Assembly (NCBI GenBank): GCA_001600815.1
Contig: BCKZ01000014.1
Location: forward strand, 372,001-436,000
Length of the DNA: 64,000 nucleotides
Direction: 5' to 3'
Source of the DNA: Alloascoidea hylecoeti
Taxonomy: Eukaryota
Made by a program: the position numbers and the translations under genes. Position 1 is the stretch's first letter. Every line of letters starts with the position of its first letter. Positions 1 to 64,000 of this stretch are shown in pieces. The notes under the pieces are model-generated. The model was not told the DNA's origin and ran no database searches. It was given only the letters and a program-made list of their open reading frames with translations.

Positions 1-1655
1 TTTAAATGTGGTATATCAGTTACAGAACAAGCCATTAAATAACCATATAAAACTCTTAAAACACACTCATCGGCAATTACTAATAAATCACCGGGCATTC
101 TTTCCATTTCTAATATCAATGGTTCCATTCTAACAGCTACATCATGATATGATTCACCTCTTGGGAAAGGATGATGATATGGATTTTCTTCATGCTTTTT
201 TAACTCATTGGGAAATTTTTCTTCAATTTCTGAATGCGTGAGACCTGCAACATCACCTTGATTTAAATCTTTCAATTGCGATTTTTGATTAATCGGTATT
301 CCTTTCGATTCAAAGAATTGAGCTGTTTCACGGCTTTTTATACGTGTTGAAGTCCAAATAGCAAAATTAGTTTCTTCATCATTAATATTTTCCGGAGCTT
401 TAGATTCAACCGGTGTTAATGATTCGGCAGATTTAGTAGATTTAGGATCAGTATAACTTTCATCAGTCACTGCTTTAATATCGTTAACATTTAAATCAAC
501 ACTAACATCATTATCTAATTGTCGTTCTTCATTTCTTCTTTCTTCGAGTTTTTTTAATACTACCTCAGCGAGAGTTTTTGAATATTCAATTCCTTCATCA
601 GATAGAGAGAAATCCGTTTTGATATTAGTAGAAGATTTGTCAGATGTAGTAGTATTGGCTTGTGGTTTTTCTGTTTCAACTTTTTCAACTTTTCCTTCTC
701 TTGCAAAATAAACACATCCAGATTTGATTCTTGCATTCAGTAAATAAAAAACAATTCGATTTAATAAATACCCAAATGTTAAGTTATTAACAGTCATTTT
801 TTGACCAAAATTAATAATCTTAATATAACTTAAAGATTCAGATTCTTTAATTTCTTGATAATCATTAATTTTTTTAGATATTCTAACTAAATAATTTTCA
901 ACAGCTTTTTCAACATTCCAACCTTTATAATCTGGGCAAGTTCTAACTTGTTTAACATTTGATATAATAAGTTCAGGATCGGTTACTAAAGACTCGATAA
1001 ATAAGGTTCTGATGCTTTGTTTTCCAAATGTCTCCACTAATGACTTTCTTTCTGATTCTCTACCATTAATGGCATCAAATATAGCAACTTGACCGCCGTG
1101 TTCATTGAAAAATTTGGCCATGTCAGACATACATTCATCAAAGACTTTTTGGATGATAGATGTTGTTTCCTTGGATGGATTTACGGCAAAATATTCATCA
1201 CGCATATCATCATCACTTAAAAATCTTCTTCGGTAATCACCCATATGGAAGGGATGTGTTTTCACACCTAACCAGCGTAGATATCTTGTTAGTGATACAG
1301 TTAAATGTGTTTTCCCGCGCGCCGGCAAACCGACTAAAATAATACACAACCTCCCTGCGTGGAACAATCGTCCGGATTCCGTTAAGTAGGGTTGGGCCGG
1401 AGAGATATGATACGGAGATAAAGTATTATGAATAGCATCAACTTCAGTGTCATTTCTTCTTTTTATCTTCCTGGAAGAACTGTTTCCATCAATCTTCTCT
1501 AATGAAGTGTTAAGGGCCTCAAGTAGTGCGGGAGAAGGACGGGATGAAGTATTCAACGTAAGATCCCCGGATCCTAAGCCATTTTCCAAAGGTTTGAGGA
1601 CAGATGCACCCAATCCATATGTCAATTCAACCTCAAGACCATCCGAATCACTCAT
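1..1655 (-). CDS. 6-phosphofructo-2-kinase/fructose-2,6-bisphosphatase-like protein (YLR345W family), truncated by the window edge
   Basis: Manual translation from ATG at 1655: MSDSDGLEVEL...ESGRLFHAGRLCIILVGLPARGKTHLTVSLTRYLRWLGVKTHPFH (PFK-2 P-loop region). The frame stays open to position 1, so the ORF track missed it. Confidence 0.9.
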   Translation of the reverse strand, partial: MSDSDGLEVELTYGLGASVLKPLENGLGSGDLTLNTSSRPSPALLEALNTSLEKIDGNSSSRKIKRRNDTEVDAIHNTLSPYHISPAQPYLTESGRLFHAGRLCIILVGLPARGKTHLTVSLTRYLRWLGVKTHPFHMGDYRRRFLSDDDMRDEYFAVNPSKETTSIIQKVFDECMSDMAKFFNEHGGQVAIFDAINGRESERKSLVETFGKQSIRTLFIESLVTDPELIISNVKQVRTCPDYKGWNVEKAVENYLVRISKKINDYQEIKESESLSYIKIINFGQKMTVNNLTFGYLLNRIVFYLLNARIKSGCVYFAREGKVEKVETEKPQANTTTSDKSSTNIKTDFSLSDEGIEYSKTLAEVVLKKLEERRNEERQLDNDVSVDLNVNDIKAVTDESYTDPKSTKSAESLTPVESKAPENINDEETNFAIWTSTRIKSRETAQFFESKGIPINQKSQLKDLNQGDVAGLTHSEIEEKFPNELKKHEENPYHHPFPRGESYHDVAVRMEPLILEMERMPGDLLVIADECVLRVLYGYLMACSVTDIPHL

Positions 1656-1943
1656 TTTGGAAGACGTGGATGTTCAGGAAGACGGTTTATATTTAGCAGG
1701 AGATTTAAACTTATAACATCTGACGTACGGGTGTTACAATTAGCATACGAATTTTGAATTTATCAGATTTAAAGAAATTAATTAAACAGAAATTAAGACA
1801 AACGATAAATAATACTAGTATTATGTTTACGGTTGAAATTGTAAATATAGTAAGATGTGAATATTGTAAAACATTAAGAGTATATATATCGTCTAAATAC
1901 TTTTAACCATTTTGTAATTGTGGTCATTTTGACTTCGCTAATT

Positions 1944-2683
1944 TTACTCGGCATCAACACCTCCTTTACGCTTGAGGATGGCCTTTCTGTCTTTATCGAG
2001 CTTTAATTTGGTGATAACAACTTTAGAAGGGTGAACGTTTAATGGAACACTGGCACCATTGGCCTTTTCCTTGATTAATTTTTCGACTTGAACACCAAAC
2101 TTCAAACGGTAGACAGTTGTGACTTTTCCTTCATGACCTTTCTTGGAACCTCGGACAACTAAAACTTCATCATCTTTACGGATTGGGATAGATCTGACCT
2201 TGTATTTCTCTCGGAGTTCCTTTGATAATGGAGCAGAGAGAATAGTTCGTCTGACTGAAGATGGTGCGTTGAAGTGGGCGTAACGAGCCTTTCTTCTTGA
2301 ACTTGAAACGTCTAACAATATTGTTAATATAATTGAGCATTAAATATAATGTTGTATGATAATGATAATGAAGATGAATACGGATTTATCAAATGGGATT
2401 GTTTCAGATTCAACTTATCTTTGGTATCTATATCTGTCCAGAAAAGTTTAAAAGCATGGTATATTCTATACTAAAATAGATATTTTTCTGATTTTGATTC
2501 TTTTGAACATTTGTTTAAGTACTTCCTTCACAATTCTTTCATTTTTCACCCAGCATTATTGTTATATTGTAATATTGTTGTTCAACTCCCCTTAATTTGG
2601 TTCCCTGACTTCATTCATTCGTATATCATATCAATATTATACAATAAAATTAGCAAGCACATACCTTGTGAAACTTTAGCCAT
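1944..2683 (-). CDS. RPL26: 60S ribosomal protein L26 (uL24); exon 1 2683-2665 (MAKVSQ), intron 2664-2312, exon 2 2311-1944
   Basis: [56 protein letters not shown] donor, TATTAAC branch and TTAG acceptor join the exons in frame. Confidence 0.97.
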
Positions 2684-2764
2684 TTTTGTCGTTTATAGAT
2701 TCGAGGTTAATAATGTGAGTTGTTAATGTTATGTGCTCACCTGTGGTGTACTGAAATATACGCA

Positions 2765-2818
2765 GATGAATTTTTCAATCACAGACGGAAGTCACAGATT
2801 ATATAGGGCCTAACCCTA
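2765..2818. promoter_or_regulatory. RPL26 promoter elements: RRPE-like GATGAATTTTTCA, Homol-D-like AGTCACA, Tbf1/Homol-E-like TAGGGCCTAACCCTA
   Basis: Motifs lie 80-135 bp upstream of the RPL26 ATG. Confidence 0.5.
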
Positions 2819-3157
2819 TGTACTGCCATTTCTATCTACAAAAATTAATTCAAAGGTGTATAATAAGACCTTACAGCACTGAAAGATGAGATTAACATTG
2901 CATAAGTACAATATAAAAGAGAATCCTAAATCTAACTAAAAGGTATTAACTTAAAAATAAGAACATGTTTTGATTGAATAAAGTCAAGTTTAAACTACTG
3001 GAAGACAGAACAGGATATATAAGAATATACGTAAATATTACAGGGAAACTAGTCAATAAATCTGTCATCCTGAAAAAACTTTCTTATACCTGATACGTTT
3101 AACAAGACGTGTAGGAATGTTTTTTTTAAAAAAATAGGTCAAAATCACCAAAAACTT

Positions 3158-3229
3158 AGCTCCAGATGGGACTCGAACCCACAATCGCCGCCTCCGGAAA
3201 GCGGCGCCTTACCTTTAGGCCACTAGAGC
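3158..3229 (-). tRNA. tRNA-Arg(CCG), intronless
   Basis: Reverse complement GCTCTAGTGGCCTAAAGGTAAGGCGCCGCTTTCCGGAGGCGGCGATTGTGGGTTCGAGTCCCATCTGGAGCT: acceptor stem GCTCTAG/CTGGAGC, anticodon loop TTCCGGA, B-box GGTTCGAGTCC, downstream T-run terminator. Confidence 0.95.
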
Positions 3230-3372
3230 TGTAACTAAGCCGTGAAGTTTCATAGTTTAATTAGTTACAAAATTGTTTTTCTTTATAGGTTACCCGACGT
3301 TTAGATAAGTAAATACAGAATTTGAAATCGGTAATTGACCTAATTTATTGTCATATAAGCCTTTACATTCCG

Positions 3373-4311
3373 ATGAGTAATCCATTCAGATCAAATGGTA
3401 AATCAAAAGCAAATATACTACCATTATCTAGAAGTGATATTTCATTCAATAGCCGCTTAGAAAATAGCAATAATGTTAAAGGTAATGGTAAAGGTAAAGA
3501 AAAGGAGACAAATCCGATAGCGGCTTCATCACCACCAGCCTCCAATTTAAATCCTGTTCGGGTAGTTCCTAAAATAACATTGGTAAATCCTATAATTCGT
3601 TTCAGTAATGGCGTACTGCCAGATTTAGAACTGCCGTCTACAAGTGCAAATCAAATCACATCTGTGTGGATTAAGAATAAGATTCGGAATCAGCACCCAG
3701 AAATAAAAGAACGAAGATTAAAATTAATTCATGGAGGTAGGATAATTAGTGAGAAGACGAATTTCTTACGGGACGTGTTAAGGATTAATAAAGAAGGAGC
3801 TTCAAATGGATCTGAGCCGGAAGATAATGAACCTAGAAAGATTTATATTCATTGTCTAGTTGGTGATAATTTAACTCCAGAGGAGCTAATAAAAGAAAAT
3901 GAGCTAGATGCAACACAACCAGAGAAAAGTACAAGTGAAGCACCTATTGGATTTGACAGATTACGAACTGCTGGGTTTACGGAGCAGGAAATTGCAGATT
4001 TAAGAAGACAATTTTCAAGTTTATATGGTGGCTCACTAGCGGGTGGTGATGCTGATGTTAGAGCATTAGAAGAAAGATGGATAGAAAGTGGTGCTGGACC
4101 AGGTGATGATGAGTTCGCAAATGCAGCGGGTAGTAGTGCATTGGGTGGCAATGAAGATTTATTGTTAGGCATAATGATGGGATTTTTCCTTGGACTTTTA
4201 TCTGTTTATTTCATGAGAGAATCAAGTTTATATTCAAAAAGACAGAGGATGGCTATTTTAGCTGGGTTAGCTACAAATTGTGCTTTTTCGATATTAAGAC
4301 TTTATTATTGA
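3373..4311 (+). CDS. DSC3: DSC E3 ligase complex subunit 3 (UBL domain plus C-terminal TM helices)
   Basis: IIRFSNGVLPDL...RRLKLIHGGRII...YIHCLVG, APIGFDRLRTAGFTEQEIADLRRQF, LEERWIE, QRMAILAG. First ATG is at 3373. Confidence 0.85.
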   Translation: MSNPFRSNGKSKANILPLSRSDISFNSRLENSNNVKGNGKGKEKETNPIAASSPPASNLNPVRVVPKITLVNPIIRFSNGVLPDLELPSTSANQITSVWIKNKIRNQHPEIKERRLKLIHGGRIISEKTNFLRDVLRINKEGASNGSEPEDNEPRKIYIHCLVGDNLTPEELIKENELDATQPEKSTSEAPIGFDRLRTAGFTEQEIADLRRQFSSLYGGSLAGGDADVRALEERWIESGAGPGDDEFANAAGSSALGGNEDLLLGIMMGFFLGLLSVYFMRESSLYSKRQRMAILAGLATNCAFSILRLYY

Positions 4312-5258
4312 ATCCTTGAATTCAAATAAGGAATTCAAACAATCAATATATAATATATAAAATGCATTTGATTGTGTTTCATTTTAATGTTGGGGTTAAT
4401 GATAAATAATATACCATGTTATGATTTTTTATCTTTATGAATTATTGATTTCCATTGTTAGAGATTTGCTGTATTTATAATCATAACTAAAATAACTAAT
4501 TCGGCCTATTGAAATTTTATAATATTAATGGTTATACCTTTTGATTATAAGAAATCGTATATATCTACGTACTTTTAATTTCTTTATTGTGTATCGTCAC
4601 TTCAAACTATACTGGTACATAGGTGTAGCTAAATCTAGCTATAAAAAACAACTAGTAATTGCTTCAAAAGATAAATGTAATCATTTTAACTCAACCACTG
4701 AAGAAGAAGAAGGAGAAGATTTATTAAATCTAGGTAACTCAACAGGCCAGGTACTGTCAAAATCTAACCTTATAGGAAACTATGGTAACGAGATTTAAAG
4801 AATGAGTCAATGGATACCTGTTTCAATTCATTTCTCAATAAATCACATATTGGTAGATATTCCAAATTTTTCAAAATCTGCTAATCGACGAAATGCATCA
4901 AATTAGCTATATCGATATGTAATTTATATCACCAATATTGCAATTAATTATGTAAGATGTAGTTTATAAACATGTGCGGCACAAGGCTATTATTTCCTCG
5001 GTAAGGATTTCTTGTATAAACTGCATCAAGCCAAACACATTTTTTTTACTGCAATTCAATTGGTGAAATCAAAAACATGGAAGCTTTGATACGATATCCG
5101 GCTGATAAGAATATCATAATATTAGTCTTCGACATTCTGAAGTAACTATAAAAGGCTAAATATTCCGCAAATGAAAATTTCAGCTTTAAGATTCTAGATC
5201 TAAACCAATCATTAAAAATATATTGATATTTGGGTTCACAACATTGATCAATTTCAAT

Positions 5259-7112
5259 ATGCTTATAAAGACATTTATTGGGTTGACGTTTACTTCAATT
5301 GTTGCTGGTTCAAATTTGGTAGATAAATATTGGCCAAGTTTTTTAAGCCGGAAGGAGGAAGATATTGTCCAAAATGCCCTTGAAACTCTTTATAAAATTG
5401 GGAATTCGACTCAATCAAAATGTGAGATATGTCGTGAAACAATGAATTTTGGAAAAAGTTTAGCATTGCAAAGAACCGAATTATTTAGTGAAGTATTTAC
5501 AAGGTGGTGCGAAGAAGTACAAGGCAAAAAACCAATGGCATGTGATGCTACATTTGGGGAAGCAACGGTTCATGCTTCCACCAGAGGTGGGGATATGGCA
5601 AATGCATTGACTCTGATGGATTTATATAGTATAGATGGTGATTATTTTTGTTATTATCAAATGAGTAAGGCATGTCCATTACCAGCTACTCCAAATATTG
5701 ATATTTCATATATGTTACCACCAAAACCTGATAATGTTACAACACCTAAAGAATCTGGTGAAACTTTCAATATTCTTCATTTATCCGATTTTCATCTCAG
5801 CCTAGATTATGAAGCTGGACAAGAAGCTAACTGTACTGACACTACAATGTGTTGCACTAAAAATTCATATAACAAACACCTCCCAAAAGGTGAGATTTCA
5901 GTGCCTGCTCTTCCTTGGGGATCTTACAGTTGTGATCTCCCTGAAATAATGATTCAAGATGGCTTGCGAGGAGCAGTGTCTTTGGGTGATAATGAAAATC
6001 TTGATTTTGAATTTACTCTTTATACCGGCGACTTAGTTGATCATAGTCGTGAAGAGTTTGTTACGCTAGAAAATGTTATAGAAGGAGAAGCTAGAGTTTT
6101 TAAGGACATGAAAAAGGCGTTGAAAGATATTCCAGTTTATGCCACTTTAGGTAATCATGATTGTTTCCCTTACGGTCAATTAGCACCAGAGAACTCTGGA
6201 TTTGAAAATAAACATAATTGGAATGCTGATTTGTTTGCTGATCTTTGGACCGACTATGGATGGATTAAAAATGATAAAAAGATGGAAGTTAAAACACATT
6301 ATGCTGGATTCTCCATTACTCCTAAACCAGGTCTTAAGATAATTTCTTACAATTCAAATACATTCTATAAAAAAAACGTTTATGCCTTCTACAATATGAC
6401 ACATCCAGATCAATTTGGTACATTACAATTTTTAATTGATGAGTTGAGTGCTTCTGAGTTAATTGGAGAAAGGGTTTGGATTATATCTCATATTCCTATT
6501 GGATATGATGATACTCTTCCAATTGTATCTGAGTCTTTCACAAAAGTGGTAGAAAGATTTTCTCCATCCACGATTGCTGCTATATTCTATGGGCACACTC
6601 ATTATGATGAATTTGCTGTAATGTATGCTAATAATGCAACCGAAAAATCAGCTGAGACGGCTTTAAATGTTGGTTTAATTTCTCAATCTTTATCGACATT
6701 TACCGATAATAATCCTTCTTTTAGATATTATGAAATCGATTCAAATTCATATTCTGTTATAAATGCATATAATTATTATACAAAGCTAAATGATACTTTC
6801 TCGGATCCCGATGATATTACTGAATTGGTTTGGGAATTTGAATATTCAGCTAGAGATGTTTATGATGTTAATGGCACATGGCCAGCAAATGCTCCTTTAA
6901 ATGCAACATTTTGGCATAATGCTGCCAAGGAAATTCGAGTTAATCCTACAGTGGCACAAAAGTTTTACGAATTTAAAACAAGATTTGGGCCAACAGTTGG
7001 TGATTGCTCTTCCGAGGATTGTAGAGAGGCTTTATATTGTTTGTTAACGTCCTTTACAACACCTTTGTTGTTCGAATGTCCTATTGACGATCTTTTCTCA
7101 TTTCCATGGTGA
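5259..7112 (+). CDS. Secreted acid sphingomyelinase-like metallophosphoesterase
   Basis: Signal peptide, saposin-like Cys N-domain, calcineurin-like motifs HLSDFH, YTGDLVDH, LGNHD, SHIP, GHTH. Confidence 0.88.
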   Translation: MLIKTFIGLTFTSIVAGSNLVDKYWPSFLSRKEEDIVQNALETLYKIGNSTQSKCEICRETMNFGKSLALQRTELFSEVFTRWCEEVQGKKPMACDATFGEATVHASTRGGDMANALTLMDLYSIDGDYFCYYQMSKACPLPATPNIDISYMLPPKPDNVTTPKESGETFNILHLSDFHLSLDYEAGQEANCTDTTMCCTKNSYNKHLPKGEISVPALPWGSYSCDLPEIMIQDGLRGAVSLGDNENLDFEFTLYTGDLVDHSREEFVTLENVIEGEARVFKDMKKALKDIPVYATLGNHDCFPYGQLAPENSGFENKHNWNADLFADLWTDYGWIKNDKKMEVKTHYAGFSITPKPGLKIISYNSNTFYKKNVYAFYNMTHPDQFGTLQFLIDELSASELIGERVWIISHIPIGYDDTLPIVSESFTKVVERFSPSTIAAIFYGHTHYDEFAVMYANNATEKSAETALNVGLISQSLSTFTDNNPSFRYYEIDSNSYSVINAYNYYTKLNDTFSDPDDITELVWEFEYSARDVYDVNGTWPANAPLNATFWHNAAKEIRVNPTVAQKFYEFKTRFGPTVGDCSSEDCREALYCLLTSFTTPLLFECPIDDLFSFPW

Positions 7113-7917
7113 TATGAAAAGGATTTTATCAGGGAAAAATAGCAAGCTTATGAACTTTCAATTGATGCATCGATTTCAGTACAATTCACTTATTCTGGTA
7201 AATAAATAAAATATTTATTTCGTATACAATTAATATAGATTAGATAGAGGATCCAACACAAATAACATATACATGTATAACTTAACATTATAAAGTTAAG
7301 TCTTGTATCAGAAACTATCTTGATTATTTCATTGCCGTTTTGAGGTAATCTTAGAGGATGTTGGTGACAAGTATATTTAATATTAATTCTGGAACCGGTT
7401 CCATATCCATTTTAAATTAAGAAAACATGCTTTATAATTATATAGTTTATCATTCCAAAGATTTTAAGGACAACTAAATAGGGATAATTGTGGGTTTGGT
7501 AACCAACTGGTAAGCTCTTTGTTAACCAAAACATGATAGAGTAAAGTAATCAGCTTAGGTTTACAGAATAAGTCATGATTTTCTTCACCTCCTATTATAT
7601 ATGTATGTAATACTTCCGTCGGACAAAGAGTCCGAGCATGTTATTATATCCTTAAGTTTGTATCTCGCTAATTCGTATAAAGACCGAAGCATATCAATAG
7701 CAGAAGATTACTTAGTACCGTATTATTGAAGCTTCATGTGTAATTAGTTGTTAATTGTAATTAGAGAAGAAATGACTCTTGATACAAGTTCAACATGGTC
7801 TGTGACAACTCATTTGTAGTAACTGTCAATAAAATGAGTAATGATATTTAATTATTTACATAAAACTGAAAATATAAAAAGGGTGCCATTGTCAGATCTA
7901 TAATAGTTATCCTTCCT

Positions 7918-8997
7918 TTAACTTAATATTGGTAAAAAGTTTCCTATTATCATCATTGGTATTCCAAATACATCTCGTTTCATAGTCATCATTAAAGTTG
8001 TTCGAATTCTTTCTTTATTTGGAGTTAATAGAGTACAATGGGACATTGAGGCGCCTTTATAGTCACCGAAAGTAAGTTTTGAAAGAGTTCTAAAATATTG
8101 AAGAACAGATTCATCATCCATTAGCTCAATTATATAAGTAGTTTGCGTTAATAACTTTTCTTGCGTCCACCCCGTTAAAATTGAAAACTCTTTACCTGCA
8201 TAAGCGACTTGACCAGTACGTCGCCATATTATTGTAGGTGTTCCTGATATTGATATAAACCGTTGGTACTCTAATAATGTTCGTTGAAAGCAAATTTCCA
8301 TGAAGATTAAATCTTCTTCTTTTAGATTCCTTGTACAAGCAATTATACTAGGCCTGTATCTTGACATAGATTTGGCTATATCTATAATGTAATTTTTATT
8401 AAATCTGGACTCTAAATAAGCAAGAAGACCATGAAAACCTTGTGTATATCTGAAAGATTCACGAACATGTTCATAAACCTCAGAAGGATATCTATATTCC
8501 ACATAATTTTCTGGATTATGCAAATACATTGAATTATAAGTTTTATAGTTATCTATGGCCGCCGGTATATGATTATCTTCCATTCCGTCCGTCCCAATAG
8601 CAAATGATAAGACAGATCTTGATTCTGTTTGCAATTGGAAACTTAATTCATTGTTAGATGAGATGCTAGAAGGTGAATTTTCTCCCTTTTTTTGATTTTT
8701 CAAAATATCTCTCATAACTTCTGGAAAGGAAACACTATGTTGATTGTTAGAAGACACTTTTCCTAGATAATACTGGTTTATCGAAAATGATTCTGTGTGA
8801 TTATGATCAGTATTCGTGGTACTTGTACCATAAAGAGGTATAGCACAAGTACTTTGACTACTTAAGGTTTCGATTGAGGTACTCGTACGCGCTGAGTCTG
8901 TATCATAGTAATATGATGGATCGTCAAAAATATTCGAGGTACTTGTAACATCGTTTAAATTTGGTGTCAGTTCAAGGACAGATTTCGTCAGTGGCAT
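7918..8997 (-). CDS. ERT1/AcuK-like gluconeogenic regulator: C-terminal PAS-like domain present, no Zn2Cys6 cluster in the ORF
   Basis: FRYTQGFHGLLAYLESRF...EEDLIFMEICFQRTLLEY...GTPTIIWRRTGQV...KRDVFGIPMMIIGNFLPIL matches the Ert1 C-terminal half. First ATG is at 8997. Confidence 0.8.
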   Translation of the reverse strand: MPLTKSVLELTPNLNDVTSTSNIFDDPSYYYDTDSARTSTSIETLSSQSTCAIPLYGTSTTNTDHNHTESFSINQYYLGKVSSNNQHSVSFPEVMRDILKNQKKGENSPSSISSNNELSFQLQTESRSVLSFAIGTDGMEDNHIPAAIDNYKTYNSMYLHNPENYVEYRYPSEVYEHVRESFRYTQGFHGLLAYLESRFNKNYIIDIAKSMSRYRPSIIACTRNLKEEDLIFMEICFQRTLLEYQRFISISGTPTIIWRRTGQVAYAGKEFSILTGWTQEKLLTQTTYIIELMDDESVLQYFRTLSKLTFGDYKGASMSHCTLLTPNKERIRTTLMMTMKRDVFGIPMMIIGNFLPILS

Positions 8998-11659
8998 TCT
9001 GTTTTTGCAGCTACTATATTTCACGATCGCGATGTTGTTATAAATATTGTTATGATCAATAAAATGCACTACCCCAGATGAAAAGGAAGGGTCCAACTGA
9101 TGATCGTGAAAATGGTAATTTTCTTTAATTAGGCAAATCTTTTAAATGACTATTATTAAAGAATTTATAAATCCGGGGGATATCCGAGAGAAATTCAATA
9201 GGAATAAGTTTGGTATAAGATTATATAATTGAGAAGGTCTATTTTCATCTATATAAAAGCAATGGAGATTAACCAGAGACTATTAAAGGAGTAATGAAAT
9301 CACATTAAAAGATATGATACGTTACATTAATGTTTTATAGTAAAGTATCGTGATGACTATATAAATGGTATACATATGCATATTATGCACTGATCAAGAT
9401 CAATATTGCATGCACCAAGTTGTATCTTGAGCTTCGTTGTGACTTGACTTTGACGTTGTGTTGCAACCAATTTTAATATAATTCACATTTAACTTTACTA
9501 TAGTTGAGAGTCTTGAGACTATAATTAATTATATTTTTCTCTTAAAAGCTCATAATGAGGATTACTGGTTTCAAATAGAATGTTAACTATTTCTTGTAAA
9601 TAGTAATGTATATTGATATCGATATATACCGTTAATTACAATTAGTTTACTTTATAGCATTTCATATATCCCAAATATATGCGATCGGTAAACCACCCGT
9701 AAACCAAAACGTACACAATCATCCAAAAACGCAGCAGAAAGCTTAGTCTCATTAATATTTTGATTGATCATGGTCATATAATTAGTTACTTTATTCGATA
9801 TATATCTAGTCATCTCAAGCTCTCTACTTGGTCACAGATTCAATAAAATTGTATATTTATTTCGTGTTTATCACCATAGTTCTTTCTTCTTGGACGACAT
9901 ACCAAATTTAAAAGTAGATTGTAATAAAAGAATATCTGATCAATTGCAAGCAATATTGTAAGAAATTAACATATATGTGAACTAGTTATAGTATATCACA
10001 TATAATCTATTTCCGGCACCAAAAATATATATTTAATAATTGCCCCATAATATATAAGGTTAATCTTTAATTATCGATGTTAAATGAATAGCTATAGCAG
10101 TATATTATAAGTCTTCATATGATTGAATTTAAATTTTGCAATAGTCGGTATAAATATTGAGCTAGAGTTTCAGTTGAAACAACGTTACTGTATTCCGAAT
10201 TCGCTGAAGCACGATATATCACTATATTACCTTATAATAACTAATCAGCATTAAAATTGAGCTCATATATATATATATATTCTTGTAATCATGGCTTCGG
10301 CTATGTTCAGGCGTTATTTCCAAATGATTTTATTAGTCTATAACTGGAAATAAAAACAGCAACAAACAGTAACAACAGTGAGATATCTCTAACCATACAT
10401 TGTAATTACATAAACACGGTTAAATATAAAAATCTTATAAGAATATTTAAAATAAATTGAGAATTTTAAGTCGCTATATATTATAAATGCTTTAAAAAAA
10501 ATGAAATTAAACAAAGTATATAATTAGGAATATAACGGGGAAGTATTAAACGGCGTTCCTCAATATTGCGAGAAATATACGTCTAACAGAACTTGGCGCG
10601 GGAAACATCACCTGCGAACCAGCTGAATTAGCTCCGACTTATTGCGTAACTACAGCTATTGGGATTCTTCTCCTAAGCTTGTAATTGATGTCTCTGACGT
10701 TTTGTGGAGTTAATTAGTTTTGAAATGTTTTTTTTTTCATCACTCCACAAGAGTCATACATACACTTATTACAGTTGCATCGACTATATCAGCCGTATGC
10801 ATATATTTTGAGATAACGTATGGATTTTTCCGATCTTGCATATTCTTTAAAATAAATTTAGAAAGAATCATTAGTTTATCAAAAATATACATAGAAAGCT
10901 TCTGATGTTTTCATTAGTTGTAAGAGCTTATAGGAAGAAAAAATCAGCATCTGGAATTTTTATAGTTATATATAAACTATAGGTATCAATATATGCACTT
11001 TTAAGAAAACTTATTAATTATGATGACTACAAAACATACTTTCTAGAAAGCTTAAGTTTATTATGAGACATCTGTGTATGCATCTGCACCAAGCGATTTT
11101 TCCGCGAGACTAACAATTTCATATAACGGATTTATCCTAAAAATTGTAATTTAACAATAGAACAATGACAATAATTAATAATATTATCATTATTTTATGG
11201 GAAGTTTAAAGCGAACTGCATAAGAATTTATAGATCTCAAATGTTCTTCTAGCCAGATCGATGAATGACTACTCCAATACAGGTAAAATTTCCTAATGAT
11301 TCACCTTCTATGACACATTATAGCAGTTTTTAAAATTAGTTTATATATCGGACCCCGAATATAAGTTTGAAGAGCTCGAGGTGGCCATGATTACTTCACA
11401 AGTTCTCAAGTTCTCAAGTTCTATATAAAGGAACTAAATTGAGCTGCTATACTTAGAGGTTTATTTTATTCAAAGCCTTCAAACTTAATAAAGTTCACTA
11501 TAAATTAATATCTCTTATTTATTTGTTATAATTATCAATCAAACACAAATATTATAACTAAGCTTAAACTTCGACTTTAAATATAATATAAAATTAATAC
11601 AATTAGTTACACGATTAAAAAGATACCTATTTTTCAATTGAAAATCTTACACTTATAAA

Positions 11660-13165
11660 ATGGTCACATCCGATGAACGCCCATCAATTGGACATTATTT
11701 GAAGACAAGAATTACAGAATTAGCGCCATCAAAAGTTCAATGGAATCAAAATAAACATTTACTTAATCCAATACCCGGGTTAAGGTTGATTACTAAAAAG
11801 ACATGGATTTTCATTGCAATTGCTTTGGCTGGTTGGACATGGGTTGCATTTGATTTTTTTATTATTAATATGAATACAACACAATTATCAGAGGATTTTG
11901 ATGTTAAAGTAAAAGATATTACTTGGGGTATTACGCTAGTCTTAATGGTCCGTACTATTGGTGCTGTCATCTTTGGTTATCTTGGGGATAAATATGGTAG
12001 AAAAATACCATTTATTGTTAATATTGCCCTAATGTGTGTTTTAGAAATTGGAACAGGTTTTATTAAAACATATAAACAATTTTTAGGTGTTAGATGTATT
12101 TATGGTATTTTAATGGGTGGTATTTATGGTAATGCTGCTGCAACAGCTTTAGATGATTGTCCAACAGAAGCAAGAGGATTTATATCTGGTTTAATGCAAG
12201 AGGGTTATGCTCTTGGATATCTTTTGAGTGTTATTTTCACTAGAGCTTTAGCTGATACAACACCAAAGAAATGGAGATCTATGATGTGGTTTGCAGCCGG
12301 TATTAGTGCTGTTATTGTTGTTTTAAGAGCAATTTTGCCTGAAACAGAGGCATTCAGAACACAAAGGGCTAGAGAACAAGAAGCATTAGAGTCTGGAGCA
12401 GGCAACGATACTGAGAAAAAAGTTTCTTTTAAGAATAAAGCAGTTGGTGCTTGGAAATCTCATTGGATGGTATTGATTTATCTTGTTTTCCTTATGTCTG
12501 GTTTTAATTTCATGTCTCATGGTTCACAAGATTTATTTCCAACTTATTTAAAAAAACAGCTACAATTTAGTTCCGATGCACAGACGGTTACCAATTGTGT
12601 TGCAAATATTGGTGCAATCATTGGTGGTATTTTTGTTGGTCATATGTCAAATTTTTTGGGTCGTCGATTTTGTATAATTATCTGCTGTATTGTTGGTGGA
12701 GCATTGTTATATCCATGGGGATTTATTCATAATAGCAGTGTCAACGCTTCAGTATTTTTCTTACAGTTTTGTGTTCAAGGCGCTTGGGGTGTTATTCCAA
12801 TCCATTTATCTGAATTATCACCACCAGACTTTAGATCCTTTATTGTCGGTGTTTCTTACCAATTGGGTAACTTGGCATCTTCAGCTTCATCTACCATTGA
12901 AACAACAATCGGCGAAAGATTTCCCATTTATATTGAGGGTGAAACTGATGTTTATAATTATGGTAAAGTTATGTGTATATTTATGGGCTGTGTCTTTGCA
13001 TTTGTTTTGATACTTACTTTAATGGGACCAGAAAAGAAAGGTGCTAATATTAACGCTGCTCCTAGTTCTGATGAAATTGAGGAGATTGAAAAAGATGAAC
13101 CAGTTGAACATCAACCATCTGGTCACGAGTCTGATAAAGCAAGTGTGAGCAGTGGCAACCGTTAA
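11660..13165 (+). CDS. JEN1/JEN2: Jen-family (SHS, MFS) carboxylate:H+ symporter, JEN2-like
   Basis: Signature NFMSHGSQDLFPT, GDKYGRK loop, QGAWGVIPIHLSELSP. Confidence 0.92.
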   Translation: MVTSDERPSIGHYLKTRITELAPSKVQWNQNKHLLNPIPGLRLITKKTWIFIAIALAGWTWVAFDFFIINMNTTQLSEDFDVKVKDITWGITLVLMVRTIGAVIFGYLGDKYGRKIPFIVNIALMCVLEIGTGFIKTYKQFLGVRCIYGILMGGIYGNAAATALDDCPTEARGFISGLMQEGYALGYLLSVIFTRALADTTPKKWRSMMWFAAGISAVIVVLRAILPETEAFRTQRAREQEALESGAGNDTEKKVSFKNKAVGAWKSHWMVLIYLVFLMSGFNFMSHGSQDLFPTYLKKQLQFSSDAQTVTNCVANIGAIIGGIFVGHMSNFLGRRFCIIICCIVGGALLYPWGFIHNSSVNASVFFLQFCVQGAWGVIPIHLSELSPPDFRSFIVGVSYQLGNLASSASSTIETTIGERFPIYIEGETDVYNYGKVMCIFMGCVFAFVLILTLMGPEKKGANINAAPSSDEIEEIEKDEPVEHQPSGHESDKASVSSGNR

Positions 13166-13983
13166 TTTTATTTATACTAATGTCTTTGAACTTCCTTTTC
13201 ATGATCAGTGCTTCTTTTTAATTTATGATACACTTTTATACATAGTTATATATGCCTTACTAGTTTAATATTTAATGATATTGCTTTTGCTGCCTTCAAA
13301 TTGGTTATATTATTCGGCTGAACTGAAGGCCATTTCAACACCAACACCTTATTTGAATAATACTATATCAAGTGATGGAGCATAAAGTTGGATGACACGG
13401 CTTGAATAATTTACCGGTGGTTACGTTTAGCGCTGTGACTAATAACCTTCTAGATCTGATTGACAGATAATCTTTCAATTGAAAAATAAAAACAGATAAG
13501 AAGAGGCCTAAATTAGCTACGTTCAACGCTCAGCTTATAATTGCAGATAAACGTTTTGAGAAGAAATGTGATATAATATAAATATTCTTCTTTTAATTAT
13601 AATTAAAGGAATTGAATATATAAACAATTAAATTCTATTATTCATAGCGTATTTAAAAATTTATAACAATGATATCAGTAGATTTCAATTCAGTAAACTA
13701 GCAAATTATTTACTAAAATCATTCAATACGTAGGCCGTTACACACTAGAATAATACATGTAACTCTAAAATTAACGAAACCATAAACACAAAACAGTTTC
13801 GTTAACGTTATAAAATGGATCACATGACTATGCATTTCATCAGGAAATTTCGAAAAAAAGTTTTGAAAACAATTAAAACTCATTGCTAATCAAAATTGAA
13901 GTCACTAAACAAAACACAAAGCCATTTTGTTTGTTTATCAAAAACGATTTCTAATTATACAGTGAAAAACATATAAGTTCACT

Positions 13984-14958
13984 ATGGCTGGTAATAAAGT
14001 ATCAAATAGAAAAATCCTAACACAGGGTGATAATATATATGCTAGAAAGAAAGGTGAAAGATTTGGCGTCGATGAAGTTACTTTTGATAAAGGTGCAAGA
14101 TCGTATGTTTATTTTCTACAAATAACAATGGATTATCTCTTTATATAAATTGGCATAATAACTTACCTGAATATAGGGATTATTTAACTGGATTTCATAA
14201 GAGAAAATTAGCACGACAGAAGAAAGCACAAGAAAGTGCTAAAGAGATGGAAAGAAAGTTAAGATTGGAAGAAAGAAAAAAAGTATGTAAAATGAATTAT
14301 AAGAAACTTACAATTTCAAATATGACTCTTATTGTTAACGAGTGGCTTTATTTAGATAAGAGAAGAAAGAAAACGTGATATTGAGGAAAAACTGATGGAG
14401 TTGAAACAACTAAGGGATAACGAAGAAGAACTAGACGATGCCTCCGAAGATGAATCTAAAGAAGTTTCTGGTTCAAGCAAAACTGATAAAACTTCTCCTG
14501 CCTCTAAAGAATCAGCTACAAATTTTGCTTCCTCGGATGAAGAAAGTGAAGATGAAGATGAGAATATGTTCTCAGCTGAAGAGAAGAGTGGAAATGAGGA
14601 GGAGGATGAATGGGAAGGTATATCAGATGGGCCACCCAAAGGAGTTTTAAAGAAACATACTGAAATTTATGTATTGAAGCCTGATGCATCATCTTCCACC
14701 ACCGCATCATCTTCCACCACAGTTGAAATTGAGCCTATGGATCTAACTGGTGATATTAGAATAGACCCTTTTGTTCAACTAGAGAAATCTAAAGAAATTT
14801 TGGACGCTAGTGTTAAGCGCGCTGAAAAGTATGCTCAATTAATTGGAGCTGGGAAAAAAATAACTAAGAAAAGAAAAGTAAAATTTAGATACCTTACCAA
14901 GGGAGAAAGGAGAAGTAATAATGCTAAACAGAGGAAAAGGAAACCAAAACCATTGTAG
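13984..14958 (+). CDS. RRP17: rRNA-processing protein Rrp17 (Nop25 family); introns 14103-14176 and 14283-14355
   Basis: Spliced translation EVTFDKGARS/DYLTGFHKRKLARQKKAQ and C-terminal KFRYLTKGERR. GTATGT donors keep the frame. Confidence 0.9.
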
Positions 14959-15185
14959 AATTATATACATATAAACACTATTTTAAATCATTATATCTTT
15001 CAAGATAATTTTATAAATAAATGCTTTTATTTACAAATAGAAAAATGTAACACAATACTTACTATGTAGCGCTGTAACTATGCCTATCATATATATAAAT
15101 TATACAATAATAAAATCTAACAGAAAGAAAATGATTACACAAGTTGTAAATAATTAAAATAAAAAAGGAATTGGGTTATTGTTAT

Positions 15186-16584
15186 TTAAACCTCAGGATA
15201 GATCTTTTCAGTTTCTAATATGCTGTTTTGTATCCGAACCCATTCTGCTTCTAATCTAAAAAAGATCCAAATCCATCGTCGGAATATTTCAACTATTTCA
15301 ATAATGAAATTACCCATTTCAAAATTATATAAATTCGCAAGAAGAAACCAGAAGGAACTACCACGGCTAATGGAATCAGCAGCATTGAAAACATTAGAAT
15401 ATTTCTCAATTTCAATATTTAGAGGTAAGAAACGTGTGACCCAAAAGTAACGTAGAAAAAAATCAATTACAATAGCTCCATAATAGATATTCTTGGAAGG
15501 GAAATGTAGTACCGAACGTAGACCATCATAATTGTGTTTTAAAGATGATGGATATAAGATATAATGAAGTAGAAGTAGTTCCCAATCACAAACAACATCC
15601 CATATGAATGAATAAGTCGAGTTCACAAAAGAACAAAGAGCCCTAAAAATTTTGAATTGTTAGAAACTTTCTTCCTTTGATCAAATAAAAAAACAAAAAA
15701 TTCCATAACATACCAAAGCTTGTAGTAGTAAGATTTTTCTTCAGTGGGAGCAATACTGATAAGATATACCGATAATATAAGAGGAAAATTGGTGAAATAT
15801 TTGATAGAGTTTAAAGCGTGTGTCTTATTTCTTCTTCCACTTCGTCTATATTCTATTAAGCACTGACGAAATCTAATAGCTGGAGGAATTACGCTAATTA
15901 ATGGGACCAAAAAACAAGTCGAACCACAACTTCTATCAACACTCTTAACACTGCTAACTCCCGAGAACAGTTGACATAAAAAAATAGCCAAATCTGTGAG
16001 CACTTTAGCATATGATGTGACTGTATCTGATAATACAATATCAGCTGTTCTATGTTCGACATCAATATTTCCCACTATTGCTCTTTTCAAGGAACTATTA
16101 ATTTTTAGTTAGCAAGTATTATACCAACATAAATGAAAAAAAGAAATGATAAATATATAGCATACCTTAACAAATGCCGTCTTCCATGGTTTTTATGATT
16201 TACCCCTGGATTTAATAGAATAAAAATAATGATAAAAAGTGTTACGAAGGGTAAAATGTCACCACTAATTGAAAGTCCTTCACTTGGTTGACTTCCAGAT
16301 GCCAAAAATAGAAAATAAGATATTAAAACAGCACTGGATGAGATTATCGCTATGCTTCTACCTGATTCATATGTCATATAACTTGAAGAATCATCTTGAA
16401 AATTCAGTGCCGCTGAAAGATCCACTTTATAAATACTACAAATTTTGAGATTGAAAGCCCATAACCATATTGCCAGAGTTATTAAAAATAGAACCCGATA
16501 AGGAAGTGTGATAATGCCATCTAACAGAGAAGGGAAAATGTCAACAACCTCCGGTATTACTGTTTCGCTGTCATTTTCCACCAT
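15186..16584 (-). CDS. ERD1: EXS-family Golgi protein Erd1; introns 16165-16095 and 15713-15643 (alternative start 16635)
   Basis: LPYRVLFL, DIVLSDTVTSYAKV, IRFRQCLIEY, NSTYSFIWDVVCDW, EIFRRWIWIFFRLEAEW. No SPX domain. Confidence 0.88.
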
Positions 16585-17552
16585 TGTCGTTGTGAAAGTA
16601 GATAATTCTAAATTTGCATTTGGTGCTGTTAACATTACAGAGTTGACACAAACAATATATAATCAAAAAAAAAAAAAAAATTTAACTGCAACGTTGGAAG
16701 TTGAAACATTACATTTACTTGAAATCGCAATGTCTTACATACTTATTCTACTCTTTTTAAGAAATCATGATCAGGACAAAAGTTATATTTCTTACGTTTA
16801 ATACTGTATACTAAACTATATTGCTATACAATTAATTAATACTTATGATCAATAAATACTTTCACTAAAATAGAAAAGTTAGCAAATTATTCTGGGGGAA
16901 TTATAAGGAGATTAAAATCAATAATATTTAAGGCCTCAGTGGGATGTTTGTAATCCTAACCAGTATCTTTCAACTGATTCATGATTAGCATGGTTTGGTC
17001 ATCAATGGTCAAAGTTCTCATAGATGAAATATTTTAAACGTACACCTTCATTAAATTACTATAAAGATAAACATAAGTTAGTTAAATATAACAGTTAAAA
17101 AGTTTTTCTTTTCTGCTTAAGTTTATTTCATTCAAATTGTCAAATTTATTTCAAAGATCAGAATTTTCAGTGTTTGGTTAATTAGTCGAGTCGTCATTAT
17201 ATACGATATCCGTTTGGGGCGACAGCTGGTCATCATTAAGAAATAAACAGAACAATTCAAATTATTTTAAAATCTAATGTTTTTATTTCGGACTTACCTT
17301 TTCAAACAATTATTTGCAAAATTTGCAAATGAAATAAATTAAAGATGGAGAGAAAGAAAAAATCTTTTTAAAATACCAATAAGTTACCCGACTTTATGCG
17401 AAGCCCTAACATTATTGTCAATGCCATTATTGTATACTTGTATTGTGCTATTTGTGGTCCCGGTGTGTGCCAAAGTATGTCAACTCTACCAAACCTCCAT
17501 ACGTCTAGTTTAAGAAGGTTAAACCAACCTCCACATTTAACATTAAGTTCAA

Positions 17553-18876
17553 ATGCCTGAAAAATATGGATTTCCAGATGCTGATGCTCCAAGCATAAGT
17601 ATGTTTCTGTTACAAAGTGTGCTTTTTATACATAACTAACATAAATAACACAAATATATAGTACGAGCCAATCAAAAGGATGCGTACTTTGAATCTGTAT
17701 TAAAGAGTAAACTTGGAGACGCTATTCAAGTCGTCAAAGGTATGTACTAGATATAGTTGGTATTCTTTTTGGATAATACTAACTTTTAATGCTTAAAGGA
17801 TCTCGGTTTCTTCATTCACACCCAGAGGAAATATCTGTGTTTACAAAGGCTATTTATCTTGGTCTTACATCTTTAGTAGGAACCCGAACTCTAGGAGAAG
17901 AATATTGTGATCTTTTCTATGTTTCTAGGAACGGGAATAAACTACCCAACTTATTTGTATGTTTAGTTTGTTTGAAATGTAATAAGATTTGAATAAGAAT
18001 ACTAACAACATGGAATATAGAGAAGGGCTGGCTTTATTATATCATTTGCTATTTTACCATATGCTATCAAAAGATTCATCAAATTTATTAAAACTCGAAA
18101 TCAAAGAATGATGAGACCAAGTGAACTTAAAGGTTGGACTCTTTCAAGATTTGCAAAATATGTTGGAGGTACACGATTATTTGGCCTTATTTCAAACGCT
18201 TCATATGCTGAGTTATTTACAACCTTAAGTACTGCTCATCTTGCTTTCTTTTATTTCTTTGGAAGATATTATCAGTTGTCAAAAAGGATTTTCGGTCTCC
18301 GTTATGTAAGTACCATCACCATTTTTAACTCAGCTGAATCAAACTAACTATTTTATAGGCTTCGGGGCATCCTGCTCCTAAAGAACAAGAAGGCGGTAGC
18401 GGTTATGAACTCCTTGGTATCTTGATCTTATTTCAAATTGGTTATAAAGCTTGTAGTAAAGCTTACCAATACATTGAAGAAAAATTCCCTGAGCAACAAG
18501 AATTTACAATTCAAGATTTAATTCAAACACAAAAAGAAGAAACTGGTGTTATAAGAGGAGCTCCAACCATTGAAATTAATAATGGAAATAATAATGAAAA
18601 TGATATTGATCTTTCAGATCCTTCTGTTTTATCATATATTCCTGAAGAATCTAGGAAATGTACTCTATGTTTATCTTATATTACTAATCCAAGTGCAACT
18701 CCATGTGGTCATATTTTTTGTTGGGATTGTATTAATGATTGGTGTCGTGAAAGAGTAAGTATCTTTTATCCCTTGATTTTGTTTAACAATAAAAACTAAC
18801 AATTTAATATGATTAGCCTGAATGTCCATTATGTAGACAAGCTGTTTTTGAATACAATTTACTACCTATTAGGTAA
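17553..18876 (+). CDS. PEX10: Peroxin Pex10 RING E3 ligase; introns 17599-17661, 17740-17798, 17957-18020, 18306-18358, 18755-18816
   Basis: FPDADAPSIIRANQKDAYF, RTLGEEYCDL, YYQLSKRIFGLRY, C3HC4 RING CTLCL...PCGHIFCWDCINDWCRE/PECPLCRQ. Confidence 0.95.
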
Positions 18877-19057
18877 AATATCTAATAATAATGTTGGAAT
18901 TTGGAACTCTTTTTATAAATATATACAATCAAACTAATTGATTTATAAAACACAACTTCTAAATCTAGTATACGTAATAATATATAAATCATTTGAAATT
19001 CTATAGTTAATAATATGCTTTCTTTCCACTCCAGAAATTTAAGATTGAAATACTAAA

Positions 19058-21436
19058 TTATAATCCAAGACGAAAGACAAGTTTCTTTTTACCTTTTTTA
19101 TCAGATTGACTAAAAGTCCCACCATCTAATCCATTACCATTACCAATTGTACTTGTATTATCATTCTTAAGACTTAAATGAGATGCACCCCAAGCATTAT
19201 GTTTAGGAGGTGCATTTAAAGGTGGTGCTCGTGGTTTTCCCTTTGGTAATTCAGGAAAATCGTTTGTTAATATTTGTTTTGATTTTCCTTTATTATTATT
19301 ATGAAATTCTAAATTTCTTGATTGTACTGGAGTTGTATATGATGATGATGTTGTTGTTGCTTGATATTGTGTATCATTTAACGTAGTTGATGATAAAGAT
19401 GATGCTAAAGAAGACGATGACGATGATGATGATGAGGTCATTGATTGTGGTGGTGGTTTAATTATTGTCTTTTTAACTGATTTCTTTTTTAAAGTCTGTT
19501 TTGGATTTGGGGTAGGGGTTGGGGTTGGTTTTGAAGTATGGGGTAATGCTGGGAAATCATTGCCATTTACTTTTGGTAAAGCTTTTTGTGATGATGAAGA
19601 TGATGTATTTGAAACTATTGGTTTAATTGAAGTTGAGGATTGAGTATGTGGTAAAGCAGGAAATTCATCATTTATATTAGTTTTTGGTTTAGTCTTTTGA
19701 ATTGGATTCCGGGTACTCATCGCTGTTCTAGTTGAAAAAGTTGACAGTAAATTTGGACTTGATGAAGAAGTATGAGGTAAGGCAGGGAAATTATTTATAT
19801 CATTTCTAACACCACGGGTGAAACTTGAAGTTTGTGTTTGAGGTTTTATTTGTTTTTTGGATGGTCTTATTGTTGATTGTTGTACAAAATTTGATGAACC
19901 TGGTAAAGCAGGGAATTCAGATTCAATAAAATTTGATTTTTCACCTTCACGTAATAAATCTTTTTGATTTTTTGAACCATTTGGTATAATTTTTGAAAAT
20001 TCTTCAATAATTATTCCAATTTCTGACATTGATCTATTTTGAAATAAAATTTTATAATTTTCAATTAATTGAAAAGCATTAATTTTATTATTTTCAAATG
20101 AACTATTTAATTCTTGAAATTTTGAAATATCATTATTTGTTGATGAAGATGATGTTGGAAGATAATGTCTTGCACGCTCAATTAATCTCATTCTTTTAAT
20201 ATCAATATTTTCAGGATCTTCAATTGTATGAAGTTGTTGTGGACCAGAGACTGATTCTTGATATCTATCATTACCAATATTGAAAGTTGATAATTGTGAT
20301 TGAAACCCATTTCTATTCCCACCAAAATTATTACCAAAACTATGAATTGTTCTATCATTTCCTGCAAATTTCCCATGTTCTTCAATCATATGAGCTTTAA
20401 AATCCAATTCAGAACCAAAAGCAATAAATTTTTTTTCTAAACATTCAGGTATTGGACAAATAATATGATCACTTTTAAAATGTCTAAATAATGAATCATA
20501 ATCTTTAAACCAATGTGGTATATTTGAATCAATTTGTTCACAAACATGACATTTAAAATGATTATCTCTCATATGAATTAATAAATCATCATCATCATAA
20601 AATCTTAAATGTTTACAAAATTCACATATTGGATGACCACGAGAACCAATTTTATCACCATTATTTTGATGATTTAATAATTCTTTTTTATTATACATTA
20701 TTATTTCAAATGGAAAGATTTTTTTATTTTTATTACAAATATTGCAAAGTAATTTATGATGAACTTCTTTAATATGATTTGATAATTCTTTATATGATTC
20801 GCCATGGAAATGACATTTTGAAAATTGACAATAATATTCAAGTAAATCATAACATGATTTATAAACTTCTTCTGATGTAAAATCGATATTATAAATATCA
20901 TCAACAATATTAATGTCTTCTTGAGTAAAATCTGAAAAATTCTTTTCTGTATAATCTGAGAATAATGCTCTTGTATGTTCAGTCTAACATAAATTAATTA
21001 AATGTTAGAATCAAAGCAGGCATTTATCATTTATCATTTTAATATTTAGAATACTCACCCTACAAACCAAACATGCCTCCTTTTTATACAGAGCTTTCAT
21101 CCGGAAACTGCAAACATGACAGGTTCTATGATTACATGGATTTATAGCAACGTATTCAATAGGTTCTGCACAAATCAAACACAACTCTCTATCATCATCT
21201 TCTAAAGTTTTATCATTACTCCTAGTTTCTATTTTCTTTTCATTGCTGTTTGATTTTTGTTTATTTGTAGTAACACCTAATATTTATGATTAATGGGTTG
21301 AAAACTATGAGTAAGAAAAGAAAATCTTCATACCTTTTGGACGCCTGTTCCTCCGCTGATTATTCTTATTCGGCTTTGGATTACTCTTCGAGCCATTTTC
21401 AGAATGATCGAGTGTCTCTGATATAAGGGATGTCAT
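19058..21436 (-). CDS. HEL2: Ribosome-collision E3 ligase Hel2/ZNF598; introns 21333-21277 and 21058-20984
   Basis: RING CLICAEPIEYVAINPCNHRTCHVCSFRMKALYKKEACLVCR, C2H2 array GHPICEFC...HFKCHVC, C-terminal KKGKKKLVFRLG. Confidence 0.92.
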
Positions 21437-21544
21437 AATTATTGTTTAGGATTTTAGTGTGGTATATATTTTTCGTAGGAGTTGATAACAAAATGGTTTT
21501 TTTTTCCTTGTGTGTTTGGATTTTAACCACAAACAAATTTATAA

Positions 21545-22190
21545 ATGAATATTTCTGCGACGCTGAACAGTTTGAGGTTATTATGGTCACCAACTATGTG
21601 TTTACCACACTACGTGGTGCCCACTTTTAATCAAATCCCAATTCCGTTGCCGTTTCCGTCTGTTAAGGCAGTTGTTCTGGATAAAGATAATTGTTTTGCT
21701 GCTCCTCATGATGACAAAGTGTGGCCTGAATATAAGGTAAACTATAACTATTCCCCTTGATTTTCAGTTCGTTATTCTAAACAGTTTATAGGAAAAATGG
21801 GAACAATTACGGATAGCATATCCAGGCCATCAACTACTAATCGTTAGCAATTCAGCAGGTACAAATGATGATAAACACCATAAACAAGCTAAAATAATAG
21901 AACAGTCAACAGGAGTTCATGTTCTTCGTCATTCAACAAAAAAACCAGGTTGTAAAGATGAAATATTAGAATATTTCAGAAAAAATGGAATTACAAATTC
22001 ATCAAAAGAAATTGTAATTATTGGTGATCGTTTATTTACTGATATATTAATGGCAAATATGATGGGATCTTATGGTTTATGGGTCAAAGAAGGTGTCAAA
22101 TTATCAAATTCCCCAATTTGTAAAATTGAAAGATTTTGGTATTCAAAATTGAAAACTCCTTTAAATTATAGTTCTTCAAATTCTAAATAA
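21545..22190 (+). CDS. GEP4: Mitochondrial phosphatidylglycerophosphatase Gep4 (HAD family); intron 21737-21791
   Basis: MNISATLN...VVLDKDNCFA, LLIVSNSAGT, RHSTKKPGC, IGDRLFTDILMANMMG. Confidence 0.93.
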
Positions 22191-23454
22191 AAATATTAGA
22201 TGGGTTCCTCTTTTTGTGTGTATTTTTATAGATAAATAGATAATCAAATGGAGAATACACTAATGCTTTCTTCAAGTGTTTTACTATATCAGCTACTTTC
22301 ATAGCTGCACTAATGAGCTTTTTTGGTCTTTGGATTGATTTTATTTCTTCGATTATTCCTCTCATTCCTCTTATTCCTCCTGTAATACAATGAGCGATTC
22401 CCACGATTGTCGAAAAGCTTGCTGCAATGAAGCTCCTTGCTTAAGGCTTTATCATAGTTATGGTAAATCACTGATTGAATATCTATTGTGATCTTGATAA
22501 GTGAGTAAACCCGGTAGCTGGTTAAGAAAAACTGGATGATTGCAGTATCTAAAACAAGATGTGATTCAGTTTTTCCACTCTGAATTAGCCATTTTGGAGC
22601 GCCTTTTTCGTTAATTTCGTATGTGTATTTTAGGCATTTTGAAATTTATTAATTAGTTTCTTGGGTGACCGCGCTTTAGTTATTTGGGCTTAATTTGGTT
22701 CACCACTTTCTTGGCGCCATATGTCGTCGTAAATATTCGATATATTTGTGAATATAGATTCACCATTACCTATAGCGAGTAGTTCGCCATATAGACCTCA
22801 ATTATTTTATCATTCAGAAAAGGATTAATTCGTCAATACTGGCCGGCACACAATGGATAGTAGCCCATTCATAATTATTTAAATTTCAAATAAATCTTTT
22901 ATAATTAATTTATAAACATAAAAAGAAACACTACATATATAGATGTATAAATATATAAAGAATGGATTTAAATTTTTATTTAAAAAAAACTAAGGAAAAA
23001 TATATTGATAAAAAGATGCAATTTATTTAATTCATTGATTTTATATATAATTTAGTGACCCAGCACTGTTGTTTAATAAAACTTGTTGTTGGCAATAAAA
23101 ACAAAACAAAAAAACTGTAATCATGCAACCACATTTCAAATGTGATTCAGATTTGTTTGTTAATGATTGTTTGAATATTTGTTAATGCAATTTCATTTCA
23201 ATTGTTGTTTATTTGTAAATGAATGTAGGTACCCAAAAAATTCTTTTCTTTTTTGTAAGTATAATGTTTGTGAGGTAAAAGATGTAAAAACCAGTCTAAA
23301 AAAATTTAATAAATTATCATTGTTATATAAGTTAATATGCATAAAAAGGTCTATAATTAAAAAGACCACATAATTTTAAAAAAATATATATATTTAATGC
23401 TTTGAATTTCAAAGAATTTAACATATGGGGCAAAAAATAAGATTTGTAATAGTT

Positions 23455-25257
23455 TTAATCAAATTGAATATTATTATAAATGATATTAGAAGGAAAGTTA
23501 GTACTAGTATTTCCATAAATTGGAGATTCATCATTTGTAGCTAATTGATTCATGTTTAAAGAGGTTAAGGAATTTTTATAAGTCATATCTGAATTATTAT
23601 AGTCGATAAATGGATTAAATCCCGTTTGTAAAGTATCTTGGTCAACTTGTAATTGTATTGGTTGAAAATCATTAGTAAATCCAGAATTTGAATCATGAGA
23701 ATCATTCATAATATTAGTATTATAGGACGATTCATTATTATTTTGAAGTTGGTATCCATTTCTGTTATTCATATTAATATTCATATCTTGTGTCATTTGA
23801 CTTGAAATTCCAAATGGCATTTGTAATTGTTGAGATTGTAATTGAATCTGATGTTGTTGTTCTTGTAATTGTGAATCACAACTGAGTAAAACAGGTGGAA
23901 TTGATAAAGTTGATGAACATCTATGAGCAATTGATTTAACTTCTGTACTATTACCATCTGATCTAATATGTCTCTTCTTTGCAATATAGTTGGAATATTC
24001 AAAATGATTTGAATCTTTAATATCAGAAAAAGTAGGAATTGGTTGAGCATCTGTGTATTGACTATGATTTCTATGATTATGTAGACTAATATCTAATGTT
24101 GATATTGAGTTTTGATTTGCTGAAATTCTTGAATAAGGTGATTCATATTTATTTGCTGTTTCACGATCCTGATCAATATTATTTGTAAAACCATAACTAC
24201 TAAATTGAGGAGATGGTAAAAAAGAATCAAATGATGTTATTGATGGTGACGAGAATCCTAATGAAGGAGATGGTGATCCATTTCTTGATAATAATAAATC
24301 TCTAAAATCTTGTACTTCTTCAAAATCTCTATGAAGATTTTCTAAATTAGGTGTGTTATTATTTGATTCTTCATAATCATTTGTATTTATACTCTGTTGA
24401 AGAATTGCTTTCCCATCAGATGATATAGCCATACATAATTTTGAAGATCTTGAAATTGATGAAGTAAGAGATAATCCTCTAATTCTAGCTCCTCTTGAAT
24501 CTTTTGAATTTGAATTTAAGTTTAAGGAAAGGTTACTTGAAGTGAAAGATCGTTTTAACATTTTATGTTTAGTGGGTTTTGATGATGAAGATGATACATT
24601 AGTTGATGGGACAGAATTGGATTGCTCAGCTCTGTGGTTTGTTGTAGTATATTCATTCACAAACTTTTTATATGTATTTCGAGGTTTATTAACTTGACCA
24701 TTTGATGAAGATAAATCAACAAAAATATATTCTCGTGATGGGGCAAGAGATTTATATTCTGGAAAAGGAGGAGTTTTATTTAAACGAGTGGCTTCACTTA
24801 AAAATTTTGATTTACATCTTGAAGGAGAGGAATGATTACTTGTAGTATAACTGAAACCACCAGATTTATCCTTTTTAACTTTTGTTGGAGAACCACTTGA
24901 ACAGTTTTTAAATTGGAAGATTTTAAATCTTGAACTATTAGATTTTCCTTGTGGTGTTTTACGATCAGGAGTTTTATTCATTACATTATGATCTTTCTGA
25001 CTTGGAGAAGATTTTAAGTTTTTGGAGCTGGGATATTGTTGAAGATCTCCTGGCGTTAAGGTTATGGATGGATACGAGGGGATTTCCTTCATATCAGTAT
25101 TATCATGTTCAGAAATACTCTCGAAAGATTCCACGGATGATACGGAGGAGTTTCCCAACCAAGATCCGAGGGTGGAATTCGAATAATAGGAGAGAGGAAA
25201 ACCGGTTGAATTACTCAACTTCTTCAACGGTTTCTTTTGATCAAATGTTGTATTCAT
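23455..25257 (-). CDS. Uncharacterised S/N/Q-rich low-complexity protein (600 aa) with a probable 5'-UTR intron 25324-25259
   Basis: Long ORF with host-like codon usage and many SP/TP sites. No recognised domain. Confidence 0.75.
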   Translation of the reverse strand: MNTTFDQKKPLKKLSNSTGFPLSYYSNSTLGSWLGNSSVSSVESFESISEHDNTDMKEIPSYPSITLTPGDLQQYPSSKNLKSSPSQKDHNVMNKTPDRKTPQGKSNSSRFKIFQFKNCSSGSPTKVKKDKSGGFSYTTSNHSSPSRCKSKFLSEATRLNKTPPFPEYKSLAPSREYIFVDLSSSNGQVNKPRNTYKKFVNEYTTTNHRAEQSNSVPSTNVSSSSSKPTKHKMLKRSFTSSNLSLNLNSNSKDSRGARIRGLSLTSSISRSSKLCMAISSDGKAILQQSINTNDYEESNNNTPNLENLHRDFEEVQDFRDLLLSRNGSPSPSLGFSSPSITSFDSFLPSPQFSSYGFTNNIDQDRETANKYESPYSRISANQNSISTLDISLHNHRNHSQYTDAQPIPTFSDIKDSNHFEYSNYIAKKRHIRSDGNSTEVKSIAHRCSSTLSIPPVLLSCDSQLQEQQHQIQLQSQQLQMPFGISSQMTQDMNINMNNRNGYQLQNNNESSYNTNIMNDSHDSNSGFTNDFQPIQLQVDQDTLQTGFNPFIDYNNSDMTYKNSLTSLNMNQLATNDESPIYGNTSTNFPSNIIYNNIQFD

Positions 25258-27146
25258 ACTAAATAGTTAATGTCAGTATGAGATAATATAATTATTAATA
25301 GTTTAGTGGAAGAGAAATATATACCTTAAATCTGCAATTGACAATTCTTTTTGATTTTTTGATTTCAAGAAATTAAATAAGGTTAATAATGATGCATTAA
25401 CACTTTCCAGAAATTGAAGCAATTAACAATAGTCGAAGGTATTAATTTCGTAGAAGGTAATTAGGACAAAACAATAAATGAATATGAAGAACGGAAATGC
25501 AAGTTATTATAACCCCAAAAACGGAGAATAATAGATGAAATAAAGTATTTAAAGAACGGTAGATTCGCTCGTATGTTAATTATAAAAAAATATTTACTAT
25601 GACACTATCCTCTATTTGATGGTCCCTAAGTTCCCTAACGCAGCGGAATTGACATCGGTTTGATTCGGTTAGTGGTTATTACATGCTCCGACGCTTAGAA
25701 TGCAGTAGTACCTGCTTCGTATGGTTATATTATAACCGTATATATTGAAACCATAAAAGTTTATGTAGAAACATTTACTAAAGTCATAATACTAAAACCC
25801 ACTACCATTCGTTCCTGGGATAAATCCATGGATATATGACATTAGTTCACATCAGTTATAGGCTTGGTAATTACCTAACCCTTGGAAATATAACTTAAGC
25901 TTGGAAATTTATAAGATTGAGGAGATAATAATAGTTAAGATTATGGAATCAAGTTTTATAAATTGTAGAATGAATAGAATTTGTTAGATAAACAAACAGG
26001 ATCTTACGACGTTGTAACCAATTGCAACCACTACGACTGAATTATTTTCAAATTTGAACAAGCAAATAAGTCCATTAACACTTTGCAAATTAAATAACAT
26101 ATATTAAACATGGGTAACTAAGTAAGTAAACAGGTATGGTACTACTAGCATCTTTAATCATAGAATTTATAAACACAATTTCTTTTAGGGGTGATTAACA
26201 CATAGTTATAATTTAAAAAGACTTCTTTATTCTACACTCAAAACAAAGGAACTTATTTCTTTATCGCACACTAACCTCCACAAATTAAATAAATAACATT
26301 AGTGCAACTAACAAATAAAGGAAAAAATATAGTCATCACGTGAATATATAACTTTTTACGAGATGGTTTGCATTAATACCATTACGGCTATTACCTTATT
26401 TTATTTCTTTTCCACTCCTCTTTCTTTTCCTCGATGAGCCACGGGATTACAGGTAACTTAATACTAATTCCCCCTCAATTAAATCACTTTGCTTTGAATT
26501 AAGCCTAGGAGGATGCACACCTAACACATTATCACGTTCAGATCACTTCAATACCTGATAATCATGATACTTCTTAAACTTTTGTAATATAAGCTTATAT
26601 CTGTATATTCTTTTAAAGCACAGACTAAGTTACTCTGCCCACCGGAGTTGAGTTTCATTGCCTGTCCGGTCTCGGGGCTTTAATTGAAAAAAAAATATAC
26701 CACTAACAAATATAATTCAATCTGCAATTTAAAAGTTATAAATCAAATAATTAAAACCTTAGATTATCAGCAAGATTTATTAAACATTATAAACTAAATT
26801 ATAGCACTAATTCTCATGAGTTGTAAGACATTAATATTGCTTACAGTGGATTTTTCATATCCAGACTAATCGATTAGTGTGGAGTTATAGATGAATCAAT
26901 TTGTAGTGTGTGTGTGTTATGCATGTGCCATGCAGGACAACTTGATCCATTTAAGATTTAAATTTATAACACATCGATTATGAGTAAATACTAAATGGAT
27001 TATTTATCTTTCACGAATTCATACTGCTGCATTTTATGATATTGATATAAAATATTTATAAGGACTTATATATATAACAACTAATAATAATGCTATTTTC
27101 TATATAATATTTAGTTGTAAGTAAAAATACAATTCAAAGATTTTAA

Positions 27147-27147
<1 letters not shown>

Positions 27148-27177
<30 letters not shown>
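27148..27177. repeat. (AAT)n microsatellite
   Basis: aataataataataataataataataataa run downstream of DNF. Confidence 0.9.
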
Positions 27178-27181
<4 letters not shown>

Positions 27182-27438
27182 TAAAAAAACATTTTCGGTA
27201 AAAATAATACAAAAAAGGCAGAAATGTCAAGATATAAGTAATTTTTTGTTGTTGTTTTAATATTTTGGAAGAAATATATTTGGGGAGGATAAAATTCTGA
27301 TATTTGATTGATATCTCTAAGTTGTAAAAAAAAATATTTTGAAAGAAGAAAAGAATAAAAGATGTATGAGTATGCTGTTCCATTTAAATAATTGTCATGA
27401 AAAAAGAAAAAAAGGAATAATGCTTTATAAGGGTATAT

Positions 27439-30400
27439 CTAGAAATCATATTCATCAATACTCTCACGTTTTGAATGTTGTGACATTAATGTTTCTGCAT
27501 TTGTCAAACCAGGAAGTTCCATTGATGCTCTTGCTCTATCAAATGATACTCTATTACGACGAGTATCTAAAGAAAATCTTGGATTTTGATTTTGATCAAT
27601 TGATCTTCTTAAATCTGCTGATGGTCTTGATCTTGTTCTATCAAGAGAAACACGAGGATTATATTGACCAGCTTCAAACATTTGAATTCTTCTTTGATCT
27701 AATGATTGTCTAATACTATTTGTTGGAATTTGTAATGAATTACGTTCAAATCTTACAGAAGGAATTTCTGAAGATGATGATGCTTCATTATTTGATTCAG
27801 TTACAATTAATGTTGTTTGAGTATTAATTTTATCAGTTGATGATGATTTATAATTTAATTTTGTTGAGCCACCACTTGATGAAGGAGAAGGAGTTTTTTG
27901 AATAATACCAATATCACCCATTTCAGGATCAACATTAAATTTATTATTAATTGAATTATCATTTTCAAGTTCTTGTTCACTTGATGATATTTGTAATTGT
28001 TGAGTATTTTTAATTTTTTCAATATTTGGATCAGTTGGATCATAATTAACAGGATATTGATCAAAATCACCCATTTTTACCCTTTCTCTAATAATATCTA
28101 AATCACTTGGAATATAAATTTTTTGAACAACATCATAAACAAATCTTGGTAATAAACAAGTAATTACACCAACAAGACTAACAATCCAAAAACTAAGAGT
28201 ACCAAAAATATTTGAAGCAGCACGATAAAATTCTTGAGCTCTTGTACCAACAGTCCAAATACCAGTCCATCCATAAAATATCAAAATTGATAAAGTAATA
28301 ATTAATAGAGATAACCAATCCCATCTATATTGATGAGATAAAACATACAAATTTGCAGAAACTATTGATATTGCAGTTACCAAAATACCAATTTCATATC
28401 GATGATCAACAGGTAAACCATTTGAAGAAACAAATTGAGCTTGATAATAATAAATATAAGGATAAAAAAATGCAATTATTGATTGATAAGCACCATCCAT
28501 CATATAACCCCAAAATTTAGTTTGATTCCATTCATTTCTTAAAATTCCTGATCTATAAAGTTGAGGAACAATTAAACAAATTTGAGCAGAAACATCTTGA
28601 TCTAAAACTCCCAAAAATATAACAGGTAATGAAGTAAATGCTAAATTATAAAACATTAAATATGTATATTCAAATAAATATGAACCATCAAAATCATTAT
28701 AAATTCCATACCAAAATAATGCTAAAGTATAAATAACATTCTTATAAAAAAAACTTGGAATCATTTCTGATAATCTTTTATATGACCATCTACCATGAAT
28801 TAAAACCAATCTTGTTAAAAATCTGAATTGAGCAATTGCAAAATCAGAAGACATTACTGCTTGTCTACCTTCTTCACCAGCAATACCAACACCAACATCA
28901 GCTTCTTGAATCATTGCAACATCATTTGATCCATCACCAATTGCTAATGTCATAACATCTAAAGAATTTTTAACAAGTCTTACAACAAATGCTTTTTGTG
29001 CAGGACTTACTCGACAACATAAGACTGATCGACATTGTTTACATAATAATAAAAATTTTCTTTGTAAATCTTTTGAAATTTCAATTTGTTTTAATGCATC
29101 ACCATCAATAATAACTGCAAAATTTCCTGATGGTGGACTATGATTTAATTTTGCATCATCTAATTCTTCAAAACTACCATCCATTGCAAAAAAATCTTTT
29201 AAATATTTTGAAATTAAATGATCAATTAATTCAGAAGGTAATTTTTTTGAATTTTCAATTAATTTTATAACTAATAATTCCATTCCATTATCTAATAAAT
29301 TACAACTAAAACCAATATTAATTGCAGTTTCAACTTTATCACCAGTTAAAACCCATAATTTAATACCAGCTTTACCTAATAATTCAATTGAATCAGGTAC
29401 ACCATCTTGTAATTTATCTTCAATTGCTGTACCACCTAATAAAGTTAAATCGGTTTCAATTAAATCAGCAACTAATTCCATTTGTTCTTCACGATTTTTA
29501 ATTGCAGATGATGCTTTTTCATGTTTTAAATTCCAATCATTATATTCTTTTAATGATAATTCACGTTGTGCAATACATAATGTACGTAAACCTTCAGTTG
29601 CAAATTGTTCTAAATGTAAAGCAGTTTTTTCTAAAATTTCTTTATTTGAATTTTTTTTTAAACGATTATAAATTATTGAATCAGCACCTTTACAAATTAA
29701 AACAATTCTATCATCTTCATCATTAGATTTAGAAGGTAATTTAACAATTGCACTCATTCTTTTTCTTGTTGAATTAAATTCTAAAACATTTAAAATTTCA
29801 AATTCAATTTCTTTACCTTGTATATTAACAATTAATCCATTTTTTGTTCTTGTAATAAGTTTAAAACCAACATCTCTTGCTGTTGAAACTAATGCTGCTT
29901 CATCTGGAGATTGAGCTTTTAATAAAATTTTTGAAGGATTTAAAGTTGATGATTCTGTTAATACAGTATGACATAAAGATAATGATAACATAAAATTTTT
30001 ATTTGATTCTTGTTGTTCAAAACCATTTTCACCTTTTAAATCTTTTATAAAATCAGAAGAAATAAAAGTTAATTCATTTTCATTTAATTCATCATCATTT
30101 AATTCATTAATCATTAATTTTTTATCATTTAAAATTTCTAATTTCATTTTTTTTTCTAATTCTTCAATGTTATTGATAGTTTCATCTTGTCTTGCTGAAC
30201 CAGCCATTGCTTCTGTGAAAACTTTACCATAAGATTTCCCATTAATTGTACATTTTTTAAATTCCATTAAATTTTGTGTTAATGTACCAGTTTTATCTGA
30301 AAAAATATATTCAATTTGTCCTAAATCATCAGAGATATTCCAAGATTTTGGTGTACAAGGATAATCTAATTTATCAAAATACATTAAGACATCACAATAA

Positions 30401-32073
30401 ATAAAAAAAGCTTGTAATGTTTTAATAATTTCAATTGATATATATAATGAAATTGGTACTAATGATTGATATAAAATTAATCCAACAAAAAAACCTAATA
30501 TACCATTAATTGAAGATTTTGAAGAATATGATTTAAATTCAAAAAATTTCCTTGATGTTGAAGATTTATTATAAAATATTCCATTTACTAAACCAGCAAT
30601 AAAACATAATAAAAATAATAAAACAAAATTCATTATAACACTAAAATTTAATTCTCTTGTAATTCTTGATCTTTTTGTTGGTGTTATACCAGCATTTAAC
30701 ATAATTTTTGTATCTGATCCTGTGAAAACAACAACAGCAATAACCCATTTTGTATTTCTTAATGAACAACCACGTAATAAAATATTATTAATTGTTATAG
30801 CTTCAGATTTTTCCTCATTATTCTGATTATTGAATTTTAAAACACCATTATATGTATATAAATTTGAATTTGGTGCTTCACTTTCAATCCAAAATTTTGA
30901 TTGTTGAGCTAATTTTGATGATTTTATAGATTGTGAACAATTTAATGATTGTCGAACTTTTAAATTTGATTCACCATCTAAATTTTTTGTTTCAATATAA
31001 CAACCACCATCATCATCAGATGATGATAATATAATCATATCTGCAGGAATTTCTTCATTATTATGTATTCTTAAAATATCACCAACTTTTATATTTTTCC
31101 AATAATCTTTATAAAATTTAGTTTCATGTGATATTGGAATTTTTGAATCAATTATTGAATTTGAATTTGAATTTGAATTTGAATTTGAATTTGAAGTTTC
31201 ATGTTTACTTAATTCCTCTGGAGTTATAAAAGGATTATTTGAATGTAAATGATTATTATTTTCAATTATTTGATCATTTTTTGATTCTAAACTTGTTGAT
31301 GATATAATACTTTCATTATCATTATGAATATTTCTTGTTGATTGATTATTTTTTTTAATAATTTTTGATTTTGAGGATCTATAAAATCTAAGCCATAATT
31401 TCATACACCATTTTTTAAACCTTCTCCATAAACTAATTTGATCATCCCTGACATTAACATTTTCCCAAACATGACCATTTTCTTCAGTAGAATTTGGATC
31501 ACGATGATGACGTAAAATATGGGTTAAAGTATTGTTTAGTTCTAAATCAAGAGAAGTTCTTCTATAATCTTCAATTGCATCTTTTATAGCAGTTATACAT
31601 ACAATAACAATTAATGGTACAGCAGCTAAACCAGGATTATCCACACCAAATATTGGGAACGCACCGAGTATAACTAAAAATAAAAAGTAAATATTTGCAA
31701 CATTTTTAAATTGTAATAATAAATTTTTTGGAATAAAAGATAGTGGTTTATATTTTGTTGTTCTAATTTTGTTTCTTGGATATTGAATTATTGGTAAGTT
31801 ATGTTCATCGAGCATATATGGTGGTAAAGGTAGGTTGATAAAGATGGATCTTTCTTGTGAGTTATTATCATTATTGGATGAGATGGTAGTACTATCATTG
31901 TCGGTGTCAGCATCCGTAGCATGTGAATGATTATGGCTGTTGTTTTGAGGATCCGGCAAATGGTGGAGTTCCAGATCCGGTAACCGTTCTAGAGGTTTTC
32001 TCCTTATTGTTCTCCCCAGTCGGTTTCTCCGAGTGCCGAACCGATGTATTTTCACTTTTGAATTTGGGTCCAT
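27439..32073 (-). CDS. DNF1/DNF2: P4-ATPase phospholipid flippase Dnf1/Dnf2
   Basis: RNKIRTTKY, KNLDGESNLK, PISLYISIE, FSDKTGTLT, LTGDKVETAINIG, AIGDGSNDVAMIQ. Confidence 0.96.
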   Translation of the reverse strand: MDPNSKVKIHRFGTRRNRLGRTIRRKPLERLPDLELHHLPDPQNNSHNHSHATDADTDNDSTTISSNNDNNSQERSIFINLPLPPYMLDEHNLPIIQYPRNKIRTTKYKPLSFIPKNLLLQFKNVANIYFLFLVILGAFPIFGVDNPGLAAVPLIVIVCITAIKDAIEDYRRTSLDLELNNTLTHILRHHRDPNSTEENGHVWENVNVRDDQISLWRRFKKWCMKLWLRFYRSSKSKIIKKNNQSTRNIHNDNESIISSTSLESKNDQIIENNNHLHSNNPFITPEELSKHETSNSNSNSNSNSNSIIDSKIPISHETKFYKDYWKNIKVGDILRIHNNEEIPADMIILSSSDDDGGCYIETKNLDGESNLKVRQSLNCSQSIKSSKLAQQSKFWIESEAPNSNLYTYNGVLKFNNQNNEEKSEAITINNILLRGCSLRNTKWVIAVVVFTGSDTKIMLNAGITPTKRSRITRELNFSVIMNFVLLFLLCFIAGLVNGIFYNKSSTSRKFFEFKSYSSKSSINGILGFFVGLILYQSLVPISLYISIEIIKTLQAFFIYCDVLMYFDKLDYPCTPKSWNISDDLGQIEYIFSDKTGTLTQNLMEFKKCTINGKSYGKVFTEAMAGSARQDETINNIEELEKKMKLEILNDKKLMINELNDDELNENELTFISSDFIKDLKGENGFEQQESNKNFMLSLSLCHTVLTESSTLNPSKILLKAQSPDEAALVSTARDVGFKLITRTKNGLIVNIQGKEIEFEILNVLEFNSTRKRMSAIVKLPSKSNDEDDRIVLICKGADSIIYNRLKKNSNKEILEKTALHLEQFATEGLRTLCIAQRELSLKEYNDWNLKHEKASSAIKNREEQMELVADLIETDLTLLGGTAIEDKLQDGVPDSIELLGKAGIKLWVLTGDKVETAINIGFSCNLLDNGMELLVIKLIENSKKLPSELIDHLISKYLKDFFAMDGSFEELDDAKLNHSPPSGNFAVIIDGDALKQIEISKDLQRKFLLLCKQCRSVLCCRVSPAQKAFVVRLVKNSLDVMTLAIGDGSNDVAMIQEADVGVGIAGEEGRQAVMSSDFAIAQFRFLTRLVLIHGRWSYKRLSEMIPSFFYKNVIYTLALFWYGIYNDFDGSYLFEYTYLMFYNLAFTSLPVIFLGVLDQDVSAQICLIVPQLYRSGILRNEWNQTKFWGYMMDGAYQSIIAFFYPYIYYYQAQFVSSNGLPVDHRYEIGILVTAISIVSANLYVLSHQYRWDWLSLLIITLSILIFYGWTGIWTVGTRAQEFYRAASNIFGTLSFWIVSLVGVITCLLPRFVYDVVQKIYIPSDLDIIRERVKMGDFDQYPVNYDPTDPNIEKIKNTQQLQISSSEQELENDNSINNKFNVDPEMGDIGIIQKTPSPSSSGGSTKLNYKSSSTDKINTQTTLIVTESNNEASSSSEIPSVRFERNSLQIPTNSIRQSLDQRRIQMFEAGQYNPRVSLDRTRSRPSADLRRSIDQNQNPRFSLDTRRNRVSFDRARASMELPGLTNAETLMSQHSKRESIDEYDF

Positions 32074-32284
32074 TTATTTGTAGTTATATTTGTAAAGATG
32101 GAAATGAACACGAAGACGACAGTAGAAATTTAAAGCGAGCGAATAAAAGTGAACAAAATGGACTGGTAGAAAAAAGAAAAAGAGAGGAGAAAGAAATGGG
32201 AATTTTATAAAAGAAATTCGAACTTTCAGCTTAGCAATTTCGTGTCGGATCTCGGATGTCGTTTATTTTTATAAATATGGTCAG

Positions 32285-32390
32285 CTCGCGGGGGCACGTG
32301 ATGCACCAGCCCTCGCGAGCAGCCGAGGATCCAACCCTCGCGCACCCTCGCGCACCCTCGCGAGCAGCCGCGATCCCCCCGCGAGCAGCT
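32285..32390. repeat. GC-rich CGCG repeat cluster with an E-box upstream of DNF
   Basis: CCCTCGCG x4, CGCGAGCAGC x3, CACGTG at 32295. Confidence 0.85.
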
Positions 32391-32509
32391 ACGGTGCCGA
32401 TGGGATGGCCCAGGTAAAGCCAGACGCAGGACAATGATTACTAACCACTAAACGGCCTAATGATCCACAAACGTGTCCAATCTTATTTACACGGTTAACA
32501 TTATACTAG

Positions 32510-33298
32510 TTAATTAATATACTCCTTAAAATTAGCTTCAAATACTTGTTTTGCTCCTCTTTCAATCACTTCCCCGTGGCAAGGAATAATTCTATCAAAA
32601 TCCCATCCCAACACACTCCCAATCCCATCCGATGCCGTTCTTTTATCTCCCATCACTTTTTTAGTTAAAAAGTTGGAAACCCCGGATCCTGCTTTCATAT
32701 GTTTGGTAACAAAAGAAACCCCATCTGGATGTTGAGAAGTTGGAGGCATATTTAACATTAAATCGGCTTCAATTAATGTATTTGTTGGTTTGTGAAACAA
32801 AACGATTTCCTTATTAACATGAGTTGGAAAATAAACAATTTCAATTTCGTTTATAAAATCTTCTTCAATACCAATTTTAGATAAATCTGTAGTCTTTAAA
32901 ACTTTGTTACCCATTTCTGGAGTTAAACAATGATTTATTTCACAATTTGAATTTTTTGGTAATTTTTCATTCAATTCCTTAATTGTCAAAATTTGTGCTT
33001 TTGGAAACTTATCTTTCCATGATTTAATACCCATATAATGTTCAAAATCCGGAGCAACCAAATATTTAACTTTTTCTTCTTCTTTCTTACTATCTGTAAT
33101 TATATCCAATGCTCCTTGCATTTCATTACCAAACGGCATTGGACTGAAAATAACTAACGATCCTCCATTTAATTTAATAAATGTTGTTCTTGCTCCAAAT
33201 GTAACCCCCTGACGAATAAATGGTGCACTATGAATCGTTAAGTTTGGTGTAAGCTGGGTGGTTATACCACCAATTGGTTTACTATAACTTGATCCCAT
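32510..33298 (-). CDS. DUF4336-family metallo-beta-lactamase-fold protein, possibly N-myristoylated (MGSSYS)
   Basis: LVIFSP, YLVAPDFEHYMGI, EIVLFHKPTNTLIEADL, WDFDRIIPCHG. Confidence 0.8.
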   Translation of the reverse strand: MGSSYSKPIGGITTQLTPNLTIHSAPFIRQGVTFGARTTFIKLNGGSLVIFSPMPFGNEMQGALDIITDSKKEEEKVKYLVAPDFEHYMGIKSWKDKFPKAQILTIKELNEKLPKNSNCEINHCLTPEMGNKVLKTTDLSKIGIEEDFINEIEIVYFPTHVNKEIVLFHKPTNTLIEADLMLNMPPTSQHPDGVSFVTKHMKAGSGVSNFLTKKVMGDKRTASDGIGSVLGWDFDRIIPCHGEVIERGAKQVFEANFKEYIN

Positions 33299-33439
33299 TT
33301 TAATATAATCTTATTGTTTTATCTTATTGTATTGTACTCTCCGTTAACAATGAAGAAAGATAGAAGAGAAAAGACAAAGAGAGGGATGCCTTATATACAA
33401 AGCAATCAATAATCAGTAAAATATAGCATGTGCATCCAT

Positions 33440-34626
33440 CCCCAGATTCAGCAAATCAGATGGGTTGCTTATGTAATTAATGAGTGTAATTGTGCTTTCT
33501 ATTGCATAATCATTACGTAACTGTTCCCATAATCAATGATGGCCAGAACGAGCCTGTGGCTACTATTACTAATGGTATGTTTCTGAGTTATTCAAGAGAG
33601 AAAACCATCTACTGTTATTCATGTCCAGATCCTGTTGTATTATTAAGTGTAGTGTCACGGGAATGTCTCACCGATTATCACCGCCGAATGCATATGAAAA
33701 TGCACAAGAAACATGAGAATCATAAGAAGCACAAGAAAGATACTGACTATTCCTCGTCTTGCCACTAAAAGTACCATAGTAGCTATCTATTATTAATATT
33801 ATTGGTATAGCCCCGAGATTTATTTGTCATGATCTCGTACAGTTCCAAGCTTGCACTTGAAATTAAAAAAAAAATTAACAATCTTCTATAAAAAGTAATC
33901 CTTATAAATTTCCCCACATAAAGTAGATTAAAAGAACATGAAATTGGTTAACCGTGTTTAATTTAATTTCATAAGTTATCTTGATATTTAACTCTGTGCT
34001 TTTATCTTTATCTATATGTTGTGTAATATCAAACAAACTGTTAAATGCAATGCAACTCTTTGTTAAAACGATAATCACATTTAATTCTTTTTAATAAAAT
34101 ATGACCGTTCATACAGTACACTTTTATAAATATAATACCAAATAAAGATTGAGTATTTTAAACCATAACATGCTAATATTATAAATTGTACTCTTGGTTT
34201 TTATATCGGGTGAAGATTAAACTGGCGCTTTACTTTCGGGTCATCATCACATTCACATAAAAATGGGAAGATTATCATCAGTTATTGAATGTTCTACAAA
34301 TCTTGAGCTTTAAGATAGTTCATAATGTTCCGTAATCTATGTAACGTTTAGTATTTAGTATTTAGTATTAGCCCCGTTAACGCCATAAATAGCAGGGCAG
34401 AGAGAGTATTAATTTCCCTCATCTGTTCCAAAATCCAATTTACACCTTATGATAGGACTTACATCCAGAATTAATATTCCTCAGACTGTAAATATGTTTT
34501 GGATCAAAGGCCAAGTATGACTTTTACCATATATATACATGGATACCATTTACCCACCACACCCGGAGCCGCACCGACTGAGCATTCGTTACAATATCTC
34601 AAACGTTATGAGACGCACCCCAGTTT
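33440..34626. promoter_or_regulatory. Three Mig1/CreA-type sites (CCCCRS plus AT flank) in the HXT upstream region
   Basis: CCCCAGATT at 33440, CCCCACATA at 33912, CCCCAGTTT at 34618. Confidence 0.45.
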
Positions 34627-35117
34627 ATCTTTAAACCACATTCATTATATTCTTCCAATTCTTCACATTCAGGAAAGGGAAAGCCCTTAAGCTTTTACAT
34701 ACCAAGAATATTTCATATCAATACTTTTTTATAAAAGTTTTTATTATGGGTCTTTAAAATGATACCCGAATAGAAAAACCACCACACCAGCTTTAATTTT
34801 GCTGTACATAAGGATATGATACCAATTACGTATCAATCTAAACGGTCTTTTATAAGCTGTAACTTTGGATTAATGTACATCGTTAATATATTAATGCAAT
34901 TAGAATCATAAATAATGAACCAATTTTATATGCCTTTTTTCATTATCAGCATTTTAAATCTCTTTATATATAATGTTGCATTAACATGATGAACAATGCT
35001 TTTTAGCATTAATATTGATGATGATTTTTTTTTACTATAAATATAAATATAAATATAATCATTAATAGAGCCATTTATTTTCATTAATATTAATAAAATC
35101 TTTAACTTTCCCTTAAA

Positions 35118-36761
35118 ATGCCTACTTATTATGATGAATCAATTGATCCTCATGATCCAGATGATGATGCTTTTAATGATAAATTAACACCAAGTCATAC
35201 AGTTCAAAGTGTTCAACATAAATTAAATGTAGTTAAGCCAGAAGATCAATCAATACCAAAACCAAAATCTGCATATATTTTAGTTTCAATCTTTTGTCTT
35301 TTAACAGCATTTGGTGGATTTGTATTTGGTTGGGATACAGGTACAATTTCTGGATTTTTAAATATGACTGATTTTCAACAACGTTTTGGTGAGCCCAAAA
35401 AAGATGGTACTGGTTATCAATTTCCAAAAATTAGAACTGGTTTAGTTGTTGGGATCTTTAATGTTGGTTGTGCGATTGGTGGTGTTTTTTTAAGTAAACT
35501 TGGTGATATGTGGGGTAGAAGAAAAGGAATTATGTCAATTATGGTTTTATATATTGGTGGCATTGCAATTCAAATATCAAGTAATGAATTATGGATTCAA
35601 TATATGATTGGTAGAATTATTTCTGGTTTAGCTGTTGGTGGTATAGCAGTTATTGTACCAATGTTTATTTCAGAAACTTCTCCAAAACAAATTAGAGGTA
35701 CTTTAGTTTCTTGTTATCAATTAATGATTACAATTGGTATATTTGCTGGTTATTGTACAACATATGGTACAAAATCAAGAAATGATTCAACTCAATGGAG
35801 AATTCCTTTAGGACTTTGTTTTTTATGGGCAATTTTTTTAATAACTGGTATGATTTTAATGCCTGAATCACCAAGATTTTTAGTTCAAAAAGGTATGCTT
35901 GAAAAAGCAAGACAATCATTGGCAAGAATTAATAGAGTTTCACCAGAAGATACTTCAGTTTATGCAGAAATTGAAGAAATTGATAGTGCAATTGATTTTG
36001 AAAGATCTCAAGGTAAAGCAACTTGGGGTGAATTAATAACTGGAAAACCAAAAATTTTTAAAAGAGTTTTTATAGGTGTTGTTGTTCAATCATTACAACA
36101 ATTAACTGGTGCAAATTATTTTTTTTATTATGGTACAACAATTTTTAATGCAATTGGTATGGATGATTCATTTGTAACATCAATGATTCTTGGTGCTGTT
36201 AATTTTATAACAACATTTGGGGGACTTTATATTGTTGATAGATATGGTCGTCGAAAAGCTTTAATGGGTGGTTCAATGCTTATGTTTTCATGTATGTGTG
36301 TCTTTGCAGCAGTTGGTGTTACAAAACTTTATCCAGATGGTTATGATGGAGAAACAAGTAAAGCAGCTGGAAATGTAATGATTTTATTTACATGTCTTTT
36401 CATTACTGGATTTGCAACAACTTGGGCACCAATTGCATGGGTTGTTGTGGCAGAAACTTATCCAGTTCGTATAAGATCAAAAGGAATGTCAATTGCAAAT
36501 GCAGCAAATTGGTTATGGGGTTTTGTAATTTCATTTTTTACACCTTTTATAACTGAATCAATTCATTTTTATTATGGTTTTATATTTGCTGGATGTTTAT
36601 TATTTTCAATATTTTTTGTTTTTATGTTTGTGCCAGAAACAAAAGGTTTAACTTTAGAACAAGTTGATGAAATGTATGCTTCTGGTGTATCTGCTTTTAA
36701 ATCTGCTTCTTGGGATTCTCAAAAAGTTTATAAAGATATGGAAAGTAAAGATTATGATTAA
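35118..36761 (+). CDS. HXT: Hexose transporter (HXT family)
   Basis: [50 protein letters not shown]. Confidence 0.95.
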
Positions 36762-39066
36762 TATTAATTAAAGATTAATTAAAATTTAAAGATTATGAAT
36801 AAAATGAATAAAATTATAAAATTGAAAAATTGAAAAAAAAAAAAAAAAGTATTTTAGTGAGCTTGAAACTAGCTAATATTTATTATTTATTGTCCTTTTT
36901 TGTTTTTCATATTTCTATAAACTATAGGTGTGTGCACCTATAATATAGATCAAATTAGAATAATATTAAAGAGGAAGTAGTTGAATACAAACAAAACTAA
37001 TAAACATAAGTATTAATAGAATATTATTACGTTGGAATGAACCCATAGAATATTGTCAACGGATAACAGTGTAGTGACATGTAAAATTACATGAACAAAT
37101 TCTAGTGAATCGCCAATTTACATAATCCATGAAAGGGCGTCCCCAGCCGAAATGGTTCTTCCTCCGGAAAGATTAATGGAAAATGACTGGGGAATATTAT
37201 ACTATTATCTAAATATCTCAAAAATTAATAGACAACAATTACCAAAAGAAAAAAAAAAAAAAAAGTGCCAGTGGTAGAAATAAAAGAAGATACTAAAATA
37301 CTAAAATACTCTCAGAAATAGAAATGGCGAATTCATATTTTTGTAAAATGGCAAATTATTAATCTTCTTGGTGAACAACATTTTTGGATGAGAAATCACG
37401 AAATAACTTTATACAAATGATGTACTTCTTGATAGCGATCTGGTCGAAAAATTACTATACATCCAAATTCCGTAATATATTGAAACTAATTAGCGATATC
37501 TGGACCACCGAGGAAACAAGTTTATTCTCCACGGATTGTTCAAATTATGTCAACAAAAATGACGCTTTTGTCGACCCAATTTATGTCAAAGCAGCTGACG
37601 AAACAAAAAGAAAAAAACTAATGAAAATATATGCCACCAGGGTAACCTGAATTTTAATTACCAATACCTACTTTACAGACACTTCAGTGATGAACATCAC
37701 CTTATGACGAATCTGGACAAGAAAAATTTCACATCATTGCTGTCTTAGTATTCTTAAAATTATGCAAGGTATCCTAAACGGCAGTTGCTATGTTTCTAAT
37801 ATAACTTCAATTAAATTCTTATCATATGGTATATCAAAATATGAGTAAAATTTATTAATGTTATAATAATATATCTATATTCAGAATGAAACAAGATATG
37901 GCATTGTGGTGTAGCTATACGCGTAATTAGCCTAATGTAAACCTGAGGGAGATAAAATTGATAAAGATTATACTCTCAATGAATATAGAGAGGAAGGGCC
38001 ACTTACATAGGAGGTATTAGACCTAAGAAAAAGTAACACATACACCAGAGCACCATTAGAAATATTAACGGGAAATGATTGGAGCATACTAAATATCTGA
38101 AAAAACAATTTACTACATGAGTTCTTCATTTAAATAGTTTCTAGTTAGTTTTTTTTAATTGGAGATTATATAAAAAGTTTGAAAGGAAAATCCACCTACT
38201 TCTTAATCTCAAATATATCTATTGGGTTGTGGTTCCTCTAATTATGTATTAGCTATAGCATGATCATTGTTCTCAGTCAAATTCCGTAGTTATTATTATG
38301 ATGGTAAGGAATATATTACTTGTTTCAAGAGTCATTTGGTCCACCTTTTTCATCATGTTTAGGAACACACAACACAAAAGTAATACGTTCACAACATTAA
38401 CTCAACTAATGAGAATCAATTAGCCGTAAGACGTAAGTTATAACCTATTAGTACTTTTAAAAAGATGTCATAATATAGCTATAGCTAGTATTGCAGTGAT
38501 ATCAGAAGAAAACATGAATTTTTTTGTTTAGAAGTTGAAAGTAAAAGAGTGTGAATATAACCATATAGGCTGAGTTTCGGTCGGCTATCAGTCCTATAAA
38601 TATAACAAATGAAAGATTAGTTATAGATCTATATGGGGTTTGAAGATTTTCATATTATCGAAGTAAATAGTTTCTAGATAGAATTCTGAAAAGTTTAAAA
38701 AACCTTAGTATTCAGTGATACTGGTGGGCTATTTTGTCATTCTTCTTTTAGCACATTAATTAGTCACACTTGTGTTGCTTTAGGGCTACTAAATAAGATC
38801 AAGATCGCAATCACATTATCAATTATATGCAATTCAGGTTCATTTTAGAGGTAAATATTCGTATCAAAAGGCAAAAAAGTGTATTTAGCTACGATATAAT
38901 ATAATTAATCATCTAAATGTTATATTTATTATTAATTCATATAATTAAGTCCTAGCTATTATATAAATGATTTGAGTTTTTTTTCATATATTATATCTCA
39001 TGTACCTGCATATCTTCTTTCTTCAAAGAAAAGTTATCATCATGCGAATAATTTCAGTTCCGTATC

Positions 39067-40332
39067 TCAATGATACTCTGGTAACAGATGTTCTGGTAAA
39101 TACCTTTCATTTATATTAGCGAGATTATATAAAAATGAACCTTCAATAAAATCGTAGTTTCCTTCCTCATCCTTTAAATATAAATTGAGAAAGGTGTCTG
39201 GATCAACAATGGGGTCACAATAAGTGAAAGGTATTAAATCGCTATCAGTTTCATCATCAGTTTCTAACAAACACGTTGTTGGTGTCTCTATAAATAAGCT
39301 CTGCAATTTTAATTTTGTCGATACGGTAGAAAACTTAGATGATAGGATAAGTACTATAGTATCTCGAATTGAAATCAGTGCATCTGCACACTTTGGGAGA
39401 TTGTCGTTATAGGGTTGTGCAAAGTTATAAAACGCACAAACAATAAAATAAAAATTCGAAATAAGCGAAAAATATTGAGCTAATAATAACTCAAATTTAA
39501 TACCATTATCAATATCTGAAGCAAGCGCATAGAAGTCAAAACCACCTATAACCCACGTATCATTGAATTCCTTATTTTCTGGCCCAAAGTCCAATAATGA
39601 ATTTGAGTAGTTACTCATAAAAAGTATTATCTTCTTATAAAAATAACAAATTGTAATAAGATTTTTGTTAATCATTGTGATATACTCCAAATAATTATTG
39701 TTTAATGTTAAGTCTATTTCTGAAGGATTCACCGTTAAACCATTATTTGTTAATGTGGTTTCTTCTAAATTAAAGTAATAATTGTTAATATCATTGGAAA
39801 TGCAGCGTTGTGTCCTAGATGAAAGAGCAGATTTTGTGGAAACCGTTATTAGTGCCATTTCTAAAAGGTGGTTTGCTCTCTTTTGAATTATCCTGTCATT
39901 CTCCTTGTGTAAATTAATTAATTTAACAATATAATCTCTACTTTGTCTGTCGATTTGATTAGCTTCGTATTTAGCAGTTATATTGAATGGATTTACAGAT
40001 GACTCTGTACTTCTTAATACTAAGCTTCCCATCTTAATTGTAGGTGCAGCAAAAATATTAAGATATGAATATGGAGGAGGATTAGTCTTTGGATAATCAT
40101 AATGATCACTATGGGTATTGTTTTCGGAATTCAGTGAAGTATTTAAATTGTCTTTACCAGTATTCTCTGGTGCATATTTAATTTCAGTTGAATTTGAAGA
40201 AACAAAATTTGTTTGATTGTTTGAAATTGAAGCAGTTATAACACCAGTATCAATATTATTCGAACCTTGACCAGTAGTTAAAGGTTCATCATTGTGAGTC
40301 TCGTTAATATTTTTCATCCCTTGATCAGACAT
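39067..40332 (-). CDS. Orphan protein, 421 aa, disordered N-terminus with PPPY motif followed by a probable helical domain
   Basis: Intact 1.27 kb intronless ORF with ATG in an A-rich context. No recognised homology. Confidence 0.7.
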   Translation of the reverse strand: MSDQGMKNINETHNDEPLTTGQGSNNIDTGVITASISNNQTNFVSSNSTEIKYAPENTGKDNLNTSLNSENNTHSDHYDYPKTNPPPYSYLNIFAAPTIKMGSLVLRSTESSVNPFNITAKYEANQIDRQSRDYIVKLINLHKENDRIIQKRANHLLEMALITVSTKSALSSRTQRCISNDINNYYFNLEETTLTNNGLTVNPSEIDLTLNNNYLEYITMINKNLITICYFYKKIILFMSNYSNSLLDFGPENKEFNDTWVIGGFDFYALASDIDNGIKFELLLAQYFSLISNFYFIVCAFYNFAQPYNDNLPKCADALISIRDTIVLILSSKFSTVSTKLKLQSLFIETPTTCLLETDDETDSDLIPFTYCDPIVDPDTFLNLYLKDEEGNYDFIEGSFLYNLANINERYLPEHLLPEYH

Positions 40333-41383
40333 ATTTATTAATATTTAAATTCCAACGGTATGAAGAAAAAAGTATAGGTTTATAGTGACTGAAGTTGTAG
40401 AAATGAAGAGCTAAGGAATAAAAAAAAACTTATACACCGGAAAAGGCAAGGGCAACCATACCAATAGGCTATATTCTGTATTTGGTATATGCATAATATA
40501 AATAATTAGAGTTTTAAAATTAAATAACTAGAGTCTTGACCATCAGCAAATATATTTTCAACCCGGTACATGCATAACTATTGGCCATACATTATTGTAA
40601 CTGTGAATAGCTAACTTCTATATTAATATTTATCTCTAAGATTAAATCTCACCACTGTCCTTCTTTTTCCGCCGCTCATTATGATCATGATAAATAGTCT
40701 TAACACATTTATATGCGGTATTTGAATGCACGTATAATTCATTTGGATTGATGCATACTCGAAAACCTTAAATTAGAAAGCTTAGGCTTAAAAAAAATGC
40801 AACATCCGTCAACTGCAATTGCAAATTTTAAAGGGTTCTAGTTTTGTGTGTAGTACTGTACCTAACAAAGGATAATAGTTACGTCTAGAACTGGAAGAGG
40901 AGACAATAATTAATTTTAAATACCCTTAATTAGCTTTAAAGTGTTATACTAGCTTATCATTTATACTTCCTATAAGTCAAATGTCTAAGCTGATATTAAT
41001 GAAAAAGTTTCATTCTACCAATAATTAAGTTTAATACCTGATTACAAGACTGTACACAATGTAGGATACATATACTATTCAAAATTTCATATTATTTAAA
41101 AATGGACTCTGCAGATATGTAATATCTACTTTTAGCTATTCTCTGACTTGGCTGCATAACTCTACCACTGTACATTTTGGAAATACAATTTGATGGCTGA
41201 GCACTGTTCTATCCTATTTTGTATATATATATATCAATTGCATAATACTGTTCGACTATTAATTTGATATGTATCAGGAAGGTATAACAATATATATTTA
41301 TAGCCACAAAAACTAGCAAGCGCCAGAATAATCTCTATATTAGCTTCACACTTCTAAAAAATAATTTCAACCCTTTTTCTATC

Positions 41384-42532
41384 ATGTCCACCATTTATAA
41401 TTATAGAATAATGCCTAACAATACTGATTACGGTATGGATATAGATGTTTTAAAGAAAGCAAAAAAGTTCTTTACTGTTTCACTGTGTTATCAGGAACCT
41501 GTGGACATCAATAACCATATAAGAGTTGGGCTAAGTACTGAGGCCAAATTTAAAATGACAAATACTTTTGTCGGTACGTTCAACGATCCTGAAAGATCCA
41601 CTGTGAACTTTTATTCGGAGTTTTGCGATCTTTCACCATTAACAAAATACATCCACCAGCCTGATAAAAAAAAGTTAAGTACTAAGATTACCATGTCCAC
41701 GTTATACAGTATACTAGTGATCGATACTGAGCTGAAAGCAGTTCCTAGTGTGAATTTTAATAGTATTTCAATATCTATTGCAGATCATGAGCCTTCAGAC
41801 TCCGGGATTATTCATCGATTATACCCAAATATTATATTATCTCAGCGAATGGTGGAAAAGCGTCTTTCAGTCAAAGATAAATATAAAATAGAAGAGTTAC
41901 TCTTAGGTCTTATGCATGTTATAATGGAAAAGTTTGAATTTCAATATCTGCAAACCACAGATGGCCATGTAATGAGTTGTAGAGGTTCAAAATATGGATA
42001 CACTATAATTCCTCCTGGTATAGTAAATATGGTTGGTAACAATGATGTTGGAGAGATAGAGAGTTACAGTCATTGTACTCTTTCTAAGGTGTTAAAAGAA
42101 TTAAAAGAATTTGCGTCTATGCAAGGAGTGGGTCGCAAGAAAGTTGTGCCCAAAACCCTGGAGAGGTATCCACACACAACTACTGATCAGGTATCAAGAA
42201 TTAAGAGAGCATATGATATGAACCCATATGACCGAAATAGACATACATTAGAAAATGATCAAATAAACCATCTTATTGCTGTTTTCAAAATTGAAGATAA
42301 ATATCTTGGGTTAACTAATCTGATGAAAAATATAAATCATTACTTGGGTAACTTCAAGGGACTTATAGAAATTGACTTAGATCGTTTCATGAAAAGTACT
42401 GAATTCCTAAGATGGGTTGCATCCTTACAACCTGTAGTTGGTATTTACAATAATGGTTCACAGAAAATATCAAACATGAAGAAATATTCAAATACCAATC
42501 GGAAAATCAAAAAGTCTGTTAGATTCGCATAA
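41384..42532 (+). CDS. Orphan protein, 382 aa, C-terminal basic tail ending KKSVRFA
   Basis: Intact 1.15 kb intronless ORF of globular-looking composition. TATA-like TATATATTTATA and GCCACAAAAA lie 70-95 bp upstream. Confidence 0.7.
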   Translation: MSTIYNYRIMPNNTDYGMDIDVLKKAKKFFTVSLCYQEPVDINNHIRVGLSTEAKFKMTNTFVGTFNDPERSTVNFYSEFCDLSPLTKYIHQPDKKKLSTKITMSTLYSILVIDTELKAVPSVNFNSISISIADHEPSDSGIIHRLYPNIILSQRMVEKRLSVKDKYKIEELLLGLMHVIMEKFEFQYLQTTDGHVMSCRGSKYGYTIIPPGIVNMVGNNDVGEIESYSHCTLSKVLKELKEFASMQGVGRKKVVPKTLERYPHTTTDQVSRIKRAYDMNPYDRNRHTLENDQINHLIAVFKIEDKYLGLTNLMKNINHYLGNFKGLIEIDLDRFMKSTEFLRWVASLQPVVGIYNNGSQKISNMKKYSNTNRKIKKSVRFA

Positions 42533-42613
42533 TTAATATTTTTTGTTATATCAGGTTTAACCGTTGTTACGCCAGCTATATCTAAATTGTTTCTATAATC
42601 AATCAATTCATGG

Positions 42614-42771
42614 ACTTTTTTTCATCCGTACAACCACATAATATTTCCACTTATATATATAAACTTAACAATCCAATATTGATTCCAAATTGTAATTTCA
42701 AGTTATATATTTATATGTAGTATTTAATATATATAAGCGGAAATATTATGTGGTTGTACGATGAAAAAAGT
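42614..42771. repeat. Long imperfect inverted repeat (~46 bp arms, ~66 bp spacer)
   Basis: 42614-42660 actttttttcatccgtacaaccacataatatttccacttatatatat versus reverse complement of 42727-42771 acttttttcatcgtacaaccacataatatttccgcttatatatat. Confidence 0.92.
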
Positions 42772-43431
42772 GTCACGAAATACTTTCAGACAAACTTTTT
42801 ATTAATATACATATGCATATGCCTATTTGTATTCTCCTAATAAAATTTTAAATGTATTTATATTAGTAATTTATAGTTACGTAAATATTTCCCTCTTATC
42901 ATTTTGAATATGTTTTTCAATACTATAAATACTTTATAAAATGATTTCTTTTATGATTATATGTTATAGAATATAACTTAGAGCTAAAGTGGATGTCACG
43001 CTCCATGTCTAGATATTTTCCACCAGCAATACTGTTGAATAACAATATAGTCAATTTATATAATTTTATGTTTTCCATTTTCTATGATTTTGTAGCTATA
43101 GATTTACAATGTGTTTTATGAAAATAATATATATATAAAATCAGTAGTTCAACAAAGATAAATATCAAAAAATTAAAAGCTTTAAGGAAGCTCAAGACAA
43201 TTCTAAATCTGACATAAATTTTAAGCGTCAGATCTAGATGGAGAAATCAGAGACCATTATTTATGAGTTGCCTTGTAGTTAGACTATACCGATCTCCAAA
43301 ATTATCTCATTTTATACTTGTATTTAAGATCTAGATTGATGTAAGTATTCTATTTGTATATTCCTTTCAATAATACATAGTGTTTCTCAATATTTCTTGT
43401 AAATTCATTATGGTGATAGGGTTAATCTATC

Positions 43432-45094
<1,663 letters not shown>

Positions 45095-45204
45095 TTTGGC
45101 GGAGTGGAACAAAAAAGCTTTCTTTATGAAAGGTTTCATGTATCTTTTTTTTTTCAAATCTGTTTTTCCTTTTGTGTTAAGCTTTCTTTGTAAAAAGACG
45201 TTAG

Positions 45205-45236
45205 CACGTGAGATGAATTTTTGCTAATGTTACCCG
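45205..45236. promoter_or_regulatory. Bidirectional TGT/ELP4 promoter: CACGTG, PAC/RRPE-like GAGATGAATTTTT, Reb1-like TTACCCG
   Basis: Motifs cluster in the 205 bp between the two ATGs. Confidence 0.6.
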
Positions 45237-45299
45237 CACTTCAACCAAACCTCCAAATGATCCAAAAAAAAAATTATCAAGTTTTTATAAAAACCAAAA

Positions 45300-46742
45300 A
45301 TGTCATTCAAAAGAAAAGGGGTTGTTATAAATGCCGATAGATCAGATAGACAAACTCAGCAAATACCTGGATCTCCAGTTTCCAGCCCAATTTCTCGTGG
45401 AAATATACGAACACCAATACAATCACCTAGAGGTATAGCATCTCCTTCATCTTTACGATCACCACCTTCATTTATTTCTCCCAATAGAAATATACGCCCA
45501 ACACCTCCTCTATCCAATCAATTGAATAATTTACATCTAAGAAATCAAAAAAAAGAGGAAAGCATTCCACATATTGGAGTTAGACCTTCGTTAATCACAT
45601 CTCAACCAACTATTTCAACAGGCTGTAATGACCTTGATAAACTATTAACTCATCAAGGATTACCCCTGGGGTCGATCTTATTAATTGAAGAATCTGGGAC
45701 CACGGATTTTTCAGGTGTTTTATTACGAAACTTTGCATCTCAAGGTGTGATCCATCAACGTCTTGTTACATCGGAAAGTTCAAAAAATTTAGGACCACCA
45801 ATTCATAAAAATTCTCCAGAAACCCATGTTATTGTTGTTGGTGTTGATAATTCATGGGGTAGAGATTTACCAAGTGTTTATAAAGAAAGTGGCCGAAATG
45901 CCAAAAAAATATTAGCACAGGAAGAAACATCTAAAATCACTGTTCAAAATATGATTGGTAATAATAGCGGTAATGAACGTGAAACAAAAAATTTAAAAAT
46001 TGCTTGGAGGTATGGATTAAAAAATGAATCTTCATCTTCATCTTCACCACCGCCATCCACCGCTTCTTCAAATTCTAGCCATTATAATAATATATTTGAT
46101 ATTAAAACTCGGTTATTACCTTCACCTTCTTCAAATGAAGTAACTTGCTTACCACCGAATATAACTCCAAATCAAAATATTTATTTCACAACCATAATTG
46201 AAAGGATTAAAAATATAATTAAAACTCAAAATCAACATTCAAATTCAAATTCAAACTCCAATATATTTAGAATTATTATTCCAAATTTATTACATCCTGC
46301 AACATATCCTCCAACATGTTCAACCCCATCCAAAATTATACCATTCTTACATGAACTTCGAAGTTTAACACGTCTTTATCCAACTCAAATATCAATAATT
46401 ATATCTTATCCATTAGAATTATATTCTAAAAATCAATCAATTACAAAGTGGATTGAAAAAATCTCAGATTCAGTTATTCATTTAGAACCATTTAATGAAA
46501 GTTTAATGAAATTAATTGAAAAATCAAATAATTCAAATATATTACCACAAAAAGATTTACAACAAGGATTTGTAAATATTTATAAATTACCAATTAGTAG
46601 TGAAAGAGGACAAATGGAAATCAGAAAAAAAGAATTAGCGTTTAGAAATGGCAGAAGACAATTTCAAATTGAAGAATGGGGGATTCCTGTTGAAGATAAT
46701 GATGATGAAAATATTAATACAACAATAAATTTAGACTTTTAA
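45300..46742 (+). CDS. ELP4: Elongator subunit Elp4
   Basis: MSFKRK, GVRPSLITSQPTISTGCNDLDKLLTHQGLPLG, EESGTTDF, LKIAWRY, FQIEEWGIPVE, C-terminal LDF. Confidence 0.94.
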   Translation: MSFKRKGVVINADRSDRQTQQIPGSPVSSPISRGNIRTPIQSPRGIASPSSLRSPPSFISPNRNIRPTPPLSNQLNNLHLRNQKKEESIPHIGVRPSLITSQPTISTGCNDLDKLLTHQGLPLGSILLIEESGTTDFSGVLLRNFASQGVIHQRLVTSESSKNLGPPIHKNSPETHVIVVGVDNSWGRDLPSVYKESGRNAKKILAQEETSKITVQNMIGNNSGNERETKNLKIAWRYGLKNESSSSSSPPPSTASSNSSHYNNIFDIKTRLLPSPSSNEVTCLPPNITPNQNIYFTTIIERIKNIIKTQNQHSNSNSNSNIFRIIIPNLLHPATYPPTCSTPSKIIPFLHELRSLTRLYPTQISIIISYPLELYSKNQSITKWIEKISDSVIHLEPFNESLMKLIEKSNNSNILPQKDLQQGFVNIYKLPISSERGQMEIRKKELAFRNGRRQFQIEEWGIPVEDNDDENINTTINLDF

Positions 46743-47458
46743 ATATATTATAAACTATTACCATATTATATTGATGGTCATAAAAATATCAATGATCAAC
46801 TGAAAAACTTTTAAGCGTTTTATATATCCCAATTCTTTTCACTCTCAACTGTAAAATATAATGATACTCTAGATATTGTATCTTATTCAGGACCCATTTT
46901 CTGCTTCTCTAGGCTATAAATCCTAATTAGATCATACTTCATCTTTTTACATTCTAGCAGTTCAATAAGTATATAGTAGACAACGACACTGTAATTAATG
47001 GTGTAATCACAAATATGCTGAATAGGGGGACGAAAGATATGTCAAGCAGAAATATATGAGAAACCCCAAAATAATTAATAATATTTCATCACCCAGGAAG
47101 CCGATTATGAATTTCCAAAGTGACGAAATTATCCCTCCTTTATGGTGAATTCAGAGTGCAAAAACTGCATAAATTTATGAAAACATGCAAAACCAGTTCA
47201 GTATTCTTTAGCGAAGCTAACTATAATACAATTCATACTAAAAGATATATCAAAGATACAAAATAACATCTTATAGATACTTTAGTTACTGTTACAGATT
47301 TATACACTACATGATCATTATGAATAGATATGAGTTATGTAAAAATTATTTATATACAATATTTTCATTTCTAATTTTTAAATATGGTTTTGCCTTCCCA
47401 AAATATTAGGTATCATTATATGGATGTGAATATATGAAGGTGAATGAATTATAAAGAA

Positions 47459-48328
47459 CTAATGTTCAATATATTGTTGTTTAATTTCCTTTTCAGTTGG
47501 TGTAAAATTTATAGCAGTATCAGGAGAGATTTGACCATCACCATTATAATGTGCTTTGAAAAAAGTATAATGTAAAACAATATCTTGAACATTTCTCAAT
47601 TGTGGATCATTGGCAAATTCAGGATCTAAAAAGAAAAATACTGGCATATCAACTTCTTCACCAGCTAATAATTTTTGTTCTTCAAAACAAAAACATTGAA
47701 TTTTATTAAAATATTGGGCAGCAATTTCAGGAGTTACTGAATATGTAGCCATTCCAATTATATCTTGATCCGAGTTATTTCTTGCTTTATAAAATGCTAA
47801 AGCTGTTTCACCTGGTTTAACCCTTACATTTCTTTGTTGTGGAGTAAATTTCCATGGTAAGATTGCACTTGTTTCACCGCTAAAATTAACAGTTATTCTT
47901 TTATTTGTATCAACTGGGATTAGTTTATCTCTTGTAAATTTTGATGAGTCAGTAATTGGAGTACCAGCCCAACCAGTTCTTTGACAGATAGCACGATAAA
48001 CAGGTACAGCAGCATAACCTAAAGCTAAGAAGAAAACACCAATAGAAGCAACATAATAGGCAGCGGTTGCAGATCCCTTTCTTTGCTGTTTTTCTTTTAG
48101 TTTTTGAATGAGAATTCTTTTTTCATTTTCTGGTAGAGAATTCACCCATTCTTTAAGATCAGCTTTGCTATGTGGTTCCGTTGAAGCATATCTTTTCTTT
48201 ATTAGTAATGATGTGGAGGTTTGTTTTAGGGAAGGATATGAAGATATTAGCAAGTTACTGTTCAGTTTCGGACTCAATCTGGATGTGAATGGTAGTCTTG
48301 TGAATGGTGTTAATACTGAAGCACGCAT
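47459..48328 (-). CDS. COX11: Cytochrome c oxidase copper chaperone Cox11
   Basis: YAAVPVYRAIC, PGETALAFY, YFNKIQCFCFEEQ, mitochondrial presequence. Confidence 0.97.
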   Translation of the reverse strand: MRASVLTPFTRLPFTSRLSPKLNSNLLISSYPSLKQTSTSLLIKKRYASTEPHSKADLKEWVNSLPENEKRILIQKLKEKQQRKGSATAAYYVASIGVFFLALGYAAVPVYRAICQRTGWAGTPITDSSKFTRDKLIPVDTNKRITVNFSGETSAILPWKFTPQQRNVRVKPGETALAFYKARNNSDQDIIGMATYSVTPEIAAQYFNKIQCFCFEEQKLLAGEEVDMPVFFFLDPEFANDPQLRNVQDIVLHYTFFKAHYNGDGQISPDTAINFTPTEKEIKQQYIEH

Positions 48329-48457
48329 AGTAAGGGATGCCTATTGAAGGCCAAAAATCAGAAGGTTGAAAAATCAGAATCGGCAAGACACCCGTACACC
48401 CACCCGTGGGATCCTAAAGTTTCCGTGCTCTGCTTGGGATGAATAAATTATCAGAAT

Positions 48458-49561
48458 ATGAGCGAAAAGAAACGGCGCAAAGTAGCCAAAGCCTGTATTT
48501 ACTGCCGACGGTCCCACATGCCATGTGACGAGGGCAGACCATGCCAGCGGTGCATCAAACGGGATATCGCTCACCTGTGCAGGGACGATGCTGCTCTCCA
48601 GGCCCCCCAACAACAGCCACAACAGGTACCCCAGGTACCCCAGGTTTCCCAGGTGTCCCAAGGGCAGCCCCAGGTCCCCCCACAGATCCCTCAGGGGCCG
48701 ATGAACCAAATGCTGCAACCCATGATTTCCTACAATATGAACATGAGCAGACCCATTTTCTACTCCGAGCAGGCAAATGCCGAGTTTTCGTCCTTGAATG
48801 ATTTCTTGGCCCTGATCGATGACCCTGTGGATATCGCCTCGCTGACCTCTTTGGAGTACCCTCTTCCACCCTCCCGCACGCACCCTACCACCTTCGACAT
48901 ATCCGACTCCGCACGGGATAAGTTCTTTCTAACTGCGGCTGACCCTTCTACCGAAATATCCCCTGAGGAGCGACTCAAACAGGTTATACAGGCAAAACTA
49001 GAAGCTGGCCTACTTCAACCTTTTAATTATGCCAAAGGATATGCCCGCTTACAAAAATATATGGATAATTATATGAATACATCGTCCCGTCAAAGAATTT
49101 TAAAACCATTATCAATATTTAGACCAGCATTTCGTGCAATTGCCAAAACTTTAAAAGATGTCGATTTAGTACTTGTTGAAGAAGCATTTGAAAGAATGTT
49201 ATTAGATTACGATAGAGTTTTCACTTCAATGGCAATACCTGCTTGTTTATGGAGACGTACTGGTGAAATATATCGTGGTAATAAAGAATTTGCTGGTTTG
49301 GTTGAAGTTTCTGTTGAAGATTTAAGAGATGGTAAATTAGCAATTTATGAATTGATGAGCGAAGAAAGTGCTGTTAATTATTGGGAAAAATATGGTGATA
49401 TTGCCTTTGATTCTGGTCAAAAGGCTGTTTTAACAAGTTGTAATTTAAGAACAAGAAATGGTAGGAAAAGAAAAGCTTGTTGTTTTAGCTTCACAATTAG
49501 AAGAGATAGATATAATATTCCAAGTTGTATAGTTGGAAATTTTATACCCATACATCCATAG
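48458..49561 (+). CDS. RDS2: Zn2Cys6 gluconeogenic transcription factor Rds2/AcuM
   Basis: ACIYCRRSHMPCDEGRPCQRC, FFLTAADPSTEISPEERLKQVIQAKLEAGLLQPFNYAKGYARL, IPSCIVGNFIP. Confidence 0.93.
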   Translation: MSEKKRRKVAKACIYCRRSHMPCDEGRPCQRCIKRDIAHLCRDDAALQAPQQQPQQVPQVPQVSQVSQGQPQVPPQIPQGPMNQMLQPMISYNMNMSRPIFYSEQANAEFSSLNDFLALIDDPVDIASLTSLEYPLPPSRTHPTTFDISDSARDKFFLTAADPSTEISPEERLKQVIQAKLEAGLLQPFNYAKGYARLQKYMDNYMNTSSRQRILKPLSIFRPAFRAIAKTLKDVDLVLVEEAFERMLLDYDRVFTSMAIPACLWRRTGEIYRGNKEFAGLVEVSVEDLRDGKLAIYELMSEESAVNYWEKYGDIAFDSGQKAVLTSCNLRTRNGRKRKACCFSFTIRRDRYNIPSCIVGNFIPIHP

Positions 49562-50228
49562 GATGATGAAATATTATGAATTTCCAAACAAAGGTTTTAG
49601 TTTCCATAATAATGATAATACTGTTTTGCTATTGATATTCTTATAACTAGTATGTGCATTGTGCACTAATACGATGTAAATCATGAAGATCAGTTGGGAC
49701 TTTTGAGATGTAATAATATATGATATTAGCCATAGTGTGTTAAAGTTTACTTAAGTACGTGTATTCAGGATATAGAATTCTTGATAATTTGATTAAAGTT
49801 TTAGAAAAATCCTATTGGAAAGTACTCATTCGTTTATTAAGCTATTCACCAGAATTAGATGAAAAAAAATCAATGTGTATTGACCCTAAAAATGTGTGAA
49901 ATTGTGTTTAAGGCTTTGAAGTTTCTGACTTTTACAGACCACCAGTTATAATCATATGTCCTAATGTTGTGGAGGATTTATAATTGTATAATAATAACTA
50001 TGATTTGAACAGTATCGAACTGACATGTAATAGTTTTTAGATTAGCTAGTAGATAATTAGTTATATAACTTATACGATATATTCACAATTATAAAAGAAA
50101 ATGTATATGATTACTTGTCGCTACAGATATTTTAGTTATAAATTTCAAATACTTTTTTTATATTAGCTCTATATGATATGTTGTATTTAAAATGTCACAA
50201 TTAATTAAGATTATAACTAATACAATGT

Positions 50229-51905
50229 TTACTTTTCGATATCAATATCCAAGCTCTTTGATTTTGTAGACGATTCAGGAACAAGAAAGAAAACAAATAA
50301 AACAGAAAATATTAGTCCAAGACAAATAATCATATTATAATAATAAACCCCAATAACTTCAATCAAAAAAGGTGAAAAATAAGTAACAAAAGCTGCTGTG
50401 AACCAACTTGTTGAATATGAAAATGAATTTAATGTTTTGTTTAATATCGAAAAGTTAACCAATGTCTCCTCACAAATAGTACTCGAGGTAGTTCCCCAGA
50501 AAGCAGAATATGCAAACACATAAGAACATATAAGCCCGAAAATTGCATCACCGATTAATATGTGATTTTTTGCATTTAAAAAACCGAGTCCTAATACCGA
50601 GGATGAAAGCAGACATAAAAACATAGTTGTGGAACCAAAAATTAAAATTAATTTTCTTTTCATTTTAATAGTAAGTAATCCAATAATAATTCCAAAGAGA
50701 TAAACTGCTGTAATAATCATCATCAAAATAAATGGATCATTATTAATATGACTATTACTAATAGTAATATTTTTGATAATCTCAGGGAAATAATGTAAAA
50801 GAAAATGAATACCTGTTAGTTGCTCGAAGAATTGAATACCAATACAAGCTATTAATTTATAAGTCACCTTTTTGTCTGAGAACACTATCATTGATAATTT
50901 TCTTAATCCTTTAAGGGAAAGAGGAACAGATAATACATTTTTATCTTCATCTTGTTTAGATATTTCTAATATTTGACACTGGACTGTTAAATCATGAATA
51001 TCTAAACCCATTGCTTTTCCAAGGTTCAATCTAGCTTTATATTTCTTATCAATTGTTATTAAATATACTGGAGACTCAAATGAAAATAAAACCCCAATTA
51101 TAACAATAGTAGACCAGACAAGAGAAAGAAGTGTTATGAATTTCCATTGACTATAATAACCAATATCAATTTTGATATTTTCTGTAAGTTTAATNAACAG
51201 AGCTCCACTGAACATGCCAAAGGAACTTATAATATGGAAAAGATTAAGCGATAATTGACAAATAGATGGAAATGAATTTTCAGCTATCAATTCTCGACAA
51301 ACAATAGTCAAAGTTCCAGCACCAACTCCAGTCAGAAATCTTCCATACATAATACCTGAATAATCCATTTCATAATCAGGAGTTAAAAGAATTTGAACCA
51401 ACATTCCAATATCATAAATTGCTACACCCAATAAAATACACAACTTTCTTCCCATGGAGTCACTGAGTCTTGAAACTCCGGCAGAACCAACAGCGGCCCC
51501 AACAGCGAAAATAGCAATTATTCCACCCATATTTTGGTGAGAAAATTTAAACTCTTTCATATAGAATAGTCCACCGATNGTACCGAAATCCCAGAAAATA
51601 ATAAATCCTCCAAAAGATAACATAACACAAAGTACAAGATTAATAAAGTATCTGGAATATCTTATTGAATTTTTTGACTCCTCTTCTTTATTAGAACAAA
51701 ATAATAAAGANTCTANGTCNNTTTTNGNNAAACCNTTATAAACAGTTTCTTCGTTGATTTTCAATTCTTTTTTGTGATGACCAGAGGTGGTCGAAAATGA
51801 AGAGACAATAGGGTTTGAATCTTGATCCAAATCGACTTCCTCAAAGGTCTCCTGTTCAATATTTCTCGAATCAGAACAATTAGAGGATGGTTCTTTAGAA
51901 GACAT
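50229..51905 (-). CDS. Highly diverged sugar porter, HXT14-like (contains Ns)
   Basis: FGGFIIFWDFG, SDSMGRK, ESPVYL, FEQLTGIHF, FFLVPES. First ATG (MSSKEP) is at 51905. Confidence 0.8.
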   Translation of the reverse strand: MSSKEPSSNCSDSRNIEQETFEEVDLDQDSNPIVSSFSTTSGHHKKELKINEETVYXGXXKXDXXSLLFCSNKEEESKNSIRYSRYFINLVLCVMLSFGGFIIFWDFGXIGGLFYMKEFKFSHQNMGGIIAIFAVGAAVGSAGVSRLSDSMGRKLCILLGVAIYDIGMLVQILLTPDYEMDYSGIMYGRFLTGVGAGTLTIVCRELIAENSFPSICQLSLNLFHIISSFGMFSGALXIKLTENIKIDIGYYSQWKFITLLSLVWSTIVIIGVLFSFESPVYLITIDKKYKARLNLGKAMGLDIHDLTVQCQILEISKQDEDKNVLSVPLSLKGLRKLSMIVFSDKKVTYKLIACIGIQFFEQLTGIHFLLHYFPEIIKNITISNSHINNDPFILMMIITAVYLFGIIIGLLTIKMKRKLILIFGSTTMFLCLLSSSVLGLGFLNAKNHILIGDAIFGLICSYVFAYSAFWGTTSSTICEETLVNFSILNKTLNSFSYSTSWFTAAFVTYFSPFLIEVIGVYYYNMIICLGLIFSVLFVFFLVPESSTKSKSLDIDIEK

Positions 51906-53102
51906 TTTGGTTGTTTGTAGTAAGAGTAATAATTTGTTTGTGTATAATGAAGAGGTTGAAGAAGAAAACAAATTGGGGAATGGGCTTTTTTATAACCCAA
52001 TTATTTCTATATTTATTGTTTGCATTGTATGAATCGAAGGAACTGGAGTTTAATAATCTCTATAAATTGGGAATTTCTCCATTTGTCGATTACATTATTT
52101 TTATGGTCATTAAAGTTTATGGAAAAGAAGGAAACTATAATATATCGACACTAATGTCGGTTAATATAACTTCCAAATTGATATATTTCTATATTTCTAT
52201 ATTATCAAGACAAATTGCTGATAATAATATATTATTTATCATTAACTTCGACTTATTGATCTAACGACTTTCAACATATTGAATTTTTTGTTAATCCAGC
52301 TGCAGGAACCGCTTTATTAACTTATATATATTCATGTACTGTACGATGTCTTCATTGAAATGTATACATATTGATAATTCTAACTTACACTTCATATATT
52401 GGTAATTTATTAAAAATCAAGTCAAGTGAAGTATTTATCAATTGATTTAAGGACATATTAAATCATAGAATTAATAATGATATTAGAGCGTTGCTAATGT
52501 TGATGAAACTAATTTTGTGACCAAAAAAGGTGCTCAACATCAGAGTGTAATTGTCGTGCTGCCGCCTCAAACACTAATGTTTTAGTATCAAGTTTCCAGG
52601 ATACTAGCATTAGATATATCATTCTTTTAATAAGCTAACTACCAACAACAGGCCTCAACAGCAAATGATCAGAAGAACAGTAATATATTAAAGTGAACAT
52701 CTTGATATGCATGTTAAATGCATATGCTATATCTAGAAATCGTACCGAGTGTTCTGGTAGCACAGTAACATTATGTGTGAATCCACATGGAACATTTCTA
52801 AATATGATACTATGCATATGCATATGTATATATGATAATAAAAAAGGAAGGAAGAAGTTACAATGGATGTGAAAATATCAAACCTTATTATTAATTATGA
52901 GGCACTACATAAATTTAGCGTTATTTTAAAAAGTGTCTGCCAAATAAGGTAATTATTGTGTAAATCAGAAGATATTTTCAGAAAATAGTAGTTAAGCTAT
53001 TGTAATTGTGGGCATAAAAATATCTTTAATCCCACTTTCTGCTCTCTTTTTCTTGTTCAAGTTGTAATCATATATTAGAAATTCAGCTATAATATTGCAA
53101 CA

Positions 53103-53711
53103 ATGAAAGATTATGAGATCGATTACAAGTTGGAAGCCCAAATAATCCGTCGGTATGAGGCATGGGAGAACCACCAATATCAGATAGAAGTGGAAGAAGA
53201 AAAGACGAATGAGATTCAAAAACTTGTGGAACCTTTATCTAATATATGTATAAGAACTTCGAACGGGTTCGTTATTTCTCCTAATAATAGTAAGAACGAA
53301 ATTAATCCAAACACATATAAGGTCGGCTCCAATGTTACTCCAACAGCATGCGGGTCAAATGACCACCAAGNCCAGAATCAACAAAACAAAAAGACAGAGA
53401 GAAAGTCAGATAGTTTAAAGAATAACTCTACCGATAGTACTAATACNAGCTCCACTGGTATATCTGGAGCCCCGGTTGAAATTAATTCGAATATTTGCCC
53501 ATATTGTCAAACTTTCTCGAAAAGCAAACAATTTTGTACCACTCCATTTGGTCTTGTCTGTAATCCATGTGGATTACACTGGAAAAGATGTGTAATAAGA
53601 TTGAAGACACAATTAAGAGCCAGACAGTTCTTTGATTGGAAAATAAGAAACAAGATGCAACTCAACAGAAGAATGAATCTTGTAGATGAATTCGAAAGAT
53701 TTTTTCTTTAA
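53103..53711 (+). CDS. Small GATA zinc-finger protein, Gat3/Gat4-like
   Basis: C-x2-C-x17-C-x2-C: CPYCQTFSKSKQFCTTPFGLVCNPCGLHWKR, followed by a short basic tail (ARQFFDWKIRNK...RR). Confidence 0.75.
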   Translation: MKDYEIDYKLEAQIIRRYEAWENHQYQIEVEEEKTNEIQKLVEPLSNICIRTSNGFVISPNNSKNEINPNTYKVGSNVTPTACGSNDHQXQNQQNKKTERKSDSLKNNSTDSTNXSSTGISGAPVEINSNICPYCQTFSKSKQFCTTPFGLVCNPCGLHWKRCVIRLKTQLRARQFFDWKIRNKMQLNRRMNLVDEFERFFL

Positions 53712-55939
53712 GTGAAATAGTCCAAGGAGGAGGATTAAGATAAAGAAGTACATGAGCGACACTTTTAATGGAGATAGATTGTGAACTTAGATTGCTTGAC
53801 AATTGAAAATGGTATTTTATATCATTTTTGATTCCTAATTATTGTACACTACTATTTATTTTTAATATCTTTAATATTAATCTTTTTACTTTGCTTATCC
53901 ACGTATAGAATGGTTAACTATAATTAATTCAACTGCTCAATCACATCCTCCATCATCTGTTAAAATCTCTATTAATTATTTTTATTGTAAATCCAGCTCT
54001 ATTAATTTGCCGTAGCTGAGTATGTTGAAATTCATGAATCATTTGATCAGTTTCAATATTTCAGGATCTTATTATAAACTTGAATTATCTACTAATTATG
54101 ATACATATTCCATTATGAATAATAGTACTAATGGTCTAATCTCTTTTTATCCTGTGTGCTGGTGTAAATTAAACTCTGGTCGATGCTCTAAATAATCAAG
54201 ACCCGATTTCCAAAACCATAATATAATGAACATACAATCTGATGATTGTATAAAACGACATCATTTATAAGTGAAGAATATCTTCCTTCTGGTGATATCA
54301 GATACTCTATCGGTTTCAATATGATCAATTTCAATTGATACAGACTCCAATGGACCAGAAACCGAATATTTAACGTTATTACCAATACATCTACATACCT
54401 CAAATAAAATTTGATGTCGATATCATTTGCTAAGTTCATCTATTATTGTAACTTTTGAACCAGTTGAAATCCATTTTTTAAAACTTTCAACCTAAAATGA
54501 TCCAGCAGAATGACCAGTTGATTTATGGTCTGTAAATTCATTATTTTTCCAATCTATTCCTAAGGGAAAACGTATATATATATATATTATATACCCATTC
54601 TTGAATCAGCTTTTGAATCATTATTATAGTATTTTCGGTGTTCTTGATCTTGAAACTTCGATATATTATCATTTTCAACTATCTGTCTTCGTGATTTGGA
54701 AACTATTCTATGATTCCAAATGAATAATGCTTTTGTGGGGAACCCGAGATAATTATTGTATAAATTATGCTCATCAGGGAGATCGGGGAAATTGTCGTCA
54801 GGATATCTTATTGTAAAGACATTTTAAACGATTGTTGTCTGGGTACTCGTGGTTTCCAATGATATTATGGATTTTTCCAAAAGAAAAAAAAGAAAGAGGT
54901 TACAAAATTTACTCCCTATTTATATGTAATCTAGTGAATGTGATGAATTTAGGCAGATAAAAGTGTCTGCAGCCGGATAAAAATCAAATTGAGGCTTATC
55001 CCTAGTACCAAGCCAAATTACTCCCCTAAGAACCCTTTGAAAAAGCATGAATATGGCAAAGCCATGGAATATACTCGGCATGTATAAGATCTTTTCTCAA
55101 TGAAAAGAACCAAATAATATTTATATCATAAGGATAATACCTATCCATGATCTCAGAAAATCTTATCAATTAATGGTTATAATTTCTTTTGATCTGCCAA
55201 TATAATAAACAAAAAAATTTCCGTTGATATTTGAATTATAATCGATATCATAAATTTTATAGTTGATAGACTTAGTGGCTTTATATATTGACAGTCGTCT
55301 ATCGATAACTATATGAGCATAATCGCAACCGAGAGTCTTGGGTCTACATAAATTCATGAGGTTATAGAATTTATTTGTTGTTATATTTAAAATATTTATT
55401 TAATTTATATTAAAGATATATATATATACATATCCATTTATGCTACTCTATTTACTATATATATTAATGACTGATATGATTCTAGAAGGATGAAATAGAA
55501 GAATGGTAATATCCGAAACTTCTGAGTGGAAATAAAGTGAAAATGGAATGCGTGAATGACTTCAGGTAAAGGATTAATTCATGGTTTTATCTTATTATGT
55601 GCCAAAATAAAGTTAAATAATAAAATGCATATGAGTTAATATTTTTAAATATTGAAACTATATAAATATAAAGTATTTATACGATATATAGATTTATGAT
55701 AATGATATAATTAATATATATATCAAATGCAATACAAAATTTTTTGAAAGCAAAAGAAAAAAATTTTAATGGAAACAATAAATTTAAAAATTTGAAACAA
55801 AACAAAAACAAGAAAAACAAGAGAAATAAAATAGAGATGAATGAAAAATGAACAATGTATCAGAAATACATATATATATATATATATATAAAGTTCTTTT
55901 TATATCGATTGCGTTTGATAAGTTTGAAAAATATCAAGG

Positions 55940-58001
55940 TTAATCATTACCATCTCCTAATCGTTCATTACCAACATAAGTCCAACCACCAAATTGTTTT
56001 TGAACACTTTCACTCAAATAATCATCAACTACTGAATCAGCAGGTAATTCACTTGTAAATTCACTATCAAAATTACTTGTATCCATCTTACCTTTAACAG
56101 GTGGTTTAAAAGGAGGGGCATAACCTTTATTGTATAATCTTTTCCAATCAATTTGTTTAAAGAAAGGATGTAATTTAATTTCAGTTGCACCATTTCCGCC
56201 AAGACGATAGCGAGGATCACGGTGTAATAATTGACTAATTAAAGATCTTGCATCTTTATCCATAAAATCAGGAAACCTAAGAGGATCTTGTAAAATTTTT
56301 CTATACATGACATTAACGTTTTCATCATAATATGGAGGTAAACCAGTTAACATTTCATATAACAAAACCCCTAAAGTCCACCAATCAACAACTTTTGTAT
56401 AACCTTGACCTAATAACAATTCAGGAGCTAAATATTCTGGAGTACCACAAAAAGTATTTGTTTTATCTTCACCTTTCATATTTAACTTACATAAACCAAA
56501 ATCACATAAAGATATATGACCAGCATAATCTAATAAAATATTCTCGGGTTTTAAATCTCGATAAATGATATTATAATCATGTAAACATTCCAAGGCAATT
56601 AATAATTCGGCAGTATAAAATCTTGATCTATTTAAATCAAATCGACCTTCTCTTTGTAAATGATGAAATAATTCACCACCATTTGTAAAAGCTAAAACAA
56701 AATATAATTTTTCAGGACTTTGAAAAGTAAACTTTAAAGGACAAATAAAAGGATTACTTATTCTTGCTAAAACAGTTCTTTCAGCTAATGTATGAATAAC
56801 TTCTGATCTTGAAACAATATGAGCTTTTCTAATTGTTTTCAAAGCATAAATTTGTTGAGTATCTTTTTTACGTACTTGCATAACTTTACCAAAAGAACCT
56901 TTACCAACAACTCTTAATAAATCGAAATCATCAATACTAAGAGCTTTATTTTTAGAAGGTTTAAAATCAAGAGTTATACAGAATTGAGAATTGTTTGTAT
57001 TTTGTAAAGTTTGCCAAGAATGATTTAATATTCGAACAGGAGTTGAAAGTTTACTTAAATGAGGATTAATTTCACAACTACCAATCAAGATATCTCTTTT
57101 ATGAAAAGAAGAAGAATTTCTAGTATGAGAATGAGTAGGTTTTTTCATGGAGGAAGACATGGTTGGCATAGTCGAACTATGTAATTGAGTCAAATCATCT
57201 TCATAATCAGGAGGATAAAAAGATTGAGGAATCCTTGCAAAGATTTGAACGTTAAGTGATTGAGCACGAGAAACGTCAAGACTTGATACAGAGTTAAAAA
57301 TAGGTTGTTCAATTGAACCACCTTGTGCTTCAATTTCCAAAATAGTTTTATCAAATTCAATCAAAGCATATACCAAAGATCGTTTAATTAAGCTTGACGG
57401 GATTTGAATAACGGCGGGGATCTCAGCAGCAGTAACATCAGTATATAAATCACCATTCCCGCTAGTATAAGAAGAGCCCGATAATTTATTCATTGTCGCA
57501 CTGGGAACATGACAGGTGAAAGGTAAACGCAACTTCCTCGCTTCGTAGAACTTAACTGTCAGTAAGCCTGGAGTGACAGAGACTGACGGCTGCTGGTTGG
57601 TAGGAGTAGGAGTAGGAGGAGTTTGTATATCCACATCCTGGGATTCTTTCTTTTGTTCGATGTAACTGGTTCTGGTGACAGTTTGCTTTCTAACGGCAGA
57701 GGTTTGTTCGACAACTTCAGAAGATGCGACGGAAGAAGTGGATTGATCAGTTTGCTCCGAACTCACCACACTGTCACTTTCACTCTTTGCCGAGTGTATT
57801 CTGGCCAGATGGGATTTTGGAGGGGATTCTGGAGACGGGTCTGCTGGGGTTGCAGTAGCTGGCACTGTACTCGGGGTGCGCCCGCGGGAAAAAGCAGAGG
57901 AGATGTGGGTTTCCTTGAGCTCTAAAGAAGTCAGTACATTATACAAGTCTTTTTGTAAAGGACGGCAAAGGCATACTTTTCGTCAGTTTCCACGTGGACA
58001 T
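55940..58001 (-). CDS. YPK1: AGC kinase Ypk1/Ypk2; exon 1 58001-57977, intron 57976-57922
   Basis: Spliced N-terminus MSTWKLTKKLKETH, C2-like region, GKGSFGKVMQV, TFCGTPEY, hydrophobic motif FGGWTY. Confidence 0.95.
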
Positions 58002-58087
58002 TTGGAATTTGGAGGTTTTGGGTGAAGATAAGTATGAATTGTGATTAATCAGAAGGAGCGACGGGAGGGTAACCATCCCAAAAACGT

Positions 58088-58118
58088 TACCCGGAACACG
58101 CGCTGCAAGGAAACGCGC
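58088..58118. promoter_or_regulatory. Reb1-like TTACCCG and two MCB-core ACGCG sites in the YPK1/HSL1 divergent promoter
   Basis: ttacccggaacacgcgctgcaaggaaacgcgc. Confidence 0.55.
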
Positions 58119-58226
58119 TTATGCATACATGCACATCAAAAGATTTCCCAATTTGGAAATGCAGTATAAATTAACTGCTTCTCTCATTAGTTAGTACTTC
58201 TCCATTACATATACTGAAAATTGAAA

Positions 58227-61200
58227 ATGCCGACTGGGATCTCTCAAATTTCTCACATTTCTCAGACTTCGACGACTCCACAGATGGAAATGGATTCTGC
58301 TCGGACTACCTCCAGAAGTTCCGGAAACTCTGGACATTCAGGAAGCGATGACTATCGACTGTCACAGGGTTCGAAAGGCTCAACGGCTACTACAGCAACA
58401 AATGATTCCAAAACCAAAAGAAAGAATCCTAAAAACCATGTTGGGCCATGGAGACTTGGGCGGACGCTAGGGAGAGGATCAACCGGCCGTGTTCGTCTCG
58501 CAAAACATTCTGAAACCGGACAATTAGCTGCTGTTAAAATCGTCCTAAAATCAAAGTTTTTAAAGGATTCTACTAGTTCCCGTGCCCGTTCACAAACTCA
58601 TAGTCATGCCGTTAAAGAGCAAAAGTCCAAGGATGCTGAGGTTGACTCGGCTGGTCTTCCGTATGGTATTGAACGTGAAATTATCATAATGAAGTTAATT
58701 AATCATCCAAATGTCATGAGTTTATACGATGTTTGGGAAAATAAAGGTGAATTATACCTTGTTCTAGAATACATCGCCGGCGGGGAATTATTCGATTATC
58801 TTATTAGAAATGGAAGATTAGATGAAAAAGAAGCCATATATTACTTTACACAAATAGTTCAAGGTGTTGATTATTGTCACAGATTTGGTATATGTCATCG
58901 AGATTTAAAACCTGAAAATCTATTGTTGGATAAAAATAACAATATTAAAATTGCTGATTTTGGAATGGCTGCTCTTGAAACAAATGATAAAATGTTGGAA
59001 ACTTCTTGTGGATCTCCACATTATGCTTCCCCTGAAATTGTTGCTGGGAAATCTTATCATGGTGCTCCATCTGATATTTGGAGTTGTGGGATTATATTAT
59101 TTGCTTTATTAACGGCTCATTTACCATTCGATGATACCAATATTCGTAATTTATTATTAAAAGTTCAAAATGGTAAATTTAATATGCCAAAATATTTATC
59201 ACCAGAAGCAAAAGATTTAATTTGGAGAATGTTAAGGATTGATCCAGAAACAAGGATAACAATGACTGAAATTTTATCACATCCATTATTAAATAAATAT
59301 CCTTCAATTAAAACATCATCATCATGTCCACCAATTCCAAAATCTGTTATTGAAAATCCTGTTAAATCAAGAGATGAAATTGATTTTGAAATTTTAAATA
59401 ATTTAAAAACTTTATGGCATGGCATTGATCAAGAAGAAATTATTAATAAATTATTATCAAAAGGTTCTAATTCTGAAAAAGGTTTTTATTGTTTATTAAG
59501 AAAATACAAACATGATCATATGAATGATAATATACCATCAACATCATCATCAACAGTTGTTGATGAAACACAATTAAAATTACAACAATTAGAAGATTCT
59601 AAACCTAAAGTTGTTGAACAACAATCAACACCTAAAAGAAGAAAAAATACTAAATCAAAACGTTACACTAATACAATTCCTAGATCTACTTCACAATCAA
59701 AACATCACAATAGAACAGTCTCTAGATCCACTTCACAGACTAAATCTCTATCCAAATCAAATTTAATACATGAAAACGGACATCTTAAGACATCATCTCG
59801 TTCATCACGAACTTCAATAACAGTCGCTTCACCACATAGACGTGGTGTTTCTTTTAGTAAAGTTAAAAAGAACATTAATTCACATTCAAGAAATACAAGT
59901 ATAAATGATTTTATTAGTCATAGTACTTCAATTACATCAAGATTAACAACGGGTAGTAATATTTATATTATTCATGATGATGATGAACCAATCAAACCAC
60001 CATCTTTACCAAAACATTTATTAGAAATGGTTAATAATGGTAAGTTCACTAACAATAGTGAAGTTGCACCTCTTTCTAATGGTTGGGAATGGTTAACTCC
60101 AACTCCAAATCTTGAATCAAATGGAATTGAAAATGATGAAATTAATGATTGGGCAAAAAATATACTTGAAAATGCTTTTGAATTCGATGATATAAAACCT
60201 AATGATATCAAATCTGAAACCAAACCCAAACCTAAACCCATATTGAAAGAAAATAAAGAGAAGAAACAAAAAGAACAAGAACAAGAAAAAAAATTACAGT
60301 TAGAAGAATCTAAAATTTTAGAGGTTAAGCCACATAAATCATATGGTGATTTATTCGACAGTACACCTACACAACCACCACCCACAAAACCAACAACCCC
60401 AAACCCAGTTATTGAAATTGAAATCAAAAGTAAAGATGAAAATCATCATAGAACAAGAGCATTAACAGAAACATTACCGTCGATTAGGAATTTTACACCA
60501 TCATTAGATCCAAATAATTTTACAAATGATAATTCTAGAATACTTTCATATCCTAATTCTTTTGATCTTGGAAAAGATTTAAATTTTAAATTTGAATTAT
60601 TACAATCAGAATTACAATTACATGATAAAAATAATAAAAATAAAAATAAAAATAAAAATAATAATAATAATGGTACATTTTTATTTGATTTTGAAAAATA
60701 TAAATTACAAAATGGAAATTTATTAAAACCATCACCAATATCAAATGTTACACCAAAATCAAAAGTAATTAAAAGTAAAACAAGATTTGATGATATAATT
60801 GATAATCATTCAATAATTAATAAAAAAACGAGTTTAAGCTTAAGACCAACATCTGATTCAATTGGGTTAGGTTTAAAATTTAATAATTTAAATAATAATA
60901 ACAATAACAATAAAAAAAATGGTAAACGATTTGATGATGCAGTTGAAGATTCAATCATTAATAATAAAACAAGTTTAAGTTTAAGACCAACAGCTGATTC
61001 ATTTGGTTTAGGTTTTACATTGGATGATTTAAATACTACTAATGATAATAATGGGGAACTTTTTGATGATGCGATTGAAATTGAAGAATCAAAAACAAGT
61101 ATTGATGATACAAGAAAACAATTTCAAACTCCACAACAAAATAATACTGGAGGTGGGAGTACAAGAATTACACCAACATATACTAATAATACAAGTACAA

Positions 61201-62315
61201 GTTTAAATACAGGTGCTGATTTATTTGATAATTCAAGAGATAGTGCAAGTACAAATGCAACATATTTAACAACAAATAGTTTATATCCTTTCAAAAATAC
61301 AGCTACTACTACTGATGAAAATGAAAGTTTTAGTTTGAAAGGAAAATCTAGGAATCCATCATTAGGATCTAATGATTATGATTTTGAATTTGATAAGAAT
61401 ATGATTAGTGAATCTAATTTGAAAATGAGTACATTATTTGATGATTTTAATATATCAAAACATGAAAATTTAAATTTAAATGATGATATTAACAAAAATA
61501 TTATTGATTCAGCTTTAAAATCAACAGTACAAAATAAAAATTTAATGAAATTGAATTCAAATATTAATGAAGTGAAAATGAAAAAGTCCAATATATATAA
61601 TGAAATAAAACCATCACCACAAATTATAACCAATGCAAATAAAGATGAACATGAATATGATCATGAAGTGGGAAAAACTGAGAAAAAAATTCGGCCTAGA
61701 GTTAGTCACATGTTTAAGAAATTTTCATTAACGCCTAAACATGAAACGACAAGAGAGCCAAAAGAGTCAAAAGAATACAATAATAAAGGACGACAACGAT
61801 CACATACTAATATGACAATGTCAACAACAGCAACAACAGAAAGTGTAGGTATAAATAATCGAATATCTACTTTTACAATTGGTTCATTTGTACCAGATTC
61901 ATCTATTAACACAATTCATGTTGACAATAAACCAATTGGACAAAATTGGTTTAAAAAGATTCTTAATAAAAATAATAATAGCAGTAATGTTAATGAAGAA
62001 TTTAAAGAAATCAATACAACATTAGAGAGTTTTAAATTACATGAATTACTTGGAGAAAGGTTGAAGATGTGGCAATCACATGGAATGAAGAATATTAAAG
62101 TCTATGATAATATAATAGAAGCTAGTATTTCAAGGACTAATATTTTTGAATTAAAATCCGTTCGATTTAAAATCAGAGTTGAACATTTACAGAAGAATAA
62201 TAAGAACATTGGAAGTGTTGCAATATTTAGTAAAGAAAAAGGATCAAGGAGAAGTTTTGAAACATTTGTTAGAGAGATTGAAAAATATATTGGGGAACAT
62301 GGGAAATTGATATGA
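58227..62315 (+). CDS. HSL1: Nim1-family septin kinase Hsl1 (Gin4-related) with C-terminal KA1-like domain
   Basis: VGPWRLGRTLGRGSTGRVRLAKH, PYGIEREIIIMKL, LETSCGSPHYASPE, C-terminal NWFKK and KEKGSRRSF. Confidence 0.88.
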   Translation: MPTGISQISHISQTSTTPQMEMDSARTTSRSSGNSGHSGSDDYRLSQGSKGSTATTATNDSKTKRKNPKNHVGPWRLGRTLGRGSTGRVRLAKHSETGQLAAVKIVLKSKFLKDSTSSRARSQTHSHAVKEQKSKDAEVDSAGLPYGIEREIIIMKLINHPNVMSLYDVWENKGELYLVLEYIAGGELFDYLIRNGRLDEKEAIYYFTQIVQGVDYCHRFGICHRDLKPENLLLDKNNNIKIADFGMAALETNDKMLETSCGSPHYASPEIVAGKSYHGAPSDIWSCGIILFALLTAHLPFDDTNIRNLLLKVQNGKFNMPKYLSPEAKDLIWRMLRIDPETRITMTEILSHPLLNKYPSIKTSSSCPPIPKSVIENPVKSRDEIDFEILNNLKTLWHGIDQEEIINKLLSKGSNSEKGFYCLLRKYKHDHMNDNIPSTSSSTVVDETQLKLQQLEDSKPKVVEQQSTPKRRKNTKSKRYTNTIPRSTSQSKHHNRTVSRSTSQTKSLSKSNLIHENGHLKTSSRSSRTSITVASPHRRGVSFSKVKKNINSHSRNTSINDFISHSTSITSRLTTGSNIYIIHDDDEPIKPPSLPKHLLEMVNNGKFTNNSEVAPLSNGWEWLTPTPNLESNGIENDEINDWAKNILENAFEFDDIKPNDIKSETKPKPKPILKENKEKKQKEQEQEKKLQLEESKILEVKPHKSYGDLFDSTPTQPPPTKPTTPNPVIEIEIKSKDENHHRTRALTETLPSIRNFTPSLDPNNFTNDNSRILSYPNSFDLGKDLNFKFELLQSELQLHDKNNKNKNKNKNNNNNGTFLFDFEKYKLQNGNLLKPSPISNVTPKSKVIKSKTRFDDIIDNHSIINKKTSLSLRPTSDSIGLGLKFNNLNNNNNNNKKNGKRFDDAVEDSIINNKTSLSLRPTADSFGLGFTLDDLNTTNDNNGELFDDAIEIEESKTSIDDTRKQFQTPQQNNTGGGSTRITPTYTNNTSTSLNTGADLFDNSRDSASTNATYLTTNSLYPFKNTATTTDENESFSLKGKSRNPSLGSNDYDFEFDKNMISESNLKMSTLFDDFNISKHENLNLNDDINKNIIDSALKSTVQNKNLMKLNSNINEVKMKKSNIYNEIKPSPQIITNANKDEHEYDHEVGKTEKKIRPRVSHMFKKFSLTPKHETTREPKESKEYNNKGRQRSHTNMTMSTTATTESVGINNRISTFTIGSFVPDSSINTIHVDNKPIGQNWFKKILNKNNNSSNVNEEFKEINTTLESFKLHELLGERLKMWQSHGMKNIKVYDNIIEASISRTNIFELKSVRFKIRVEHLQKNNKNIGSVAIFSKEKGSRRSFETFVREIEKYIGEHGKLI

Positions 62316-62679
62316 TATGAAATAATTATAAATATAATATGATAAGATAATATAATATAATATGATAATATACGTATATTAAACAATTTAAACTATTAGA
62401 ACATCCACGCGATAGATGCAGAAAAGAACCTCATAAAAAAATGAGGATGCCCCAAAAGGGTAATATGTACACCTGCATCGCATACATCAGACAGACAAAT
62501 TAAAAAATTATTTGAGGACTCAGGCGGACTCCCCAATTTGCAAAGCGACCGTCCCTTTCGGTAAAAAACATCTCTTCATCCTCAAATCCTTTCCGGCTGT
62601 TTATAAAACCTTCAAAACTTCCGTTTTCTCCTTTTCTTTTCCTTTCCTTATCTTATATTCCATTAAAACTTTACAAAGA

Positions 62680-63849
62680 ATGAATAACTTAGGAAGGGTA
62701 TGTGCCTAACATCATTAGACAGATATCTTACATATTAAACTAACCATCTATTACTTATTACTTACTCATCAGACTAATAAAACTGCTCCAAGAGAATTCA
62801 AACTGGTCGTAGTCGGTGGTGGTGGTGTTGGTAAATCCGCCCTTACCATCCAACTCATCCAGTCCCATTTCATCGATGAATACGATCCTACGATCGAAGA
62901 TTCCTACCGTCAACAATGTTTTATCGATGAAGAATTTGTCATTTTGGATATCCTTGACACTGCAGGTCAAGAGGAATACTCCGCAATGAGAGAACAATAT
63001 ATGAGAACAGGTGAAGGGTTTTTACTAGTTTATTCCGTTACCTCCAGGTCCTCATTTGAAGAGATCGTTCAATTTCATAGACAAATTTTAAGAGCTAAAG
63101 ATATAGATAGATTCCCCGGAATCATCGTTGGTAATAAAAGTGATTTGGAAAATGAAAGACAAGTTTCTACTTTGGATGGTGAACAATTGTCAAAAGCACT
63201 TGGTTGCCCCTTCATTGAAACTTCCGCAAAACAACGTATTAATGTTGAAGAAGCTTTTTACGGACTTGTGAGACAAATTAAATTCTTTGAACAAGATGAG
63301 GCACTACAGCAACAAGCTGAAGATGAAGCAAGAGCTCAACAATTACAACAAGCTCAACTAGCTCAAGCGCAACTTGAAGCTTCGGAAAATAAAGCCGATC
63401 AGTCTACTATTAATAATCAAAAAAGTTTCAATATTAGCCCAACTAATACTCAACAACAACAAATTCAAAATCAACAATCAAGTTATCAACAACAAGGCTA
63501 TCAACAACAAGGTTATCCACAAAATTACCAACCTTCATCACAGGCACCACCAGCTGTTCCATTACCTTCTGTACCTGATATTAATCAAAATTCTTCATCT
63601 TCATCAACTGAAAGATCTCAGCCAACCTATTATCAATCGAATTCAAATTCACATAATAATAATCCTCATACAAAGGAACGTTTGAATGATACGGACTCCG
63701 ATGATGAAATTAATGAAGTTGATGATATTAGAGTTGTTAAAACATCAATTGAAAAACAACGACCTTCATCGTCTCCTCGTCCAATCAGAAACAAGGTGGA
63801 ATCACCACCAGAGTTAAAAAAGAAGAAAGGATGTTGTGTTATTGTTTAA
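62680..63849 (+). CDS. RAS1: Ras GTPase; exon 1 62680-62697, intron 62698-62772
   Basis: [57 protein letters not shown]-terminal [14 protein letters not shown]. Confidence 0.96.
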
Positions 63850-63879
63850 AGATATCCTTATCCAAGATATCCTTATCCA
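63850..63879. repeat. 15-bp tandem duplication right after the RAS stop codon
   Basis: agatatccttatcca occurs twice. Confidence 0.85.
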
Positions 63880-64000
63880 AATTATTAATAAACATATTTT
63901 TTTAAAAGAAAGGGAAAGCATTCGCATTTTATAATTAACTAACGTTTCACATTTTTATACAACTAATATTCTTCAACTTTCAACTTTTTTCAAGAGTATA

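Follow-up and report, generated by a model that had tools for sequence, protein, structure and literature searches.

Two intact open reading frames, here ORF A and ORF B, stand head to head between a sugar transporter gene and a gene that we take, from reading its translation, to be TGT. They lie in a 64-kb window, by which we mean the whole stretch of DNA that was analysed. The locus raises the question of whether the two are ordinary host genes that happen to be unrecognisable or parts of a mobile or selfish unit. The genes and their surroundings are as follows.

39067-40332, minus strand: ORF A, 421 aa, an intact ATG-to-stop frame in the standard code
41384-42532, plus strand: ORF B, 382 aa, an intact ATG-to-stop frame in the standard code
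40333..41383, no strand assigned: spacer between the two start codons, 1051 bp, presumed bidirectional promoter, longest ATG ORF 39 aa
35118-36761: left neighbour, a sugar transporter (Sugar_tr, E=5.3e-161)
43432-45139, minus strand: right neighbour, in exon pieces with about six short GTAAGT/GTATGT introns

ORF A and ORF B are genuine genes, far too long to be chance frames, and the initial annotation of two intact, unrecognisable ORFs is borne out in both position and length. At 69.4% A+T, the probability that a frame stays open by chance is about 1e-15 for 421 codons and 3e-14 for 382 codons, and in 50 shuffles of the window the longest stop-free frame ran to 159 codons. When all six frames of each gene are scored for host codon usage, the annotated one comes out highest by a wide margin, at 0.11 (ORF A) and -0.03 (ORF B) per codon, compared with 0.29-0.58 for four other window ORFs, two with Pfam families and two without. 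GC3 (0.24 and 0.30) falls within the 0.08-0.39 seen across the window, and no local G+C break is seen at the pair. Thus, nothing marks either gene as foreign, and a foreign origin was rejected on composition. The 2.3-kb gap from the transporter to ORF A holds no frame longer than 91 codons and no Pfam match, an ELP4/PAXNEB gene lies beyond TGT on the right, and no tRNA lies near the pair. With four Sugar_tr ORFs in 64 kb, the region is rich in duplicated transporter genes.

Database searches returned few relatives of the two proteins. Neither protein has a significant Pfam family, and even at E<=10 the two, together with the three relatives introduced below (P0003, P0005 and P0006), gave only sub-threshold noise, such as Dabb for ORF B (15.8 bits against a cut-off of 25) and DUF5418 for P0003 (E=0.21). 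PDB sequences gave no match to either at E<=10, and the ESM Atlas no usable one. A word-indexed search of 5.8 billion proteins, covering lengths from 231 aa for ORF A and from 210 aa for ORF B upward, returned ORF B alone among 1361 candidates, and ORF A with P0003 among 2888. A profile of these last two found the same two sequences only, among 5445 candidates in the same length range, and, built from just two sequences, had no match in Pfam or PDB. When ORF B was compared exhaustively by phmmer with 1.84 billion representatives, three matches came back: ORF B, P0005 (a fragment of 102 aa) and P0006 (a fragment of 70 aa), the last two being its only relatives in that set. Among metagenome contigs, 389 and 232 pattern matches yielded none confirmed by tblastn; among IMG/VR viral contigs, 49 and 29 likewise yielded none confirmed. 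As an observation on the window itself, 3 of the 17 other ORFs tested also lack a Pfam family at E<=1e-5, and orphans are not rare here.

Structure prediction adds little. AlphaFold2 gave a mean pLDDT of 29.9 for ORF A (with P0003) and 30.6 for ORF B alone, and essentially no residue reached 50 (one did, in ORF B). With both models near 30, matches to them are meaningless, and no fold supports any function. For what such low-confidence models are worth, ORF A is predicted to be helical over about residues 129-350, followed by a small C-terminal region, and ORF B to be mixed alpha/beta. The two proteins show no similarity to each other by hhalign (probability 0.2).

Several short stretches of the proteins bear on what follows.

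39427..39498, minus strand: KFELLLAQYFSLISNFYFIVCAFY, ORF A residues 279-302, the block best conserved in P0003
40069..40080, minus strand: PPPY, ORF A residues 85-88, a PY motif in the low-complexity N-terminal tail
39073..39084, minus strand: LPEY, ORF A residues 417-420, another PY-type motif, at the very C-terminus
41748..41863, plus strand: ORF B residues about 122-160, including SDSGIIHRLY, corresponding to P0006
42512..42526, plus strand: KSVRF, ORF B residues 377-381, matching the RVxF-type regular expression

ORF A is acidic (net charge -24), with an N-terminal region of about 120 residues that is rich in N, S and T and low in complexity. Its sole intact relative, P0003, comes from the same genome or from that of a relative and is identical at 86 of 248 positions (35%) over ORF A residues 181-420 (E=3e-29), with conserved blocks set beside unalignable regions. 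For blocks to stay conserved at 35% identity, as they do in this alignment, the C-terminal half of ORF A must have been under purifying selection for a long time. The only hydrophobic segment of the protein, residues 282-300, falls within the KFELLLAQYFSLISNFYFIVCAFY block and has a borderline maximum of 1.67 on the Kyte-Doolittle scale over 19 residues; the block may form either one membrane-spanning helix or a helix buried in the core. ORF B is basic (net charge +13), carries a lysine-rich C-terminal tail and has no hydrophobic segment, its maximum on the same 19-residue measure being 1.11. The KSVRF of this tail is retained as KKSVRF in P0005, itself possibly a pseudogene fragment. Since the RVxF-type expression is common, with 22 matches per 11,067 aa of window ORFs, KSVRF is a weak lead for PP1 (Glc7) docking.

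PY motifs are unevenly spread. The window ORFs hold six per 11,067 aa, two of them in ORF A and four in the remaining 10,646 aa, a rate at which about 0.16 would be expected in ORF A. The C-terminal LPEY belongs to a conserved block, NINERYLPxxxLPxY, in which P0003 has LPPY at the aligned place; the N-terminal PPPY is absent from the aligned P0003. The codons for PPPY sit at the edge of 39979-40080, a stretch matched at about 76% by a 2830-bp record, another contig of the same genome. We propose from the motifs that ORF A could serve an Rsp5/Nedd4-type ubiquitin ligase as client or adaptor, engaging it through both the PPPY of its disordered N-terminal tail and the LPxY conserved at its C-terminus.

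What is new here comes from aligning contigs of sequencing runs to the window at >=80% likeness. As judged from these alignments, the pair is multicopy, with diverged, mostly broken-looking copies in the same genome. In three runs (X1, X2 and X3, the last a metagenome run), the spacer and both ORFs are matched in pieces by further contigs of the same genome. The 2830-bp record, for example, has joints at 39233/39426, 39456/39979, 40080/40178 and 40231/40989. The ORF B stretch 41748-41863 recurs at about 84% identity (15-19 differences) in three or more of the genome's other contigs, a 7632-bp record matches 42369-42527 with the same indel pattern as the P0005 alignment, and the contig encoding P0005 carries a 2-nt insertion at 41999. 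Stretches of the spacer at about 40989-41026 and at 41112-41164 are common to the paralogous contigs. The matches also reach past the end of ORF A:

38473..38871, no strand assigned: 3' flank of ORF A, matched in pieces by another contig of the same genome

This match, represented by one contig each in X1, X2 and X3, has indels at 38473 and 38871 and a joint from 38526 to 38852, and the duplicated unit may therefore extend to the left of 39067. Among the matches listed, an intact A and an intact B together are seen at the window locus only, and the ORF B-like copies elsewhere look broken. A tblastn search found no second copy of the pair within the window. The pair had been called orphan, a description that holds outside this genome's runs, where the genes have no relatives, and fails inside the genome, where paralogous copies exist.

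The extra contigs do not represent a second haplotype or a hybrid subgenome. The neighbouring TGT interval lacks a second copy, its X2 depth being 58.9-61.2 across 43340-45207, and the stretch 41748-41863 is found on three or more separate contigs. In X3, depth is lower over about 37.3-45.2 kb than in the flanks, a difference that is uninterpretable given contig depth and filtering. The four runs that contain the stretch are essentially identical to it (one differing letter over a 6.7-kb contig piece in X1, none in X2).

The spacer and the region downstream of ORF B hold the remaining features.

40838..40848, minus strand: CACAAAACTAG, containing CACAAAA, facing ORF A and 506 nt upstream of its ATG
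41305..41316, plus strand: CACAAAAACTAG, facing ORF B and 68-79 nt upstream of its ATG
40669..40674, minus strand: CGGCGG, a hexamer rich in G+C, facing ORF A and 337 nt upstream of its ATG, a lead only
42613..42774, no strand assigned: imperfect palindrome or hairpin, 162 bp, beginning 81 nt past the ORF B stop codon

The outward-pointing pair of CACAAAA(A)CTAG motifs, the PY motif and the hairpin that drew attention to the locus are all present. The pattern CACAAAAN{0,1}CTAG has two matches in 64 kb, both in the spacer, where 0.07 would be expected (two or more in 0 of 100 shuffles), a statistic that is post hoc because the pattern was derived from these two sites. Together with its two preceding bases, CACAAAAACTAG gives a full GNCRCAAAW match at 41303-41311, 73-81 nt from the ORF B ATG. 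Across the window neither form is enriched, with 42 occurrences of CRCAAAW where 53.0+/-7.4 are expected and 4 of GNCRCAAAW where 7.7 are; the case for MSE control made in the initial annotation is weakened accordingly, because the Ndt80 core occurs at or below chance frequency. CGGCGG, which we take to resemble the URS1/Ume6 core, occurs six times in the window against 0.87 expected, and two of the six are intergenic.

The hairpin has arms of 51 nt each (42613-42663 and 42724-42774), 84% complementary around a 60-nt loop, and is the longest of the 14 inverted repeats in the whole window. Its predicted RNA fold has an energy of -61.6 kcal/mol (z=-10.95, none of 200 shuffles as stable), and its DNA fold a z of -10.2. 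Elsewhere in the window the 22-nt core of the arm does not recur, and a search of Rfam over 34000-48000 at E<=0.1 gave no match.

We favour the reading, at a probability of roughly 0.55, that ORF A and ORF B are host genes of two unrelated, species-restricted and fast-diverging families, which spread by duplication within the genome and are for the most part decaying. The pair would be transcribed divergently from the common 1.05-kb spacer, and the CACAAAA(A)CTAG elements that face outward from it, with a core of the kind that Ndt80-family factors recognise, could co-regulate the two genes. ORF A, which is acidic, and ORF B, which is basic, may work jointly. It had been suggested earlier that the genes are fast-evolving as well as unrecognisable, and this agrees with the absence of any detectable orthologue and the presence of diverged copies in the genome. 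The alternative that both are single-copy syntenic orthologues of known genes does not describe the pair, because no orthologue is detectable and the genes are multicopy with broken-looking copies. One intact module with decayed copies would, however, fit a mobile or selfish element as well as an ordinary host gene family.

The foremost alternative, which we regard as unlikely, is a relic or domesticated cassette of about 4 kb, mobile or derived from a plasmid or virus, of which the window would hold the last intact master copy. The unit would comprise the ORF A 3' flank, ORF A, the spacer, ORF B and perhaps the hairpin as a terminal or processing structure, and would have spread by transposition or repeated integration, its other copies now decaying. 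Such a history would account for several dispersed copies, most of them apparently broken (P0005, P0006 and the 2-nt insertion are examples), for copy similarity that reaches into the spacer and 3' flank besides the coding sequence, and for the strongest inverted repeat in 64 kb adjoining the unit. Beyond P0003, no further ORF of at least 231 aa (A) or at least 210 aa (B) was found, and protein searches gave no relative in any other organism. However, no transposase, integrase, reverse-transcriptase, recombinase or polymerase family of Pfam appears at E<=10. No convincing terminal inverted repeat brackets the unit in the window either, the best cross-unit pairs being A+T-rich stretches of 17-25 nt that are 75-84% complementary, and the hairpin-arm core is unique in the window. 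Composition and codon usage are host-like, IMG/VR viral contigs gave no match, and 35% protein identity between copies implies an old family rather than a recent burst. An autonomous transposable element would encode a transposase, integrase, reverse transcriptase or recombinase, and no such Pfam family appears at E<=10 in ORF A, ORF B, P0003, P0005 or P0006.

Somewhat more doubtful is the idea that both ORFs are orthologues of conserved yeast genes already known, so far diverged in an isolated lineage that their homology escapes sequence detection; fast-evolving meiotic, kinetochore, Mediator-tail or mitochondrial-expression factors would be candidates. The lineage does appear isolated, since in X9, a run of another organism from the same study, even the conserved neighbours match only as pieces of 35-131 nt at >=80%. 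The 3 of 17 window ORFs without a Pfam family lean the same way, and the alternation of well-conserved blocks with unalignable regions in both proteins is like that of fast-evolving essential factors. Several decayed copies per genome would be unusual for single-copy factors, though, and neither the exhaustive phmmer of ORF B, which gave no orthologue, nor the two-sequence profile of ORF A and P0003, empty in Pfam and PDB, offers a candidate.

We consider improbable a selfish killer module, a meiosis-expressed poison and antidote in which PY motifs would route the antidote through Rsp5-dependent ubiquitination, and whose family would expand and decay as drivers do. It would fit a family that has several copies, diverges fast and keeps one intact pair beside broken ones, and likewise the two PY motifs of ORF A against about 0.16 expected and the Ndt80-type cores that face both genes. 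PY-dependent neutralisation is, moreover, established for wtf antidotes (PMC10721834). Against it, the architecture of wtf is absent, the genes being two and unrelated and neither encoding a multi-pass membrane protein; the N-terminal PPPY is not kept in P0003; and the MSE core is not enriched in the window. Nor was presence/absence polymorphism seen among the four essentially unchanged runs, which may come from non-independent strains. The initial annotation's proposal of a poison/antidote-like or selfish cassette thus survives in part, since multicopy genes with broken copies also fit a selfish family, and gives way in its analogy to wtf, which fails on architecture.

In the fullest form of this idea, which we think more improbable still, the window would carry, as an intact master copy, a selfish module of two genes that is new to budding yeasts. 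The basic ORF B and the acidic, PY-bearing ORF A would be the killer and protector, or a drive pair, and the paired CACAAAA(A)CTAG elements would switch both on together in meiosis. As the module spread and decayed across the genome, it would have left the broken copies in other contigs, and the 162-bp hairpin would mark the 3' boundary or feed small-RNA control. That the two are not genes, being chance frames or recently dead pseudogenes, is scarcely credible: low-confidence structure predictions and weak codon bias would suit it, but frames of this length arise at about 1e-15 in the window's composition, the correct frame far outscores the other five, and the conservation between ORF A and P0003 needs purifying selection, which brings the idea close to refutation for ORF A.

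If the favoured reading of two host gene families is true, the locus adds one more species-restricted yeast gene family and a well-delimited case of two unrelated head-to-head orphan families duplicated together. If the selfish reading is true, this would be the first poison-antidote-like or driving module of two soluble proteins in a budding yeast, and a new use of PY motifs beyond wtf. Either way, multicopy status with decayed copies is a useful new fact, by which a loose curiosity becomes a question open to testing.

How does the pair compare with known systems? With the wtf drivers of fission yeasts it shares a multicopy, rapidly diverging character, many decayed copies and candidate meiotic promoter elements. 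The wtf drivers are single genes that produce two isoforms by alternative transcription initiation, both of them multi-transmembrane proteins (PMC10721834). Here, by contrast, there are two divergent, mutually dissimilar ORFs, of which ORF B lacks any hydrophobic segment and ORF A has at most a single borderline one. PY motifs in wtf lie in the antidote-specific cytosolic tail; those of ORF A are PPPY (residues 85-88) and LPEY (residues 417-420), of which P0003 keeps the second. The protein searches found no sequence homology to wtf, matching only the two proteins themselves, P0003, P0005 and P0006, and the pair departs from a wtf-type driver in hydrophobicity (1.67 and 1.11), two-gene layout and homology.

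The locus resembles the middle sporulation genes of budding yeast under Ndt80/MSE control in having CACAAAA upstream of both genes and oriented toward each, but the core here is no commoner than chance and the ORF A site lies 506 nt upstream. In other yeasts, Ndt80-family factors govern non-meiotic programmes too. With PY clients and adaptors of Rsp5/Nedd4, ORF A shares two [LP]PxY motifs, the C-terminal one kept in P0003. The known Rsp5 adaptors, such as Bsd2, Ear1/Ssh4, Rcr1 and the arrestin-related proteins, have recognisable domains or clear membrane spans, whereas ORF A has neither. In a broader context, the pair is like those taxonomically restricted multigene families of yeasts that are dispersed and evolve through duplication and decay, with their diverged copies and fragments, host-like composition and lack of detectable homologues outside. 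It differs from them in that two unrelated families stand head to head here, and in that the similarity between copies takes in the spacer and flank.

Both ORF A and ORF B are genes rather than frames open by chance. At the window's composition (69.4% A+T) the probability of a 421-codon open frame is about 1e-15, no stop-free frame exceeded 159 codons when the window was shuffled 50 times, and, with the host codon table, the annotated frame of each ORF scores far above the other five. The two intact head-to-head ORFs described in the initial annotation are present as open frames beyond chance, and their start codons are separated by 1051 bp.

Gene pair, neighbors and associated features (window coordinates)
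35118-36761: Sugar_tr transporter, left neighbor of the pair (Pfam E=5.3e-161)
39067-40332, minus strand: ORF A, 421 aa, intact from ATG to stop in the standard code
40838-40848, minus strand: candidate promoter site CACAAAACTAG in the spacer
41305-41316, plus strand: candidate promoter site CACAAAAACTAG in the spacer
41384-42532, plus strand: ORF B, 382 aa, intact from ATG to stop in the standard code
42613-42663 and 42724-42774: arms of an inverted repeat (hairpin), 51 nt each, 84% complementary, 60 nt between
43432-45139, minus strand: gene labeled TGT, right neighbor, with about six short introns

The gene content of the window is of the budding-yeast type, with long single-exon ORFs for a sugar transporter, a P4-ATPase, kinases, ELP4/PAXNEB, COX11 and DSC3. 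The TGT label was taken over from the initial annotation on reading the translation and is a putative family assignment; ELP4 comes after this gene. Its introns measure roughly 55-90 nt, with GTAAGT, GTATGT or GTACGT donors and CTAAC-, CTAAT- or CTGAT-like branch sites, unlike most other window genes, which are long single exons. Between the transporter and ORF A lies a gap of 2.3 kb with one sizeable frame, at 37375-37650 on the plus strand (91 codons stop to stop, 77 aa from its ATG, no Pfam match); this may be a small gene or an exon, or else noise.

Local G+C at the pair (0.29-0.35) is the same as in its surroundings, GC3 is 0.24 for ORF A and 0.30 for ORF B in a window range of 0.08-0.39, and codon bias is weak, like that of several other window ORFs; by these three measures the pair bears no mark of recent acquisition. 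Old duplicates seem plentiful in this region. Three full-length sugar-transporter ORFs lie within the 64 kb (11660-13165, 35118-36761 and 50229-51905), and the ERT1/acuK PAS domain occurs in two ORFs (7918-8997 and 48458-49561) whose listed extents include no zinc cluster. The window has 12 N letters, the first at 51195, 51579, 51711, 51716 and 51720, within the transporter ORF at 50229-51905.

At the level of sequence, nothing known appears to match either protein. Pfam gave no family for ORF A and, for ORF B, nothing beyond a Dabb match below threshold (15.8 bits, cut-off 25), PDB sequences returned nothing at E<=10 for either, an Atlas search yielded nothing usable, and scans of viral and metagenome contigs confirmed no relative. 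AlphaFold2 models were unusable (mean pLDDT 29.9 for ORF A and 30.6 for ORF B), and the two proteins are unrelated to each other. In a word-indexed search of 5.8 billion proteins, ORF B retrieved itself alone (1 of 1361 candidates) and ORF A retrieved itself and P0003, a protein of 427 aa (2 of 2888); a profile of the latter two found no further member (2 of 5445). Exhaustive phmmer with ORF B as the query, covering 1.84 billion representatives, recovered, besides ORF B itself, two fragments, P0005 (102 aa, 56% identical over ORF B residues 284-381) and P0006 (70 aa, 64% identical over residues 123-164). Unrecognizable proteins are common in this lineage, and orphans are unexceptional in it: a related organism's run matched even conserved neighbors, at 80% likeness, in pieces of no more than 35-131 nt, and 3 of the 17 window ORFs other than the pair are without a Pfam family at E<=1e-5, the first two of those below at E<=0.1 as well.

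Other window ORFs without a Pfam family
23455-25257, minus strand: 600 aa
14395-14958, plus strand: 187 aa
53103-53711, plus strand: 202 aa

ORF A is acidic (net charge -24), with about 120 N/S/T-rich residues at its start, then a body predicted to be helical and a short C-terminal region. The PY motif, defined as [LP]PxY in PMC10721834, is rare in the window's ORFs (six in 11,067 aa), and two of the six fall within ORF A: the PY motif reported initially, found as PPPY at residues 85-88, and a second PY-type motif, LPEY, at 417. ORF A and P0003 are alignable at ORF A residues 181-420 only (86 of 248 identical, E=3e-29), with the invariant blocks KFELLLAQYFSLI..N.YFI..AFY, IPFTYC.P..DP and NINERYLP...LP.Y. 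The first of these is the sole hydrophobic segment of ORF A (KD19 1.67) and is a borderline candidate for one membrane span. The last holds the C-terminal PY-type motif, which is kept in P0003; the N-terminal PPPY shows no conservation there. ORF B carries a net charge of +13, which makes it basic, and lacks hydrophobic segments; its lysine-rich C-terminal tail, ...KIKKSVRFA, is retained in P0005. Within that tail KSVRF fits an expression for RVxF-type PP1 docking motifs; it is a weak lead, since the expression has 22 matches in the window's ORFs.

Judged from contig matches, the pair is not single-copy, and this multicopy status is a new finding. Contigs of four sequencing runs were compared with 34000-48000 at 80% likeness. 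Three runs (X1, X2 and the metagenome X3) have the same organism label or the same sequence; they come from three studies and may include the window's source. Each of the three includes the contigs of the window itself (0-1 differences) together with additional contigs of similar depth, which match the pair in part.

Additional contigs matching the pair
2830-bp contig: collinear pieces on ORF A with joints at 39233/39426, 39456/39979, 40080/40178 and 40231/40989, the last extending into the spacer; piece 39979-40080 has 24 differences and 6 gap letters
387-, 1687- and 1332-bp contigs: each on ORF B 41748-41863 with 15-19 differences; one matches the spacer too, up to 41164
7632-bp contig: 42369-42527 of ORF B, 9 letters left out and 6 put in; 2-nt insertion at 41999 relative to ORF B
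another contig: 38473-38871, the 3' flank of ORF A

The indel pattern of the 7632-bp contig is exactly that of the P0005 alignment, and P0006 maps to 41750-41872, so both fragments are encoded elsewhere in the same genome. The extra loci number at least three to four for the ORF B type and at least one for the ORF A type, the latter nearer to ORF A than P0003 is. These copies look broken, since the word-indexed search found no further ORF B-like protein of at least 210 aa and no third ORF A-like protein of at least 231 aa, the ORF A lengths that it covered. A second haplotype or subgenome is ruled out as the origin of the extra contigs, because no second copy of the conserved TGT interval is seen (X2 depth of 58.9-61.2 over 43340-45207) and one ORF B segment recurs in three distinct contigs. 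The pair had been called orphan, which holds in that, apart from P0003, which may lie in this genome or in that of a relative, no relatives were found outside this genome's sequences, but copies exist elsewhere within it. In X3, summed contig depth across 36802-45207 is mostly about 0.3-6 against about 10-34 on both flanks, although all sampled words of 38800-43000 are present in the run's word index; two differing strains, or contig filtering alone, could account for this.

Both sites of the outward-pointing motif pair proposed for the spacer are there, but their reading as MSE-like gains nothing from enrichment. The core CRCAAAW, of Ndt80 type (MSE), has 42 occurrences in the window where 53.0+/-7.4 are expected, and 95 of 100 shuffles reach at least 42, so two cores in a 1-kb spacer are unremarkable; GNCRCAAAW occurs 4 times against 7.7 expected. 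The pattern CACAAAAN{0,1}CTAG is found in 64 kb at just the two spacer sites, against 0.07 expected, a contrast that overstates the case because the pattern was read off those sites themselves. The long word common to both is a candidate shared promoter element. CGGCGG, which resembles the URS1/Ume6 core, occurs 6 times against 0.87 expected; its two intergenic cases (40669-40674 and 33681-33686, both minus) lie 337-383 nt upstream of a minus-strand ATG, those of ORF A and a DUF4336 gene.

The long inverted repeat noted after ORF B likewise stands. It is the longest of 14 in the whole window at the settings used, folding as RNA at -61.6 kcal/mol (z=-10.95, matched by none of 200 shuffles) and as DNA with z=-10.2. 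The 22-nt core of its arm has no second copy elsewhere in the window, and Rfam over 34000-48000 gave no match at E<=0.1. The hairpin starts 81 nt past the ORF B stop codon and some 660 nt past that of the TGT-labeled gene; any transcript of it would be part of the 3' region of ORF B. The hairpin's central loop has, at 42686-42701, a word with 88% complementarity to a 16-nt word upstream of ORF B (41177-41192, plus, in the spacer); as 4.8 kb contain 56 inverted pairs, this one is probably due to chance.

We propose, with a probability of roughly 0.55, that this is a divergently transcribed host gene pair from two families that are restricted to the species, diverge fast, and undergo duplication and decay. 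The shared spacer would allow co-regulation of ORF A and ORF B, and ORF A may be handled by an Rsp5-type ligase via its PY motifs. A mobile or selfish element would equally leave one intact module, several decayed copies and similarity reaching non-coding flanks, but Pfam finds no enzymatic domain and no repeats bracket the pair in the window, making origin from a mobile or plasmid-derived cassette, since decayed or domesticated, doubtful, if conceivable. It is rather improbable that ORF A and ORF B are orthologues of known genes that have diverged beyond detection.

A poison-antidote or drive module is very unlikely. The comparison with wtf genes, the poison/antidote meiotic drivers of fission yeast, fails on the defining features tested (multiple membrane passes, two isoforms from a single gene, homology). 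This lowers the reading as a wtf system but not the idea that the pair could drive. According to PMC10721834, wtf proteins are multi-pass membrane proteins and one wtf gene yields two isoforms, whereas here ORF B lacks any hydrophobic segment, ORF A has a single borderline one, and the module consists of two genes unrelated to each other.
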